Shown here: one piece after another, positions 1 to 64,000 of the stretch
Layout: each line of letters starts with the position of its first letter
How positions within the stretch are numbered: position 1 is the first letter of the stretch
Source: an uncultured Candidatus Sumerlaeota bacterium
GTDB taxonomy: Bacteria > Sumerlaeota > Sumerlaeia > MVZB01 > JAJFLK01
Direction: 5' to 3'
NCBI GenBank assembly: GCA_964598765.1
Contig: CAZRCZ010000008.1
Location: 79,934 to 143,933, forward strand
DNA length: 64,000 nt
The notes under the pieces: model-generated
What the model saw: only the letters and a program-made list of their open reading frames with translations
Told to the model about the DNA's origin: nothing
Database searches by the model: none
Translations under genes and position numbers: made by a program

Positions 1-10051: not shown

Positions 10052-11257
10052 ATGGTTTCTCCGTTTCAATCCATGGCGTCATTCCGCAAGAGCTTGGCGA
10101 AGGCGAGGCGAGGGATCGCTTGGGGAGTCGTGGCGTCATGCGCTCTCTGGATCGGCGGCGCCTGTTCCAACAAGCATCCCATTCCCCCGTCCGAAAATGC
10201 CGCCTCCCCCGTCGGAAACGACTTGATTGCCCAGTCTCCGCATCTGGCTTTTGGCGGTTCGGAAGACCAGATTTTTTTCGTTAATTTTCAATCCATTCGG
10301 CGGCTTTCGATCTATGAGAAAGCCCGCGACGGCATCCTTGACAATCCCGACCGCAAAAAGTGGATGGGAGACTTGATCAAGGACCTCGGCATGAATCCGC
10401 TGGAGAAAATTGACAAGGTCGCGGTGGGTTTCCGTGAACCGCTGGACCTTGATGATCCGCTCAAAAACGCCGTCGTTCTATTCGTGGGGCAATTCGAGAA
10501 CCCTCCCTTGCTGGTGGACGGCTTTCAGAAATTCTTGGCCCAACATTATTTGACCAATCCCCCCCCGTTCGTCGTGAGCGATCACCAAGGCGTCTCCGTT
10601 TACTCGCTTGAACACGCGACCATGACGACCGACGCCGGGAAGACGGCGGATTACCATCTCGCCTTTCCGAAATCCAACATCCTGCTCTTGGCAAGAAACA
10701 AGGATCACCTGACCCAGACTTTGGACGTGATCGCCAAGCGCGCGCCCAATCTTACGACCAATGCGAATTGGCAACCGCGGCTGGGACAGATTAAGCTTGG
10801 CTCCATCAGTTGGGGAGCGGGTCTATTTTCGCCCGCCGTGAACAAGTTCATCCAGCAACACGCCGAAAAAGAGCCCGAGCTTGCCGGTCTCAGACACCTG
10901 ACCAAGGGGAAGGAATTTTATTTTTCGCTGACGTTTGACTTGAAGGAGTATCTCCTGAGCGGGGGAGTGGTCTGCGACGAAATCCGAAACAGCAGGGCCA
11001 TGCGCGACGACTTGGACGTTGCACGTTCTAAGGGGATCGTGAAGAAGATCATGACGCATTATCTCGGAGACAACAATCCGGCCACTCCGGTCTGGGATAA
11101 ATTCCTTGGGGGCACGCTTCTGTCGGCCAACGCGGCGACGCTGAACGTAGACCTGCGCAAAAGCAAGCAGGAGGCTGAGGATTTCGTCCGCGATGCGATT
11201 AATCCTCCCCCTCCGACGGCCAAAACCGAGTCGGGCGTGGCCCAGCCATTTAAGTAG
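10052..11257 (+). CDS. Hypothetical lipoprotein (signal peptide, Cys lipobox-like WIGGAC)
   Basis: The N-terminus reads MASFRKSLAKARRGIAWGVVASCALWIGGACS. The amino-acid composition is balanced across 401 aa. Confidence 0.5.
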   Translation: MVSPFQSMASFRKSLAKARRGIAWGVVASCALWIGGACSNKHPIPPSENAASPVGNDLIAQSPHLAFGGSEDQIFFVNFQSIRRLSIYEKARDGILDNPDRKKWMGDLIKDLGMNPLEKIDKVAVGFREPLDLDDPLKNAVVLFVGQFENPPLLVDGFQKFLAQHYLTNPPPFVVSDHQGVSVYSLEHATMTTDAGKTADYHLAFPKSNILLLARNKDHLTQTLDVIAKRAPNLTTNANWQPRLGQIKLGSISWGAGLFSPAVNKFIQQHAEKEPELAGLRHLTKGKEFYFSLTFDLKEYLLSGGVVCDEIRNSRAMRDDLDVARSKGIVKKIMTHYLGDNNPATPVWDKFLGGTLLSANAATLNVDLRKSKQEAEDFVRDAINPPPPTAKTESGVAQPFK

Positions 11258-11329
11258 GGTCAACTTTGAGTAAAGGTTGAGATTGAGATTCCGGCGAATT
11301 CCGCCGATAATATAAAACCAGTTGAGTCT

Positions 11330-12817
11330 TTGACCCGGATCGTGTCCTCCGGACGGAAAGCCCGTCGCATGGACGGAGCGTCCGGAGGAGAGACGGAGGA
11401 AGAGGAACGGAGAATCCGAATGCCGGTGGAACACGAAGTCAAGTCCATGGAAATGGGGAACCGTGAATTCGAGGGCAATCTCCGCGTTTTCAAGTTTCCC
11501 GAAATCCTCCAATTCCTCTCGATGGGCAAGCGGAACGGCGTGCTTAAATTGTCCCGCGAGGACCGGGACGTCGAACTGGCGTTCCGCGACGGTAAGATCG
11601 TCAATGTCTCCACCGACGAGCATTATTTGCGTCTCGGCCAGATGTTGATTTATTCCGGCAAACTGACCCGGGAAACCCTGCAACAGGCGTTGGAGGCTCA
11701 AAACCGAGGCGGGAAAGTCAAACTTCTGGGCGAAATTCTCGTCGAGCAGGGCGCGATTCCCCTCGATGATCTCAAAGCGGCGATCCAACTCCAGCTGGAG
11801 GAGGAAATTTGGGAGCTTTTCAGCTGGGAAAGCGGAAATTTTAGATTCGAGCAGGTTCCGCCGCAGGAGTCCCAAGTGGTCTCCGTCGAACTTGAGGTCG
11901 CGCCGCTTCTTCAAGTCGGCCTGCGCCGGATGGAGGAATGGCAATCCCTCATCGCCCACATCAACAATCCGATGGAAGTGTTCGCCATCAATCCGGAGTT
12001 TTCCGGTCCGCCAGAGCAACCGCTGGACGAAAAGACTTGGCGGGTTCTTTCTCTTATCAATGGTCGCCTCCCCGTCGAAGCCATCGCCCGTTTTTCCAAC
12101 TTGGGACGGTTCGACACCTATTGGGCGCTGGATCATCTTCTCCATCTCGAAATCATTTCACGCGGATTGGACCCCAACGCCGAAAAGGACAAAATGCTGA
12201 TCCCCCACGCAACCGAAAGACATGCGCCGATCGCCTCGTCCACCGACGGGGAAAAGGGGGACAAGGGCGAGACCGACAACAAAGGGAGTTTGCTGGGATT
12301 GTTGGGAAGGAAAAAAGGGGGGGGCAAGGATTCCGGAAAAGGCGCCGCGAGGGCGGATTTAGCCCCTTCCGGTCAGGCTCCTCCCAAGGAATTTCTTACC
12401 GACGTTGGTCTGGTTTGCTCGTTGGTCAACGCCCTCATCGAGGCCGTTCAAGCGGAAATCGCCGCCCCTGCCCAGCCCGACTGGATCGGATGGCTCTGGC
12501 GCATGGCCGAACAACGGCACCCCCGCGCCGACGCAATTCGCTATAACGCGCATCGCCTCGCGTCCGAGCAGTATGATCGGTACGCCAAGTTGGAGGGCAA
12601 AGTGACCAAGGCGATCAGCGGCGCTCATGACGACAGCATGGGCGCTTTGCGGTTATTTTGGGGCAAACTCAAGGAACGCGCCCTAGAAAGTTTGGGAGAC
12701 GAAAAGCGCGTCGCCCAGCTCGTTGAGAGAGCATCGCGATCCCATCAAAATTGCACGGCTGTCATCGGCGCGCCGGAATTTACGCTGAGCCGATGGATGT
12801 CCGAGGTCACGACGTGA
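11330..12817 (+). CDS. DUF4388 (PATAN-associated) domain protein
   Basis: FKFPEILQFLSMGKRNGVLKLSREDRDVELAFRDGKIVNV followed by LGEILVEQGAIPLDDLKAAIQ matches the DUF4388 pattern. A long low-complexity C-terminal region follows. Confidence 0.6.
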   Translation: MTRIVSSGRKARRMDGASGGETEEEERRIRMPVEHEVKSMEMGNREFEGNLRVFKFPEILQFLSMGKRNGVLKLSREDRDVELAFRDGKIVNVSTDEHYLRLGQMLIYSGKLTRETLQQALEAQNRGGKVKLLGEILVEQGAIPLDDLKAAIQLQLEEEIWELFSWESGNFRFEQVPPQESQVVSVELEVAPLLQVGLRRMEEWQSLIAHINNPMEVFAINPEFSGPPEQPLDEKTWRVLSLINGRLPVEAIARFSNLGRFDTYWALDHLLHLEIISRGLDPNAEKDKMLIPHATERHAPIASSTDGEKGDKGETDNKGSLLGLLGRKKGGGKDSGKGAARADLAPSGQAPPKEFLTDVGLVCSLVNALIEAVQAEIAAPAQPDWIGWLWRMAEQRHPRADAIRYNAHRLASEQYDRYAKLEGKVTKAISGAHDDSMGALRLFWGKLKERALESLGDEKRVAQLVERASRSHQNCTAVIGAPEFTLSRWMSEVTT

Positions 12818-12868
12818 TCGCGCAATGCGCGCCGTGAATAAACGGCGCGGGCCGCAAGGAGAAGGAAA

Positions 12869-14005
12869 ATGCCGGGAGAATCAATACTGGTCGTCGAAGA
12901 CAATTCCGCCGAGCGCGATTTCGCGCAGGCCACACTGGAAGACGTGGGATTCCGCGTGATGTCGGCGGGCAACGCCGCCGCCGCGCTCACCATGCCCGAC
13001 GTCAAGGACGTCAGCGCCATCGTGATGGACGCTCACTTGGCCGGTGTGACGGGTTTTGAGGCAACGCGAATGCTCCGCCAGCAATCCCAAACTCATCCCA
13101 TTCCCATTCTGCTTCTGATCCCGGACGACGAAATTGATTCGCGTCAAGACCTGTCGGCGCGCGGAGCCGACGGCTATCTGCTCAAACCGTACGACGCCAA
13201 ATCGCTCGCCAAGCGGGTGAACCGCCTGCTTGAAGAGCAACATCTGGCTGATCTTGCGCATCAATATCTGGAGAACGCCGCAGACACGTTGATGGAGAGT
13301 CTGGCGGAAAAGCACGTCAAGGCGGCGGTGGAGCGCAAAACGCAGATCATCGTCGAACGGTGCATCCAGAACGTCGCTTCCGCCGTCGAGCAACGGGCGC
13401 GAACGCAGGTCAACGAAACCGTCACCGCGCTCACCGCTGAAAAGGAACAGGAATTGGTCAAATTCACGGTCCGCGAAGTCGCCCAATCCATGGTCGAAAA
13501 ATTGGCCGAACGCAAAGTGACCGAAGCGATGGAAACCGTCTTGGCCGAGCAATCCGAGCGAACCGTCAAGCGGATCGCGGATCAGATTTTGCCCGGCTCC
13601 ATTCGGGAACGGCTCAAGGACACCCTGAACAACACTTTGCCCCGCGAAGTGCAAACCCGCGTGCAAAAAGCGGTGGAGAAGGAAGCGCCGGAAATCGGGC
13701 GTCAGCTTTTTGCCACCGTGGAGGATGCCGCAGGCAAAATTCTCCCGCGCGTCGCCCGTGAAATCGCGCCGGAGATCGTCGAGCGCAAGACACAAGAGGT
13801 TGTTGCCGCTCAAGTTCCGGGCATGGTTCGCGAGCACGTCGGGGCCGAATTGGAACAGCAAATGAGGGACCGTTTGGAGCCTTCGATCCGCGACGCCGTC
13901 AACCGGATTCGATTCACCGTCATTTCTTGGAACGCCTTCATGGGCGCGGTCGTGGCGTCGGTGTTGGCGTTGGTCGTTTATTTCGCCCTGTTCGCCAAGA
14001 AATAG
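12869..14005 (+). CDS. Response-regulator receiver (CheY-like REC) protein with long charged coiled-coil and C-terminal transmembrane tail
   Basis: The REC domain reads ILVVEDNSAERDF...AIVMDAHLAG...DGYLLKPYD and is preceded by a strong RBS (aaggagaagga). The terminal hydrophobic stretch is FMGAVVASVLALVVYFALFAKK. Confidence 0.65.
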   Translation: MPGESILVVEDNSAERDFAQATLEDVGFRVMSAGNAAAALTMPDVKDVSAIVMDAHLAGVTGFEATRMLRQQSQTHPIPILLLIPDDEIDSRQDLSARGADGYLLKPYDAKSLAKRVNRLLEEQHLADLAHQYLENAADTLMESLAEKHVKAAVERKTQIIVERCIQNVASAVEQRARTQVNETVTALTAEKEQELVKFTVREVAQSMVEKLAERKVTEAMETVLAEQSERTVKRIADQILPGSIRERLKDTLNNTLPREVQTRVQKAVEKEAPEIGRQLFATVEDAAGKILPRVAREIAPEIVERKTQEVVAAQVPGMVREHVGAELEQQMRDRLEPSIRDAVNRIRFTVISWNAFMGAVVASVLALVVYFALFAKK

Positions 14006-14038
14006 CTCCATCCCGAGCCTCTCCATCGGGCGAGGAAC

Positions 14039-14686
14039 ATGAAACTCGAAAATCCCCCCAAGCCCATGGAAGGATTTGGCGTTGCCGAAATCGCGCAAGT
14101 TTTGGCTCGCCAAGTTTTTCCAGAGGAAGATGCTTCCTTCCCGATCCGGCGCGCCGCCGTGGCGATCATCCTGCGCGCGTCGGCCGATTCAGGTTTGGAA
14201 ACCCTCTTCATCCAACGCGCCATCCATCCCCAAGACCCATGGTCCGGTCACATGGCGTTTCCGGGCGGTCATCAAGATCCGGATGATCCTTCGCCGGCGG
14301 CGGCGGCGAGGCGGGAGACTCTTGAGGAGGTCGGTTTATCGCTTAGCGAAAAAATGTTGATCGGCCGTCTGCCGGAGCTGAGCGGAGGAAGATTGCGTCA
14401 ATCGGGATTAACCGTTTCCCCATTTGTCTTCCATGCCCCTGAAACCGGAGCCTTGACCCTTAGCTCCGAAGTCGCGGATGCCGTTTGGATTCCCTTGAAT
14501 TATTTGTCCGATCCGGCCAACGTCAAACCGTATCTGTATCCCCCGGATCCAATGCGCAGGAAATTCTCCGCTTTTCACTATGAAAATTACATCATTTGGG
14601 GATTGACCTACCGGATGATCGCCAACTTCTTCGATCTCTTCGGCGTCGCGCTTCCGGCCGATGGAGACCTGACCGATGTCGAGTAG
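14039..14686 (+). CDS. NUDIX hydrolase, CoA pyrophosphatase-like
   Basis: The NUDIX box is GHMAFPGGHQDPDDPSPAAAARRETLEEVGL. The upstream context AAVAIILR matches the NudL-like family. Confidence 0.7.
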   Translation: MKLENPPKPMEGFGVAEIAQVLARQVFPEEDASFPIRRAAVAIILRASADSGLETLFIQRAIHPQDPWSGHMAFPGGHQDPDDPSPAAAARRETLEEVGLSLSEKMLIGRLPELSGGRLRQSGLTVSPFVFHAPETGALTLSSEVADAVWIPLNYLSDPANVKPYLYPPDPMRRKFSAFHYENYIIWGLTYRMIANFFDLFGVALPADGDLTDVE

Positions 14687-14740
14687 ACATCGGGAGCATG
14701 CGAGTCTTAAAACCGCGCTCCCGGAAAGAATGCCAGCCGA

Positions 14741-15433
14741 GTGAATCCAATGCGACTTTTCCCTTGTTTGGTTTTGGTTCTCTTTGCCGTCGCTTGTCGC
14801 CCGCGAGGGGAAGGGGCATTCGAGACCGCCAAAACCCTGCATCACGAAATCCCGGCGGAACAGGTCAAGCGCCTCGAATTGCGCGTTCCAACCGGGAACT
14901 TGGCTTTCGTTCAAGGGGATCAGACTGCAATCGTCGTGGAGGGAACGCTCCGGGTCCGGGGACGCGACCGCAAAGCCACCGATTTGCGGGCCGCCGCGTT
15001 GGACCTAGGGATCACCGCCGGAAAGGTCATGATGTTGTCGCTTGCCGAGCCGGGAAATGATTTCGAATATGACGCCGATCTCTACATTTCGCTTCCGCGC
15101 TCGATCAAGCCGCAAGATTTCGGTTTATGGGTCGTGCTGGGATCGGGTGAAGTGAAGATGGAAATCGAGCCGCCCCTCATGACCGATTTGCAAGTAGGGT
15201 CCGGCGACGTCCGGTTGACTTTGCCCAAGAGCGCCTCGGCTTTCGTTCAGGCGGAAATCAACGTCGGCGAGGGTATTTTCATTCGAGGTTTTGAAAAAAT
15301 CACCGGCGAACCCAAACGCCAACTAACCCACGTCGAATTCAACGGAGCCATCGGCACACCGCTCACCATCGTCGGCAATCGCATCGAGGCGCGGGTTAAC
15401 ACCGGTAATATCACGCTGGAGGCAAAACCCTGA
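14741..15433 (+). CDS. Lipoprotein, DUF4097/putative adhesin-like beta-strand repeat protein
   Basis: The lipobox is LFAVAC. Short beta-strand repeats are present (GSGEVKMEIE, VGSGDVRLTLP). Confidence 0.45.
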   Translation: MNPMRLFPCLVLVLFAVACRPRGEGAFETAKTLHHEIPAEQVKRLELRVPTGNLAFVQGDQTAIVVEGTLRVRGRDRKATDLRAAALDLGITAGKVMMLSLAEPGNDFEYDADLYISLPRSIKPQDFGLWVVLGSGEVKMEIEPPLMTDLQVGSGDVRLTLPKSASAFVQAEINVGEGIFIRGFEKITGEPKRQLTHVEFNGAIGTPLTIVGNRIEARVNTGNITLEAKP

Positions 15434-15455
15434 AATGTTTCATCACGGGATTCTT

Positions 15456-15530
15456 TCACCACCAAGTTACCAAGACACGGAGATGAGAAAAACTCGGAAG
15501 ATTCTTGGCGTCTTGGTGACTTGGTGGTGA
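15456..15530. repeat. Inverted-repeat (hairpin) element, CACCAAGACAC family; probable bidirectional terminator
   Basis: The arms tcaccaccaagttaccaagacac and cgtcttggtgacttggtggtga form a ~21-bp stem with a ~30-nt loop. The element lies between convergent genes, and a second imperfect palindrome follows at 15536-15590. Confidence 0.6.
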
Positions 15531-15609
15531 GTATTCAGATCGCGGATTGGGATTCGAGATTGCAATTCGAGTCGCAATCCCAAATCCGTAGTCCGCAATC
15601 GCTTGTCGT

Positions 15610-17178
15610 TTACTTCGCGTATTCCACAAACCGGGTTTCTCGGCAAACGGTCACCTTGATCTGACCCGGATATTGGAGCTCCTTTTCGATTCGCTTGCTG
15701 ACGTCGCGCGCCAGCAGGCTGGCTTCGTTGTCGTTGATCTCCGTAGGCTCGACCATGATCCTGATTTCGCGTCCGGCTTGAATCGCGTGCGCTTTGACCA
15801 CGCCCTTCATGCCGTCGGCGATCCCTTCGAGATTTTTCAGCCGCTTGACGTAATTCTCAAGCGTCTCCCGTCGGGCGCCGGGTCGGGCCGAGGACAGCGC
15901 GTCCGCGGCCTGAACCAAAATCGCGATGATGGTTCGGGGTTCCACCTCGTTGTGGTGCGCCGCGATCGCGTGCACCACGCCGGGGGCTTCGTTGTATTTT
16001 TTCGCCAAGTCCGCGCCGATCAGCGCGTGCGTCCCTTCCATTTCGTAGCTGAGCGCCTTGCCGATGTCATGGAGCAGTCCGGCCCGCTTGGCCGCCGTCA
16101 CGTCCGCCCCCAACTCCGAGGCCATGAAGCCGCAAAGATGGGAGACTTCCGCGACGTGTTGCAAGATGTTCTGCCCATAGCTCGTCCGGTATTTCAGCCG
16201 TCCGAGAATTTTGGCAAGCTCCGGGTGCATGTCGGCCAGACCCAACTCGAAGACCGTCTGTTCTCCCGCTTTCCGGATGTGGTCTTGAAGGTCCTTCTCA
16301 ACCTTGGCAACCACTTCCTCGATTCGTCCCGGATGAATTCGTCCGTCGCCCAACATTTTTTCCAACGTTTGGCGCGCGATTTCCCTCCGCAGGGGATCGA
16401 AGCATGAGAGAACGACCGCTTCGGGCGTGTCGTCCACGATGATGTTGCATCCCGTCGCCGCCTCCAGCGCCCGGATGTTGCGTCCTTCCCGTCCGATGAT
16501 CCTTCCCTTGATCTCCTCGTTGGGAAGCTGAATCACCGAAACCGTGGTCTCGCTGACTTGCTCGGAAGCGCATCGCTGAATCGCCAGCGTGATGATCTGC
16601 CGCGCTTTCTTGTCCGCGCCTTCCTTGGTTTCGGCTTCGAGCCGGTGAACCAGAGCCGCTGCCTCTTGACGGACGTCGGCTTCAAGGTTCTCCAACAACA
16701 TCTTCTTGGCTTGCTCCTCGGTCAGACCGGAAATCTCCTCGCAACGCCTCTTGGACTCGACCCGAATGGCTTCGAGCGCTTCCTCTTTTTTCAGGAGACG
16801 ACCCCGAATCTGATCCATCTCGGCGTCCTTGGACTGAAGCCCTTTTTCCCTTTTTTCGAGGGAGTCGAACTTCTGATCCAAGGCCGATTGGCGCGATTCG
16901 AGTCGTCGTTCGTGTCGCTCCGCCTCGTGGCGTTTTTTGGCGAATTCCCGCTCGAACTTATTGAGCTGGCGGTTGTATTCCTCCTCGGCTTTCTTCTCTG
17001 ACTCTTGAAGAGTTTTTCGTCCCTGTTCCTCAGCTTTGGCTACAATATCCTCGGCTGAGGTCCGGGCCGCTTGATTTTTCTTGGCGGTTTGCGTCCGGTT
17101 AATCCAGACGCCCACTCCGACCCCGACGGCTGAGCCTACAACGATCCCCACCAACGTGAGGATAATCGTAGTTCCCAT
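15610..17178 (-). CDS. rny: Ribonuclease Y
   Basis: An N-terminal TM helix is followed by a coiled coil, a KH domain ([13 protein letters not shown]) and an HD domain (LLHDIGKA...HAIAAHH). The length of 522 aa fits RNase Y. Confidence 0.9.
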
Positions 17179-17658
17179 CGTTGTTTAGAATCTTAAACCT
17201 CCTGTCTAAGTGCAATGCTGACAAAGTGGGACGTAATTGATCGGCACTGGATAATTACGCCCCGCTTGATCTTTAACAAGCAATGATCAGCGAGGGATTG
17301 TCAAGCGAAATGATGTTTGTCATACTGCGGATGTTCGATTAGTCCGTCGGGCAACGCTTCACGAACCAAGCTTCCGGGTTGGAGAAAGGCCCGTCAACTT
17401 CCTGAAATTTTCCTATATTAAGTGATTTATCGGCTTGACATGACCAAAACTTTAATTAAACTGGTCCAGCATTTGACGAGTGAGCGGCGAAGAGATCCAA
17501 TGCGGCTTTCAAGAGCACCGGCCAGATAACGCCATAGGGCTTTAGCTTTCGATTTCCCGCCTTGGTAATTCAGCGCGCGCGAAAGATGGAATCGGCATTG
17601 AAAAACATTGCGCCGATGGGTCCGAGGATCGAAGATTGAGCCAGAGGAGGGCAAAATC

Positions 17659-18201
17659 ATGAAAAATTACTTGGGCGATATTCTCTATCAAAGCCGGTTG
17701 GAACAAGACCTGACTCAGGATCAATACGGTTCCAAATACAACATTTCCGGTCCGGCGGTTTTCAAGTTTGAAAAGGGCTATGTCCGCCCTTCATTGGAGT
17801 TGTGGCTTCGCATGGCTTCCGACGCGGGTATCACCGAGCGAAGAGCCGTTCTGCTTTGGCTCAAGGCCAAACTTCCCGAGAACCTTCAAGATTACGTCGA
17901 GCTACAAGGCGCGGCGGTCGCGGAAGCTGAGAAAGAATACAAGGGCAAGAAGAAAGACGGCAAGATTGACTACTCCAGATTCGAGAGCCGCGATCAGATT
18001 CGCGACGCCTCCCATAAGGATAAGTCGTTGCCGAGGGGATTGCGCGAATTGCTCAACGACAACGAGCTTTGGGCGCTCTTCAAGCCGACGGGACATGAGG
18101 TCAACATGCTCCGGGATATCTTCGCGCCGCTGGGACGCGGGTCCAGAGATTCGTTTCGGGAGGCGCTCCGCCTCATCCGCGTGTTTACCCATTCCTTTTG
18201 A
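17659..18201 (+). CDS. XRE-family helix-turn-helix transcriptional regulator
   Basis: LYQSRLEQDLTQDQYGSKYNISGPAVFKFEKGYVRPSLELWLRMA fits the HTH_XRE pattern. A GAGGAGGG RBS sits 8 nt upstream of ATG 17659. Confidence 0.5.
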   Translation: MKNYLGDILYQSRLEQDLTQDQYGSKYNISGPAVFKFEKGYVRPSLELWLRMASDAGITERRAVLLWLKAKLPENLQDYVELQGAAVAEAEKEYKGKKKDGKIDYSRFESRDQIRDASHKDKSLPRGLRELLNDNELWALFKPTGHEVNMLRDIFAPLGRGSRDSFREALRLIRVFTHSF

Positions 18202-18348
18202 ATGTTCGTCTCCGTTGCCGACTTTCGACGAAGTTCGGTGACATGACTCGTTTCCCGCGTCGGCAACATCTCTTTCGGGCGGCGTTCCGCCGCCCGAATC
18301 TGAACCTTCCTACTAATCGCTTGGAAACACGTTGCGCGGCGGCGTAAC

Positions 18349-19521
18349 TTGATGTCTTCCCTTCTCCTAAGCGTCTTGTTCGTGGCCGGAGCGACGGGCT
18401 TGGCTTTCGTCTTGGCGAGACTTGTCGGCGGCTGGAGCATTATCGCGGGAGCGCGATGGGGCGTGGTAAGCCGCGTCTCGGATCGTTCCTCCCACACGAC
18501 CCCGACCTCACGGCTCGGCGGTATCGCATTGGGGTCGGGATGGGTGATCCCCTTTTGGCTTCTGATCCTGATCCTTTGGCTTCAGCCCCGATCCTTGGAG
18601 CATTGGACATGGGGAGGAAACATCGGGTTGCTCGGATGGATTACCGTTGGAGCGATCGGCATGTTCGCCGTGGGGTTGGCCGACGATCTGATCAGCCTCC
18701 CGCCTTTGGCAAAATTGACCGGGCAATTTCTGGCCGCGCTTACTCTGCCCGCCGCGAATCTCCGCTTTCTGAGTATGCAGATGCCTGCGATTCCGGGTTT
18801 CGCTCCGCCGTTCGTCGCCGGGGCCGCGGGAATCCTTTGGGTCGTTTTTTTCGTCAACGTTTTTAATTTCATGGACGGGATGGATGGATTCGCCACGCGC
18901 TTCGCCATGAATTTCTGCTGGTGGCTTTTTCTGTCGATCATATTGCGGAGCATCCTCGCCAAGGGACCGGGAGGCATGGATTTCCTGAACCTGCGGATCG
19001 AGGTGTTTTTGCTTCCGATTCTGGGAGGGGCTTGCGGCGGATTTTACCGGCTGAACCATCCGCCGGCGAAAGTCTTCATGGGAGACGAAGGAAGTCATTT
19101 CCTCGGCTACTTGTTGGCAATTCAACTCCTACTGGCGGATGGGGAATACTATGTCGCCCGAGAGGGAATTCCGACGCATTCCCCGACGATCCCAGCCGGG
19201 ACGGTCGTGATTTTGCTTCTTCCTTTCATCTTTGATGCGACGGTCACGCTCTTGCGTCGCGCGCGCCAAAATGAAAATCTCCTCGCCCCGCACCGGAGTC
19301 ACCTTTATCAGCGCCTGATGATCTGCGGCATGACCCATCGGGAAGTGTTGTTGCTGAATCTGAAATTTTTCCGCTTCTGCGACGCGCTGGCGTTGCTCTA
19401 TGCGGTTCTTCCGTGGTTCTCGGCGCGATGCGCCGTTTGGATCGCCGCCTCCGTCGCGATGGTCCTTTATTGGCGACTTGTCCTGCGTCGCGAATCGCGC
19501 CGCTCTCAAGCCGCGCAATAA
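18349..19521 (+). CDS. Polyprenyl-phosphate N-acetylhexosamine-1-phosphate transferase (MraY/WecA/WbpL family, GT4)
   Basis: The protein has multiple TM helices. Family motifs NVFNFMDGMDGFA and VFMGDEGSHFLG are present. Confidence 0.8.
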   Translation: MMSSLLLSVLFVAGATGLAFVLARLVGGWSIIAGARWGVVSRVSDRSSHTTPTSRLGGIALGSGWVIPFWLLILILWLQPRSLEHWTWGGNIGLLGWITVGAIGMFAVGLADDLISLPPLAKLTGQFLAALTLPAANLRFLSMQMPAIPGFAPPFVAGAAGILWVVFFVNVFNFMDGMDGFATRFAMNFCWWLFLSIILRSILAKGPGGMDFLNLRIEVFLLPILGGACGGFYRLNHPPAKVFMGDEGSHFLGYLLAIQLLLADGEYYVAREGIPTHSPTIPAGTVVILLLPFIFDATVTLLRRARQNENLLAPHRSHLYQRLMICGMTHREVLLLNLKFFRFCDALALLYAVLPWFSARCAVWIAASVAMVLYWRLVLRRESRRSQAAQ

Positions 19522-19685
19522 AATTCCTCCTTCCTGCTCCTGCTCAGTCCGTGTTGATCCGCGTCCAATCAAGTCCCTCATCCGCAAAAGAAGTTGCCGA
19601 ACGGTGGAATTAGCCATATAAAGTTCCCTGTTGGTGTAAGCCGTCAAACAATCGCGGTTGCCTGATCCGAAGGAAGCTTGCCGGA

Positions 19686-22600
19686 ATGAGGCTGAAGGGA
19701 AAAACCAAACTTGCCGGAATGTGCCTTATTCTTCTGGCGAACGCCGCGCTTTGCCAGACCGGAACTTGGACCCCTCTGACGAACCCCGCGCCGGGCTGGG
19801 TTTGGCTGATGCTCCTGCTTCCCGACGGGACCGTCATGGCCGCGACGTATAACGGCAGTCCCGGCAATGCGTGGTATCGCCTGTCGCCGGACACCCAAGG
19901 CCATTACGTCAACGGCGTTTGGAGCGCGCTGGCTCCGATGACCGACACGCGCATTTATTATTCTTCCGACGTTTTAAGGGACGGCAGAGTTTTCGTCGCC
20001 GGAGGGGAGAACGGCACGGGGGGAGCCAAAGCGGAGGTTTATGATCCGCAGACCAACGTCTGGACTCCGATTGTCATCCCGCCGAACTTGATCACGGGTT
20101 CCGGTTTCGTGGACTCGGAATCCAAAATCCTGTCCAACGGCAACGTGCTGGTGGCTCCGGTCTATCCCTATATTTTCGGCGGGACCGTCATTTTCAATCC
20201 CGTCACCAATACCTTGTCGGCGGGACCGACGCTGTATCGCGGCGGGAACCAAGCCGAGGCGAATTGGGTCAAGCTCCCCGACGAAAGCATTTTGACCATT
20301 GATCCGGGGAGCACGACTTCGGAGCGTTACATTCCCTCGCTGAACAGCTGGGTGGACGACGGAGTCGTTCCGGTGGATATCCATGATCCCTTTATATCCG
20401 AATTGGGAGGGCCGCTTCTATTACCCAACGGCAAAGCGTTCTTCATTGGCGGGAGCGGACACACCGCCCTTTATACCCCTTCGGGGACCAGCAGTCCGGG
20501 CGCTTGGGCGACCGGACCCGACCTACCCAACGGCCAAGGGATGGCCGACGCGGCGGCGGCCATGATGGTCAACGGGAAGGCTTTATGCGCCGTGTCGGCG
20601 GTTCCCACCGCCAGCGACAACTTTACCTCCCCCACCAGCTTTTATGAGTATGACTATTCCGTCGGAGCCGCGGGGTCGTTCACTCGGACGGGGAGCCCTA
20701 CTGGGGGGCTTACCGACAACGTCCAAGCCTACTTCGGGATGATGCTCGATCTGCCCGACGGCAACGTGCTCTTCGCCCAGATTGACAGCCAGCTTTATGT
20801 TTATCAGCCGGTCGGTTCCCCGTTGGCTTCATGGAAGCCGACCATCAGCGCCGTCACCCCCAACGGCGACGGCTCGTATCACTTGACCGGGACTCAATTG
20901 AACGGCATATCCGAGGGGTCCTCCTATGGCGACGACGCGCAGATGGACAGCAATTATCCTCTCGTGCGGTTCACGGACGGATCGGGCAAGGTTTCGTATG
21001 GACGGACGTATAATTGGAGTTCGACCGGAGTGACGACCGGAAGTGCGGTCGTGAGCACGGAGTTCAGGCTGCCGGCGTCTTTGGCGGGGGGATCGTATTT
21101 GCTCGAGGTGGTCGCCAATGGGATAGGCTCGGATGCGACCACCTTTGTCAATCCCGCACCCACCCCAACGCCGACAAAGACAGTTTCGCCGTCCCCCACG
21201 CGGACCGCGACCGGAACCCCTTCGCCGACACGCACGGCGACCGGGACAGTTTCACCCTCCCGCACGCGGACCGCAACCGGAACTCCCTCGCCCACTCGCA
21301 CGGCTACCGGAACAATCACGCCGTCCCGTACATTCACGCCGTCCCCTACGCGGAGCGCCACCACAACTCCTTCGCCTACCCGTTCGCCGACGACGACCCC
21401 AACCCGTAGCCCCACCGGCACCCCCACTGGCACGGCAAGCCCTTTGCCGACGGTGCCGCCCCCGGGATTCGCGGGGGGACCGCTGGATGTACCGGTACAG
21501 GAGGCGGGGGATTGGTGGCAGTATGACCGGACGTTCATTTTGGGAATACCCACCAGCCAAAGGCTGAGTTGGATCAACGTGATGACGCTCCAAATCAATG
21601 AACGATTTACGAAGACGGTGGATACCACGACGCCGATACCGGCGGGCGTTTACAATTCGCTGGGGGGACCGTTCAAGGTTTATCTCCGCAACCGCTCCAA
21701 CACCACGGCAACGGGCACGGGTTTAATCGCGACAAATGTTCCCGGATACAACGTTCGGGCGGCATTGAACTTGACGTCTCTGAGCACAACAGCCGGCCTC
21801 GATTGGCGACAGGTTTCGGATATGGCCGAGGTTCGGGAAAGCTTCAACCTCTCCGGGACGATACGATCGAATATGACGGCTGATGATGGATGCATCAACG
21901 TCAATCCCGTTCCCAATCCTTTCAACAACCGATTTCTTCTGAATTACACGATGGAGTACAACCGGCCTCTGGAGTATGCCGATTTTCCGCTGGACACGGC
22001 CAATCAGCCGCCGGGAGAAAATTGGCAGAGCCGTCCGCTCCGCAGGGTGTTCGGAACAATCCATCTGGAAATGCCGACCTTGGGACTCGCCACGATTACC
22101 AGCATCCCGGCGACAACGATTGATCTTCCCTTTGATTCCTCGCAGGGCTTCACGTTCACGCATGTTTTCACGAACACGGTTTCGACGGGGCGGGGACCGT
22201 GGGACAATTCCCGCCGAATCGTCAACGCCGCCTCGGCGAAGAACGCCTACTACAACGCCACGGCGCACGAGTTCATAGATTTGGCGCAGGCCGACGTCAC
22301 GGCGAACAATTCGGCCGGAAGTCTGGCGGCAACGTTCAACGGTTGGGACACGTTGGTCACCGGCAGTGTGATCGGGAACGATTACAGCGTCGCGGCCAAC
22401 GCCGACGTCGGGGACCTCGCGATCAATCCGGCATGGCCGCATTGGGGGCAACTCTTCACGATCAGCGGATCGTCCGATTTGGGGACGCAGATGACGGCGG
22501 AAATCACGGACACCGGCACGAGCGCCACCGACGCGATCAGCGGCGGACTTTTCAACCTCGTCCTGCGCGCCCCGTCGGCCAATGATTCCAGTCCGATGGG

Positions 22601-25600
22601 GCCGATCAACACCGATTGGGGATCGTATGGGATCGAGCTGACGCGCAATACCGTGGGACCGACCGGACAACGCAAATATGCGACGGTCCGGTTGGGAACG
22701 CCGCTGGTGGCGCTGAGCGCGACGAGTCAAACGGTCACCGAAGGCATGGACCCCAACGCCGCAATCGCGATTCGCTTGATTGACATGCAGGGGAATCCGG
22801 TGACGGCGAGTTGGAACATGGATGTCACGGTGAATTACGCGACGAGCAATGGTACAGCCGTCCGGCCCGGAGATTACACTAGCGTTTCAGGGACGGCGAC
22901 GATCGGAGCCTATCAAGGCTCGACGAACGTTTTGGTTCCGATCATTGACGATGGCTTGACCGAACCAACGGAATTTTTTCTGTTCACGATTTCGTCTCCG
23001 AACGCGAATGCGATCTTGGGCAACGTTTCGCCGGTCAACGCGCCGGTGGTGGAGACGGTCTTCATCTTTGATCACGGAACCGGTCCGACGCGGACGGCGA
23101 CCCTTTCTCCGACGCGATCCGCCACGCCGACCCCAACGCGGACCATTACGATATCGCCTACCCGCACGAGCACGCCGTCCCCCACGCGAACGGGCACACC
23201 CACCAAGACGCGCACGGCGACGGTGACGGGGAGCGGAACGATCACCCCCTCGCCGACGCGCACGGCGACGGATTCGCCCACGGCCACGCCAACCCCAACC
23301 TGCCCCCCCAATTCCCTATTGGCTACGTTAAACAATCCTGCCCCGGCGCCTAGTGATAACTTCGGAATCTCGGTCGCGATTTCCGGAAATCTAGCGATCG
23401 TTGGCTCTTGGGATGCGGATCCCGGCGGGGTAACGGATGCCGGGAGCGCCTACGTGTTTGACGCGACGGCGGGCGGGTTGGTCTCGACGCTCAATGAATC
23501 CGCGCCGGCAACGAGCGATTGGTTTGGCTATTCGGTTGCCATCTCCGGCAACTTAGCCGTGGTTGGAGCGATTGGAGACGACCCCGGCGCCGTGAGTTGC
23601 GCGGGGACGGCCTATGTCTTCAACGCGGCAACCGGCGCATCGGTGACGACGCTGAACAATCCCGCTCCGGCGGCAAATGATTCTTTCGGCGCCTCGGTCG
23701 CGATTTCCGGCAACTTGGCCGTCGTGGGTACGCCTTACGATGACCCCGGCGGGGTAACTGACGCCGGAACGGCTTACGTTTTCAACGCGACGAGCGGCGC
23801 GTTAGTGGCGACCCTGAATAAGCCTACGCCCACGGTGGGTGATGAATTCGGCTGGGCTGTCGGAATCTCGGGCAATCTTGCCGTTGTGGGGGCGCGATGG
23901 GACGACCCCGGCGGTGTTAGCAACGCGGGAGCCGCCTACGTCTTTAACGCCGCGACCGGCGCATTGGTGGCGACGTTGAGCAATCCCACGCCCACCGCCG
24001 ACGATCTCTTCGGCGCGTCGGTGGCGATCTCCGGCAATCTGGCCGTTGTAGGCGCGCCTCAGGACGACCCCGGCGGAGTAAGCGGTGCGGGAACGGCCTA
24101 CGTTTTTGACGCCACGACCGGAGCGATGATTGCAACGCTGAGCAATCCCGCGCCCGCAATGAGCGACTTCTTCGGAAGGTCGGTTGCGATTTCGGGTAAC
24201 AATGCGTTGGTGGGAGCGGATGGGGACGACCCGGGAGGGATGACTAACGCCGGAACCGCCTATGTCTTTGATGCCACGACCGGCGCGCTCGCGGCAACGT
24301 TGAATAATCCCGCGCCGACGGCGGGGGATCAATTTGGCTGGACGGTCGGGATTTCCGGAACCGTGGCTGTGATCGGCGCACTATATGACGACCCCGGCGG
24401 GGTGACCGACGCGGGGAGCGCCTATGCATTCACATGCGCCTCATTGGTTCCAACGGTAACCCCGACTCGCACAACAACGCCGACCCAGACGCGCACCGCC
24501 AGTCTCACGCCAACTCGGACCTTCACCTTGTCTCCCACTCGCTCGGCGACGCGGACCACGACGCGGACCTCAACGCCGTCGCCCACGCCAACGGCAACGC
24601 CGAGTCTGACCCCCAGTCCTACCCCATGCATCCCCGGAGCCTTCACCGACCGCGCCAACGCCGATCTTCCCGTCGCCGGAACCGTGACGGGGGATTACAC
24701 CGGCACGCTTTCGAGCGACAACGGCTATGAATCCATCGCCGAGGTTTACACCGGCGGCTATTGGCAATTGACGCACAAGTGGACCCTCCCGATCACCGCA
24801 GGATCCAACGTCCACACCTTTTCGGTGGAGGCGTTTCACACGACCAACCCGAGCGGACAGGATGATTTCATCTTCAGTTACTCGACCGACGACGTCGCTT
24901 ACACGGCGATGCTGACGGTGACCAAGACGGCGGACGACAACACGCCGCAGACGTTCGCGCTTCCGGCGTCGCTTCCCTCGACGCTTTACATCCGGGTCGT
25001 GGATTCTCTGGCGAGCGACACCAACAGCAACGCCAACCGGAAGACGACGATCAGCGTGGACGACATGTTTGTCGCCTCGACGATCGTTTGCCCCACGCCC
25101 ACCCCGACCGGCACGCTGACGCCGTCTCCGAGCCGCACTTCCACGCCGACGGCGACACGAACGGCGTCGTTGACCCCGACGGCAAGTCGCACGGCGACCT
25201 CCTCGGCAACGCGAACGGCCTCCTTAACCCCCACACCCACGCGCACGGGAAGTGGGACGGCAACGCGTTCCGCGACGCCAACCGGCACACGGACGGCAAC
25301 CTTGACGGCGACTCCAACCCGAACCGCGACGCTTTCGGCCTCGCGCACCGCAACTTTCTCCCCAACCCGAACCGCGACGCTCTCCCCGACGCCGACGGCT
25401 TCGGCGACGACAACCCGTTCTTCAACCCGGACACCGACACGGACGGCCACGCTGACGAACACACGGACAGGGACCGTCACATTGACGCCGACCAGAAGTG
25501 CGACGTTGTCCCCTACGCGCACCGGAACCCTCACGGCGACGCGATCCTCGACTCCGACGCCCACGCGGACCGCCAGCGCGACGGGGACGCGAACCGCAAC

Positions 25601-27386
25601 GCCGACGAACACTCGGACGTCGTCCTTGACGGCGACTTCCACGCGGACGGCAACGTCTTCGCCGACGCGCACGGGGAGCGCGACCGCAAGCCGGTCCTCA
25701 ACACGGACGGCGACCCGGACCGGAACCGTGACCAGCACACGGACGGCATCCTTGACTCCGACGCGAAGCTCGACGGCGACTCCCACGCGAACCGCCTCCT
25801 TGACGGCGACAAGGTCCTCGACACCGACTTCCACGCGCACGGCTACCGTCAGCGGTTCCGGCACGATCACGCCGAGTCCAACGCGCTCATCCACGCGAAC
25901 GCCGACCCGCACCGCGACGCTTTCGCCGACGCGCACCGGAACACTCAGTCCGACGCGGAGCGCGACGTTCTCCCCCACCCGGACGTCGTCCTTGACGCCA
26001 ACCCCATCCCGGACCGCGACGTTCTCTCCCACGCGCACGGGCAGTGTGACCGCAAGCCGTTCAGCGACACGGACGCCGACGCGGACCGGAACACTGACAA
26101 GCACACGGACGGCGACTACGACATCAACGCGAAGCGCAACCTTGTCCCCGACGCGCACCGGAACGCTCACGGCGACGCGGTCAGCATCGTTGACGCCAAC
26201 TCCCACGCGCACCGCAACGCTCAGTCCGACGCGAACCGCGACGGTTTCGGGAAGCGGAACGATTACCCCCAGTCCGACGCGATCGGCAACCGTGACGCCG
26301 AGCGGGACCCTCACGCCCTCTCCCACGCGGACGGGAAGCGCAACGGCAACACGGACCGCAACCTTGTCTCCCACTCGAACGTCCACAAAGTCCGCAACGT
26401 CCACCGCGTCCGCCAGCCCCACCCGATCCTCAACCCGAACTTCGACCCGCACGGCCAGCAAGTCTCCGACGCGCACGGCGACCCTTTCGCGCACCCGAAC
26501 GGCGACCAAGTCGCCGACCCGCTCCTCCACGCGCACGCCGACGCGCACCGCGACGCTCTCGCCCACGCGGACGGCCACCTTGACGCCGACCCCATGCGTC
26601 CCCGGAACTTTCACCGACCGCGCCAACGCCGATCTGCCCGTCACCGGAACCGTGACGGGGAACTACACCAACACGCTTTCCAGCGACAACGGCTACGAGA
26701 CGATCGCCGAGGTCTATACCGGCGGCTACTGGCAGTTGAAGCACAAGTGGACGATCCCGATCACGCCGGGTTCGGACGTTCACACCTTCTCGGTCGAGGC
26801 GTTCCACGGGACGAACACGAACGGTCAGGATGATTTCATTTTCAGTTATTCGACCGACAACGTGACGTTCAGCAACATGCTGACGGTGACGAAAACGGCG
26901 GACAACAACGGGGTGCAGACGTTCGCGCTTCCGGCGTCGTTGCCGTCGGTCATTTATATTCGTGTCGCGGATTCATTGACGTTTGACACCAATCCCAGTC
27001 CGGATCGGGCCACGACAATCAACGTGGATGATATGTTTATCACTTCGACGATCACCTGCGGCACGACGCCGACGCCAACCCCGACGCGCACGGCGACTGC
27101 CACGGCGACGCGGACCGCGACACGGACGAACACAAGAACCGCGACGCAGAGCGCGACGCCGACAAGAACCGCCTCAAAGTCCGCGACATTCACCGCGTCC
27201 ACCACGTCCACGCCAACCCGCTCGGCCTCGTCCACCGCAACCCGCACCGGAACGCGCACCCCCAGCCCGACCCCCAGCGCGACACAAACGCCGATCCCCT
27301 CGCCAACCCCAACCGCAACGCCTTCCCCAACCCAATCCGCCACCCCCACACCCAACTCCGCGCGAAATTGGGAAATTTACGAGTAA
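19686..27386 (+). CDS. Giant secreted surface protein (2566 aa): Kelch/galactose-oxidase-like propeller, Calx-beta domain, 8 FG-GAP repeats, duplicated ~150-aa module, extensive Thr/Pro-rich [ST]PTRTAT linkers; C-terminal tail NSARNWEIYE
   Basis: The signal peptide is MRLKGKTKLAGMCLILLANAALCQ. The Calx-beta domain reads YATSNGTAVRPGDYTSVSGTATIGAYQGSTNVLVPIIDDGLTEPTEFF. The eight FG-GAP repeats span ~23300-24420. The duplicated module lies at ~24630-25090 and ~26590-27070. Confidence 0.7.
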   Translation: MRLKGKTKLAGMCLILLANAALCQTGTWTPLTNPAPGWVWLMLLLPDGTVMAATYNGSPGNAWYRLSPDTQGHYVNGVWSALAPMTDTRIYYSSDVLRDGRVFVAGGENGTGGAKAEVYDPQTNVWTPIVIPPNLITGSGFVDSESKILSNGNVLVAPVYPYIFGGTVIFNPVTNTLSAGPTLYRGGNQAEANWVKLPDESILTIDPGSTTSERYIPSLNSWVDDGVVPVDIHDPFISELGGPLLLPNGKAFFIGGSGHTALYTPSGTSSPGAWATGPDLPNGQGMADAAAAMMVNGKALCAVSAVPTASDNFTSPTSFYEYDYSVGAAGSFTRTGSPTGGLTDNVQAYFGMMLDLPDGNVLFAQIDSQLYVYQPVGSPLASWKPTISAVTPNGDGSYHLTGTQLNGISEGSSYGDDAQMDSNYPLVRFTDGSGKVSYGRTYNWSSTGVTTGSAVVSTEFRLPASLAGGSYLLEVVANGIGSDATTFVNPAPTPTPTKTVSPSPTRTATGTPSPTRTATGTVSPSRTRTATGTPSPTRTATGTITPSRTFTPSPTRSATTTPSPTRSPTTTPTRSPTGTPTGTASPLPTVPPPGFAGGPLDVPVQEAGDWWQYDRTFILGIPTSQRLSWINVMTLQINERFTKTVDTTTPIPAGVYNSLGGPFKVYLRNRSNTTATGTGLIATNVPGYNVRAALNLTSLSTTAGLDWRQVSDMAEVRESFNLSGTIRSNMTADDGCINVNPVPNPFNNRFLLNYTMEYNRPLEYADFPLDTANQPPGENWQSRPLRRVFGTIHLEMPTLGLATITSIPATTIDLPFDSSQGFTFTHVFTNTVSTGRGPWDNSRRIVNAASAKNAYYNATAHEFIDLAQADVTANNSAGSLAATFNGWDTLVTGSVIGNDYSVAANADVGDLAINPAWPHWGQLFTISGSSDLGTQMTAEITDTGTSATDAISGGLFNLVLRAPSANDSSPMGPINTDWGSYGIELTRNTVGPTGQRKYATVRLGTPLVALSATSQTVTEGMDPNAAIAIRLIDMQGNPVTASWNMDVTVNYATSNGTAVRPGDYTSVSGTATIGAYQGSTNVLVPIIDDGLTEPTEFFLFTISSPNANAILGNVSPVNAPVVETVFIFDHGTGPTRTATLSPTRSATPTPTRTITISPTRTSTPSPTRTGTPTKTRTATVTGSGTITPSPTRTATDSPTATPTPTCPPNSLLATLNNPAPAPSDNFGISVAISGNLAIVGSWDADPGGVTDAGSAYVFDATAGGLVSTLNESAPATSDWFGYSVAISGNLAVVGAIGDDPGAVSCAGTAYVFNAATGASVTTLNNPAPAANDSFGASVAISGNLAVVGTPYDDPGGVTDAGTAYVFNATSGALVATLNKPTPTVGDEFGWAVGISGNLAVVGARWDDPGGVSNAGAAYVFNAATGALVATLSNPTPTADDLFGASVAISGNLAVVGAPQDDPGGVSGAGTAYVFDATTGAMIATLSNPAPAMSDFFGRSVAISGNNALVGADGDDPGGMTNAGTAYVFDATTGALAATLNNPAPTAGDQFGWTVGISGTVAVIGALYDDPGGVTDAGSAYAFTCASLVPTVTPTRTTTPTQTRTASLTPTRTFTLSPTRSATRTTTRTSTPSPTPTATPSLTPSPTPCIPGAFTDRANADLPVAGTVTGDYTGTLSSDNGYESIAEVYTGGYWQLTHKWTLPITAGSNVHTFSVEAFHTTNPSGQDDFIFSYSTDDVAYTAMLTVTKTADDNTPQTFALPASLPSTLYIRVVDSLASDTNSNANRKTTISVDDMFVASTIVCPTPTPTGTLTPSPSRTSTPTATRTASLTPTASRTATSSATRTASLTPTPTRTGSGTATRSATPTGTRTATLTATPTRTATLSASRTATFSPTRTATLSPTPTASATTTRSSTRTPTRTATLTNTRTGTVTLTPTRSATLSPTRTGTLTATRSSTPTPTRTASATGTRTATPTNTRTSSLTATSTRTATSSPTRTGSATASRSSTRTATRTGTVTSTRTASLTPTRSSTATPTRTASLTATRSSTPTSTRTATVSGSGTITPSPTRSSTRTPTRTATLSPTRTGTLSPTRSATFSPTRTSSLTPTPSRTATFSPTRTGSVTASRSATRTPTRTGTLTSTRTATTTSTRSATLSPTRTGTLTATRSASLTPTPTRTATLSPTRTATVSGSGTITPSPTRSATVTPSGTLTPSPTRTGSATATRTATLSPTRTSTKSATSTASASPTRSSTRTSTRTASKSPTRTATLSRTRTATKSPTRSSTRTPTRTATLSPTRTATLTPTPCVPGTFTDRANADLPVTGTVTGNYTNTLSSDNGYETIAEVYTGGYWQLKHKWTIPITPGSDVHTFSVEAFHGTNTNGQDDFIFSYSTDNVTFSNMLTVTKTADNNGVQTFALPASLPSVIYIRVADSLTFDTNPSPDRATTINVDDMFITSTITCGTTPTPTPTRTATATATRTATRTNTRTATQSATPTRTASKSATFTASTTSTPTRSASSTATRTGTRTPSPTPSATQTPIPSPTPTATPSPTQSATPTPNSARNWEIYE
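25080..26590 (+). repeat. In-frame DNA tandem repeats (18-24-nt units, ACGCGCAC[GC]GCGACG-like) encoding [ST]PTRT[AG]T linker
   Basis: Degenerate units repeat about 70 times. Shorter tracts lie at 21160-21440, 23090-23300, 24440-24620 and 27060-27345. Confidence 0.8.
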
Positions 27387-27400
27387 ATTGGGATTGTCGG

Positions 27401-28483
27401 CTACGGAATCGTAATCGAAAACGCGACCCGTCCGCCATCCAGACAGCGCGCTTCCGCCGTTCCGCCGTGGGTGCGGGCGACGGCATCCACGACGTAGAGA
27501 CCGATCCCCGAACCTTCGACCCCCGAACTGATCGCCGCGCGTTTGAATCGTCCGAATAGTTCCGGCAAGGATTCCGGTTGGAGGCCAGGAGCAAGGTTGA
27601 CGACTTCAAAACACAAGGCCGGACGACCCGAGAGGTTCTCCCTGCGGATGCAAAGGCAAATCGGTTCCGAAGGATTGCCATATTTGATTGCGTTCTGCAG
27701 AAGATTTCCGACAGCGCGAAAGAGCAAGGACTCATCGAAGACCGCGCTTTCCGGCGCGCCCGATAAATCCATGTTCACTTCAAATCCCCGCCGTTGCGCC
27801 TCGGTTCCGTAAATCGCCGTCAAGCCTTCGGCGAATTCCCGCAGATGGACCTGTCTTGGATGCGTCGAAAGTTTGCCTGCCTCGGCCCGGCAGGACATCA
27901 GGTAATTGTCAATCAACGCCAGCATTTTCTGACCGTTGACCCGAATCGTCTCGGCGAATTCCTCGGCGCGGGGATGAAATTTTCCGGTGTCCTTGTCCTG
28001 CATCATCGCGGCAAAACCGATGATGGTGGTGAGCGGAACCTTGATGTCGTGCGTGATCATCGCCGCCGTGTCGTGCTTCAACTGCTCGACTTCGATTTTG
28101 TGGAAGGCGCGCTCGACGGCGGACCGTAGCAGGTCGAACTCGAATGGTTTGCGCAGATAATCGAACGCCTGAAAATGCAAGGCTTGGATCGCGGAATCGG
28201 TCGAGGCGTAACCGGTAATCACAATGACCAACGTGGAGGGATGCATTTCATGAATCCGGCGGATGACTTCCAATCCGTCCACCTCCTGCATCCGCAGATC
28301 GGTGATAACGACCGAGAACCCGCGCTCTTCCAGCGCGCGGATGCCTTCGGCGCCTCCATAAGCGGTGTGAACCTCGTAACCTTGCGCGGCGAGTAAATCC
28401 CGAAGCGAATCGGCCATTCGACGTTCGTCATCAACGATTAGGATGTTTTTTTCAATCACGAGAATTCCTTCAACCCGGACCAA
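27401..28483 (-). CDS. Hybrid response-regulator/histidine kinase (REC-HisKA-HATPase_c, no sensor/TM domain)
   Basis: The N-terminal REC domain reads ILIVDDERRMADSL...VITDLRMQEVDG...DYLRKPF. The H-box is MITHDIKVPLTTIIGF. The ATPase region contains LLQNAIKYG and GSGIGLYVV. Confidence 0.75.
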   Translation of the reverse strand: MVRVEGILVIEKNILIVDDERRMADSLRDLLAAQGYEVHTAYGGAEGIRALEERGFSVVITDLRMQEVDGLEVIRRIHEMHPSTLVIVITGYASTDSAIQALHFQAFDYLRKPFEFDLLRSAVERAFHKIEVEQLKHDTAAMITHDIKVPLTTIIGFAAMMQDKDTGKFHPRAEEFAETIRVNGQKMLALIDNYLMSCRAEAGKLSTHPRQVHLREFAEGLTAIYGTEAQRRGFEVNMDLSGAPESAVFDESLLFRAVGNLLQNAIKYGNPSEPICLCIRRENLSGRPALCFEVVNLAPGLQPESLPELFGRFKRAAISSGVEGSGIGLYVVDAVARTHGGTAEARCLDGGRVAFSITIP

Positions 28484-28818
28484 CCGACGGATTGTTCACG
28501 GCTCCTCGCGGGGTCGTCAACGTATTTTTCAAAGTGATACCTTTTGAGCACTTTGTGTGACTTGACCATGCCCTTGGAACGGTCCCGTCTTTTTTCAAAG
28601 CAACGGATGGGGATGAAATAGCTTGATAACTCATGGTAATTCAGTCATCTAAGGCTGTTGATTTCACCTTGGCAATTCCGTATGAAGCTTGGCCTGAATT
28701 TGGCTCAACCCAACCGCAGGATTAGATTTTACGCTTTAATCCGGGTGATAAGTTTTTTATGCTTGAGAAAAATTTCACGAATTGGTATGGAAGAGGCGGT
28801 CGCGGCGGTTTTCACGCC

Positions 28819-29751
28819 ATGAAGTCCACGCTGTTTTCCAGTTCCACCCCCGGCCATGTTCCAACGATTCGTCGTGCCTTCCAAACTTCCTTTGCTTCGT
28901 CAATCTGCGCGGTGTTGCTCGCTTCTTGTTCTTTATTTTCGCCGTCCGCTTGGAAATCCGCGAAGGACAAAGAGCCGGAACCCGCCGATCAACTCCTGCT
29001 TCGGGCCACGCTGGATAAAAGCGCCTATCGTCCGGGCGAGGCCATCCTGATGCGCGTCTCCCTGACCAACACGACGCCACAATCGCTCAGCATCAAGAAA
29101 CTCAACGCCAAGTCCCTGACGTTCTGGTTCGGCGACGTGAGGGAAGGACGGCGCTTTGAGCGCAACGCGGTCGTGAGTAAATTGGAAGAGAAATCCATCA
29201 ACGAAGCTGGAACCGAAGTTGACGAGCTCAAGCCGGGAGAATCGTGGGAGCGTCAATTTCTGCTGACGCGTCTGACGGCGGAGGATGGCGATTACGTCGC
29301 GCAGGTCCACATGATTCCGTACGCGGACGCCGACTCCTCGGGAACGAGCAAAATTTTCAGCAACGCGCCCCGGTATCAAGTTTACGGAGATCGTCTGTTC
29401 GAGCGGGACAACGGCGGATTGCTTCAACGGAAGGACGCCGTCAAAATCGCTTCGGCGGATCTTCAAGCCGGTTCGCCCCTGTCCGATGCTCTGTTGGTCG
29501 AAGATGAGAAGGTTGGGTTTTTGGTCTGGTGGATCAATCTCACTTACAAGAATCCGCAAGGGGAGCAAGTTCAGACAGGCTATCTTGTGGATCCCTATTG
29601 GGGAAAAATCCGGTCGCGGGTCAAACCGTTCGATCCGAAGATGAAGGCCGAATCGGATTCCGCCGGACAACGCCCTCCGGCAAGATTGTTCCCCAAGACG
29701 AATTTTTCCAATCCCAACGCGGGAGAATCTAAGGAAGGGAAAAGAAATTGA
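28819..29751 (+). CDS. Hypothetical lipoprotein
   Basis: The start is reassigned to the internal Met (MKSTLFSS...). The lipobox is LLASCS. The gene lies immediately upstream of the secretin genes. Confidence 0.5.
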   Translation: MKSTLFSSSTPGHVPTIRRAFQTSFASSICAVLLASCSLFSPSAWKSAKDKEPEPADQLLLRATLDKSAYRPGEAILMRVSLTNTTPQSLSIKKLNAKSLTFWFGDVREGRRFERNAVVSKLEEKSINEAGTEVDELKPGESWERQFLLTRLTAEDGDYVAQVHMIPYADADSSGTSKIFSNAPRYQVYGDRLFERDNGGLLQRKDAVKIASADLQAGSPLSDALLVEDEKVGFLVWWINLTYKNPQGEQVQTGYLVDPYWGKIRSRVKPFDPKMKAESDSAGQRPPARLFPKTNFSNPNAGESKEGKRN

Positions 29752-29809
29752 TATTCATCGGGGATCCTTTAGCGGTCCCCTTCCAAATCAATCAGCGGAG
29801 GTAAATGTC

Positions 29810-31672
29810 GTGATGTTCAAACGATTAGCGTGGCTTTTGGCCGCGGGGATTCTGATTGCGGGGCCGAGGTTGGCCCGGGCCGACGGGGACGAGGCTCCGG
29901 CCGCGAAGGCCGCCGCTCCGGCCAAGGAGAAAGCCCCTGCCAAGGAAAAACACTCCCACGAGGATGAAGGCAAGGGACACAAACATATCCCCTACAGCAA
30001 GGAACCCGTGGATGACATTCAAGTGGTTAATGAGCACGCGCATCCCTTGGAGGGAGTTTTCTTTCCGCCGGAATCGCATCATTATCAGGACCTCGACACG
30101 GCTCCCAATGAACAACTCAACCGCAACGTGCGGATTCTGCGGACGACGAGCAAGGTTCAATTAAACCGTTACGTTCCCATCGTCGTCACGATGAAGAACG
30201 TCAATCCCTATCACGTTGTTCAGTTCTTTCATCGGGCGATTTCGTCCGAAGAAGGGGCGATTTACACCTATGTCAGCGACAAGGGGAACGACGGCTTGAT
30301 TTTGATGGGCGTTCCCGAATATCAGATTCCCTACATCGAGGATTTGGCGAAGAAACTCGACATGCCCGGATTGACGGACGAGGACGGTACGACCAGGGTG
30401 TATCGCCAGTTGAAGCACCGGCGCGCCAACATCGATCCGGTCAATTCCACGCTTGACGATTCAGGATTCCCGAATTCGTTCCTGCCTTATTTGACGGGCA
30501 ATGGAACAAAGATCATCGTGGACCCGGAACAGAACGCGGTTTACATCGAGGATCCTCCGACCGGCTTGGCCACCTTGGACGCCGATTACGCGACCAAGCT
30601 GGATCAGCCGACGCCCGAAGCGGTGATTGACACCAAGTTGTATGAGCTTGACATGAACAACAACGCGCGGTTGGGTTTGGATTACATCGCTTGGAAAAAC
30701 GGTCCGGGACAAAATCTTTTCGCCTTCGGAGCGTATTACGAGCATGGAGCCGTGAACATTCACAAGGGCACCGGCTTGGGGACCTCCGCCCTCAACGGGT
30801 TGGACACCCTTCCCATGCCGAAATCCAACTTCACCAGCCATGGATACAACTTCGCCTACGCCTACGACGTGCCGTCGGCTTACTTTGATTTCCTCGCGGT
30901 TCGGGGCAAAGCCAAGGTGCTGAACTCGGCGAAAGTCGCCGCGCTCAACACTCGCTCGGCCACCATCACTGCGGGCGATCAGGTTCTCTATTATCCGGTA
31001 GCGACCTCCGATCCTTCGGGCGTTCGGCCCAAGGGCGCTCCGTTCGCGGCCAACAGCGGACGGGCGGTTTTGGGAACGCAAAATTCGGCGACCTCGACCG
31101 ACGTGCCGATTGGAACCCTCGAAGTCACCACGACCTCGGGCGACACCAGCGTCAAGACGACGACGGCGCTCACGGCGACCTCGACGACGCTTGCGCCGGT
31201 TCAAACGGGACTTCAGATCAACCTGACGCCGCTGATTTATGACAATGGATTGGATTTGACCATTGCCGGAAACATCAGCGACTTCAATGGGTTCGACGAC
31301 ACGGGCGCGCCCAAGATCAACAATCGCTCCATCTCCACGAGTCTTCGGCTCAAGGAAGGAAGCGAGACGATCCTTGGCGGGCTGATGCGCGAGAGCAAGG
31401 TCAAGGGGAAGAACGCCATGCCGATCTTTGGGAAAATTCCCATTCTCGGCTGGGCCGTCGGCGGCGAAACCACACGGAGCACGAAGTCCGAAGTGGTTCT
31501 TGCGGTCAAGGTTGACAAGATCGAACGGTTCGATCCCAAGGCCAAGACCACGATGAGCGCCGAGGACAAAGCCGTGGCCGAAGGTCCGGTCCCCGTTCCC
31601 GCCGCGCAGTGGGGCTTCGACATGTTCTGTCTGGACAAAGAGAAGCAACCCTACGCCTTCGAAACGAAGTAA
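29810..31672 (+). CDS. Secretin-family outer-membrane channel protein (GspD/PilQ superfamily), paralogue 1
   Basis: A signal peptide is present and the RBS is ggagg. Secretin_N-like segments are present. The C-terminal secretin signature is MPIFGKIPILGWAVGGETTRSTKSEVVLAVKV. Confidence 0.7.
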   Translation: MMFKRLAWLLAAGILIAGPRLARADGDEAPAAKAAAPAKEKAPAKEKHSHEDEGKGHKHIPYSKEPVDDIQVVNEHAHPLEGVFFPPESHHYQDLDTAPNEQLNRNVRILRTTSKVQLNRYVPIVVTMKNVNPYHVVQFFHRAISSEEGAIYTYVSDKGNDGLILMGVPEYQIPYIEDLAKKLDMPGLTDEDGTTRVYRQLKHRRANIDPVNSTLDDSGFPNSFLPYLTGNGTKIIVDPEQNAVYIEDPPTGLATLDADYATKLDQPTPEAVIDTKLYELDMNNNARLGLDYIAWKNGPGQNLFAFGAYYEHGAVNIHKGTGLGTSALNGLDTLPMPKSNFTSHGYNFAYAYDVPSAYFDFLAVRGKAKVLNSAKVAALNTRSATITAGDQVLYYPVATSDPSGVRPKGAPFAANSGRAVLGTQNSATSTDVPIGTLEVTTTSGDTSVKTTTALTATSTTLAPVQTGLQINLTPLIYDNGLDLTIAGNISDFNGFDDTGAPKINNRSISTSLRLKEGSETILGGLMRESKVKGKNAMPIFGKIPILGWAVGGETTRSTKSEVVLAVKVDKIERFDPKAKTTMSAEDKAVAEGPVPVPAAQWGFDMFCLDKEKQPYAFETK

Positions 31673-31708
31673 CCCCGAGTAACGAAGAAAGATTAAAGGA
31701 GCATTGAC

Positions 31709-33475
31709 ATGAAATCCAAAAAACACACGCGAATCGCCGGACTGGCGCTACTGAGCGGGCTTTTGGCCTCTCCGTTGGCGTTCGGTCAGGCGCAGTCGCT
31801 GATCTCCATTCCTCCGGTCAACGGCGACAACGGGGGACTGATTAACCAGAACAACTCACCGACGGTCTTTGTGGGACCTCAACCCTCGACCGACGAGAGC
31901 CACATCAACGACTACACCAATCAGAACGACCAGATGAATCTTGACGCCAACGCGGGCAATGTTCGCGTCCTGCGGACCAGCCAGAAGGCGTTGCTGAACG
32001 ATTTCGTCACCGCCCTGATTGAGGTAAAGGACGTGGACGTGCGGGAAATCCGCAACGCCATCCGGACCATTTGCGGTTTGGAAGGCGGACGCGCCGAAGT
32101 CGTGATCCACTACATCGTGGACAAGGATGGAAAGCCGGTTCCAGACAAGGACGGCAAGCCGCAGATCGAGAAAAAGTTCGTGCAGGTCATCTGCCCGAAG
32201 TTTCAACTTCCGTATCTGCAAAAGGCCATTGCCGCCTTGGACAAAGCGTGGGTCGGCGAGGAAAACACCGGATCGGTGACGTTCTACTACAAGGCGAAGA
32301 ACCGGAACGCGGCGGGCATTGACTTCATTGCTTCGCACTACGCCTCGGAAACCTCGGCCACCGGAGCTTTCACCGTGATTGACACCACCAACAACGCCGT
32401 CACGCGGCTGGAGGAAGCCTTCCGCGCGGACAAATACATGGAAGCGGCCAAGCAAATTGACATCCCGGCCAATCAGGTCTCGCTCGACGTCAAGGTCGTG
32501 GAACTCAACTCCAACAACGATCTGAAACTCGGCTTGGATTACATCAATTGGAAGAACGGCCCGGGACGCAGTCTTTGGGAGTTCGTCTCCTCCGGATTGC
32601 TTCACGCCGAAAGCCGGAACAAGACCCTGACCAGCATCTACGACCCCGTGACCTTCGGGTTTGCGGGATCGTCGGGCGCGGCAGTGTTGAAGGCGGAATT
32701 CGAGCAGTCCTATCGCGCCGTGAATTATCTGCTGACCTCCAACTACATTGACTTCCTTCAGGTCAAGGGACAAGCCCGCGTGATGACCCAACAGAGCCTT
32801 CGGGTCAAGAGCGCGAACACGGCGACAATTGCGACCAATGACGTCATCGTCGCCACGACCAGTTCGCCGTCCGATCTGGACACCGTCGGCGCCGATACCC
32901 ATCAAGGCATCTCCGCGACCGACCTTGAAGGAATCCGCGTCTCGAAACCGAGCGAGGAGAGCATCTTCACGGTTCCGGTTCGAGACTATGATCGTCGGCT
33001 TCATCATCGTCCCGCCGGTTCGACGGGTCTCTTCCTTGCGGTCACGCCCTTCGTCGGGCTTGAGTCCATGGAATTGGTCCTCAATATCTCCAATGCCGAC
33101 CTGAACGGCGTGGCTCCCAACGGGCAACCGCTCATCAACAATCGCGAAATTACCACGACGATCCGTTTGATGGACGGCGAGCCTTACGTCATCAGCGGCC
33201 TCAAGCGCAAGCACGACATCCGCGAGACGGGCAAGGTTCCCGGCTTGGGTGACATTCCCATCATCGGCTATCTGGCTGGCGGCGAGAACAATATCCAGCG
33301 CGAGAATGACGTCGTCATCATCGTGACGCCTCATTTCCAACTGGCTTCGCAGGCGGACATCAAGAATCCGCAGGAAGTCAAGGATTTGGCCGAAGCGGTC
33401 GGTGGCGCGCCGAGCAAACTGCCTTCCAACCCCTACGGTTACGATCAATGGTTGCTGGATCCGAACGCGAACTAA
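31709..33475 (+). CDS. Secretin-family outer-membrane channel protein, paralogue 2
   Basis: The signal peptide is MKSKKHTRIAGLALLSGLLASPLAFGQA and the RBS is aaaggag. The C-terminal signature is VPGLGDIPIIGYLAGGENNIQRENDVVIIVTPHF. Confidence 0.7.
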   Translation: MKSKKHTRIAGLALLSGLLASPLAFGQAQSLISIPPVNGDNGGLINQNNSPTVFVGPQPSTDESHINDYTNQNDQMNLDANAGNVRVLRTSQKALLNDFVTALIEVKDVDVREIRNAIRTICGLEGGRAEVVIHYIVDKDGKPVPDKDGKPQIEKKFVQVICPKFQLPYLQKAIAALDKAWVGEENTGSVTFYYKAKNRNAAGIDFIASHYASETSATGAFTVIDTTNNAVTRLEEAFRADKYMEAAKQIDIPANQVSLDVKVVELNSNNDLKLGLDYINWKNGPGRSLWEFVSSGLLHAESRNKTLTSIYDPVTFGFAGSSGAAVLKAEFEQSYRAVNYLLTSNYIDFLQVKGQARVMTQQSLRVKSANTATIATNDVIVATTSSPSDLDTVGADTHQGISATDLEGIRVSKPSEESIFTVPVRDYDRRLHHRPAGSTGLFLAVTPFVGLESMELVLNISNADLNGVAPNGQPLINNREITTTIRLMDGEPYVISGLKRKHDIRETGKVPGLGDIPIIGYLAGGENNIQRENDVVIIVTPHFQLASQADIKNPQEVKDLAEAVGGAPSKLPSNPYGYDQWLLDPNAN

Positions 33476-33500
33476 GCGGTCGGTTCCCGCATCGGGAAAC

Positions 33501-33546
33501 AAAAAAAACCCGGCATGGCGAAAAGCCGTGCCGGGTTTTTCTTTTG
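33501..33546 (+). terminator. Rho-independent terminator
   Basis: The sequence aaaaaaaacccggcatggcgaaaagccgtgccgggtttttctttt forms a GC stem (one mismatch) followed by a T-tract. Confidence 0.75.
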
Positions 33547-33646
33547 AGTAGCGGCCCTTACATTTCTGGAAGCCTCTTGCTTGATCTGATATTATCTTAC
33601 GTGGCAGGATGGACCGAGAGCGTGATCCTCCCGCGTATACAATCTT

Positions 33647-33991
33647 GTGAACCATAAAATGAAATCCGTCTCATCACCGAGAATCGCTTCCCCGATTGAA
33701 TCCCATCGTGACGATTTGATCCGTCTCTGCCACAAATTCGGCGTCAGCAGAATTGATCTTTTCGGCTCTGCCGCTTGCGAGCGTTTCGACGCGGGAGCGA
33801 GCGATTTCGATTTCAGGGTTGAATTTCATCCTCTTGCCGCCGGCCAACATGCGAAAGCCTATTTCGGATTGAAGGAGGAGCTTCAAATGATTTTGGGTCG
33901 GCCCACTGATCTCGTCATGTCGCGAGCCGTCACGAATCCATATTTCTTTCAGGCCATTGAGCCGTCGCGTGTCACGCTCCATGAGGATTGA
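33647..33991 (+). CDS. mntA: MntA-type nucleotidyltransferase antitoxin (Pol-beta superfamily)
   Basis: The minimal nucleotidyltransferase motif is DLFGSAACERFDAGASDFDF, and it is paired with a DUF86 gene. Confidence 0.65.
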   Translation: MNHKMKSVSSPRIASPIESHRDDLIRLCHKFGVSRIDLFGSAACERFDAGASDFDFRVEFHPLAAGQHAKAYFGLKEELQMILGRPTDLVMSRAVTNPYFFQAIEPSRVTLHED

Positions 33992-34256
33992 GACCCGCAA
34001 ACTGCAGGAAGACATACGCGGGTCCGCCGAGCGGATTCTGCGATTCACTTCGGGAAAACAGTTTTCGGATTATCGGACCGACGATCTGTTGCGCTCCGGC
34101 GTCGAACGGCAATTCGAGGTAATTGGAGAAGCCCTCAATCGTATCGTTAAACTTGATCCCGTCGCCGCCCAAGGCATCCCTTATTATCGGCGGGTGATTG
34201 ACTACCGAAATGTTTTGAGCCACGGATACGACGTCGTTGAACATTCGGTCGTGTGA
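33957..34256 (+). CDS. hepT: HepT-type HEPN (DUF86) toxin
   Basis: The Rx4HxY motif reads RNVLSHGY near the C-terminus. The gene overlaps mntA by ~35 nt. Confidence 0.6.
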   Translation: MSRRVSRSMRIETRKLQEDIRGSAERILRFTSGKQFSDYRTDDLLRSGVERQFEVIGEALNRIVKLDPVAAQGIPYYRRVIDYRNVLSHGYDVVEHSVV

Positions 34257-34390
34257 GATATTATCCAAGTCCATCTGCCCGGACTTTTGGAACATGTCGA
34301 GGAACTCTTGTCGGAATCGGACTGAGAATTAATTCAGCAGGCCGGAATGCGGATAAGAACGGTCCGATCACTCTCGAAACGGAAATTTAA

Positions 34391-35827
34391 TTGAATCCCT
34401 CCCGCGTCATCATCATCGGAGGAGGCGTGGCCGGTTTGGCCGCCGCGCTCCGGCTTGGAGAGAGCGGTCGTTTCGCGCCGCTGATTCTCGAACGAGAAGA
34501 CCAACCCGGCGGACTTGCGAAGTCGCTCCATTTCAAAGGAGTTTCGACCGACTTGGGACCGCATCGGCTTCACACCGAATTGCCGGAAGTGGAAGCATTG
34601 GTTTCGTCGGTGGCCGCTCCTTCGCTCTACAAGGTTCAACGCAGAAGCAGGATTTTTCTTCGTGGGAAGTTTTTGAATTATCCCCCGTCGCCGTTGGAGA
34701 CGGCGGCGCATTTGGGGGTGTCGCGGGTGGCGCGATTCGGCGCAAGCATGGCATTCGGAGCAATCAAACCGCGATCTTCCGCTCCCGAAACTTACGAATC
34801 GCTCATGCGCCGGGCGTTCGGATCGTCGCTCTACGAGTTCATGCTTCGCCCCTACAGCCAAAAAGTTTGGAAGACCGATCCGGCGCAAATCCATCCCGAC
34901 ACGGCGCGGGTGCGGGTTTCGGCGGGGAGTCTGGCCAAGATGATCTCGGGTTTGATCCGGAGAGAGAAGCGGGGGAGCGAGACCGCGCTCCGGGAATTTC
35001 GCTACGTCAAAGGGGGAGTCGAAACGCTGGTTCGGCATCTGGTCGAAAATGCGCGGAAGGCCGGGGCAGAATTGCGGATCTCGAATTCCGTGGACGCGAT
35101 TGAACTCCATCCAGATTCGACGCAACGCCGATTCCGCGCGATGGCGGTCCGGACGTGCACTGACGAACGGCTGGAAACCGATGCCCTGATTTCAACGGTT
35201 CCGCTTCCGGTTCTGCTGGGGCAACTGCTTCCCTCTCTGCCGGAGTTGGCGGCGGCGCGCGAGGCCGCGTCGGGATTGACCTATCTCAACATCATTTTCG
35301 TTTGCGTGATTGTGAAACGAAAAATCATCTCTGGCGACAACTGGCTCTACTTCCCCGAGCCGGAGTGGATTTTCAACCGCGCTTATGAGTCCAAAAGTTT
35401 TGATCCGGAGATGGGACCGGAGGATCGCTCGGTTTTGTGCGTCGAATTAACCTGTCGCCCCGGCGACGCGACGGACCGCGAGACCGACGAAAATCTCGCG
35501 CGCGAGGTCATTGCCCAGATGGTGAAGACCGGACTTTTCCACGCCGACGAAGTTGACGAACGGCTTGTATATCGGTTGCGCTACGGCTATCCGCTCTATT
35601 CTCTGGATTACCGCGAGCGATTGAATGCGATTTTTGCGGGCTTGCGCTCGATTTCCAATTTGCTAACGGCGGGACGACAGGGACTTTTCAACCACAACAA
35701 CACCGACCATTCGATCTTCATGGGACTGCGCGCCGCCGACGCCCTTCTTGCCGACGATGGCCGTTCACCCGCCGAGCGGTGGTATGAAACCGTCGAGCAA
35801 TTCAAACATTTTCGTATCGTGGATTAG
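34391..35827 (+). CDS. FAD-dependent oxidoreductase (amine-oxidase/protoporphyrinogen-oxidase-like)
   Basis: The N-terminal dinucleotide-binding motif is VIIIGGGVAGLAAALRL...LEREDQPGGL. Confidence 0.7.
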   Translation: MNPSRVIIIGGGVAGLAAALRLGESGRFAPLILEREDQPGGLAKSLHFKGVSTDLGPHRLHTELPEVEALVSSVAAPSLYKVQRRSRIFLRGKFLNYPPSPLETAAHLGVSRVARFGASMAFGAIKPRSSAPETYESLMRRAFGSSLYEFMLRPYSQKVWKTDPAQIHPDTARVRVSAGSLAKMISGLIRREKRGSETALREFRYVKGGVETLVRHLVENARKAGAELRISNSVDAIELHPDSTQRRFRAMAVRTCTDERLETDALISTVPLPVLLGQLLPSLPELAAAREAASGLTYLNIIFVCVIVKRKIISGDNWLYFPEPEWIFNRAYESKSFDPEMGPEDRSVLCVELTCRPGDATDRETDENLAREVIAQMVKTGLFHADEVDERLVYRLRYGYPLYSLDYRERLNAIFAGLRSISNLLTAGRQGLFNHNNTDHSIFMGLRAADALLADDGRSPAERWYETVEQFKHFRIVD

Positions 35828-36402
35828 GGCGAGATCAAATCGCTCAGGAAATACTGAAACCGCTTCACGAACAGCGGTTCGCTTCCGGGGCCGGGGACGA
35901 TTACCCCATCCAGAAGGCTGATCAACATTTCCATGTCGGGATCGTCTTTTTTGAGCGGTTCATCGAGGACGGCGATCTTTTTGCTTCCGCGCAATTTGAG
36001 AACCACGCCCGCGATTTGGGAATTCTTCGAGCGAATCGGACCTTCGATGGATTCGAGGAGATTCGCCGCCCGCAATTTGGCGGCGACCGATTCGCCGAAT
36101 GGGGACAGACCTTCTCCCGCCGAGGGAGTCGGCATGACCGATGGCGAAGGATCAGAGCGGATGGCGGTCGGGGTGTTTTTTGCGGTTTGGCCGGCGGAAA
36201 ATGTTCGCATCATCGTCCGCTCGAACGTCTGGGCCTCGGCCTCCTGCGCGTCATGCATCGCCCGAACGCGGCGCGACATCCAAATCCATCCCGCGATCAA
36301 GATCGCGGCCGCCAAGCCTCCGACGAAAAAGGGAAGCAGGCGATAGAAGGGATCCAAAGTTTGGGCGAGCGGATCGGGATGCGGAACGGCGGCGAACATC
36401 AT
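35824..36402 (-). CDS. Hypothetical single-pass membrane protein
   Basis: One TM helix (LLPFFVGGLAAAILIAGWIWM) is present. The 4-nt overlap with the upstream gene is consistent with an operon. Confidence 0.4.
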   Translation of the reverse strand: MMFAAVPHPDPLAQTLDPFYRLLPFFVGGLAAAILIAGWIWMSRRVRAMHDAQEAEAQTFERTMMRTFSAGQTAKNTPTAIRSDPSPSVMPTPSAGEGLSPFGESVAAKLRAANLLESIEGPIRSKNSQIAGVVLKLRGSKKIAVLDEPLKKDDPDMEMLISLLDGVIVPGPGSEPLFVKRFQYFLSDLISP

Positions 36403-36445
36403 GATTGAATTGTAGCCGTTTTGCGGATCGGCTCAAGCGCGCAAT

Positions 36446-38503
36446 TCAATCCTGATACAAGGCGCGCTCGTTGGGTTTGATTTCAATCGGCAAAAGACGG
36501 GGATAAAAATCCACTCCCGACAGCCCCGCTCCGCCCGTGATTTCAAAGGGAAAAGGAAGGCGGTTCAATTCCCGAAGACCGCGCTTATTGCGGTCGTTCT
36601 CGTCGAGGCAGAATCGAATCCACCTTTGCAATTCGGAGGAATCATCGGACAGAGCGACGGGTTGCTCGATGACCTTATGCTCACCGTTTATTTGAACGCC
36701 ATACCGGAGTTGAACTTTCGCGGGTTGACTCCCCTCGCTCAGAATGGCAATGCCGTATTGTTCGACTTCGCCGTTCCCGCTTTCGCCGTCAAACCATTCT
36801 GTTCTGAGTGAGGTCCCCGGTGGAAGCCGATCACCGAACCAATCACGAAAAGTTTCCCATGAAATACGGATTTCAATTTTGTCGCCGCGGCGTGGATTGC
36901 GTTTCATTTGACGTTCGGCCGTTGCGGATAAGCTCGAATCGGGGACAAGCTCCATGACTTTTTTGAGCCATGCTTCCCTCCTCGGATCGTCCGGCGGGAG
37001 CAATTCGGCTTGCGACAATATGCGCCGCGCCTCGGCGTTGGTCAGGCTCGCGTCTTTTTTTGCGTCCAGAAGATCGAACCTTTTCAGGAGCGCGCGGGAT
37101 TGATCAAATCGTCCTTCCCTTTCATAGACGCGCGCGAGCCGCCTCGCCAAATCGGGTGAATCCGGGTGAGACGGCGCAAGGCGAAGAAATTCCGCCGTCG
37201 CGTCGAGCGGCTCGTCGGCGGGAGGAGGGGGACTGAAGTAGGCTATTCCGCCGCGATAGGCCGTTTCAAAAACGTAAAAGACACCGACGCCCGAAAGCGC
37301 GTTCCACATTTGCGCGAGCCGGGACGAAAGCGTGTAAGCCCGTTCGCGCGTCGTTTCCGGTCCAAGAAAAATGAACCGCGCGAGATCGGCGCGGCGCGAC
37401 GCATGCGCCCGCGCCAGTCTCAACTCCACGTTGTATTGCGGATTCAGAAGAAGCCCGCGAAGCCAATCCGCCTCGTGTTCATTCGCTTCCGATTCGGCAA
37501 GTGTCGAGGCAATGTCGCGCGTGACCTTCACGCGATCCGCATTCTCGCCATTCAAGATGGAAAGCGCGGAGACCAATAACTTTTCTTCGTCGCTCCAATG
37601 CTTCTCATTCGCTCCTTTCTCCAAAGCGTCGGTTTTGGAAGACGACGCCGCGCGCAAGAGATCGGGCGCATTAAGAATTACAGGAGGAGCGCGGTCCGGA
37701 TATCCCACTTGATCCGACGCAACCGATTCGCGCCCGCGTCGCGCGATTTCGCGCTCGGCTTCGAAGCGCGTTGGTTCGGCCTTGCTCCAGTCCGGTTTTC
37801 GCCCCAACGCTCCGCGCGCGTAGAAATTCGCCGAATCGGGATCGTCATGTTTCAACGCCCATTGGGCGCGTTCCAGATCCACGGCGGCCAGAGCGTCGTT
37901 CACGCGGATTTCCAATTTCGCCATTCGGTCTTGATCCCGACGGTCGCTCCGTCCTTCGCGCTCCTGATCTTGCAACGCTTTGTAAAGTCTCCGCTCGGCA
38001 ACGGTGACTTGTTTGGGTCCAAAGACCGCAAAGACAGCGTCCACGCCCAGTTGTCCGGCGGCCTGTATGTTTCCCAACAAAACACGTGTCGCGACATAGG
38101 CAAGCCGATTGAACCCTCCCGCGTAAAATCCGTAGCGTCGGATGAACTGTGCTTGACGGCTTTGAAATTTCGCGTCCGACGCCAAATCCTGAAGCGCAAT
38201 CCGACGCAGGGAATCGGGAATGGGAAGGGCCAGCAACGCCCGCAATGATTCCTCATCGGTGCGGCCGTTGCCGTGAATGGACTCCCGAAGGTAAACGCTC
38301 CAAGGATCGGCGGCGTTGGTTGGTTCTGCTTGTGAAGAAGTCGCGGATGCAGTCGTGGGCCGATCATCGGTGAGCCAACCGCGAATCAAGGCAAGCCGTT
38401 GATCGGTTTCGGCGGCGGAATCTTTCGGAGAGGCAATCAGCACCGCAAAGCAGGATACAAAAAATAACGGAAACGGGAAGATGCTCCGCTTGCGCGGACT
38501 CAT
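36446..38503 (-). CDS. Hypothetical secreted protein (685 aa)
   Basis: The signal peptide is MSPRKRSIFPFPLFFVSCFAVLIASP. The composition is balanced and no family was recognised. Confidence 0.5.
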   Translation of the reverse strand: MSPRKRSIFPFPLFFVSCFAVLIASPKDSAAETDQRLALIRGWLTDDRPTTASATSSQAEPTNAADPWSVYLRESIHGNGRTDEESLRALLALPIPDSLRRIALQDLASDAKFQSRQAQFIRRYGFYAGGFNRLAYVATRVLLGNIQAAGQLGVDAVFAVFGPKQVTVAERRLYKALQDQEREGRSDRRDQDRMAKLEIRVNDALAAVDLERAQWALKHDDPDSANFYARGALGRKPDWSKAEPTRFEAEREIARRGRESVASDQVGYPDRAPPVILNAPDLLRAASSSKTDALEKGANEKHWSDEEKLLVSALSILNGENADRVKVTRDIASTLAESEANEHEADWLRGLLLNPQYNVELRLARAHASRRADLARFIFLGPETTRERAYTLSSRLAQMWNALSGVGVFYVFETAYRGGIAYFSPPPPADEPLDATAEFLRLAPSHPDSPDLARRLARVYEREGRFDQSRALLKRFDLLDAKKDASLTNAEARRILSQAELLPPDDPRREAWLKKVMELVPDSSLSATAERQMKRNPRRGDKIEIRISWETFRDWFGDRLPPGTSLRTEWFDGESGNGEVEQYGIAILSEGSQPAKVQLRYGVQINGEHKVIEQPVALSDDSSELQRWIRFCLDENDRNKRGLRELNRLPFPFEITGGAGLSGVDFYPRLLPIEIKPNERALYQD

Positions 38504-40341
38504 GGTTTGGATGCCGCAGGGGCCTTGGCTTTGCCGCCGCTCGCGGGTTTAGGTTTGGGAACCGGTGTATTTTCGGCGGGCGGTTCTTCACCCTTCGGTT
38601 CTTCGGTGGACGATTCCGCAGGGGCTGTTTCAGTTGCCGGTTTCTTGGCGGGTCGCGGCTTGGCCGAGGACATCGCTTCCGCCGCTTGCTTTTTTCCTTC
38701 TTCCTTAACCTTTTCTTCCTCTTGCATGGCCTCTTCGACGGTCAAAACGCGCAGAACCGAAGTCTCAAACAGTTGCGTTCGATACCGCAGATACCACGCC
38801 AGCGGATTAGTGTGCGTAAACGGCTCCATCATGATGTCGGGCAGAAGCGGAAGCGAAGCGTAAGCGAATGTTTTGACTTCCTTGGCCGGGAATTGGCTGA
38901 TGACTTGCTCCTTGAGGTTCTTCACCTGCGCATACGCCTTCCGGTCCAAGAGAGCGTCTTTCACGCTTTGATATGCGGTCCAGCCACCGGGGCCGGCGAT
39001 CTCTTTGGAGAACGTCGCCGCGCCGTAAAAACTGGAAAGGACAATGTAGTCGCCCCCCTGCGGCGCGCCGAACTCGAAACGCTCAATTTTTCTCCCGCCG
39101 CTCCAGTATTGGAGTTTGGCCGAACCAATCTCGGCGTTGTAGGTCTCGTTGCTGAAAATCCGCGCGTCTTCCGGGACATTCGCCTTGACGAATTTTCCCG
39201 CTTGCTTGAGGTCAATGAACGGATTGCCCTGATAGAACGCCACGAGCGCGGAAAAAATCAAGGCGTGTCCGAGGGTCGGAATGGCCAAGGCAAAAAAACG
39301 TCCGCGATGTTTTTCGCAATGCTTTTCCCAAACCGCCATGCCGTGCCCGGCCAAGATCACGATGAACGGAACCACCGGAAGAAGGTAGCGCGATTGATAG
39401 GCGGAAAAAATTGAGTGCATGATGAGAAGTCCCAGCGTCAGGTAACCCGCCGCGATCACGCTTTGCGCGATTCGCTTCGTGGCGAAGTTGACGCGAAACA
39501 ATCCATAGAGAAAGAAGCCGAAAATTCCGTAGCCGATGAAATAAGGCCCAACCAAGACAAATTGCTCAAAATAATAGAGATAATCCAGCAAGGTTTGACT
39601 CAAACTTGAACTCGTTCGCGCGACCATTTGTGAAACGTGTTTGTTCAACGCGCCGACAAGCCAGACCAACGGCACGGCCCAAGGAATGAGGGTCAACAAA
39701 GGATGAAATTTTGGAGGGGTGGCGAATTCCGCCTTTGTTTTTCCGAACCGCACGATCACCGCGATTATGAGGGGCAGGAGAAGAATTCCCTGATAGCGAG
39801 TCAGCGAAGCCGCGACTCCGGCAAGCGACGCGGCCAACAGCCAGTTCGTTCCCGACTTCGCGTCTCCCTTCGGTTTTTCCTTGGTTTGCTCATAGAGGGC
39901 CGGCCAGATTGCCCGTGCCGCGAGAATTAACGACGCGAGCGACGCCATCCAGAGCGCCATGAAGGTTGCGTCGGTCTGGGGTTGCAAACTCCACCGCAAG
40001 GGAATCGGGCTGATGGTGTAGAGCAACACGGCCATCATCGCCGCGCGCGCGCCGAAGAGCCGCCGCGCCATCGCCTCCAACGGCAGAACGGTCAAGGACC
40101 CCGCGATGATCGAAATCAACCGCGCCGATCCTTCCAAGCCCAACAGTGGAATCCAACCAAGAATATAGGCTAACGCCGTGTAAAGCGGCGGCCAAAACGT
40201 GAGGCCATGCTGGAACGCCGTGATTTGCAGAATCGCATCGGTGTAGGCTCCTTGGCTCACCGGGAGCCAAAGAAGACGCCAGACGAAATTCACGCCGACC
40301 AGCGCCAAGGCGATTTGAACGGGTTTCAGTTGTCGGGCCAA
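38500..40341 (-). CDS. GT-C fold membrane glycosyltransferase (PMT_2/ArnT-like) with Lys/Glu/Pro-rich C-terminal tail
   Basis: The protein has about 11 predicted TM helices. An extracytoplasmic loop holds ARRLFGARAAMMAVLLY. The tail is low-complexity (KEEGKKQAAE...KPKPASGG). Confidence 0.55.
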   Translation of the reverse strand: MARQLKPVQIALALVGVNFVWRLLWLPVSQGAYTDAILQITAFQHGLTFWPPLYTALAYILGWIPLLGLEGSARLISIIAGSLTVLPLEAMARRLFGARAAMMAVLLYTISPIPLRWSLQPQTDATFMALWMASLASLILAARAIWPALYEQTKEKPKGDAKSGTNWLLAASLAGVAASLTRYQGILLLPLIIAVIVRFGKTKAEFATPPKFHPLLTLIPWAVPLVWLVGALNKHVSQMVARTSSSLSQTLLDYLYYFEQFVLVGPYFIGYGIFGFFLYGLFRVNFATKRIAQSVIAAGYLTLGLLIMHSIFSAYQSRYLLPVVPFIVILAGHGMAVWEKHCEKHRGRFFALAIPTLGHALIFSALVAFYQGNPFIDLKQAGKFVKANVPEDARIFSNETYNAEIGSAKLQYWSGGRKIERFEFGAPQGGDYIVLSSFYGAATFSKEIAGPGGWTAYQSVKDALLDRKAYAQVKNLKEQVISQFPAKEVKTFAYASLPLLPDIMMEPFTHTNPLAWYLRYRTQLFETSVLRVLTVEEAMQEEEKVKEEGKKQAAEAMSSAKPRPAKKPATETAPAESSTEEPKGEEPPAENTPVPKPKPASGGKAKAPAASKP

Positions 40342-40605
40342 GAGCGGAATTCCCCCTCAGAAATTGAATCAAAAAAACCGTCAAGAGTTTGCATGGCTCG
40401 CTTGGAACTTGCAAGCCGATTAAGGTTTTTTTTCGAGGGGGGACCGCCCCACGGAATTCATGAATTCGGCAAATCCCCGTGCGCCTTAATCCCATCTACC
40501 GTCGCCTTGACCTGTCGTCGCGTCGCCCCCCCGCCGCGTCGTCGTGTCTTCTTCGCGTCTTTGTGTTCAATTTTCTCCAATTTCGGCGTATAATCCCAGC
40601 CGCGT

Positions 40606-41751
40606 ATGACTTTCCGCAGATTCATCGTCAAGAACGCCTTCCGTAACAAGCGCCGGACCGTGCTAACCATACTCAGTATCGGATTCTCGCTGTTTCTTTT
40701 GATCCTCCTTCGCGCCGTCGTCGAGATGTTCTCCAATCCGCCGCAAAGCGACGATTCCCATCTTCGCGTGATCGTCCAGCGGTCCACAACGTTCGTGGAC
40801 CAGATGCCGATCTCGCATCTGGCCAAGGTCCAAAAAGTCGCCCACGTCAAACAGGCTATTCCATTCCAGATTTATCCCGGCATTTACAAGGACCCGAAAA
40901 ATTTCTTCGGTTGCGGCGCGGTTGATCCGGCGGGGATGTGGGAGATGTTTCCCGAGATGAAGCTGAGCGAGGCGGCCCGGCAGGCGTTCCTCACCAATCG
41001 CCGCGGAGCCATCGTCGGCGATCAACTCATGGCGCGGTTCGGGTGGAAGGTCGGCGAGCGTGTCACCCTTCTCGGCTCGATTTTCCCGGTAGATTTGGAC
41101 TTCGATGTCGTCGGAACGTATCACTCCGATCTGGCCAATCAGAGCGACAATTTTTGGTTTCGCCTCGATTATCTCAGCGAGGCGCTCGGCAATCCGGGGA
41201 CTATCGCCATGATTTGGGTCAAGGCCGACTCCGCAGAGGCCATTCCGGGGGTCATTGACGCGATTGACACGATGTTTCACAACAGTCCCGCCGAGACGCG
41301 CACGCAAACTGAAAAGTCGTTTGTCCTTGGCTTCCTCTCCATGATGGGAAACATCAGGGTCCTTATGGGATCCATCGCGGCGGTGGTGATTTTCACGATG
41401 ATCTTGGTCGTGACCGGCACGATGAGCATGACGATCCGCGAGCGCATCCGCGAGGTCGCCATTCTCAAATCCATGGGGTATCCGCGGGGCCTGATTTTCA
41501 GCATGATCCTCGGCGAATCGGCGTTTATCGCGTTGATCGGAGCGGTCTTGGGGTGCGGCGGCGGAACGACCCTTCGTCATCTAAACCTGAGCGCCCTGAC
41601 GGGCGGTTTCATCCGCGAATTTCCCGTTTCCCCTCCGACCTACGCGCTCGCGGTGGTCGTGGGATTGCTTATTGGATTGATTTCAGCTTTGTCCCCCGCG
41701 TTTTCGGCCTCACGCATGACGATCACCGAGGCGATTCGGCGGATAAACTAG
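40606..41751 (+). CDS. ABC transporter permease, FtsX/MacB-like
   Basis: An N-terminal TM helix is followed by a large periplasmic domain and a C-terminal 3-TM FtsX domain (ILKSMGYPRGLIFSMILGESAFIALIGAVLG). Confidence 0.75.
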   Translation: MTFRRFIVKNAFRNKRRTVLTILSIGFSLFLLILLRAVVEMFSNPPQSDDSHLRVIVQRSTTFVDQMPISHLAKVQKVAHVKQAIPFQIYPGIYKDPKNFFGCGAVDPAGMWEMFPEMKLSEAARQAFLTNRRGAIVGDQLMARFGWKVGERVTLLGSIFPVDLDFDVVGTYHSDLANQSDNFWFRLDYLSEALGNPGTIAMIWVKADSAEAIPGVIDAIDTMFHNSPAETRTQTEKSFVLGFLSMMGNIRVLMGSIAAVVIFTMILVVTGTMSMTIRERIREVAILKSMGYPRGLIFSMILGESAFIALIGAVLGCGGGTTLRHLNLSALTGGFIREFPVSPPTYALAVVVGLLIGLISALSPAFSASRMTITEAIRRIN

Positions 41752-41832
41752 GGGAGTCAATTGAAGTGTTTCGTGGACGGAGTGGACACGGTGGACGTTG
41801 TGGAAAAGAATTGGAGCGGGGAAAACAACGAG

Positions 41833-43230
41833 TTAAGCGATTTGACTGGCCGAAAGGCCTGCTTCAGTCTCCGCGAGTGATTTTTCGAAAATTCCTAAAG
41901 CGGTTTCCGCGTCCCTCCGCGTGATGATGAGCGGGGGAGAAAACCGGATCGCCGATTCGCCGCATCCGAGAAGTAACAATCCTCTGCGGAAACAACCTTG
42001 GATGATCGCGTCGCGCTCGGCGACGGCCCATTCGCGCGTCGAACTGTTTTTTATCAATTCGACGCCGATCATCAGTCCTTTTCCGCGCACGTCCCCCATC
42101 AGGGGATGACGCTTTTGCATTTCGCGCAGGTGCTCCAAAATCAGATCGCCCATTTTGGTGGCGTTCTCGATCAAGCCCTCCTCCAATAGGGCAATCGTTT
42201 CCAGCGCCGCCGCGCAAGAAACCGGATTGCCGCCGAACGTGCTGGCGTGCGAGCCTTTCTCCCAATCCATGATTTCCGCTTTGGCGATCATTGCGCCGAG
42301 CGGCAAACCGGAGGCGATTCCCTTGGCGAGACAAATAATGTCCGGCTCAACGCCCCAATGCTCGATGGCGAACATTTTGCCCGTGCGTCCCATGCCCGTT
42401 TGAACCTCGTCCACGATGTAGAGGATGCCGTATTTTTCCGCCAACGCCTTGAGTTGGCGGTGGTATTCGGGAGGCGGAACAACGTAACCCCCTTCGCCTT
42501 GAATCGGCTCGACGATGATCGCGGCAACTTCATCGGGCGGAACGGTCCTGTGAAAAAGGACGTTCTCAATGTAGCTCACGCATTCGATTTTGCATGACGG
42601 ATAAGTAAGGTTATAAGGACAGCGATAGCAATAGCCGTAGCCGACGTGCTCGACGTCGGGAACCAGCGGATCGAACAGATGGCGTTGCGTGATCTTGCTG
42701 GCGGTGAGCGAAAGCGCGCCCATCGTCCGTCCGTGAAACGCGCCGAAGAAAGCGATCATGTGGGGACGCTTCGTATGATAGCGGGCCAGCTTGAACGCCG
42801 CCTCGACCGACTCCGCGCCGGAGTTGGTGAAAAAAACTTTTTTCGGCGAATTGCCCGGAGCGATTTGCGCCAACTTGCGCGCAAGATCGCGCTGACCCGC
42901 GTAATAAAAATCGGTTCCCGACATGTGCATTAGCTGAGTCGTCTGGTCTTGAATCGCCTTGACGACGCGCGGATGGCAATGTCCCGTCGCACAAACGGCG
43001 ATTCCCGCCGTGAAATCCAAAAAGACATTGCCGTCCACGTCCTCGATCACAGCGCCTTCGCCGCGTCGAACCGCGAGCGGATAGTAGCGCGTGTAGGACG
43101 GCGACAAATACTGTTCGTCGCTCGCGATCAGTTGGTTGGCTTGTGGCCCCGGCAATTCGGTCCGTAGATCGGGGACTTTGGGATAACTGCGCGGCGGAAT
43201 GAGATTGTTTGCTTGATTACGGGTTGACAT
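41833..43230 (-). CDS. Class-III PLP-dependent aminotransferase (4-aminobutyrate aminotransferase-like)
   Basis: Family motifs FLDFTAGIAVCATGH, NSGAESVEAAFKLAR and VDEVQTGMGRTG are present. Confidence 0.85.
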   Translation of the reverse strand: MSTRNQANNLIPPRSYPKVPDLRTELPGPQANQLIASDEQYLSPSYTRYYPLAVRRGEGAVIEDVDGNVFLDFTAGIAVCATGHCHPRVVKAIQDQTTQLMHMSGTDFYYAGQRDLARKLAQIAPGNSPKKVFFTNSGAESVEAAFKLARYHTKRPHMIAFFGAFHGRTMGALSLTASKITQRHLFDPLVPDVEHVGYGYCYRCPYNLTYPSCKIECVSYIENVLFHRTVPPDEVAAIIVEPIQGEGGYVVPPPEYHRQLKALAEKYGILYIVDEVQTGMGRTGKMFAIEHWGVEPDIICLAKGIASGLPLGAMIAKAEIMDWEKGSHASTFGGNPVSCAAALETIALLEEGLIENATKMGDLILEHLREMQKRHPLMGDVRGKGLMIGVELIKNSSTREWAVAERDAIIQGCFRRGLLLLGCGESAIRFSPPLIITRRDAETALGIFEKSLAETEAGLSASQIA

Positions 43231-43258
43231 GTTTCTGTCCCGGACTTCATGGCTCTGC

Positions 43259-45628
43259 CTAATATAATATCACAAAATTCCCGTCCGGTTTGGCGACGGC
43301 GGCAACCAAGCCCCAAACCGGCAGTCCCGATTTTCGTCCCGCTTTGACGGTCGGTTTATCGTTGGCGTCGTAGAGTTGCCAACAAAACGGATCGCCGTTG
43401 CGTCGGCCTGTTCCCTCGGTCCAGACCATCAATTTTTCTCCCTTGGCGTTGGCGACGACGACCGGATGTTTGCGCGAGGTTCCCGGTTCGGCGGGGGCGA
43501 TAATGGGCTTGATTCCCTTGCCCGCTGTCTCGACCAATCCGTAATGCACCTCACCCTTTGTTTCCCACGAGGCGAAAATTTTCGAGTCGGATTCGCTCAG
43601 GAAGTAACTGCTCATCGGACAAGTTCCCGTTTTCCACTCGTCAATTTTCGCATCGGTGAACGTCGCGCCGTGATCGCGCGAAACGAGCAAGGTGTTGTCC
43701 CGATGGACTCCCTCTCCGGCGGCGCGATAGAAGATGTAGAGGTTTCCCTTGGCGTCGGCGAAGGCGCGCAGACCGCAACATCCGCACGCGCCGGTGGGAT
43801 TGGGATTGGCCTGCTTCTCGGGGGCAAAGGTTCCCCCGTCGTCGGAGGATCGGGCGATATAAACCGCGCGGAAAGCTTCTCCGGCTTGATTCCCCTTGGC
43901 GTGCCAGACCGCATAGACATTGCCCTCGGCGTCCGCCGCGATGGACCCGCCGCCATCAAGCCCTCGCGTCGAGGTGGCAAGATTCCGTTCCGGCTCGAAC
44001 CCCGTTCGCTGATCGTTCATCCGCGCATAAAGGAAGGGATCGGCTCCCTCCGGACCTTTGGTCTGGGCGATGTAAGAACCATTCCAACCGACGTGCAGGC
44101 GTCCCCCTTTGCCCAACGCGACCTGCGCGTTGCGCATCGCGCCCGTCGAGGTCGCGCTACCATCCTGACTGTTGACGCGAATGGGATCGGAAAATTTCGC
44201 TTCTCCCGGTTTCATCCGAACGTAAAAGAGATCGCCCTTATCGGTCTCCCCTTTGAAGTAAACCAAATGAATCGTTCCGTCCGCTTCGGCGACGGCTTGC
44301 GGTTGAATGCCTTCGTTTGGCGTTCGCAGGATCGTTATTTCGGTGGTGGTCGCCGTTCCCGTCTTGGCGATGGTCGGTTCCGGAGGAGGGGGAATTTTCA
44401 TGGTAAATTTCGCGTTGTATTCCTGATTTCCCAATGCGATCCGAAGGGAACCGATTTCAAGAGCGTCCCGATCCTGTTTGATTTCGATGCGGAATTTTAC
44501 TGCAGGAGCGTCAATTTTCGCCGTTGTTAGCGGAATTTCAGGAACGCCCTTCATGACGGCTTCCACTTTTGAGGCGCTCCAATCGGCGAAGATCAAAGTT
44601 GGCGCATCGCCACTCCTGTTTAGCCAAAGTGTGTAGCCCCCCGCCTTGATGCTCTGTCCGCCGAAATGCAAATCCACTTCAGTCCTTAAGGTGGCGGTTT
44701 CATCCGCGCCCAACGGCGCAACCGAATGTTCCCATGCTTTCGGCGGGTTTCTCCGAGGTTGTCCATATTCGACGAAAACAATTTCTCCCTCGGCGCTCAT
44801 CTTTGCCAAAGTTCGCCCCTTGCGAACGCCCTCGACCGGACTTTGGACTTGCCCGCGCGCGACGTCGAGTTGGCCGGTAATGAACCCTCCGTGTCTTTCC
44901 AAGTCCAGCGAGCTGACCATCTTAGTCCCCACCAAATCCATCGTGTAATTCAGATTGAGTCCGTTCGCGGTTTTCTTGATTTGTGTGACGGTGGAACTTC
45001 CCCACGGCACGGGGCGCGTCAATTTCGCAATGGCTTTACCGTCCACGTCGCTGATCGCGCATTGAACCTCCGTCTGTCCCCCCATCGAGCTTTCCCAACG
45101 GAGGACCCACTCCCCAAGAAATTGTTTGGCATCGGAGGCCGGAAGAGTCGGAGCGCCGACGCTCTTCATCAGAATTTCCTGAATATCTTTTTTCAGCGTC
45201 GCCTCGCTTGGGCTTCCCGCTTTCGCGCCGCGGAACCCATCCTTGGTTGTCGAGGTGACGAACGGAAAATCCCCCTTGAAAATGTCTCCCTCGACGCGAA
45301 TGGAAATGCGGAACGGCATCGGCTTATTGAACATTTCGAGCCTGAAGTTAAAGACGTGATTCGGCCCCTCGACTGCAATGTTATTGAGTTTGGCTTCCCC
45401 GATCTCGGTCGAGATGGTTCCGGTGAGATGGTCGCCGGTTTGCTCCACCTTGAGCGTCGCGTATTGCGGATCGCCCGGAAAACCGATGATGGCCGTCGTC
45501 CAAGTCCCGATCAAGGCGTTCAAGTCGGCTTGGGATTCCGCGGACAAATCTTCCGCGGCAAAGACAATGATGGGAAGAAGAACGGCGAATCTTAATTTCG
45601 GAAGGAGTCGGATTAAGTAGAAAAGCAT
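43259..45628 (-). CDS. Secreted protein with BNR/sialidase-like beta-propeller region
   Basis: A signal peptide is present. Asp-box-like segments include SSDDGGTF and SRDHGATF. Confidence 0.5.
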   Translation of the reverse strand: MLFYLIRLLPKLRFAVLLPIIVFAAEDLSAESQADLNALIGTWTTAIIGFPGDPQYATLKVEQTGDHLTGTISTEIGEAKLNNIAVEGPNHVFNFRLEMFNKPMPFRISIRVEGDIFKGDFPFVTSTTKDGFRGAKAGSPSEATLKKDIQEILMKSVGAPTLPASDAKQFLGEWVLRWESSMGGQTEVQCAISDVDGKAIAKLTRPVPWGSSTVTQIKKTANGLNLNYTMDLVGTKMVSSLDLERHGGFITGQLDVARGQVQSPVEGVRKGRTLAKMSAEGEIVFVEYGQPRRNPPKAWEHSVAPLGADETATLRTEVDLHFGGQSIKAGGYTLWLNRSGDAPTLIFADWSASKVEAVMKGVPEIPLTTAKIDAPAVKFRIEIKQDRDALEIGSLRIALGNQEYNAKFTMKIPPPPEPTIAKTGTATTTEITILRTPNEGIQPQAVAEADGTIHLVYFKGETDKGDLFYVRMKPGEAKFSDPIRVNSQDGSATSTGAMRNAQVALGKGGRLHVGWNGSYIAQTKGPEGADPFLYARMNDQRTGFEPERNLATSTRGLDGGGSIAADAEGNVYAVWHAKGNQAGEAFRAVYIARSSDDGGTFAPEKQANPNPTGACGCCGLRAFADAKGNLYIFYRAAGEGVHRDNTLLVSRDHGATFTDAKIDEWKTGTCPMSSYFLSESDSKIFASWETKGEVHYGLVETAGKGIKPIIAPAEPGTSRKHPVVVANAKGEKLMVWTEGTGRRNGDPFCWQLYDANDKPTVKAGRKSGLPVWGLVAAVAKPDGNFVILY

Positions 45629-45832
45629 GACGTTAGCTCCGGTTGATGCATGTTCTGCTTAAGGATGCTACCGCCTCGCGCTCGGTTTAGCCAAGCGAAG
45701 TTTGGTTTGGAGGATCATGCCGCAAAGCGCAAAAAGGACGATTGAAAGCATTGATTTTGCGCCGCTCCCGCTTCACAATCAGAGGGTTGCCGATATGGGA
45801 ATTAGAACTGATCCGCTGAACAAGGGAGAGCA

Positions 45833-47119
45833 TTGCCGATGACGAAGGAAACGAACCCGCACGAACGCCACGCCGACGAGAAATCCAAAGAGAGTGTCTC
45901 TCGCCGGGATTTCATGATCAAGGCGGCGACAATGACCGGCGGCCTGATTTTGGGGGCCGGTTGCGCGACGCCGCACGAGGCGGGAAGCGTCGCCTCGCAA
46001 GGAGCGACCACCGCGCCGGGAGCCGTCGCGCCGATTCCGTTTTCGGCGGAGAAACCGCTCCGCGTCGCGCTCATCGGGACCGGCGGTCGGATGAACGGTG
46101 CGCTTCTGCCTGTGTTTCTGAAGGACCCTACCGTCGAGATCCTCGCCTGCGTGGACAGCAATCCCAAACATTTGAACAGCACGCTCGACAGAATTGAAAG
46201 AGAACGAGGAAAGCGTCCCCAAGGTTACACCAAAGACACGGATTTCAAAGAAGTTCTCCACCGCGACGACGTGCAGGCGGCGTTCAGCGCTTGCCCGTGC
46301 GATCTTCACGCGACGATTTACATCGAGGCGATGACGGCGGGCAAACCGATCTACGGCGAAAAGCCCGCCGCGATCACGTTGGCCGAAACCAAGATGCTCA
46401 AGGAAGCGTGGCTCAAATCCAAGAGCATCGTGCAGATCGGATTTCAGCGGCGAGTAAGCAACCGCTATATTGACGGAATCAAGATGCTCCGCGACGGGGA
46501 GATCGGCGAGATGTGGGAAGGTCACGCCGCGTGGAACAACAACTCCAACGTCCAACATCCGCTCGGAAGCGATCCGGATAAAATTTGGCTCAGCCAACGG
46601 GCGAGATCGGGCGATTGGATGCTCGAACAGGCTTGCCACACTTGGGATGTGCTGGGTTGGGTCGCGGGAGACTTGCCCAAACGCGCCTGCGGAGCCGGAC
46701 GACGCGACGTGTTCAAGTCGGTCCAGCCGGAGCGCGACGTCACCGATTATTATATCGCCACGCTCGAGTACCCGAACGGCCTCCTCGTCAACTACAATCA
46801 TACGTGGTTCGCGCCGAACCGGGACAACGGGACGATCAGCGGCGTCTATGAACGGATCGCCGGACTCAAGGGAGCGATTGATTTGGGCAACGGAAGGATT
46901 TCCTACACCGACGGATCGAAGGAACCCAAACTGCTTCACCCCGGCGAGCCGGAGATGAGTTCCGGATCGGTTAAGCATTTTCTCGAATGTGTGCGCGAGG
47001 GACGCCAACCGAACAGCAGTATCGGCAACGGCATCAACGCGTCACTAACCGGCCTGCTCGTCCGCAAGGCCGTGGACGAGCGGCGTCCGGTGACCATGGA
47101 CGAAATTCTTCACGGCTGA
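45833..47119 (+). CDS. Gfo/Idh/MocA family oxidoreductase with twin-arginine (Tat) signal
   Basis: The Tat signal is SRRDFMIKAATMTGGLILGAGCA. The Rossmann motif is LRVALIGTGGRMNGALL. Confidence 0.8.
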   Translation: MPMTKETNPHERHADEKSKESVSRRDFMIKAATMTGGLILGAGCATPHEAGSVASQGATTAPGAVAPIPFSAEKPLRVALIGTGGRMNGALLPVFLKDPTVEILACVDSNPKHLNSTLDRIERERGKRPQGYTKDTDFKEVLHRDDVQAAFSACPCDLHATIYIEAMTAGKPIYGEKPAAITLAETKMLKEAWLKSKSIVQIGFQRRVSNRYIDGIKMLRDGEIGEMWEGHAAWNNNSNVQHPLGSDPDKIWLSQRARSGDWMLEQACHTWDVLGWVAGDLPKRACGAGRRDVFKSVQPERDVTDYYIATLEYPNGLLVNYNHTWFAPNRDNGTISGVYERIAGLKGAIDLGNGRISYTDGSKEPKLLHPGEPEMSSGSVKHFLECVREGRQPNSSIGNGINASLTGLLVRKAVDERRPVTMDEILHG

Positions 47120-47129
47120 TTGCGTCGCT

Positions 47130-48035
47130 TTGGCCTCGGATTCTTCATTCAAACTTCTGGTCACGGTTGACCGCGATTGCAGGAAAGTTTTTGCGGTGGA
47201 TCGGGGAGGGTCCGCCTGCGATGTCGTGGCCGAGATCGAGCAACGGCTCGACTCGCCTCTGGAAATCTCGCTCAGCGCCGACGCGCGCGCGTGGAATCGA
47301 GGACTGAAAACGATCCGACAAACGAAAACCGGTTTTGTTCTTTGCGACATATTCGGAATTTACGATTTGGATTCGGAGTTGAAGATTCGTGGATACCTTT
47401 CCATTCCACAATTCACGGACATCCACAGCGCATTTCCTTGCGGCGACCGACTGCTGACAAGCAACACGGGCGTGGACCAGACCGTCTGGGTGGATTGGGA
47501 GGGGCGGATCGCGGATTCGATTGATCTGCACCGATGGTTCCCCGCGACGCCGTGGATGGCGCAGGATTTGGCGGCGATGAAGGGGAGATGGAAGGGGGAT
47601 TTGAGGCGAATGCCGCTGGATTGGGCGCGGGAAAGTTGTCACGTCAACTGGGCGGAAGAGACGCCGCTGGGAACGATGATCTCGTGCTTCATTCAAGGAG
47701 AAATTTTATTTTTCCGAGATGGGAAACCGGTCCGGCGCGTCCGGGCGCGAGCCAAATGCCACGCGCCGCGCTATCTCGCGGAAACGCAAACAATCCTTTA
47801 TTCCGCTTCGGAAGAGAACCGAATCGTCGAGATTGACTTGAACGGAAATGAAATTTGGACGATGGAAGGTTTTCAATTTCCCAAGTTCGCCGATCTGCTT
47901 TCCGACGGCAATTTGATCGTGGCGGACACGGGGAATCGGCGAATCGTCGAGGCCGACCGCGCGTCGCGGCGCGTTCTCTGGCAATGCGCCGTTCCGGGAA
48001 CGCCTTACATGGTGGAGCCGTGGTTGGGAAAATAA
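47130..48035 (+). CDS. Hypothetical protein, beta-propeller-like C-terminal repeats
   Basis: Repeats such as NRIVEIDLNGNEIWT and NRRIVEADRASRRVLWQ are present. The call is low-confidence. Confidence 0.4.
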   Translation: MASDSSFKLLVTVDRDCRKVFAVDRGGSACDVVAEIEQRLDSPLEISLSADARAWNRGLKTIRQTKTGFVLCDIFGIYDLDSELKIRGYLSIPQFTDIHSAFPCGDRLLTSNTGVDQTVWVDWEGRIADSIDLHRWFPATPWMAQDLAAMKGRWKGDLRRMPLDWARESCHVNWAEETPLGTMISCFIQGEILFFRDGKPVRRVRARAKCHAPRYLAETQTILYSASEENRIVEIDLNGNEIWTMEGFQFPKFADLLSDGNLIVADTGNRRIVEADRASRRVLWQCAVPGTPYMVEPWLGK

Positions 48036-48045
48036 GAGGAAGATC

Positions 48046-48205
48046 CACCACAGAGACACAGAGAGGTAACCGAACGGATTAAACGTGTTTGGGAAAACAA
48101 AAGTCACCGAAGGAAATCAATCACCCACGAATTCCAGTATGAGTCCACTTTCATATTTCATGCACGCCAACCGCATGTTCATGACCTCTCTGTGCCTCTG
48201 TGGTG
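48046..48205. repeat. MITE-like element: 21-bp terminal inverted repeats (caccacagagacacagagagg / cctctctgtgcctctgtggtg) flanking ~118 bp
   Basis: The arms at 48046-48066 and 48185-48205 are reverse complements with one mismatch. The core is related to the CACCAAGACAC family. Confidence 0.55.
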
Positions 48206-48248
48206 AATTTTCAAAGCTCGCCAAGAGCCATTACGGAGACAGCGAGAG

Positions 48249-49133
48249 ATGAACGCCGACTTGATTTCTTCTCCTTTGGATTTTGTAAGGCGCTTTCTCA
48301 GTCACGAACTCAAGGCGCATCCCTCCGCCGCCATTTGGCCCGTCGCCTCCGAGGATATACCGGACGAGACCCTATTGTTCCGAATCGCTTGGCTCGGTTT
48401 GGAGTGGGGCATTCTCGACGCCGAAAATCTGCGTCGGAATCTGGATGATCTGCATCGGCATTGGGGACAGACACGGCGCCAATTTCGCAACGCGCTGGCG
48501 TTTGTCGTCCCGGATCGCAACGGGACCAAACGCGCGCTTGATCTGGCGGAGATAATTCTCTCGGGGACGAACGAACGCAAATTCCGCGCGTTCCTTCAAC
48601 CGGGACTGCTGAAAGACAAAATCGCGGAAATTCGCGCCGTCGTTTTTTCAATTTATAGAACAATCCACCTGCCTCGACACGGGCAGGAATATCTTGGCGA
48701 AACGCAATTTGACGTTCTTCCGTTCGCTCTCGATCCTCATTCGGAGAAAGATTTGCTTGAGGCCGCAATGAGAACGCTGGAGCCTCACTTTCGCTCCGAA
48801 ATCGCGCCTAGCGAACTCAAATCCATTTTGGGTCTCGGCGAGGTTGATTGCGCCGGGGTTCGCCGGTTACTTTTTCCGATGTCCGACGCGGCGAGGTGGT
48901 TTTTTTGCTTCTTGAATCTCCCGCGATTCCGCGATGTCCAACCGATTCTCCAGTCCATCCGTCAAGGAATTCGCGCGGGGGAATTCGGTCTTCTGCGAAG
49001 TTCGGAGTTGCTTCGGCTCGATGAACTTGAATCGGAATTAAGAGCCAAAGTTCTTCGCAACGTGGATTTGCCGCTTTCCGATCTCTCCCTCGAATCAGGC
49101 TCCTATTTGGTCTGGTCAGGCGCGTTGGATTGA
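48249..49133 (+). CDS. Hypothetical protein
   Basis: The ORF is 294 aa with balanced composition. No family was recognised. Confidence 0.4.
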   Translation: MNADLISSPLDFVRRFLSHELKAHPSAAIWPVASEDIPDETLLFRIAWLGLEWGILDAENLRRNLDDLHRHWGQTRRQFRNALAFVVPDRNGTKRALDLAEIILSGTNERKFRAFLQPGLLKDKIAEIRAVVFSIYRTIHLPRHGQEYLGETQFDVLPFALDPHSEKDLLEAAMRTLEPHFRSEIAPSELKSILGLGEVDCAGVRRLLFPMSDAARWFFCFLNLPRFRDVQPILQSIRQGIRAGEFGLLRSSELLRLDELESELRAKVLRNVDLPLSDLSLESGSYLVWSGALD

Positions 49134-49340
49134 CGGCCTTTGGGCGTGTTTCAGTTTTGGAATCAGCCGCATTTGAAGCAGCCGAGCCGCGACCGTGAGG
49201 GAGCGTCCAAATGCAAATGGAATACGCGTTGTGCGCTCCCTTACGGTCGCGACTCGGATCATACTCCAATCGCTGAAATACGCGCGGCCTTTGCGTTCTT
49301 CGTGTCTTCTTTGTGTCTTTGTGTTTAATCTTGAGACCGC

Positions 49341-50183
49341 ATGATTCTCCTCGAAGGCATCGCCCGATCCGGCACGAGTCTCCTCGGCCGCTTGATGGAA
49401 CTTCTTCTCCGCGACGAAGGCTACGCCTATTACTACGAGCCGTTTCATCATCCGACGCCCGCCGGGATTTTCCCCGATTGGAAATCCATGATCGGGAAAG
49501 TTCTCGCGCCGGGCGATTCGGCTCCGGACTTTTCAGATTATCTGCGGTCGAAACTGAACTCTGCCCGAGCGAAAATCTTTTGGAAGGAAATTCGCCTTCC
49601 GCTGAAACAAGACTGGCTCCTCCGTGAATTTCCCGCTTTGCGAATCGTCCATCTCACCCGCGACATTTTGGGAGTTTGGAGTTCCCATCGCCGACTCGCC
49701 GCGCCCGACTGGATGACCCAACACCGGGACATTTGGGTTGATTGCGCCCGATCATGGAGCGGACAGATGGAAACTTTGAAACGGAAGCAAGTTCCTCATC
49801 TGGATTTGCTGAAAACCTTGGAGGGGCGAACCGAAATCGAATCTTACGCTATCCTCTGGACTTTGAGCGAGTCGTTCGCGTGGCACTTGGACAACAAGCG
49901 GATCCTCTGCGTGGAATACGAGGACTTATGTTTGTTCCCGTTGGAAACCATGAGGAGAATCGCAAAATTCCTTGGCGTTCCGTTTGGAGAACGACTCCAA
50001 CACGATACGCTCCGCCATCTCGCCGAATCGGAAAAGGAGTTTGATCCGTCCGGTCCGGGAACGGGGCGCTCCGCCAAGGAAATGGCGGAAATTTGGAGGG
50101 AGCGTTTGACGAAGGAAGAGATTCATGCGATTGCCGGAATTGCGGGGGGAGTCCGGAGCGAGTTGGGTTATCCGACTGTTTGA
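49341..50183 (+). CDS. Sulfotransferase-family protein
   Basis: The N-terminal PAPS 5'-phosphosulfate-binding-like loop is GIARSGTSLLGRL. A second region, RIVHLTRD...WSSH, is present. Confidence 0.55.
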   Translation: MILLEGIARSGTSLLGRLMELLLRDEGYAYYYEPFHHPTPAGIFPDWKSMIGKVLAPGDSAPDFSDYLRSKLNSARAKIFWKEIRLPLKQDWLLREFPALRIVHLTRDILGVWSSHRRLAAPDWMTQHRDIWVDCARSWSGQMETLKRKQVPHLDLLKTLEGRTEIESYAILWTLSESFAWHLDNKRILCVEYEDLCLFPLETMRRIAKFLGVPFGERLQHDTLRHLAESEKEFDPSGPGTGRSAKEMAEIWRERLTKEEIHAIAGIAGGVRSELGYPTV

Positions 50184-50194
50184 CGTAATTTTAT

Positions 50195-50266
50195 TTCACC
50201 GCCAAGTCACCAAGACACCAAGAACTTTCCCCTTCTTCTTTGTGCCTTGGTGTCTTGGTGGTGAAA
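50195..50266. repeat. Inverted-repeat hairpin element, CACCAAGACAC family
   Basis: The arms are tttcaccgccaagtcaccaagacaccaag and ccttggtgtcttggtggtgaaaa. The element lies between convergent genes. Confidence 0.55.
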
Positions 50267-50273
50267 ATATCTT

Positions 50274-51365
50274 CTAAACCGAAAACCGAATTTCTATCAC
50301 GTCGCCGTCTTGGACGACGTGGGTTTTGCCTTCGAGCCGGAGAAGCCCCTCCTTCTTGACCTGCGCCATCGAGCCGCAACGAAGCAAATCCTCGCACGAA
50401 ACAACCTCGGCGCGAATGAAGCCGCGCGCCAAATCGCTGTGGATCGCGCCTGCGGCGTCGAGTGCGGTCTGGCCCCGGCGGATCGTCCATGCGTGCGCCT
50501 CGGTCGGTCCGGCGGTGAAAAAAGACATCAGCCCGAGAATTTCGTAGGAAATCTGAATCACACGGTCGGCGGCGGGACGCTCGATGCCGAACGAAGCGAG
50601 AAATTCCTTCCGCTCGGCGGGGTCTTCGATCGCGGCGATTTCCATTTCGCTCTTGGCGCAAAGCGCGACGACGGCGGTTTGCGGCGCGAGTCCCTTGGCT
50701 TTGATTTTCTCCTCCCGTGTCGACGCCCCGCTCAATTCGTTTTCGTCGAGATTGACGACGAGCAAAAGAGGTTTGATCGTGATGAGTTGGAAGGCGCGAA
50801 GCGCTTTGGCTTCGTCGGCGTCCAAGTCAACGCTTCGGACCGTTTTTTCATTTTCGAGCGCGATTTTGCATTTCTTGAGCGCGGATTGCTCGCGGTCCAT
50901 CGTCTTGCGCTGGTCGCCGGTGATTTTGGCGATGGTTTTTTCGATCCGCTCCAACCGCGTTTCGACGCGCAGAAGATCGGACAGGATTAACTCGGATTGG
51001 ATCGCGTCGGCGTCGGCCTCGATTCGCGGGGCGAGTCCCCCTTCTTCGAAACCGCGAATGACCGCCACGAGCGCGTCGCAGTTGGCGACGGCGCGGAGAA
51101 GCACCTCGCTCAGCGCGTCGCCGCTTTCTCCCTCGCGCGCGGCGATGCCCGCCACGTCAATGTATTTGATCGCCGCGTGGACGATCTTGGGGGATTTGAA
51201 AAGGTCGGCGAGGCGGTCCAGCCGCGGATCGGGAACCTTGACGACGGCGACGTTGGGCTGGGCTTCCTGAGCCGTGTAGCCGCCGGTCTGCGCCTTGGCG
51301 CCGGTGAGGGCGTTGAAGAGCGTCGTCTTGCCGCTCCGCTCGAAACCGATGATGCCGACTTCCAA
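50274..51365 (-). CDS. ychF: Redox-regulated ATPase YchF (Obg-family GTPase)
   Basis: The P-loop region is MEVGIIGFERSGKTTLFNALT. The NxxD region and the C-terminal TGS domain are present. The length is 363 aa. Confidence 0.9.
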   Translation of the reverse strand: MEVGIIGFERSGKTTLFNALTGAKAQTGGYTAQEAQPNVAVVKVPDPRLDRLADLFKSPKIVHAAIKYIDVAGIAAREGESGDALSEVLLRAVANCDALVAVIRGFEEGGLAPRIEADADAIQSELILSDLLRVETRLERIEKTIAKITGDQRKTMDREQSALKKCKIALENEKTVRSVDLDADEAKALRAFQLITIKPLLLVVNLDENELSGASTREEKIKAKGLAPQTAVVALCAKSEMEIAAIEDPAERKEFLASFGIERPAADRVIQISYEILGLMSFFTAGPTEAHAWTIRRGQTALDAAGAIHSDLARGFIRAEVVSCEDLLRCGSMAQVKKEGLLRLEGKTHVVQDGDVIEIRFSV

Positions 51366-51389
51366 ATTTTTGCAACTTTCCGTTGGGTT

Positions 51390-51659
51390 TTATTCAAAGA
51401 TATCCGCGTGGGAACCAGTCCGTTCGAGAACCAGATTGACAACTGTCATTGAGTCAATGAGAACCCAATTCGGCTCGATGTGACAATCCCGCGATCCCTT
51501 GAATTCTCCGCCCAATGGATGATCGCGGTGCCTCGCATCGAGCGGTTCCCCTTGCGCCAATCGGCGAACAATGACTTTTAGCTTTTCCAAATCCTTGCCC
51601 CTCCTTCTCATTCTCTTCACGTCCTTCAAAAACTGGCGAGTCTGGAAAAGAGTCTTCAT
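51390..51659 (-). CDS. yafQ: YafQ/RelE-family mRNA interferase toxin
   Basis: LDARHRDHPLGGEFKGSRDCHIEPNWVLI matches the YafQ signature. The gene overlaps the upstream antitoxin by 4 nt. Confidence 0.65.
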   Translation of the reverse strand: MKTLFQTRQFLKDVKRMRRRGKDLEKLKVIVRRLAQGEPLDARHRDHPLGGEFKGSRDCHIEPNWVLIDSMTVVNLVLERTGSHADIFE

Positions 51660-51949
51660 TCATCCCAACTGGCGAACATTTCCTCCAACGTGTCAAACCG
51701 CCTTAAATCCTTTCCCTTTTTGCTTTTTCCGAGGGTTTCGCGGGTGCGTTGGTTCGGGACAAGCACGGGGAATGGGAGACCTTGGCGCAGGCAGATTTGG
51801 CGGTAGAAGAGCCGAATCGCCTCGGTCGGGGTCAAGTCGAGTTTGTGGAGGACGCCCTCGGCCTTCTTCTTGACTCGCGGTTCAATACGGGCATGAACGA
51901 CGGCGGATTTCATGATGATGAACGTATCACGCCTGCAACACGCATTCAA
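51656..51949 (-). CDS. dinJ: DinJ/RelB-family antitoxin
   Basis: The ribbon-helix-helix-like N-terminus reads VHARIEPRVKKKAEGVLHKLDLTPTEAIRLF. Confidence 0.55.
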   Translation of the reverse strand: MNACCRRDTFIIMKSAVVHARIEPRVKKKAEGVLHKLDLTPTEAIRLFYRQICLRQGLPFPVLVPNQRTRETLGKSKKGKDLRRFDTLEEMFASWDE

Positions 51950-53826
51950 GCCAAGTTCTTGCAGGGAAGCCCGGCATGATAATCCTGAAGCGCCTTGACG
52001 GTGATCGGTTTGATTTTGATTTGCCCAATGGCTTCGACGGCGGCCCGGGCGGCGGCGACGGTCGTCGCCAGCGCGACGGAATGCGTGACCGCGTGGCGGC
52101 GGATCGGCCGCTCGTCGAATTTGGATTCCTCGCCGGTGAAGGTACTGACAACCATGGCAATCTCGCCGTTGATGATCATGTCGGCGACGTTGGGACGGCC
52201 CTCATTGATCTTGAAAATCCGCTCGTTCGGAATTCCCTGCGCGCGGAGGAAATCGGACGTGCCGCCGGTGGCGACGATCTGAAATCCCAACTCGTGGAGT
52301 TTGCGCGCGACCGGCTCGAAGAGGGGTTTGTCCTCGTCGTTGACGCTGATGAACACCTTGCCCGACGTGGGGAGCGCGACGCCCGCCGCCGCTTGGCTCT
52401 TGGCGAACGCCATGCCGTAATCTTCGTCAATGCCCATGACCTCGCCGGTCGAGCGCATCTCCGGACCAAGCGCGATCGTGCAACCCGCGAATTTTTGGAA
52501 CGGCAGGACGGCTTCTTTAACGGCGTAGAAATTGATTTTTGGCTCTTGCACGAAGCCGAGTTCCGTCAGCTTTTTGCCGACCATGATTTTCGCCGCGAGT
52601 TGCGCGACGGGGACGCCGATGGCCTTGCTGACGTAGGGAACCGTGCGCGAGGCGCGCGGGTTGACCTCCAGCACGTAAACTTCCTCGTCCTTGACGGCGT
52701 ATTGGACGTTCATCAATCCCTTGACGTTGAGCGCGAGGCCCAACTGGCACGTATAGCGGCGGATTTTTTCGAGCACGACGTCCGAAAGGGTCCGCGTGGG
52801 AATCATGCAAGCCGAATCGCCTGAATGAATTCCCGCTTCCTCGATGTGCTCCATGATCGCGGCGATGGTGACGTTCTCTCCGTCGCCGAGCGCGTCCACG
52901 TCCACCTCGACGGCGCGCTCCAAGAAGCGGTCCACCAAAATCGGATGCCCGTCGGCGGCTTGAATTGCCGCTTCGGTAAATTTTTCCAGTTGCTCCTCGT
53001 TCCAAACGATTTCCATCGCCCTGCCGCCGAGGACATAAGAGGGGCGCACGAGAACGGGAAATCCCATTCGATGCGCAATGGTTCTGACCTCTTCCAACGT
53101 GAGTCCCGATCCATTTTCGGGTTGGGGAATCCCGAGTTTTTCAAGCATCGCGCCGAATCGCCGGCGGTCTTCGGCCAAGTCAATGGACTCGGGCGAAGTG
53201 CCGATGATCGGCACGCCTTCGGCTTCCAAACCCTTGGCGAGATTGAGCGGCGTCTGTCCGCCAAATTGCACGATGACCCCGTCGGGCTTTTCCACGTCGC
53301 AAATTGCGACGACGTCCTCGACGGTCAACGGCTCGAAGTAGAGTTTGTCCGACGTGTCGTAATCGGTCGAGACCGTTTCCGGATTGGAGTTGACCATGAT
53401 CGTTTCGTAGCCTTCGGCCTTGAGGGCGAAGACCGCCTGCACGCAACAATAATCGAATTCGATCCCTTGGCCGATCCGGTTCGGGCCGCCGCCGAGAATC
53501 ATGATTTTTTTCTTGGGCGTTCGGCGCGATTCGTTGGTCGTTTCGTAGGTGGAATAAAAGTAAGGGGTCATCGCCTCGAACTCCCCCGCGCAAGTGTCCA
53601 CCGATTTGAAAACGGGAACGATTCCGAGGCTCTTGCGCCATTTCCGCACTTGGGCTTCCGTCACGCGCGCGTCGGATTTCGGATCGCGGCTTTGCGCGGC
53701 GCGGGTGAGGATGTGCGCGATTTGCTTGTCGGAGAATCCGAATTGCTTGGCGCGGAAAAGAAGTTCGTTCCGCGCGGATGAAACGGGCGCGCTTGATTTT
53801 GAGGCCGGCATGATTTGGATCGTCAT
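51946..53826 (-). CDS. carB: Carbamoyl-phosphate synthase large subunit, C-terminal half (oligomerisation domain + second ATP-grasp + MGS-like domain); split carB
   Basis: KKIMILGGGPNRIGQGIEFDYCCVQAVFALKAEGYETIMVNSNPETVSTDYDTSDKLYFEPLT aligns to E. coli CarB from residue ~555. The oligomerisation-domain segment lies upstream. The start codon is uncertain (53826 or 53913). Confidence 0.75.
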   Translation of the reverse strand: MTIQIMPASKSSAPVSSARNELLFRAKQFGFSDKQIAHILTRAAQSRDPKSDARVTEAQVRKWRKSLGIVPVFKSVDTCAGEFEAMTPYFYSTYETTNESRRTPKKKIMILGGGPNRIGQGIEFDYCCVQAVFALKAEGYETIMVNSNPETVSTDYDTSDKLYFEPLTVEDVVAICDVEKPDGVIVQFGGQTPLNLAKGLEAEGVPIIGTSPESIDLAEDRRRFGAMLEKLGIPQPENGSGLTLEEVRTIAHRMGFPVLVRPSYVLGGRAMEIVWNEEQLEKFTEAAIQAADGHPILVDRFLERAVEVDVDALGDGENVTIAAIMEHIEEAGIHSGDSACMIPTRTLSDVVLEKIRRYTCQLGLALNVKGLMNVQYAVKDEEVYVLEVNPRASRTVPYVSKAIGVPVAQLAAKIMVGKKLTELGFVQEPKINFYAVKEAVLPFQKFAGCTIALGPEMRSTGEVMGIDEDYGMAFAKSQAAAGVALPTSGKVFISVNDEDKPLFEPVARKLHELGFQIVATGGTSDFLRAQGIPNERIFKINEGRPNVADMIINGEIAMVVSTFTGEESKFDERPIRRHAVTHSVALATTVAAARAAVEAIGQIKIKPITVKALQDYHAGLPCKNLA

Positions 53827-53977
53827 GAAATCCCTTGAGCCATTCCCGCTTCCTGCAAGGAAGCGGTATGGATAAATTCGTAAGACTTTAAGCGAGAGCA
53901 GGGACAAGAGCAAGGGTAAGAAAGGAAGCGATAGCGAGTCTTAAACACCGAGACAACGAGCGCCCACGCTTCCCGGG

Positions 53978-54442
53978 TTGCGGAGGAGAGAAAGCCAAGA
54001 GTATGATCAACGGCAAATGGTCATGGGCAAACTGAATTCTCCCAAACGAAACCTGAATGTCCGCAGACGCGAGACTGGTCGGAAGGCCACGGCAACTGGC
54101 GGACGACTTAGCTTGAAGCTACGTTTGATTGTGGATGGAGTTCGCGCCATCGGTCCGGGGAAGGCCGATCTTTTGGAAGGAATCCAATGCGAGGGTTCAA
54201 TCATGGATGCCGCCCGCAAGATGAAGATGTCTTACCGCCGGGCATGGGGGCTGGTGCGGGAGATGAACAAATGCTTTTCCGCCCCGCTTGTGGAAGCTCG
54301 GGTCGGAGGCGCCTCCGGCGGAAAAGCCCGGCTCAGTCCGCTGGGCATCGAAGTTTTGCGTTACTATCGCTCGGCCGAAGTTTCCGCCACCAAGGCCGCC
54401 GAGCCGGGAATCTCGGCGCTCCGCCAGAAACTCCGCGGGTAG
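53978..54442 (+). CDS. ModE-like winged-helix regulator (N-terminal domain only)
   Basis: GSIMDAARKMKMSYRRAWGLVREMNKCFSAPLVEARVGGASGGKARLSPLGIEVL matches the ModE N-domain signature. The start codon is uncertain. Confidence 0.6.
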   Translation: MRRRESQEYDQRQMVMGKLNSPKRNLNVRRRETGRKATATGGRLSLKLRLIVDGVRAIGPGKADLLEGIQCEGSIMDAARKMKMSYRRAWGLVREMNKCFSAPLVEARVGGASGGKARLSPLGIEVLRYYRSAEVSATKAAEPGISALRQKLRG

Positions 54443-54491
54443 TTTTCAATTTACCGTTGACCCCCGCGCCAAGATCTCGTTATGTTTATCC

Positions 54492-55097
54492 ATGCATAAC
54501 GAGTCCGGCGGCAGAACCACGCGGGGCATTAGGCCGACGCCAATTTTCTTGTTTTTCCTTATCGGGGCGGTCGCGTTTGCCCAAAATTCGAACGGCACCA
54601 ACCTATTGCCGCCTGCGTTGATTGTCTCCGGCGATCTGCCGACCACCGGAGTCTTGTCTCTTGAGCAGATTCAATCGCTCGCATCCATCGAAGTTGAATG
54701 GAGTCATGACAATGAAACCCACCGGGTGATTGGAATTCCATTGGAGAGAATTCTCACGCGATTCGGTTTCGATTCCGGCCCGCACGGCCGCGAGCTTCAA
54801 AACAACGCCGAGCGGCGTAGCGGCTGGCGGAAGGTGATCGTGGCATCGGCGCCGGATGGATTCCAAGCCGTGTTCACCTGCGCCGAAGTGTTCGGGGAAA
54901 TCGGCCCCTCCAAGGTCTTGATAGTCTGGCGGGTGGACGGGAAACCGCTTCCCCCGGACTCCGGTCCTTTGCGGCTAATCGCGCTGTCGGACATGAAGGG
55001 ATCGAGATCCATCCGCCAGCTCCGTCGTCTTGAGATCGTGGATATGCGAAGAATTGTCCCTCCGATGGTTGGGGAATTGCGTCGTGCATCCCCCTAA
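54492..55097 (+). CDS. Oxidoreductase molybdopterin-binding-like domain protein (sulfite-oxidase/MsrP fold-like, lacks conserved Cys)
   Basis: The signal peptide region is IFLFFLIGAVAFA. The C-terminal PLRLIALSDMKGSRSIRQLRRLEIVD resembles the Mo-co oxidoreductase terminus. The start is reassigned to the internal Met. Confidence 0.4.
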   Translation: MHNESGGRTTRGIRPTPIFLFFLIGAVAFAQNSNGTNLLPPALIVSGDLPTTGVLSLEQIQSLASIEVEWSHDNETHRVIGIPLERILTRFGFDSGPHGRELQNNAERRSGWRKVIVASAPDGFQAVFTCAEVFGEIGPSKVLIVWRVDGKPLPPDSGPLRLIALSDMKGSRSIRQLRRLEIVDMRRIVPPMVGELRRASP

Positions 55098-55725
55098 AAA
55101 CGCCGCCTTTTCCCTGATTGAATTGCTCGTCGTGGTCGGAGTCGTCGCCGTTTTGGCGGCCATTGCGGTGCCCAATATGCTCGAGGCCCAAGTCCGCGCC
55201 AAAATATCGCGAGCCAAAGCGGATATGCGAGCCTTGGCGGTCGCCATTGAGAGCTACGGAGTCGATCATGGGGACTATCCGATTGCTTGGGGGCTACAGG
55301 TTGAAGGGCGGGACTCGCTCCAGTCGCTTTCAACTCCCGTTGCTTATATGGCATCGGGGGACGTGGAGGACCCCTTCGCAAAGAGCAACCGTTCCCGTTA
55401 CGAATCGGTCCTCCTGTATGAGGATGTCAACGACGAGGGGCGCATGATCGAATCTCCACCTCAATCCAAATACAGCGCGCCTCCCGATGGCGCGCCGATC
55501 AAATGGTGGTGGATCGCCAGCCGCGGACCGGATCAAGGATTCGGCTTCGGCGCCCCTGTTCAGGATCCCGAGGGGAATCTGTGGAAGAAATTTTACAAAT
55601 GCGACCTCGACCCGGGAGCTTGGCTGACGGTCGTCTATGATCCAACGAATGGAAGCGTGAGTTTGGGCAATATCTATCGCGCGGGCGGGGCGGTTCGAGG
55701 TTTCGCCGGGCAGACCATGCGGTGA
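55085..55725 (+). CDS. Prepilin-type N-terminal cleavage/methylation domain protein (pseudopilin-like)
   Basis: The class III signal and hydrophobic helix read KNAAFSLIELLVVVGVVAVLAAIAVPNMLEAQVRAKISRAKADMRALAVAIESY. The likely start is GTG at 55085. Confidence 0.6.
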
Positions 55726-55760
55726 TCTCGATCAAGTTAATGAAGGAAAAATGAGAGCCA

Positions 55761-56666
55761 ATGAAATTGAAGAAATTAACCCCAACTTTGTTCATCGTCA
55801 GTCTCGCGTTTTTGGCGCGCCCCTTTGCCGCAACCTTCAGCGGAACGGCCGAAACGGACGACGCGACGGTTTTTTCCGATCAACCGACGGGCAATGCGGG
55901 GGCGGCAACCGAATGTCGCTCCGGGCGTAACGGCACGGGTGCGTATCGAAGATTTCTAATCTGGTTTGATCTTTCCACCATTCCAGCAAATGCAACGGTC
56001 AGTTCCGCCTCGCTCGACCTTACGCTGACCTCCGCGCCAGTGGGCGGTCCCGCTTCGACCAATCAAAAGCTCTGCCTGTTGACCAACTCATGGGTGGAAG
56101 GCACGGGGACCGACCTCAATGGCTTGAATGTCGTCACCGGAGCAGTCTCTTGGAATTCACGCATGGAAGGATCGGTCACTTGGACTTCGGCGGGAGGCGA
56201 TTTCATTACAACCCCGACGGCAACGCTGAGCGTCACCAAATCAATCGGCGGCGTCTATACATGGTCGGGCGCGGGGGTCGCGAACGACGTTCAATCTTGG
56301 ATAGCAACCGGCGGGACAAATAATTTCGGATGGATTCTCATTGGCGATGAGGCCGTCTCCCAAAGTATTCGCGGATACGCAACATCCGAGGCGACCTCCG
56401 GAGTGCCTGTGTTAACAGTCACTTACACGACACCGACGGCTACTCCCACCCCCTCTCCAACCCGATCTCCTACTCCTTCGCCAACGGCAACCATCACTCC
56501 TACTCCTACCGACACCCCGACTTCCACTCCTTCCCCCACAGGAACCCCCACGGCAACCATCACCGATACCACAACACCGACTCCCTCGATGACCCCAACC
56601 CCTTCACCCACCGATACGCCGACTCCCACCCACAATTCCACGCGAAATTGGGATTTGTATGAATAA
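55761..56666 (+). CDS. Secreted protein: globular domain + Thr/Pro-rich linker + C-terminal tail [10 protein letters not shown]
   Basis: The signal peptide is [24 protein letters not shown]. The PT linker runs ~56440-56630. The terminal decapeptide is homologous to the end of the giant protein. Confidence 0.6.
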
Positions 56667-56735
56667 TTTGTTCGTCCTTGCTTGCCGTCTGCCGCGCCTA
56701 GCGCTAGAATTCCAATTCGTTGGAATGAAAGCCAG

Positions 56736-57497
56736 ATGGTGCGCTCGGATGAAAACAACGGCGTGGACGTGGTGATTGACGACCGCGAACGCGCGGCAAA
56801 ATTGGATCAAGCCGTTGCGGAAATATCCGGCGTCGCGCCCCGCGTCGAACGATTGACCGTCGGCGACGTGTTGGTCGGCAGGCGGTTTTTGATCGAACGC
56901 AAGGCTACCGCCGATTTTATCGCTTCCATTCTCGACGAGCGGCTCTTCAACCAAATGGCGCAATTGGCGTCGCAACCCTTCGAGCCGATTCTGATTTTGG
57001 AGGGGGAATTCGATCCGAATTCCGGTTCGGGAATTTCAGCGCGCGCGTTGCGCGGGGCAATGTTGAGCGTGAGTCTCGATTGGGGCGTTCCGATTTTGCG
57101 CGCGCGGTCGGTCCGGGAAACGGCCCAGTGGATTCAGGCGTTGATTGGCCGGATTCAAAAATCCGTAGGTTCCCCCGATTGGCGGAACGTCTCGCCGACC
57201 GGACAAAGAACACCCCGCCGCCAAGTTCCCGCCCGTCCCCGCAGAAAATCCGTTTCGCCCGAATCGCGCCGACGCAAGCAAGAGATCGAATTGCTCCGCC
57301 AACTCCCCGGCGTCGGAACGCTCCGCGCCGAGACGCTCCTGCAAAAATTCGGAAATCTCCCCGGCGTCATCCGCGCCTCGATTTTCGATCTGGCCGAGAC
57401 CGACGGAATCGGCAACCGCCTTGCGGAACAAATTTTCACGGCCTTGCACGACGAACCACCGGGCAGAGATAAGCTAAGCGAGAAATCGAGAGGCTGA
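56736..57497 (+). CDS. ERCC4 (XPF/Mus81/Hef-type) nuclease domain protein with C-terminal tandem helix-hairpin-helix
   Basis: GDVLVGRRFLIERKATADFIASILDERLFNQ matches the ERCC4 ERK signature. HhH2 segments are LPGVGTLRAETLLQKFG and TDGIGNRLAEQIF. Confidence 0.65.
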   Translation: MVRSDENNGVDVVIDDRERAAKLDQAVAEISGVAPRVERLTVGDVLVGRRFLIERKATADFIASILDERLFNQMAQLASQPFEPILILEGEFDPNSGSGISARALRGAMLSVSLDWGVPILRARSVRETAQWIQALIGRIQKSVGSPDWRNVSPTGQRTPRRQVPARPRRKSVSPESRRRKQEIELLRQLPGVGTLRAETLLQKFGNLPGVIRASIFDLAETDGIGNRLAEQIFTALHDEPPGRDKLSEKSRG

Positions 57498-57523
57498 CTC
57501 AGCTTCAAGGGGTTTTCCTAAGA

Positions 57524-57881
57524 ATGAAATATGATCTTATTGTATCAATCCCGCTCTTGCTTGCGTGTGGACTTGCCTGTCACAACGAGAATAAACCAAT
57601 CGTCAGACAGACGAGCGGACATATGAAGCCGCCTCAACCTGTCTCGGAAAACGAACCTCAAGATGTTTCGGATAGTGAAAAGGATTGGGCCATCGCCATC
57701 GCAAAAGCCGAAGTCAAAAAAAAGGGGGGAAGCCAAAATAGATGAATCCTCGATTTCGGTCTGGTTCGACGATGAACATTACTGGGTGGGGTTAATTTTC
57801 TTGCCTCCGAGGCCGGGCGGACACGCGACTGTTAAGATCTCGAAGGAAGGAAAAATAATCCAATGGCACGGTGGCGCGTGA
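57524..57881 (+). pseudogene. Small lipoprotein gene interrupted by frameshift at A8G6 homopolymer (57716-57729)
   Basis: ORFs 57524..57745 and 57663..57881 join in the +1 frame at the tract. The joined product would read ...AKAEVKKKGGEAKIDESSISVWFDDEHYW.... The lipobox is LLLACGLAC. Confidence 0.4.
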
Positions 57882-58081
57882 CCCCCAGTAAGCATCTGCT
57901 TAACGGCTCATAATAAAAACCACCAACGCAATGACCAGCGTCAGGGCGAGAAACTTGATCCACCTGCGGAACGTTTCCTTAACAATGACCGCCGGACGGC
58001 GGTTTTCGTTCACGCTGATGGAGAGACAAATCGCGCCAGAAAGATAAATCATCGAACTGAAATAGAGGATTCCGAGAGGGG

Positions 58082-58594
58082 TCATGTTTTGCTTTTCCCT
58101 TCCTCGGCGTCCTCGGATTCCTCCAACGCTTGCTCCTGCGCCAGAAAACGGAGATGCGGTTTGACGAGGCGGTCGTAAAAATTGCCGATGGCGAAATAAT
58201 TCAGCGCGCCGGCGACGATCAGATAATAACTTCCCAATTCATAATAAGGATGCTGGGGAATGCCGCCGAGCCGTCCGAGTCCCCTGAACATCGCGGGCCA
58301 ATGACCGGCGGCGAAACTAATCAGCGCCGGAAGCCCGCTCCCCAGTTGAACGATGAACGTGAAATTGTTGATGAGGTTGAATTCCTCGTCGTGAATGGAC
58401 CAGCTCGGCCACGCCACCGCGCTATGGAGCGAGATGCCGATCCCGAACGTCACGGCGACGAGAAAAAAATGCGTCAAGCCGCGGGTCCGACGGCCGCAAA
58501 GAATAAACCCTCCGCCGGGGATCAACCATCCGATGAGCAATCCCAACCAGCCCAGAAGCGGCGGAACCGGAGTGCGTGGGGTGGGTTCGTTCAT
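58082..58594 (-). CDS. Hypothetical multi-pass membrane protein
   Basis: Four or five hydrophobic helices are present. A 4-nt overlap links the gene to the upstream PSCyt gene and the downstream 61-aa membrane ORF. Confidence 0.5.
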   Translation of the reverse strand: MNEPTPRTPVPPLLGWLGLLIGWLIPGGGFILCGRRTRGLTHFFLVAVTFGIGISLHSAVAWPSWSIHDEEFNLINNFTFIVQLGSGLPALISFAAGHWPAMFRGLGRLGGIPQHPYYELGSYYLIVAGALNYFAIGNFYDRLVKPHLRFLAQEQALEESEDAEEGKSKT

Positions 58595-59832
58595 TCTTCG
58601 GTGAGTTGCAGGACGACGCTCAGCGTCTCCCCCTCCGGCGCCGTGCCATAGGTCGCCTTCCTGACGGTCATATTCGGGTTGTTGGCGTTCTCTCTGGAAT
58701 TTTGGTAGGAGGCAATCGCCTCCAGCTTCGCTCCCGCCGGAAGCGAAATCGGTTCGGCAGGGGCGTAGAGAGTTTGCAGGTCGTAGCTGTAGCCGTCAAT
58801 TTTCAACAGTTTTTCATCCTTGCCGTCGAGCTGGTGGGCAATCAGTTCCAGCTTGGTTCCGAGATAATGCATTTGGGGAAGGATGGAGTAAATTTTAACG
58901 CCCTTGTCCAATTTCAATTCCGCCGTCACGTTTTGTTCCATCGCCTCGGCGGGAATTTCAGGTTTCAGATTCTGAACGGTCTTGGTTATCAGTTCTTTCG
59001 GTGGCGCGCCTTTGGCGAAATGAAGGGCGACCTTGGATCGGTCCTTCATTTCGGCTCCGTTCGTCTTGTAGTGGTTGATCAGAGCGAGTTTCGATCCCTT
59101 CGGAATCAGTATGCCCGTTCCGCCGGGAAACTTCTCGATCAAACTCATCCCTCTGTTCCAGAAGGCGACGCCCGGCTTGCCCATTTCGGCTTGGATCAAG
59201 TCGAAGCAAGATTCCAACTTGGATTTTTCCATGCTTGCCGGAACGATGGAAAGAGACATTTGCTGAACGGCGTCAATTTCTCCCGGACGAAGTTCGATTC
59301 CTTCGACCCAAGTGTCGGCGGTAAAGCCGGGATCAAGCAAACCGAGATTGTAGAGGTCCCCGCCTTGCGACGGGATGGAGAATTCCTCCGTCGCGATTTC
59401 CTTGTCCGGTTTGCCCAGCGTCCAAGGCTTGGAATAATCCATTGGCGCGGGCGCGTCTTTGGCGTCTCCTTCCGTGGCTTTGGTTTCGACCCAAGAACTG
59501 ATCGTCTTAATTTCGGCTTCGGTCAGTCGTCCCCCGTTTCTCCATTTTCCGATTTCCGAATCGGCCTTCCAAGGAGGCATGGATTTGTCGTTCACGACTT
59601 TTTTCGTGGATCGAATCCATGGGCGCATTTCGGCGTAGGTTTCGAACGATTGCGGCGCGGTTCCCCCTTTGTGGTGACAACTCAAGCAGTGCTTTTGGAG
59701 AATCGGCTGGACGTCTTTGTAATAAGTCGGAATGGTTTGGGGCGGAGTCTGGCCTTGCACGCTAAAAGCAACAAGCGACACAAACACGATCAAAATAAAG
59801 GCATTTCGGCGCAAAGGAGATAACTTGCTCAT
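58591..59832 (-). CDS. Secreted protein with Planctomycete cytochrome-c (PSCyt1-like) CxxCH domain
   Basis: A signal peptide is followed by YKDVQPILQKHCLSCHHKGG, which matches PSCyt1. The start is reassigned to the internal Met (MSKLSPL). Confidence 0.6.
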   Translation of the reverse strand: MSKLSPLRRNAFILIVFVSLVAFSVQGQTPPQTIPTYYKDVQPILQKHCLSCHHKGGTAPQSFETYAEMRPWIRSTKKVVNDKSMPPWKADSEIGKWRNGGRLTEAEIKTISSWVETKATEGDAKDAPAPMDYSKPWTLGKPDKEIATEEFSIPSQGGDLYNLGLLDPGFTADTWVEGIELRPGEIDAVQQMSLSIVPASMEKSKLESCFDLIQAEMGKPGVAFWNRGMSLIEKFPGGTGILIPKGSKLALINHYKTNGAEMKDRSKVALHFAKGAPPKELITKTVQNLKPEIPAEAMEQNVTAELKLDKGVKIYSILPQMHYLGTKLELIAHQLDGKDEKLLKIDGYSYDLQTLYAPAEPISLPAGAKLEAIASYQNSRENANNPNMTVRKATYGTAPEGETLSVVLQLTEE

Positions 59833-60021
59833 GGGCGTTGCTTCCGGAAGCAACGCGGAAGCGGAGCGGATTTTAGAGTCTCGCGTTTCCCACGGCAAGG
59901 ATTAACTACGCTCAAAACCAAGTTTGATCGCGGATTGCTCATCAGATGCGGAAGGGCCTGTGGAATTGGTCACGCGCCAAGGGTTGATTTCGCACTCCAT
60001 ATTGGCCGATGATAAAGGCTG

Positions 60022-61611
60022 ATGAAACCATCGGAAACCATCGCCCGAGGGGAGAAGGAGACGGCCAAGTCCGAGAACCGGTTGGCGGAGGAGAAAACCG
60101 CAGGGCGGGGTTACCTTCGATTGGCTATTTCGATTCCGGCGATTTTGACGCTTGCGATTCTTGCCTATGGCGTGACTTCGCTATTGTTGATCGAGGGGCA
60201 ATGGGACGCGTTGGACAAGGCAGGCGCGGGCTTGATCGCGGCGGACCTTTTGCGCGGGCATCTTTACGCGATGCTGATCCTGACGGTCTGCGCCGTGGCG
60301 GCGGGACTGGGATTGGCGTTTGACATCCTCCGCCCCATCCGGGCAGTGCGGGAAACCGCGCGCAAGGTGGCCGCCGGCGAGCTTGATCTTCGCGCTCCGC
60401 GCCTGACCTCGGCGCCGGAGTTGGGCGATCTATCGCGCTCTTTCAACAGCATGATCGAGTTTGTCAACTCCAGTATCGAGGAACGCAACCGATATTTGAT
60501 CGAGGGAATCGTGACGGGTATTTTGACCGCCGACCGCGTCGGGCGAGTCACGGCGATCAATTCCACCGGATCAAAAATTCTCGGCATCGAAGGTTCGGAA
60601 ATCGCCGGAAAGACCGTGTCCGAATTACGCGACGCTCTTCCGTCCCGATTGCATCCGTTCTGGGATTACTTGGAGGAATCCTTGCGCGAGGAAAGAACCC
60701 GGATGCCCGTCGAAATCGAATTCAGCGACGCGCGCGAAAAGAAATCGCTTCTTGCCGCTATGTCATTCTTGCGCGACACGGCGGGGCATCCCTCCGGAAT
60801 CATGGTCAATTTTCGAGACGCGGCGGAGATTCGGAGCCTCAATGAGCAACTAAGCAAAACGGACCGTTTGGCCGCGCTCGGAACCTTCACCATGGGATTG
60901 GCTCACGAATTGCGCAATCCGCTGGGATCCATTAAGGGAGTGGTGCAACTTCTCAAACTCGATTCGTCCGTTCCTTCGTCCTCGCGGGAATATTTGGATC
61001 GGATCGTCCGTGAGGTGGACCGGCTTGATCGGTTTGTTCGGGAACTGCTCGATCTTTCCAGCCCGTCCATTCTTCCGCCGGAGCCGACGCAACTGAGCGA
61101 CGTTCTCCGGGCGGCGGCGTTGGCGGCGCGCGATTCGTCGGAGGGTTTTGCGGAGAAAAGGATCGAGCTGATCGAGGATTACGCCGACGCTTCTCCGGTA
61201 TTGATTGAGCCGGAGCGTCTGCGACGGGCGTTCTTCAACATCATCCGCAACGCCTGCGAGGCGACTCCCGCCGGAGGCAAAATTACCCTGCGAACGTCCG
61301 CGCGGACGGAGGGGGCAAATCGGTATGCGATTGCTCAAATCCAAAATACCGGCTCCACGATTCGACCGGAAGATCGCCCGAAAATTTTCGAGCCGTTTTT
61401 CACCACCAAGGACAAGGGGACCGGATTGGGCCTCACGATGGCGCATCAGATCATCGCGCAACAGCACGGGACTTTGGACGTGACGGTCGGAGACAATGAA
61501 GTCGCGTTTATCGCACAGTTTAAGGAAGCGCAAGAGTCCGAGCGGGACTGCGGGAACGGAACCGCTCCCTTCGATGAAATTCGAATGCAACGCGAGGCGG
61601 TTGGAACGTGA
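60022..61611 (+). CDS. Sensor histidine kinase (TM, HAMP, PAS, HisKA, HATPase_c)
   Basis: The H-box is LGTFTMGLAHELRNPLGSIKG. The ATPase region contains GTGLGLTMAHQII. The stop overlaps the next gene start (GTGA). Confidence 0.75.
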   Translation: MKPSETIARGEKETAKSENRLAEEKTAGRGYLRLAISIPAILTLAILAYGVTSLLLIEGQWDALDKAGAGLIAADLLRGHLYAMLILTVCAVAAGLGLAFDILRPIRAVRETARKVAAGELDLRAPRLTSAPELGDLSRSFNSMIEFVNSSIEERNRYLIEGIVTGILTADRVGRVTAINSTGSKILGIEGSEIAGKTVSELRDALPSRLHPFWDYLEESLREERTRMPVEIEFSDAREKKSLLAAMSFLRDTAGHPSGIMVNFRDAAEIRSLNEQLSKTDRLAALGTFTMGLAHELRNPLGSIKGVVQLLKLDSSVPSSSREYLDRIVREVDRLDRFVRELLDLSSPSILPPEPTQLSDVLRAAALAARDSSEGFAEKRIELIEDYADASPVLIEPERLRRAFFNIIRNACEATPAGGKITLRTSARTEGANRYAIAQIQNTGSTIRPEDRPKIFEPFFTTKDKGTGLGLTMAHQIIAQQHGTLDVTVGDNEVAFIAQFKEAQESERDCGNGTAPFDEIRMQREAVGT

Positions 61612-63065
61612 ACGGCGAGCAACGGGGAAGAGTTCTCATAGCGGACGATGAGGAGGGAATCCGCTTCGTGCTGACCCAATTTCTCAAGCAGGAGAAATAT
61701 GAAGTGCATCAGGCGGTCAACGGCTTGGAGGCGTTGCAAAAAGCGGAGGTGACTCCCTATGACCTTTACATCCTCGATATGAAAATGCCAAAGATGGACG
61801 GAATGGCGACGCTGAAAGCCATTCGGAAACTGTATCCCAAGGCGTTGGTGGTGATGATCACCGCGTTCGGCACGCAGGAACTTGCGACCGAGGCGCTTGT
61901 GGCGGGCGCTTACGATTATTTCACCAAGCCGTTCGAGTTGGAGGAGTTGCGGATCGTTCTGCGTCGGGCGATGGAGAACCAAACTCTTCTCAATCGGGTT
62001 AAGACACTGGAAAAGCGGCTTGTTGAGAAGAACGCCCTCCAACGCATCATCGGCCACAGTGAAAAATTGAAGACCGTGCAGGATCTGATCCGGCGCGTCG
62101 CCGGGCACGACATCACCGTGCTCATCACCGGGGAAAGCGGCGTCGGGAAGGAACTGGTTGCTCAGGCGATTCACGATTTGGGATCAGGCCCGGATAAACC
62201 GTTCGTCAAAGTCAACTGCGCGGCGATTCCGGAACAACTCTTGGAGAGCGAACTTTTCGGCCACGAAAAAGGCGCGTTCACCGGAGCCATTGCGAGCAAG
62301 CCCGGCAAATTCGAAATTGCCGACGGCGGTTCGATCTTACTCGACGAAATCGGCGAGATGCCGCTCGCGCTTCAGGCGAAACTTTTGCGTGTCCTTCAAG
62401 AAAAGCGGGTGGAACGGATCGGCGAGACGCGCCCGCGTCCCATCAATGTTCGGATCATGACCGCCACCAATCGAGACCTCGCGCAAATGGTCAAAAACAA
62501 AATTTTTCGCGAGGACCTTTTCTTCCGAATCAACGTCGTGCCGATTCACGTTCCCCCCTTGCGCGAGCGGGTGGATGATATTCCGATTCTGATAGATCAT
62601 CTCATCGGAAAATACAGCAATCCCGAAGGCAAGCAGATTACCGCGATCACGCCGGAGGCGCTTAAACTTCTCGAATCGTATCCATGGCCGGGCAATGTCC
62701 GCGAGCTGGAAAACGTTATCCAGCGCGCGATCATCATGACCACGGGGAGCGTGTTGGACGTGGGATCGTTCCCTCCGACAATAACGGGCCGCGCGATTCC
62801 CACGTCCGTATTGATTGATGGAGTGAACGGCGGACCGTCACGCGAGGGAGTCGTCGCTGGCGACGAAACCGTTGCGGGTCCGCTCGCGCCGAGGATCGAA
62901 AAGATCGTTGAATCCGAGGAAAAACGGGTCATCCAAATCGCGCTCCGGCAGATGAACAATCGCCGACAGGAAACCGCGGACCTGCTCGGGATCAGTCGCA
63001 AGAGTCTTCACAATAAGATGTTCAAATACGGTTTGCTGAAGGAACGGGAGCGGGACATCGAATAA
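61608..63065 (+). CDS. Sigma-54-dependent two-component response regulator (REC + AAA+ + Fis-type HTH; NtrC/NtrX-like)
   Basis: The REC domain is RVLIADDEEGIRFVL...DLYILDMKMPKMDG. The Walker A is GESGVGKELVAQAIH. ESELFGHEKGAFTGA (GAFTGA) is present. The C-terminal HTH is RQETADLLGISRKSLHNKM. Confidence 0.85.
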   Translation: MNGEQRGRVLIADDEEGIRFVLTQFLKQEKYEVHQAVNGLEALQKAEVTPYDLYILDMKMPKMDGMATLKAIRKLYPKALVVMITAFGTQELATEALVAGAYDYFTKPFELEELRIVLRRAMENQTLLNRVKTLEKRLVEKNALQRIIGHSEKLKTVQDLIRRVAGHDITVLITGESGVGKELVAQAIHDLGSGPDKPFVKVNCAAIPEQLLESELFGHEKGAFTGAIASKPGKFEIADGGSILLDEIGEMPLALQAKLLRVLQEKRVERIGETRPRPINVRIMTATNRDLAQMVKNKIFREDLFFRINVVPIHVPPLRERVDDIPILIDHLIGKYSNPEGKQITAITPEALKLLESYPWPGNVRELENVIQRAIIMTTGSVLDVGSFPPTITGRAIPTSVLIDGVNGGPSREGVVAGDETVAGPLAPRIEKIVESEEKRVIQIALRQMNNRRQETADLLGISRKSLHNKMFKYGLLKERERDIE

Positions 63066-64000
63066 TGTCGGGCGATTCTTCCGAACAAACCGTTGCCATC
63101 ACCGGGTCCGGGGGCTTCATCGGGAGCCACGTCGCTCAACTCATGCTTCGTGAGGGATATCGCGTTCGCGCTCTTGTTCATTACAACGCCCTCGCTTCCA
63201 TCGGGCATCTGGCCGAAGTCATCGAAGAAGGAAAAAGAAACAGCGAGTCGTGGGTGATCGAGGGACGATTGCAAATCGTTCACGGCGACATTCTGGACGA
63301 GCGTTGCGCGCGCGATCTCATGCGCGACTGCGATTTGGTGTTTCACTTGGCGGCTCTCATAGGAATTCCCTATTCCTATCAGGCCCCGGCAAGTTATATG
63401 CGAACCAATACAATTGGAACGATGAACGTGCTTGAAGCGGCGCGCGAGGAATGTCCGGAGCGGATCATCGTCACCTCGACATCGGAGGTTTACGGCACGG
63501 CGCGCGAGGTTCCGATCCGCGAGCAACATCTTCTTCAGGCGCAATCTCCTTATGCCGCGAGCAAAATCGGCGCCGACAAACTCGCCGAGTCGTATCATCT
63601 GAGCTTCGGATTGCCGGTGACGACCTTGCGGCCCTTCAATACCTACGGACCACGTCAAAGTCTGCGCGGCGTCGTGCCGACGATCTTGGCGCAGGCCCTT
63701 TCGGATCGGTGTGACGCAATTCGGTTGGGAAATTTGGAAACCGTCCGGGATTGGAATTACGTCGAGGACTCCGCGGGAGGTTATCTCGCTCTGGCGCGCG
63801 CCCCGTTGGATCGGGTCGCGGGGCGGCTCTACAATTTGGGAACGGGACAGGGAACTTCGGTGCGGCAAATTGCCGAATTGGCGATCAAGGTCGTCGGCGT
63901 CACCAAGCCGATTGTGAGCGATGAGGAGCGGAAGCGACCCAAACCGAGCGAGGTGGAGCGGCTCATCGCGGATGCGTCGCGGCTAAAGAAGGAAACCGGG
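63065..64000 (+). CDS. NAD-dependent epimerase/dehydratase (3'-partial)
   Basis: Family motifs VAITGSGGFIGSH and YAASK are present. The ORF is open at the window end, so it is absent from the stop-delimited ORF track. Confidence 0.7.
   Translation, partial: MSGDSSEQTVAITGSGGFIGSHVAQLMLREGYRVRALVHYNALASIGHLAEVIEEGKRNSESWVIEGRLQIVHGDILDERCARDLMRDCDLVFHLAALIGIPYSYQAPASYMRTNTIGTMNVLEAAREECPERIIVTSTSEVYGTAREVPIREQHLLQAQSPYAASKIGADKLAESYHLSFGLPVTTLRPFNTYGPRQSLRGVVPTILAQALSDRCDAIRLGNLETVRDWNYVEDSAGGYLALARAPLDRVAGRLYNLGTGQGTSVRQIAELAIKVVGVTKPIVSDEERKRPKPSEVERLIADASRLKKETG

Follow-up and report, generated by a model that had tools for sequence, protein, structure and literature searches.

C-terminal sorting tags decide which exported bacterial proteins stay on the cell surface, and each of the new tags described earlier led to a sorting machine, namely sortase, exosortase, rhombosortase, PorU/T9SS and myxosortase. 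The tripartite signals read by four of these (LPXTG by sortase, PEP-CTERM by exosortase, GlyGly-CTERM by rhombosortase, MYXO-CTERM by myxosortase) contain a transmembrane (TM) segment and a basic cluster; the C-terminal domains (CTDs) of T9SS substrates (type A, Por_Secre_tail, PF18962/TIGR04183; FlgD_ig-type, PF13860; type B, CHU_C, PF13585) are folded beta-sandwiches of about 70-100 residues. PDZ domains read C-terminal aromatic ligands, as in the case of OMP YxF tails and DegS, and the type I secretion signal occupies the last ~50 residues of proteins which have no N-terminal Sec signal peptide and usually carry RTX repeats. Substrate recognition by systems of the T2SS/T4P type is still poorly understood (PMC10120004). 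The tail described here is far shorter than the tags read by sortase, exosortase, rhombosortase, PorU/T9SS and myxosortase, and it has neither a membrane anchor nor a folded domain, so that its reader must work differently.

The window, that is the whole stretch of 64,000 nucleotides that was analysed, contains two genes whose exported products end in closely similar peptides:

19686..27386, + strand: gene of a giant exported protein of 2566 aa (ORF list, translation, Pfam matches)
27060..27353, + strand: last Thr/Pro/Ala/Ser-rich linker of the giant protein, 98 aa (T38, P16, A14 and S13 among the 98 residues)
27354..27383, + strand: tail of the giant protein, NSARNWEIYE (stop codon at 27384..27386)
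55761..56666, + strand: gene of an exported CBM96/DNRLRE-domain protein, P0001, of 301 aa (NCBIfam NF033679, E=2.3e-18; homologues with PF24517, CBM96)
56634..56663, + strand: C-terminal tail of P0001, 10 residues (stop codon at 56664..56666)

In the giant protein a signal peptide, an N-terminal Kelch domain, Calx-beta and seven FG-GAP_2 repeats (Pfam) are accompanied by an unknown domain present twice and by numerous T/P/R-rich linkers; the linker listed above joins the last folded domain to the tail, and the protein ends PNSARNWEIYE, followed by the stop codon. P0001 is composed, in this order, of a signal peptide, a domain at aa 33-221, a 70-aa T/P linker and the tail. Both N-termini are signal-peptide-like, and both tails share the form RNW[D/E][I/L]YE at the C-terminus. 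The sequence-only reading had described such tails in two unrelated secreted proteins after T/P linkers, and both ORFs and both tails were confirmed at the coordinates which it gave; it was also right in stating that neither a TM helix nor a basic tail comes after the motif, given that no hydrophobic or basic stretch is found there in the giant protein or P0001 and the stop codon comes at once in both genes. Readthrough beyond the stop codon was considered and rejected, the downstream frames of the two genes being unrelated.

A search of the six frames of the 64-kb window for RNW[DE]xYE gave two places, both of them the tails, and a degenerate DNA pattern of the tail matched twice in the window vs no match in 100 dinucleotide-preserving shuffles. 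The nucleotide-level conservation that had been claimed for the tail did not hold, the two coding stretches of 33 nt being identical at 26 positions only; of the codon changes between them three are synonymous and three conservative. Elsewhere, the copies have differing Arg/Ser codons and use all three stop codons, which places the conservation at the protein level rather than at the nucleotide level. The Kelch domain of the giant protein is very widespread (3933 matches; the few source-named among the best 120 belong to Planctomycetes or Verrucomicrobia), and no true orthologue of the whole protein was found, the best 120 of these 3933 matches having other C-terminal ends. Conservation of the tail among orthologues refers to the P0001 and L110 groups.

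The window tails are a sub-variant of a broader Trp...Tyr C-terminal motif, which can be approximated as P-[SA]-[SA]-[VA]-x-[ND]-W-x-Φ-[YF]-(E/K/R or end)-COOH. When 23 non-redundant tails are aligned on the Trp, Y or F is found at +3 in 23/23, W and [YF] being invariant through the way in which the set was chosen; the protein ends at +3 in nine tails and at +4 in 14. Upstream, V or A is present at -3 in 16/23 and S, A or G at -4 in 18/23, while the most frequent residue at -6, -7 and -8 alike is P (6-7 of 23 tails); the residues named for -3 and -4, together with N/D at -1 and a small residue at -5, are preferences only. The endings observed are Y, YE, YR, YK and FE, with Y, E, R, K, L or F as the terminal residue (just two of the 23 proteins end in F). 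R-N-W-x-x-Y-E is invariant in the four tails of the window sub-variant (4/4); the features of general value are W-x-x-[YF] within 0-1 residues of the C-terminus and small residues upstream, and the motif is found at the extreme C-terminus, never internally. The motif as originally written captured a tail that is truly shared, but was drawn too tightly, since variation is seen at R, at N, at the acidic position and at the last E; likewise, the PT linker precedes the tail in both window proteins but is missing from most carriers, in which the tail mostly comes directly after the last domain.

No Pfam or NCBIfam model fits the tail, in agreement with the earlier statement that known signal forms do not match it. 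When 10 tail segments were compared with NCBIfam at E<=10, weak low-complexity linker matches appeared in 2/10, the tail itself being unmatched, and in the Sumerlaeota literature no description of such a tail was found; the Trp...Tyr tail is an undescribed, very short C-terminal tag. A local HMM built from 19 tails gives held-out tails scores of 6-13 bits only, too low for databases of 1.8-5.8 billion sequences. P0008 was modelled by AlphaFold2 with a mean pLDDT of 90.4; the last element of its fold is the strand 222-228, and residues 231-239, which hold the tail, have a mean pLDDT of ~63 and no secondary structure; the tail is thus predicted to be unstructured and to lie outside the CBM96 fold.

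The wider motif is carried by at least 23 exported proteins of unrelated families, encoded in contigs which are labelled Sumerlaeota or, in several cases, bear no label. The carriers comprise the Kelch/FG-GAP giant protein, CBM96 proteins, a purple-acid-phosphatase-like metallophosphatase, FG-GAP, ASPIC, GSDH and NHL-like proteins and unknowns, nearly all of them with signal-peptide-like N-termini. That other proteins should share the tail and that orthologues should conserve it had been set beforehand as tests, and both expectations were borne out: the tail recurs in L022, L090, L007, the L110 family and many more, is kept in six L110 orthologues of 73-89% identity, and is retained by the CBM96 orthologue group (16/146 newly returned CBM96-family representatives, at 50% clustering, have it). 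In L115, L117 and L109 carriers stand side by side, two to three per locus. Many exported proteins appear to be tagged in this way in Sumerlaeota-type and related uncultured lineages, a taxonomic range which is known only in part, many contigs being unlabelled.

The pattern W..[YF].{0,1}$ ends 24/160 ORFs in tail-lineage loci vs 2/682 in unrelated genome loci; with the index genes left out, the figures are ~9/140 (about 6%) vs 2/682 (0.3%; Fisher p=3.9e-6), in loci which are small, were picked for holding one carrier and may contain functionally clustered neighbouring genes. Apparently, a considerable part of what Sumerlaeota export bears the tail; for this widespread phylum, represented mainly by metagenome-assembled genomes, it would provide a regular-expression handle on the surface proteome and a query for phylogenetic profiling to find the reader. 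A scan of genome contigs with the degenerate DNA pattern gave at least 105 matches, nearly all due to chance (out of frame or internal), and among the matches listed the true tails are those of L007, L022 and L090 only. A stricter pattern applied to metagenome contigs retrieved six contigs in two families, one being the FG-GAP family (L107, L109, L110) and the other consisting of small low-GC ORFs ending NS[AT]RNWE[LM]YE, whose relevance is doubtful and which may be coincidental. The motif being short and degenerate, some secondary matches may also be due to chance, such as L090 4730..6409, an uncertain ORF in DNA of 68% GC, and the 111-aa ORF of L120.

Distant homologues of the carrier domains end in T9SS CTDs (PF18962, PF13860, PF13585), in PEP-CTERM (PF07589), in a TM-plus-basic anchor, in dockerins, or in nothing, so that the tail is, in terms of sequence position, equivalent to the known sorting domains of these homologues. 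From this and from the unrelated Sec-exported carriers, which uphold the original proposal of a candidate sorting, secretion or attachment signal as far as its distribution is concerned, we infer both its role in sorting or retention and the manner of its reading. The tail is probably, though far from certainly, a short unstructured C-terminal sorting or retention tag which would be read together with its free carboxylate. According to this proposal, the carriers would first be exported via Sec; the aromatic core and the free C-terminal carboxylate would then, most likely, be bound by a dedicated envelope component, and the bound protein would be routed to the cell surface or held there. Cleavage or attachment may take place at the run of small residues upstream, and in those carriers that have a PT linker it could serve as a stalk. 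No cognate enzyme or receptor for the tail was identified in the window or in the carrier neighbourhoods, and no gene recurs beside all carriers in the neighbourhoods compared, where pilin adjacency alone stood out. The genes concerned in the window are the following:

55084..55725, + strand: type IV pilin/pseudopilin-like gene (Pfam N_methyl; N-terminal methylation motif AFSLIELLVV)
29810..31672 and 31709..33475, + strand: tandem secretin genes (Pfam Secretin, Secretin_N)

The pilin-like gene, whose product has PDB sequence matches to the N-terminal helices of pilins and GspG, lies directly upstream of the P0001 gene on the same strand; an orthologous pair of pilin and tail gene (P0002) is found in L113, and in L118 a pilin gene lies directly upstream of a different tail gene, coding for an unrelated NHL-like protein. 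All three pilin-motif genes (3/3) in ~215 kb of tail-lineage loci are therefore placed directly upstream of a tail gene on the same strand, and a link between the pilin-like gene and the tail is possible. PilT/T2SSE-type ATPase genes are present within 5 kb in L113 and L118, and the two secretin genes of the window, whose membership of a system is putative, begin 2.4 kb downstream of the giant gene. A PMT_2 glycosyltransferase, which might act on the PT linkers, is encoded at 38500..40341. This arrangement gives some substance to the tentative alternative that the tail docks on a type IV pilin-like or pseudopilin protein, or on a PDZ-type T2SS component, after which the protein would be pushed through the secretin or displayed on the fibre; short linear peptides which bind a pilin for secretion are indeed a precedent (PMC6048534, PMC9565799, PMC10120004). 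On the other hand, the independent pilin adjacencies are two of the three, for which the probability of chance is roughly p=0.02, a suggestive value only; most carriers (L022, L090, L115, L116, L117, L120, L121) have no pilin or secretin gene nearby, and no PDZ protein was seen in the window. It is doubtful that a secretin-based, type II/type IV-pilus-like machine uses the tail as its linear signal for secretion or display, with a pseudopilin or a PDZ-type component as the reader. Were the link to pilin and secretin real, the tail would be a linear recognition signal for a T2SS/T4P-type system, and enzymes and adhesins would be exported through a pilus-like fibre, or hung on it, by means of a peptide of 7-12 residues.

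It is improbable that the tail tags proteins for an envelope protease or quality-control factor (PDZ-bearing, of the HtrA/Prc/Ctp type) and so governs maturation or turnover rather than location. An aromatic residue fixed at or beside the free C-terminus is what a PDZ-type ligand would show, and the small residues upstream (P-S-A-V) resemble a processing site; however, frequent terminal Glu, Lys or Arg are atypical of Prc- or DegS-type ligands, and turnover accounts less well than sorting for a tail which is present on ~5% of genes, is kept in orthologues and takes the place of T9SS, PEP-CTERM and dockerin modules.

Even less credit can be given to a peptide acting in cis, such as an autoinhibitory plug or an aromatic tail that binds sugars or membranes, which would require no sorting machinery. 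Trp and Tyr often stack on sugars, and many carriers are carbohydrate-related (CBM96, FG-GAP/ASPIC, GSDH), but the tail is found also on phosphatase and unknown proteins and occurs nowhere but at the extreme C-terminus; in the AlphaFold2 model it lacks structure and stands apart from the domain, and its acidic flanks speak against binding to anionic membranes. Chance resemblance, a repeat at the DNA level or recent gene conversion involving both window genes, in spite of the partial identity of the coding stretches, of the chance matches which very large databases yield (most of the genome matches above among them) and of the possibly coincidental low-GC family, is effectively refuted by the absence of matches in the shuffles, by codons and stop codons varying between genomes, by unrelated flanks, and by the recurrence of the tail on many exported proteins, where orthologues keep it.

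If the tail is taken as a sorting or retention tag, its resemblance to the described systems is partial in each case. The type I C-terminal signal was rejected, the carriers being of the Sec type and RTX matches being absent from both window proteins. OMP beta-signals and YxF tails, which BAM and the PDZ domain of DegS recognise, are like the tail short, aromatic-rich and very C-terminal, with the carboxylate probably in the epitope; yet the beta-signal forms the final strand of a beta-barrel, with Phe or Trp as its terminal residue, whereas the tail is carried by soluble proteins of several domains (of the Kelch, FG-GAP, CBM96 or phosphatase kinds) and the window tail follows a disordered linker, the tail usually ending in Y or Y-E/K/R. 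Dockerins are likewise C-terminal and non-catalytic, follow PT-rich linkers in enzymes and binding proteins that are secreted, and replace the tail in some homologues; they are, however, Ca-binding domains of ~60-70 aa with a duplicated loop-helix (PF00404) and without sequence relation to the tail, and PF00404 was matched in other homologues only, not in the carriers. In CofJ and TcpF, peptides at the N-terminus bind the minor pilin at the tip of type IVb pili and serve secretin-dependent export or display (PMC6048534, PMC9565799, PMC10120004). These are equally short linear peptides of Sec-exported proteins encoded beside pilin genes; they differ in being N-terminal and without sequence similarity to the tail, whose possible pilin link is one of gene adjacency.

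Of the properties listed as characteristic of the tripartite signals (bioRxiv 10.1101/2023.06.07.544157), the tail displays four: location at the C-terminus (all 23 tails stop 3-4 residues past W), several copies per genome (two in the window; two to three in each of the loci L109, L115 and L117), signal peptides (Sec-type N-termini), and carriers without mutual homology (unrelated Pfam content). PEP-CTERM is found in the place of the tail in some homologues, but the tail has no hydrophobic TM segment and no Arg cluster, and ends 0-1 residues past the aromatic residue, so that an intramembrane or membrane-anchored sortase-type mechanism cannot apply as such. No T9SS core genes (SprA/Sov, PorV, PorU, GldK-N) were seen in the window, the sequences at hand being genome fragments only, and the tail, with its ~7-12 aa, predicted lack of structure and absence of HMM matches, is unlike the T9SS CTDs in size and fold. 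Like the tail, these domains stand at the extreme C-terminus of unrelated Sec-exported proteins, often after a linker, in many copies per genome and without a TM segment, and in homologues of the CBM96 and FG-GAP carriers they occupy the very position which is here taken by the tail.

The short C-terminal tail built on Trp and Tyr closes two proteins of the window, a giant protein and P0001, a DNRLRE/CBM96-domain protein (NF033679, E=2.3e-18), whose genes and tails are as follows:

19686..27386, + strand, gene of the giant protein (2566 aa), which ends …TPTPNSARNWEIYE at the stop codon
27354..27383, + strand, tail of the giant protein, after a 98-aa Thr/Pro-rich linker
55761..56666, + strand, gene of P0001 (301 aa), with the same kind of tail at its end
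56634..56663, + strand, tail of P0001, after a 70-aa Thr/Pro-rich linker

The sequence-only reading had described tails at these sites, on two unrelated secreted proteins and with no TM helix or basic tail, and the description holds: beyond the tail neither protein has a hydrophobic stretch or a basic cluster, both N-termini are basic, then hydrophobic, as in signal peptides, and linker and tail are the sole parts shared by two otherwise unrelated proteins, the giant one carrying Kelch, Calx-beta and seven FG-GAP_2 domains (Pfam). In a six-frame translation of the window RNW[DE]xYE is confined to the two tails, and the degenerate DNA pattern of the tail gives two matches in the window versus none in 100 shuffles; the tail is real and non-random. 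A search with the Kelch domain found no orthologue of the giant protein among the best 120 of 3933 homologues; the giant protein also holds (window 21100..27353) two copies of a cysteine-bounded domain of ~160 aa, C[IV]PG[AT]FTDRANADLPV…VDDMF[VI][AT]STI[VT]C, with no Pfam match, several hundred residues apart and separated by a T/R/S/P-rich low-complexity linker. Elsewhere in the window, positions 1..8000 hold a duplicated gene cassette, adjoined by an rve_3 integrase gene (8167..9300, − strand); there, the TPR proteins 1396..2829 and 5934..7295 have a common C-terminal end closing in [RK]DRK, and the ORFs 2..1399 and 2537..5884 both end in F[ND]PREEA[TN]L[PI]P.

Conservation of the tail, at first placed at the nucleotide level, is a matter of the protein. 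The 33-nt stretches coding the two tails are identical at 26 of 33 positions, three of the codon changes being synonymous and three conservative; in copies on other contigs the Arg/Ser codon is CGA, CGC, CGG, AGA, AGC or AGT, all three stop codons are used and the flanks are unrelated. Since codons, stops and flanks differ in this way, neither a DNA repeat nor recent gene conversion accounts for the tails.

Across genomes sampled at one per species, the degenerate pattern gave at least 105 matches, nearly all by chance; among the matches listed, three are tails that close an ORF with a stop codon:

L022, Sumerlaeota MAG, purple-acid-phosphatase-like metallophosphatase ending …TPTPTPNRSRNWEVYE
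L090, Sumerlaeota MAG, CBM96 protein ending …SPSAARNWDLYE
L007, bacterium, 404-aa secreted protein ending …SSVSNWDIYE

The tail thus recurs on further exported proteins in other genomes, as the proposal of the sequence-only reading requires. A stricter metagenome scan yielded a family of secreted FG-GAP proteins ending …NVKSNWDFYE at the stop codon (contigs L107, L109 and L110, 36% GC); the Sumerlaeota label is borne by L022, L090 and the homologues P0002, P0005 and P0083, and these labels, with the closest tail-bearing homologues, point to the taxon of the window. Low-GC (24-29%) groundwater contigs hold small ORFs, 45-54 aa where complete, that end NS[AT]RNWE[LM]YE at the stop codon, the form of the window tails:

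L108, about 1566..1720, − strand
L111, 528..665, − strand
L112, 302..466, + strand

These lack a clear signal peptide and always adjoin toxin-antitoxin genes of HEPN, nucleotidyltransferase or PIN type; they may be a coincidence, since the search pattern itself forced most of the match, or a separate small-protein family.

Among the closest homologues of the P0001 CBM96 domain are proteins with a Sumerlaeota or Sumerlaeaceae label; they end in …AVGDWTAY, …GINDWSSY, …AVKEWLEYE, …AVNRWSRFE, …SVDEWSMY or …GVSDWSMY. When 1.84 billion cluster representatives were searched with a profile and the best 150 taken, 16 of the 146 newly returned ones combined signal peptide, CBM96 and W-tail (…PPAAVQDWSLY, …TPSAVEMWSMY and …SSAVRDWMLYR, for example). 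Orthologues also keep the tail, a point on which the sequence-only reading had made itself depend: N-W-[DSN]-[LF]-Y-x is retained in six orthologues of the L110 protein (73-89% identity), and the ends …PPSAIRGHWQAYE and …PPSAIKQRWQVYE occur on remoter FG-GAP relatives, of which one has a Sumerlaeia label. Unrelated exported neighbours on the same contigs are tail-bearing as well:

L115, ASPIC/FG-GAP_3 protein adjoining a CBM96 gene, ending …ASVDDWPLY
L117, GSDH protein adjoining a CBM96 gene, ending …SAAVDWQFYE
L109, 336-aa protein ending …ASAHSWELYL
L118, NHL-like protein ending …GVTTWFLY

The last is the 90-aa member of a pair of ORFs (the other of 196 aa; L118 2064..3028, − strand, 3' of a pilin gene) that look like the halves of a single NHL/beta-propeller-type gene, broken by a frameshift or an assembly error.

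When 23 non-redundant tails are aligned on the Trp, all 23 have Tyr or Phe at +3 and end at +3 or +4, most often in Glu (11); Asn or Asp stands at -1 in 12, Val or Ala at -3 in 16 and Ser, Ala or Gly at -4 in 18, while at every position from -6 to -8 Pro is more frequent than any other residue (6-7 of the 23). The motif originally proposed, N-x-x-R-N-W-[DE]-[IL]-Y-E, is therefore real but too narrow, being one lineage's version of a wider one; likewise the Thr/Pro-rich linker precedes the tail in both window proteins but is optional, as in most carriers the tail directly abuts the last domain. By the crude rule W..[YF].{0,1}$ on greedy ORF sets, 24 of 160 ORFs match in tail-lineage loci versus 2 of 682 in unrelated genome loci from the degenerate-pattern scan; once the index genes are taken out, one per locus, the counts are about 9/140 versus 2/682 (odds ratio 23, Fisher p=3.9e-6), an enrichment that is indicative and no census, the loci being small and each picked for holding one carrier.

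In an AlphaFold2 model of P0008, a tail-bearing CBM96 homologue (30-sequence alignment, mean pLDDT 90.4), the last strand of the CBM96 sandwich is 222-228, and residues 231-239, tail included, have a mean pLDDT of about 63 and no secondary structure; in P0001, 70 aa of linker part domain and tail. The tail is thus predicted to lie outside the fold. The aromatic pair stands at a fixed distance from the free carboxylate and the motif is never internal, which suggests that the C-terminus itself is part of the recognised element, as for peptide readers of PDZ, TPR or CAP-Gly type. The P-[SA]-[SA]-[VA] run that precedes the aromatic pair is reminiscent of a processing site, and the Thr/Pro linkers, where present, look like stalks. 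On balance we incline, if only slightly, to the reading of the tail as a minimal C-terminal tag for sorting or retention that would be read by some envelope factor, a function that we infer.

A more specific role, docking of secreted proteins through pilin/secretin machinery, would resemble that of the short peptides by which secreted proteins dock on the tip pilin of type IVb pili (PMC6048534, PMC9565799, PMC10120004). In ~215 kb of tail-lineage DNA there are three pilin-motif genes, all immediately upstream of a tail gene on the same strand: one in the window (55084..55725, 5' of P0001), one in the orthologous pair of pilin and tail genes in L113, and one in L118, where the tail protein differs from the P0001 type; PilT/T2SSE-type ATPase genes lie close by in L113 and L118. 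The similarity of the window pilin-like protein to solved pilins and to GspG is confined to the N-terminal helix. Tandem secretin genes lie 3' of the giant adhesin-like gene:

28759..29751, 330-aa ORF preceding the secretin genes, with a lipoprotein-like N-terminus and no Pfam match
29810..31672, first secretin gene, starting 2.4 kb downstream of the giant protein gene
31709..33475, second secretin gene

Docking of this kind is nevertheless rather unlikely, since only two of the pilin adjacencies are independent and most carriers have no pilin/secretin-type neighbour. PMT_2 (ArnT/PMT-like) glycosyltransferase genes, which could glycosylate the Thr/Pro linkers, occur in the window (38500..40341, − strand, adjoining the gene 36446..38503, whose secreted product gives a weak TPR match) and in the tail-lineage contig L115 (14252..16177).

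Other short ends are found among the homologues. Four CBM96 homologues (P0019, P0042, P0059 and P0061) carry a second unannotated tail, [ST]-W-[GT]-x-[IL]-[KR]-x-[LR]-[YF]-R-COOH (STWGSIKALYR, for example), also without a TM segment, which takes the place of the W-x-x-Y tail in this other set. Many of the best 120 of 3933 Kelch-domain homologues of the giant protein (P0184-P0303) share a conserved C-terminal end, ~40 residues long, of the form …SNW…(about 27 aa)…FFRLHGH or …RFYR[LV]xxx; where a source is named, as for a few of them, it is Planctomycetes or Verrucomicrobia. The spaced W and [FY]R are loosely reminiscent of the short tails.

Among remoter CBM96/FG-GAP homologues of the carriers, some end in T9SS C-terminal domains (PF18962, PF13860, PF13585), others in PEP-CTERM (PF07589) or other TM-plus-Arg anchors, in dockerins (PF00404), or in nothing; the tail thus occupies the place of interchangeable surface-sorting modules. 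Pfam and NCBIfam give no match on the tail, even for isolated tail segments at E<=10, in agreement with the initial view that no known C-terminal signal has this form, and searchable Sumerlaeota papers make no mention of it; as far as could be checked, the tail is undescribed. Its few residues fall far short of a T9SS C-terminal domain or a dockerin, an OMP beta-signal is excluded because the carriers are not beta-barrels, and a type I secretion signal because they have Sec signals. Set against the criteria of Haft for small sorting signals at the C-terminus (bioRxiv 10.1101/2023.06.07.544157), the tail shares the C-terminal location, the several copies per genome, the signal peptides and the otherwise unrelated carriers, but lacks the TM segment and the basic cluster; it fits best as a new, minimal version of the idea of a C-terminal sorting tag, with a testable pilin/secretin link.

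What the first reader, a model, noticed from the sequence alone, without database searches (positions are those of the whole stretch)
29810..33475. Two tandem, strongly diverged secretin paralogues with no nearby ATPase, inner-membrane platform or pilin genes
Both ORFs (620 and 588 aa) have signal peptides, secretin_N-like modules and the C-terminal secretin signature (IPILGW.../IPIIGY...). Their overall identity is low. Known secretins form homo-oligomeric pores and are encoded with their T2SS, T3SS or T4P partners. An isolated tandem pair suggests either a hetero-oligomeric secretin or two alternative outer-membrane gates. An upstream lipoprotein (28819..29751) is a possible pilotin, and the operon ends at a clean terminator (33501-33546).
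Basis: partly seen in the sequence, partly recalled or inferred. Interest (0 to 1): 0.7.

Follow-up and report, generated by a model that had tools for sequence, protein, structure and literature searches.

The report
Conserved twin-secretin plus lipoprotein operon
Two ancient, full-length copies of the outer-membrane "secretin" pore protein sit side by side with a partner lipoprotein, and this trio is inherited as a fixed unit across the little-known phylum Sumerlaeota; that suggests a pore built from two different subunits, which has not been shown for any bacterial secretin.

Summary
ORF A (29810-31672) and ORF B (31709-33475) are both complete secretins (Pfam PF00263, E about 1e-24). They are 27% identical and align over their whole length. 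A lipobox lipoprotein lies upstream and a strong terminator downstream. The 64 kb window has no type II secretion or type IV pilus genes.

The organism is most likely Candidatus Sumerlaeota (BRC1), not PVC.

All 53 non-redundant related loci carry A then B in the same order. 42 of them also have the lipoprotein directly upstream. Flanking genes differ from locus to locus. Several genomes hold 2-3 diverged copies of the whole cassette. A and B diverge in step (r = 0.91) and at equal rates, so they look like obligate partners rather than redundant duplicates.

Their isolation is partly explained by the phylum itself: pilus genes (several PilB, PilC and PilT copies, many pseudopilins) are scattered, and the three PilB loci examined have no secretin.

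Best reading: one outer-membrane channel built or gated by both paralogues, helped by the lipoprotein, serving type IV filament machines encoded elsewhere. Hetero-oligomerisation is unproven.

In two other cassette clades, but not the window's, the trio sits between phoBR-like genes and pstSCAB-phoU.

This is a new variant of a known kind.

The parts
28819..29751 (+). Lip: conserved outer-membrane lipoprotein, about 310 aa from ATG 28819 (the longest ORF starts at 28759). The lipobox is LLAS-C. It appears to have an N-terminal arrestin-C/MG2-like beta-sandwich and a weak PepSY-like C-terminal part. Proposed role: assembly or anchoring partner of the two secretins.
   Evidence: Translation and sequence. 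Homologues lie directly upstream of A in 42 of 53 cassettes. The Cys is invariant in alignment A3. My lipobox pattern matched in 33 of the 42 homologues. No Pfam or NCBIfam family reaches its cutoff; there are weak Arrestin_C, MG2 and PepSY hits, and profile hits to arrestin in the PDB.
29810..31672 (+). Secretin A, 620 aa. It has a signal peptide, a disordered Lys/Ala/Pro/Glu-rich linker (about residues 23-93), two beta-alpha-beta-beta-alpha ring-building modules, a secretin barrel carrying the LGLDYIAWKNGPG motif and an insert of about 60 aa, the IPILGW amphipathic loop motif, and a conserved C-terminal GFD..LD tail.
   Evidence: AF2 model mce9aa4ae4b88, pLDDT 68.8. Foldseek against the PDB gives GspD, InvG and PilQ at E 1e-16 to 1e-12 over about 500 columns. 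A-type family of 45 database hits.
31709..33475 (+). Secretin B, 588 aa. Its architecture is the same as A. It also has a B-specific conserved N-terminal peptide (P59..S64..Y69..Q72..N77) and a lysine/aspartate-rich hairpin insert in the first module.
   Evidence: AF2 model me1472d1f7f32, pLDDT 74.7. Foldseek against the PDB gives GspD, InvG and PilQ at E 1e-18 to 1e-15. B-type family of about 120 database hits. Profile-profile alignment to the A family.
33504..33540 (+). Intrinsic terminator that closes the Lip-A-B operon. It has a 16-bp stem with 9 G-C pairs, a 5-nt loop and a T-run. An A-run upstream makes it potentially bidirectional.

Best explanation
This is a three-gene operon, Lip-SecA-SecB.

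Shown:
- Both secretins are complete pore subunits with the same architecture: signal peptide, two periplasmic ring-building modules, full barrel with gate region and membrane-insertion loop, and a shared C-terminal tail.
- They come from a single old duplication.
- Since then they have been kept adjacent, in the same order, at equal evolutionary rates. When the cassette multiplied within genomes, it was copied as a whole.

Inferred:
- The two proteins work as obligate partners on one outer-membrane conduit, most simply as a mixed (for example alternating) ring. A less likely form is two cooperating rings.
- The lipoprotein anchors or assembles the complex, perhaps through the GFDQWLLD-type C-terminal tail that both secretins share.
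- The channel serves the type IV filament machines (T4aP or T2SS-like), whose inner-membrane and ATPase genes are scattered elsewhere in these genomes.
- In other cassette clades the trio is embedded in the phoBR-pstSCAB-phoU locus. Those copies are probably induced by phosphate starvation. Nothing links the window's own copy to phosphate.

My probability for each step: real, co-functional pair about 0.9; serves type IV filament machines about 0.6; true hetero-oligomeric ring about 0.4.
For: Both are intact secretins and full-length paralogues:
- Both have intact secretin domains and full secretin folds.
- The two family profiles align end to end.

Conservation of the pair:
- 53 of 53 non-redundant cassettes have A then B on the same strand. 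In the eight loci with gene calls the A-B gap runs from a 4-nt overlap to 70 nt.
- Lip is directly upstream in 42 of 53.
- Flanking genes differ in almost every locus.
- At least eight MAGs carry two or three diverged cassettes, and these are orthologous between genomes. L001/L025 versus L044/L043 is one example.
- A and B distance matrices correlate at r = 0.91. Their nearest neighbours are the same in nearly every cassette, and mean divergence is equal (0.61). Neither copy is decaying.

Link to type IV filament machines:
- Published KO tables for 16 Sumerlaeota MAGs list 5-8 pilB in most of them, 2-7 pilC, up to 12 pilT and up to 26 gspG-like genes. In the four Sumerlaeales genomes they list only 1 gspD plus 1 pilQ, that is two secretin genes in total. 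pilP, pilN and gspC are 0 in all MAGs (PMC8092238).
- PilB loci contain no secretin.
- PilB-PilC and the pair share one 704 kb contig.

Pho-linked clades.
Against: - There is no direct evidence of physical A-B association. AlphaFold-Multimer was not available.
- Co-inheritance and matching trees are expected for any two tightly linked, co-transcribed genes. They do not separate a mixed ring from two separate homo-oligomers.
- Every secretin solved so far is a homo-oligomer.
- There is no consistent genomic link to any PilB, PilC or pilin gene. Only 1 of 53 cassettes has a PilB within 10 kb, which is about background. The tie to type IV filament machines therefore rests on elimination and on published KO counts, not on my own whole-genome census.
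- Neither protein has a detectable N0 domain, the usual docking site for GspC or PilP.
- Odd secretin counts in some MAGs may mean that extra singleton secretins exist.
Confidence: 0.5

Rival explanations
1. There are two separate homo-oligomeric secretins ('alternative gates'). They are co-transcribed for convenience, and each serves a different type IV filament machine, for example one a pilus and one a T2SS-like secretion or DNA-uptake system.
For: All solved secretins are homo-oligomers (PDB hits). Sumerlaeota genomes carry many PilB, PilC and PilT paralogues, so several machines need outer-membrane exits. A and B each keep every hallmark motif of a self-sufficient subunit.
Against: None of the 53 cassettes has lost one member. 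Every cassette duplication kept both, in the same order, and both evolve at identical rates. Two independent functions would be expected to separate or be lost differentially at least sometimes. The four Sumerlaeales genomes have 7-8 pilB but only two secretin genes.
Confidence: 0.3
2. The cassette is an autonomous outer-membrane gate that does not depend on pilus-type machines. In this reading the channel is used for nutrient acquisition, such as phosphate, polyphosphate or DNA uptake, or release of phosphate-scavenging proteins, with Lip as its only partner.
For: - In two separate cassette clades the trio lies on the same strand between PhoB/PhoR-like genes and pstS-pstC-pstA-pstB-phoU. L022 is the best case, with PstS, PstC, PstA, PstB and PhoU all above their NCBIfam cutoffs. 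L006 has PhoBR upstream, PstS downstream and an alkaline phosphatase nearby.
- There is no enrichment of pilus genes near cassettes.
- No N0 domain is visible, and pilP and gspC are absent from the KO tables.
Against: - The window's own clade has no pst or pho genes nearby.
- Only about 10 of 53 cassettes are Pho-linked.
- No secretin is known to work without an inner-membrane machine.
- A Pho-regulated secretin that is part of a normal T2SS already exists: Hxc/HxcQ of Pseudomonas (from my own knowledge; related papers were listed). Pho linkage therefore does not imply autonomy.
Confidence: 0.12
3. This is an ordinary recent duplication, or a decaying or redundant copy, or a prophage-borne pIV-type secretin.
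For: Tandem duplicates and phage secretins are common in general.
Against: Identity between A and B is 24-33% in every cassette. The A/B split predates all cassette clades. Both copies evolve at equal rates with invariant motifs retained. Phage genomes give only remote partial hits, at best E 2e-6 over 18% of B. There are no phage genes nearby.
Confidence: 0.02

Closest known systems
T2SS secretin GspD/PulD with pilotin (PulS/AspS)
   Same: A and B share the secretin barrel fold with gate region and amphipathic loop, and have periplasmic ring-building modules. The best Foldseek hits are GspD structures. A lipoprotein is encoded alongside, and a conserved C-terminal tail could play the role of the S-domain.
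   Different: TIGR02517 scores are 73-80 bits against a cutoff of 351. There are only two N-modules and no recognisable N0. The gsp operon is absent. There are two paralogous subunits instead of one. The lipoprotein is unrelated to PulS, AspS and the other known pilotins.
Type IVa pilus secretin PilQ (with PilF/TsaP)
   Same: These genomes have T4aP-type PilB, PilC and PilT. Published annotation files one of the secretins under pilQ. The C-terminal half matches PilQ structures.
   Different: TIGR02515 scores are 65-69 bits against a cutoff of 284. There are no AMIN domains and no pilMNOP neighbours. The genes are paired, and the lipoprotein is not a TPR pilotin.
Hxc T2SS of Pseudomonas aeruginosa (liposecretin HxcQ, Pho-regulated, secretes alkaline phosphatase LapA)
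   Same: It is a precedent for a secretin channel under phosphate-starvation control and sited near phosphate-acquisition genes. This matches the Pho-embedded cassette clades.
   Different: Hxc is a complete T2SS operon with a single secretin that is itself lipidated. Here there are two non-lipidated secretins plus a separate lipoprotein and no T2SS genes. The window's own copy is not Pho-linked. The comparison rests on my own knowledge of Hxc; only listed related papers.
Mitochondrial T2SS-derived system (miT2SS): GspD plus the divergent paralogue GspDL
   Same: Two co-occurring paralogues of the secretin C-domain were interpreted as an elaboration of one pore (PMC8134430).
   Different: That system is eukaryotic and mitochondrial. 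Its genes are not linked, the N-domains are split off as separate proteins, and hetero-oligomerisation is also unproven there.
Mixed multimers of filamentous-phage pIV from f1 and IKe
   Same: They show experimentally that two diverged secretins can co-assemble into one ring (from my own knowledge, not checked here).
   Different: That was an artificial combination of orthologues from two phages, not a naturally paired, co-evolving gene couple.

Membership tests
Secretin superfamily (Pfam PF00263) | C-terminal secretin domain above the Pfam gathering score | tested here: met
   A scores 85.8 bits and B 82.8 bits against a cutoff of 27.5. The AF2 models match GspD, InvG and PilQ over about 500 columns at E down to 1e-18.
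Secretin superfamily | Sec signal peptide and periplasmic ring-building (N1/N3-type) modules | tested here: met
   The N-termini read as signal peptides (no predictor was run). There are two beta-alpha-beta-beta-alpha modules in each model. Pfam Secretin_N is sub-threshold in A only.
Secretin superfamily | Homo-oligomeric ring of 12-16 subunits | not testable with these tools
   No multimer prediction or experiment was available. This is the open question.
T2SS GspD (TIGR02517) | Equivalog HMM score above cutoff and N0-N1-N2-N3 architecture | tested here: not met
   Scores are 73.5 and 79.8 bits against a cutoff of 351.35. Only two N-modules are present.
T2SS GspD | Encoded with gspC-M, or at least co-occurring with GspC | tested here: not met
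   No gsp genes are in the window or in 52 of 53 related loci. gspC is 0 in all 16 published MAGs.
T4aP PilQ (TIGR02515) | HMM score above cutoff, AMIN domains, pilMNOP neighbourhood | tested here: not met
   Scores are 64.7 and 69.1 bits against a cutoff of 284.35. There is no AMIN hit. No pilMNOP lies near any cassette.
Tad secretin RcpA/CpaC | Similarity to RcpA/CpaC and a tad/cpa gene neighbourhood | tested here: not met
   Only the C-terminal 100 residues or so match RcpA 8odn (E 5e-4 for A, 3e-9 for B). No tad genes are nearby. JGI's 'CpaC' label on some B orthologues is automatic annotation.
T3SS SctC | Equivalog HMM score above cutoff | tested here: not met
   Scores are 51.5 and 60.2 bits against a cutoff of 238.45.
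Pilotins (PulS/OutS, AspS, PilF/PilW/TadD TPR, MxiM/ExsB) | Outer-membrane lipoprotein encoded with its secretin | tested here: met
   Lip has a lipobox with an invariant Cys. It lies directly upstream of A in 42 of 53 cassettes.
Pilotins | Homology to a known pilotin family | tested here: not met
   No pilotin family was hit. There are only weak Arrestin_C, MG2 and PepSY signals.
Pilotins | Binds the secretin C-terminal (S) region and is needed for outer-membrane targeting | not testable with these tools
   Both secretins share a conserved C-terminal tail. Binding is inference only.
Pho regulon member | Adjacent to or co-transcribed with phoBR or pstSCAB-phoU | tested here: not met
   The window's cassette has no pst or pho neighbours. 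The feature is met only for other cassette clades (L006, L020, L022, L035, L040, L050/51, L063).

The most novel reading that the evidence does not exclude
SecA and SecB co-assemble into a naturally hetero-oligomeric secretin ring, for example alternating A/B. The ring is anchored by a new kind of beta-sandwich/PepSY lipoprotein. It acts as a modular outer-membrane gate that is encoded apart from any inner-membrane machine and has been duplicated and re-deployed, including into the phosphate-starvation regulon. This would be the first heteromeric bacterial secretin.
Probability: 0.35. Interest if true: 0.8.

Novelty: new variant of a known kind. Interest (0 to 1): 0.62.

Why it matters
[quoted passage not shown] Every structure solved so far is a ring of identical subunits. 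A lineage-wide, obligately paired set of two diverged subunits with its own unrelated lipoprotein would show that the ring can be built from two gene products, as has happened in other ring complexes.

It also gives a clean natural system for asking how subunit number, gating and membrane insertion are divided between paralogues.

For Sumerlaeota, it identifies what may be the only outer-membrane conduit for a large set of PilB, PilC and PilT machines. In some relatives it ties that conduit to phosphate scavenging. Published Sumerlaeota genome surveys list these genes simply as gspD and pilQ, without noting the pairing.

Tried and rejected
1. Assignment to a secretin subtype. NCBIfam equivalogs for GspD, PilQ, MshL, SctC, HofQ and Amuc_1098 are all far below cutoff. 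PDB sequence and fold searches do not separate T2SS, T3SS and T4P.
2. Guilt by association with pilus or T2SS genes across 60+ loci. One PilB (L037) and four loci with prepilin-like genes is about the background rate.
3. Looking for the secretin at Sumerlaeota PilB loci. None was found.
4. Phage or inovirus origin. Only remote hits.
5. The giant FG-GAP_2 protein upstream as a conserved neighbour or substrate. A similar neighbour was found beside only one other cassette (L004/L039), plus L062, which has only a solitary short secretin.
6. General linkage to ABC importers. Apart from pst, this is at background level.
7. Literature search for tandem or heteromeric bacterial secretins. Nothing turned up apart from the mitochondrial GspD/GspDL case. 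Nothing links Sumerlaeota to secretins.
8. Same-cassette versus other-cassette A-B similarity, as a hint of co-adaptation or gene conversion. The excess is only +6 bits, which is not informative.
Full report
**What is in the window**

- ORF A runs 29810-31672 (620 aa). ORF B runs 31709-33475 (588 aa). Both are on the + strand, 36 nt apart, and each is preceded by a Shine-Dalgarno-like sequence.
- Both hit Pfam Secretin PF00263 at E 3e-24 and 3e-23, far above the gathering score.
- They are 27% identical over about 580 aligned residues (E 8e-49).
- An ORF upstream, from ATG 28819, has a lipobox (LLAS-C) and no family assignment.
- A 16-bp G+C-rich hairpin with a T-run at 33504-33540 closes the unit.
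- I scanned all ORFs of 200 aa or more in the 64 kb against Pfam. I also scanned all ORFs of 60 aa or more for the GspE-type Walker A motif and for prepilin N-termini. No secretion ATPase, platform protein or pilin turned up.
- The neighbours are unrelated to secretion. They are a 2566-aa FG-GAP_2/Calx-beta/Kelch surface-type protein, a divergent hybrid response-regulator/histidine kinase, a nucleotidyltransferase and an amine oxidase.

**Whose genome**

- The closest homologues of A (up to 58% identity) and of B (63%) come from metagenome bins named Candidatus Sumerlaeota, Sumerlaeia or BRC1.
- B itself is 100% identical to a protein on a 163 kb NCBI contig.
- The lineage is therefore Sumerlaeota, not PVC.
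- Related cassettes do occur in bins labelled Planctomycetota, Phycisphaeraceae or Brocadiaceae. I could not verify those labels.
- Very distant tandem secretin pairs occur in Lentisphaerae bins.

**Anatomy of the two proteins**

- AlphaFold2 models built on family alignments have mean pLDDT 68.8 for A and 74.7 for B.
- Both show the same plan:
  - a signal peptide;
  - a disordered linker;
  - two beta-alpha-beta-beta-alpha ring-building modules;
  - a long beta-barrel core;
  - a short helix at the IPILGW/IPIIGY motif, which is the membrane-insertion loop of secretins;
  - a final strand and a C-terminal tail.
- Foldseek matches both models to GspD, InvG and PilQ over about 500 columns, at E down to 1e-18 for B and 1e-16 for A.
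- Sequence searches against the PDB only pick up the C-terminal 100 residues or so.
- All NCBIfam subtype models (GspD, PilQ, MshL, SctC, HofQ) score 4- to 10-fold below their cutoffs. These are secretins, but they belong to none of the curated subtypes.
- The A and B family profiles align end to end (hhalign probability 100, E 1e-93, 477 columns, 25% identity).
- They share a distinctive motif set:
  - VK(I/V)LRT;
  - P(E)YQ(I/L)PY;
  - LGLDYIAWKNGPGRNLF;
  - SAYFDFL..KGKARVL;
  - K.P.LGS.PV.GYLFGGE;
  - a terminal GFDQWLLD.
- Neither model shows an N0 domain, and there is no AMIN domain.

**The pair is a conserved unit**

- Database hits separate cleanly into an A-type clade (45 proteins) and a B-type clade (about 120).
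- I fetched 7 loci through individual proteins and 60 through a scan of one genome per GTDB species. I then typed all six-frame ORFs with HMMs of A, B and the lipoprotein.
- All 53 non-redundant loci that contain complete genes have A immediately followed by B on the same strand.
- In the eight loci with gene calls, the A-B gap ranges from a 4-nt overlap to 70 nt.
- A homologue of the lipoprotein lies directly upstream in 42 of the 53. Eight loci lack it even though the contig has room for it.
- Most lipoprotein homologues have a clear lipobox, and the Cys is invariant.
- Flanking genes are different almost everywhere. What is conserved is the cassette, not a larger island.

**The cassette duplicates as a whole**

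- At least eight bins carry two or three cassettes on different contigs.
- The copies belong to different, deeply separated clades. These clades are orthologous between genomes; for example L001 pairs with L025, and L044 pairs with L043, in two different bins.
- Across the 53 cassettes, the A and B distance matrices correlate at r = 0.91 and pick the same nearest neighbours in nearly every case. Mean divergence is the same, 0.61 for each.
- Within a cassette, A and B are 24-33% identical. The A/B duplication therefore predates all cassette clades.
- Neither copy is decaying, and neither has ever been lost alone in this sample. This is the main argument that the two act together.
- It does not prove physical co-assembly, because tight linkage alone would produce the congruent trees.

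**Why they are 'isolated' and what they probably serve**

- A published survey of 16 Sumerlaeota genomes states that type IV pilus twitching genes occur in all of them (PMC8092238).
- Its KO table lists, per genome:
  - 5-8 pilB in most;
  - 2-7 pilC in nearly all;
  - up to 12 pilT;
  - up to 26 gspG-like genes;
  - pilN, pilP and gspC at 0 throughout.
- Secretin counts in that table are 1 gspD plus 1 pilQ in the four Sumerlaeales genomes and 0-9 in total elsewhere.
- I used a PilB found 8 kb from one cassette (L037) to reach Sumerlaeota PilB loci. The three I examined showed PilB alone, PilB-PilC, or PilB with a PilT nearby. None had a secretin or pilMNOP.
- On one 704 kb contig, PilB-PilC lies about 230 kb from an A-B pair.
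- Pilus genes are therefore scattered in this phylum. Isolation of the secretin genes is the local norm rather than a special property.
- The most economical reading is that the A-B channel is the outer-membrane exit for these machines.
- That reading rests on elimination and on published counts, not on a whole-genome census of my own. I could not run one.

**An unexpected association**

- I clustered flanking ORFs across loci and annotated them with Pfam and NCBIfam. In two separate cassette clades the trio sits on one strand between a PhoB-like regulator plus PhoR/PnpS-like kinase and pstS-pstC-pstA-pstB-phoU.
- L022 is the clearest case. PstS, PstC, PstA, PstB and PhoU are all above their curated cutoffs.
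- L035, L040, L050/51 and L063 share the L022 layout.
- L020 carries PstS, PstC, PstA and PstB downstream but has no PhoBR upstream.
- L006 has PhoBR upstream, PstS downstream and an alkaline phosphatase nearby.
- PstS is a rare gene, so having it immediately downstream of B in nine of 53 non-redundant cassettes is far above chance, even allowing for shared ancestry.
- Those cassettes are probably induced by phosphate starvation. The Pho-regulated Hxc type II system of Pseudomonas is a functional precedent (my own knowledge; one search lists related papers).
- The window's clade (window, L007, L008, L010-L012) shows no such link. I do not extend this to the window's copy.

**The lipoprotein**

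- Its family profile gives only weak hits: an arrestin-C/MG2-like beta-sandwich in the N-terminal half and PepSY in a few members.
- It resembles none of the known pilotin classes. 'Pilotin' is a reasonable functional analogy (a lipoprotein always encoded with its secretins) but not a family assignment.
- The shared C-terminal tail of A and B is an obvious candidate docking site. This is inference.

**Rivals**

- Two separate homo-oligomeric gates remain possible, at about 0.3. All solved secretins are homomeric, and both proteins look self-sufficient. Against it, neither gene has ever been lost alone.
- An autonomous, machine-independent gate for nutrient acquisition is suggested by the Pho-embedded clades, the missing N0 domain and the missing PilP/GspC. 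I put it at about 0.12. It has no precedent and does not apply visibly to the window's clade.
- Recent duplication, decay and phage origin are excluded.

**Novelty**

- I found no description of naturally paired bacterial secretins.
- The nearest idea in the literature is the co-occurrence of GspD and a divergent GspDL in the mitochondrial T2SS-derived system. That was also interpreted as an elaboration of the pore, and it is also unproven (PMC8134430).
- I rate this a new variant of a known kind. The components are ordinary secretins. The new features are the obligate twin arrangement, its own lipoprotein family, its modular duplication and its partial recruitment to the Pho locus.
- Interest 0.62. 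The comparative evidence for partnership is strong and the hetero-oligomer hypothesis is directly testable, but the key structural claim is not yet shown.

Noticed in passing
L022 4731-16482; also L006, L020, L035, L040, L050/L051, L063: In two cassette clades the Lip-A-B trio is embedded on one strand between PhoB-like and PhoR-like genes and pstSCAB-phoU. L006 also has an alkaline phosphatase nearby. This suggests phosphate-starvation control of those copies. The window's copy lacks this context.
   Followed up: partly
L013/L020/L060 (CAZOKZ01); L024/L044 (JAOAGV01); L025/L043 (JADFCW01); L026/L036 (CAZSMK01); L016/L028; L054/L061: Single metagenome bins carry two or three deeply diverged copies of the whole cassette. 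Published KO counts of up to 9 secretin genes per bin fit this.
   Followed up: partly
window 19686-27386 (+): A giant 2566-aa secreted-type protein lies about 1.4 kb upstream of Lip. It has an N-terminal Kelch propeller, Calx-beta, seven FG-GAP_2 repeats, two repeated about 150-aa modules and very long Pro/Thr/Ser/Arg-rich linkers. This region has the highest G+C in the window (up to 0.66). A 994-aa FG-GAP_2 protein also sits directly upstream of Lip in L004, but no other cassette has one (L062, which has only a solitary short secretin, does), so a substrate relationship is unsupported.
   Followed up: partly
window 27401-28483 (-): A hybrid response-regulator/histidine-kinase gene is divergently transcribed from Lip. 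Two-component genes recur near 16 of 53 cassettes, but outside the PhoBR cases this may simply reflect how abundant the family is.
   Followed up: partly
L065 7887-11500; L067 9671-13214: Lentisphaerae bins carry very distant tandem secretin pairs. The first gene has only a sub-threshold Secretin hit and the second a clear one. These pairs are also isolated from pilus and T2SS genes. The tandem arrangement may be older than Sumerlaeota, or it may have arisen twice.
   Followed up: partly
L062 9820-10902: A solitary 360-aa gene consists of little more than the secretin barrel. It is B-like (33% identity to residues 271-584), has no N-modules and has no A partner. It occurs in a bin that also has a normal cassette (L014). 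FG-GAP proteins are nearby.
   Followed up: no
L037 17681-21596: This is the only cassette with pilus genes within 10 kb. Two pilin-like genes with near-identical N-termini and a MshEN+T2SSE PilB lie 6-8 kb downstream of B.
   Followed up: yes
L068 10001-15401: In one Sumerlaeota contig PilB-PilC is followed by an unknown 350-aa gene, then DprA and topoisomerase I. This hints at a DNA-uptake role for that pilus machine.
   Followed up: no
window 33647-34256 (+): A small nucleotidyltransferase (NTP_transf_2, 114 aa) overlaps the start of a 99-aa ORF just after the terminator. This could be a MNT/HEPN-type toxin-antitoxin pair. I did not examine the second ORF.
   Followed up: no
window 8167-9300 (-): An rve_3/HTH_32 integrase-type transposase gene suggests a mobile element about 20 kb upstream of the cassette.
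   Followed up: no
window 29810-33475: A and B are in the same reading frame (start-to-start distance 1899 nt, or 633 codons), separated by a stop codon and 12 codons. This is probably a coincidence.
   Followed up: no
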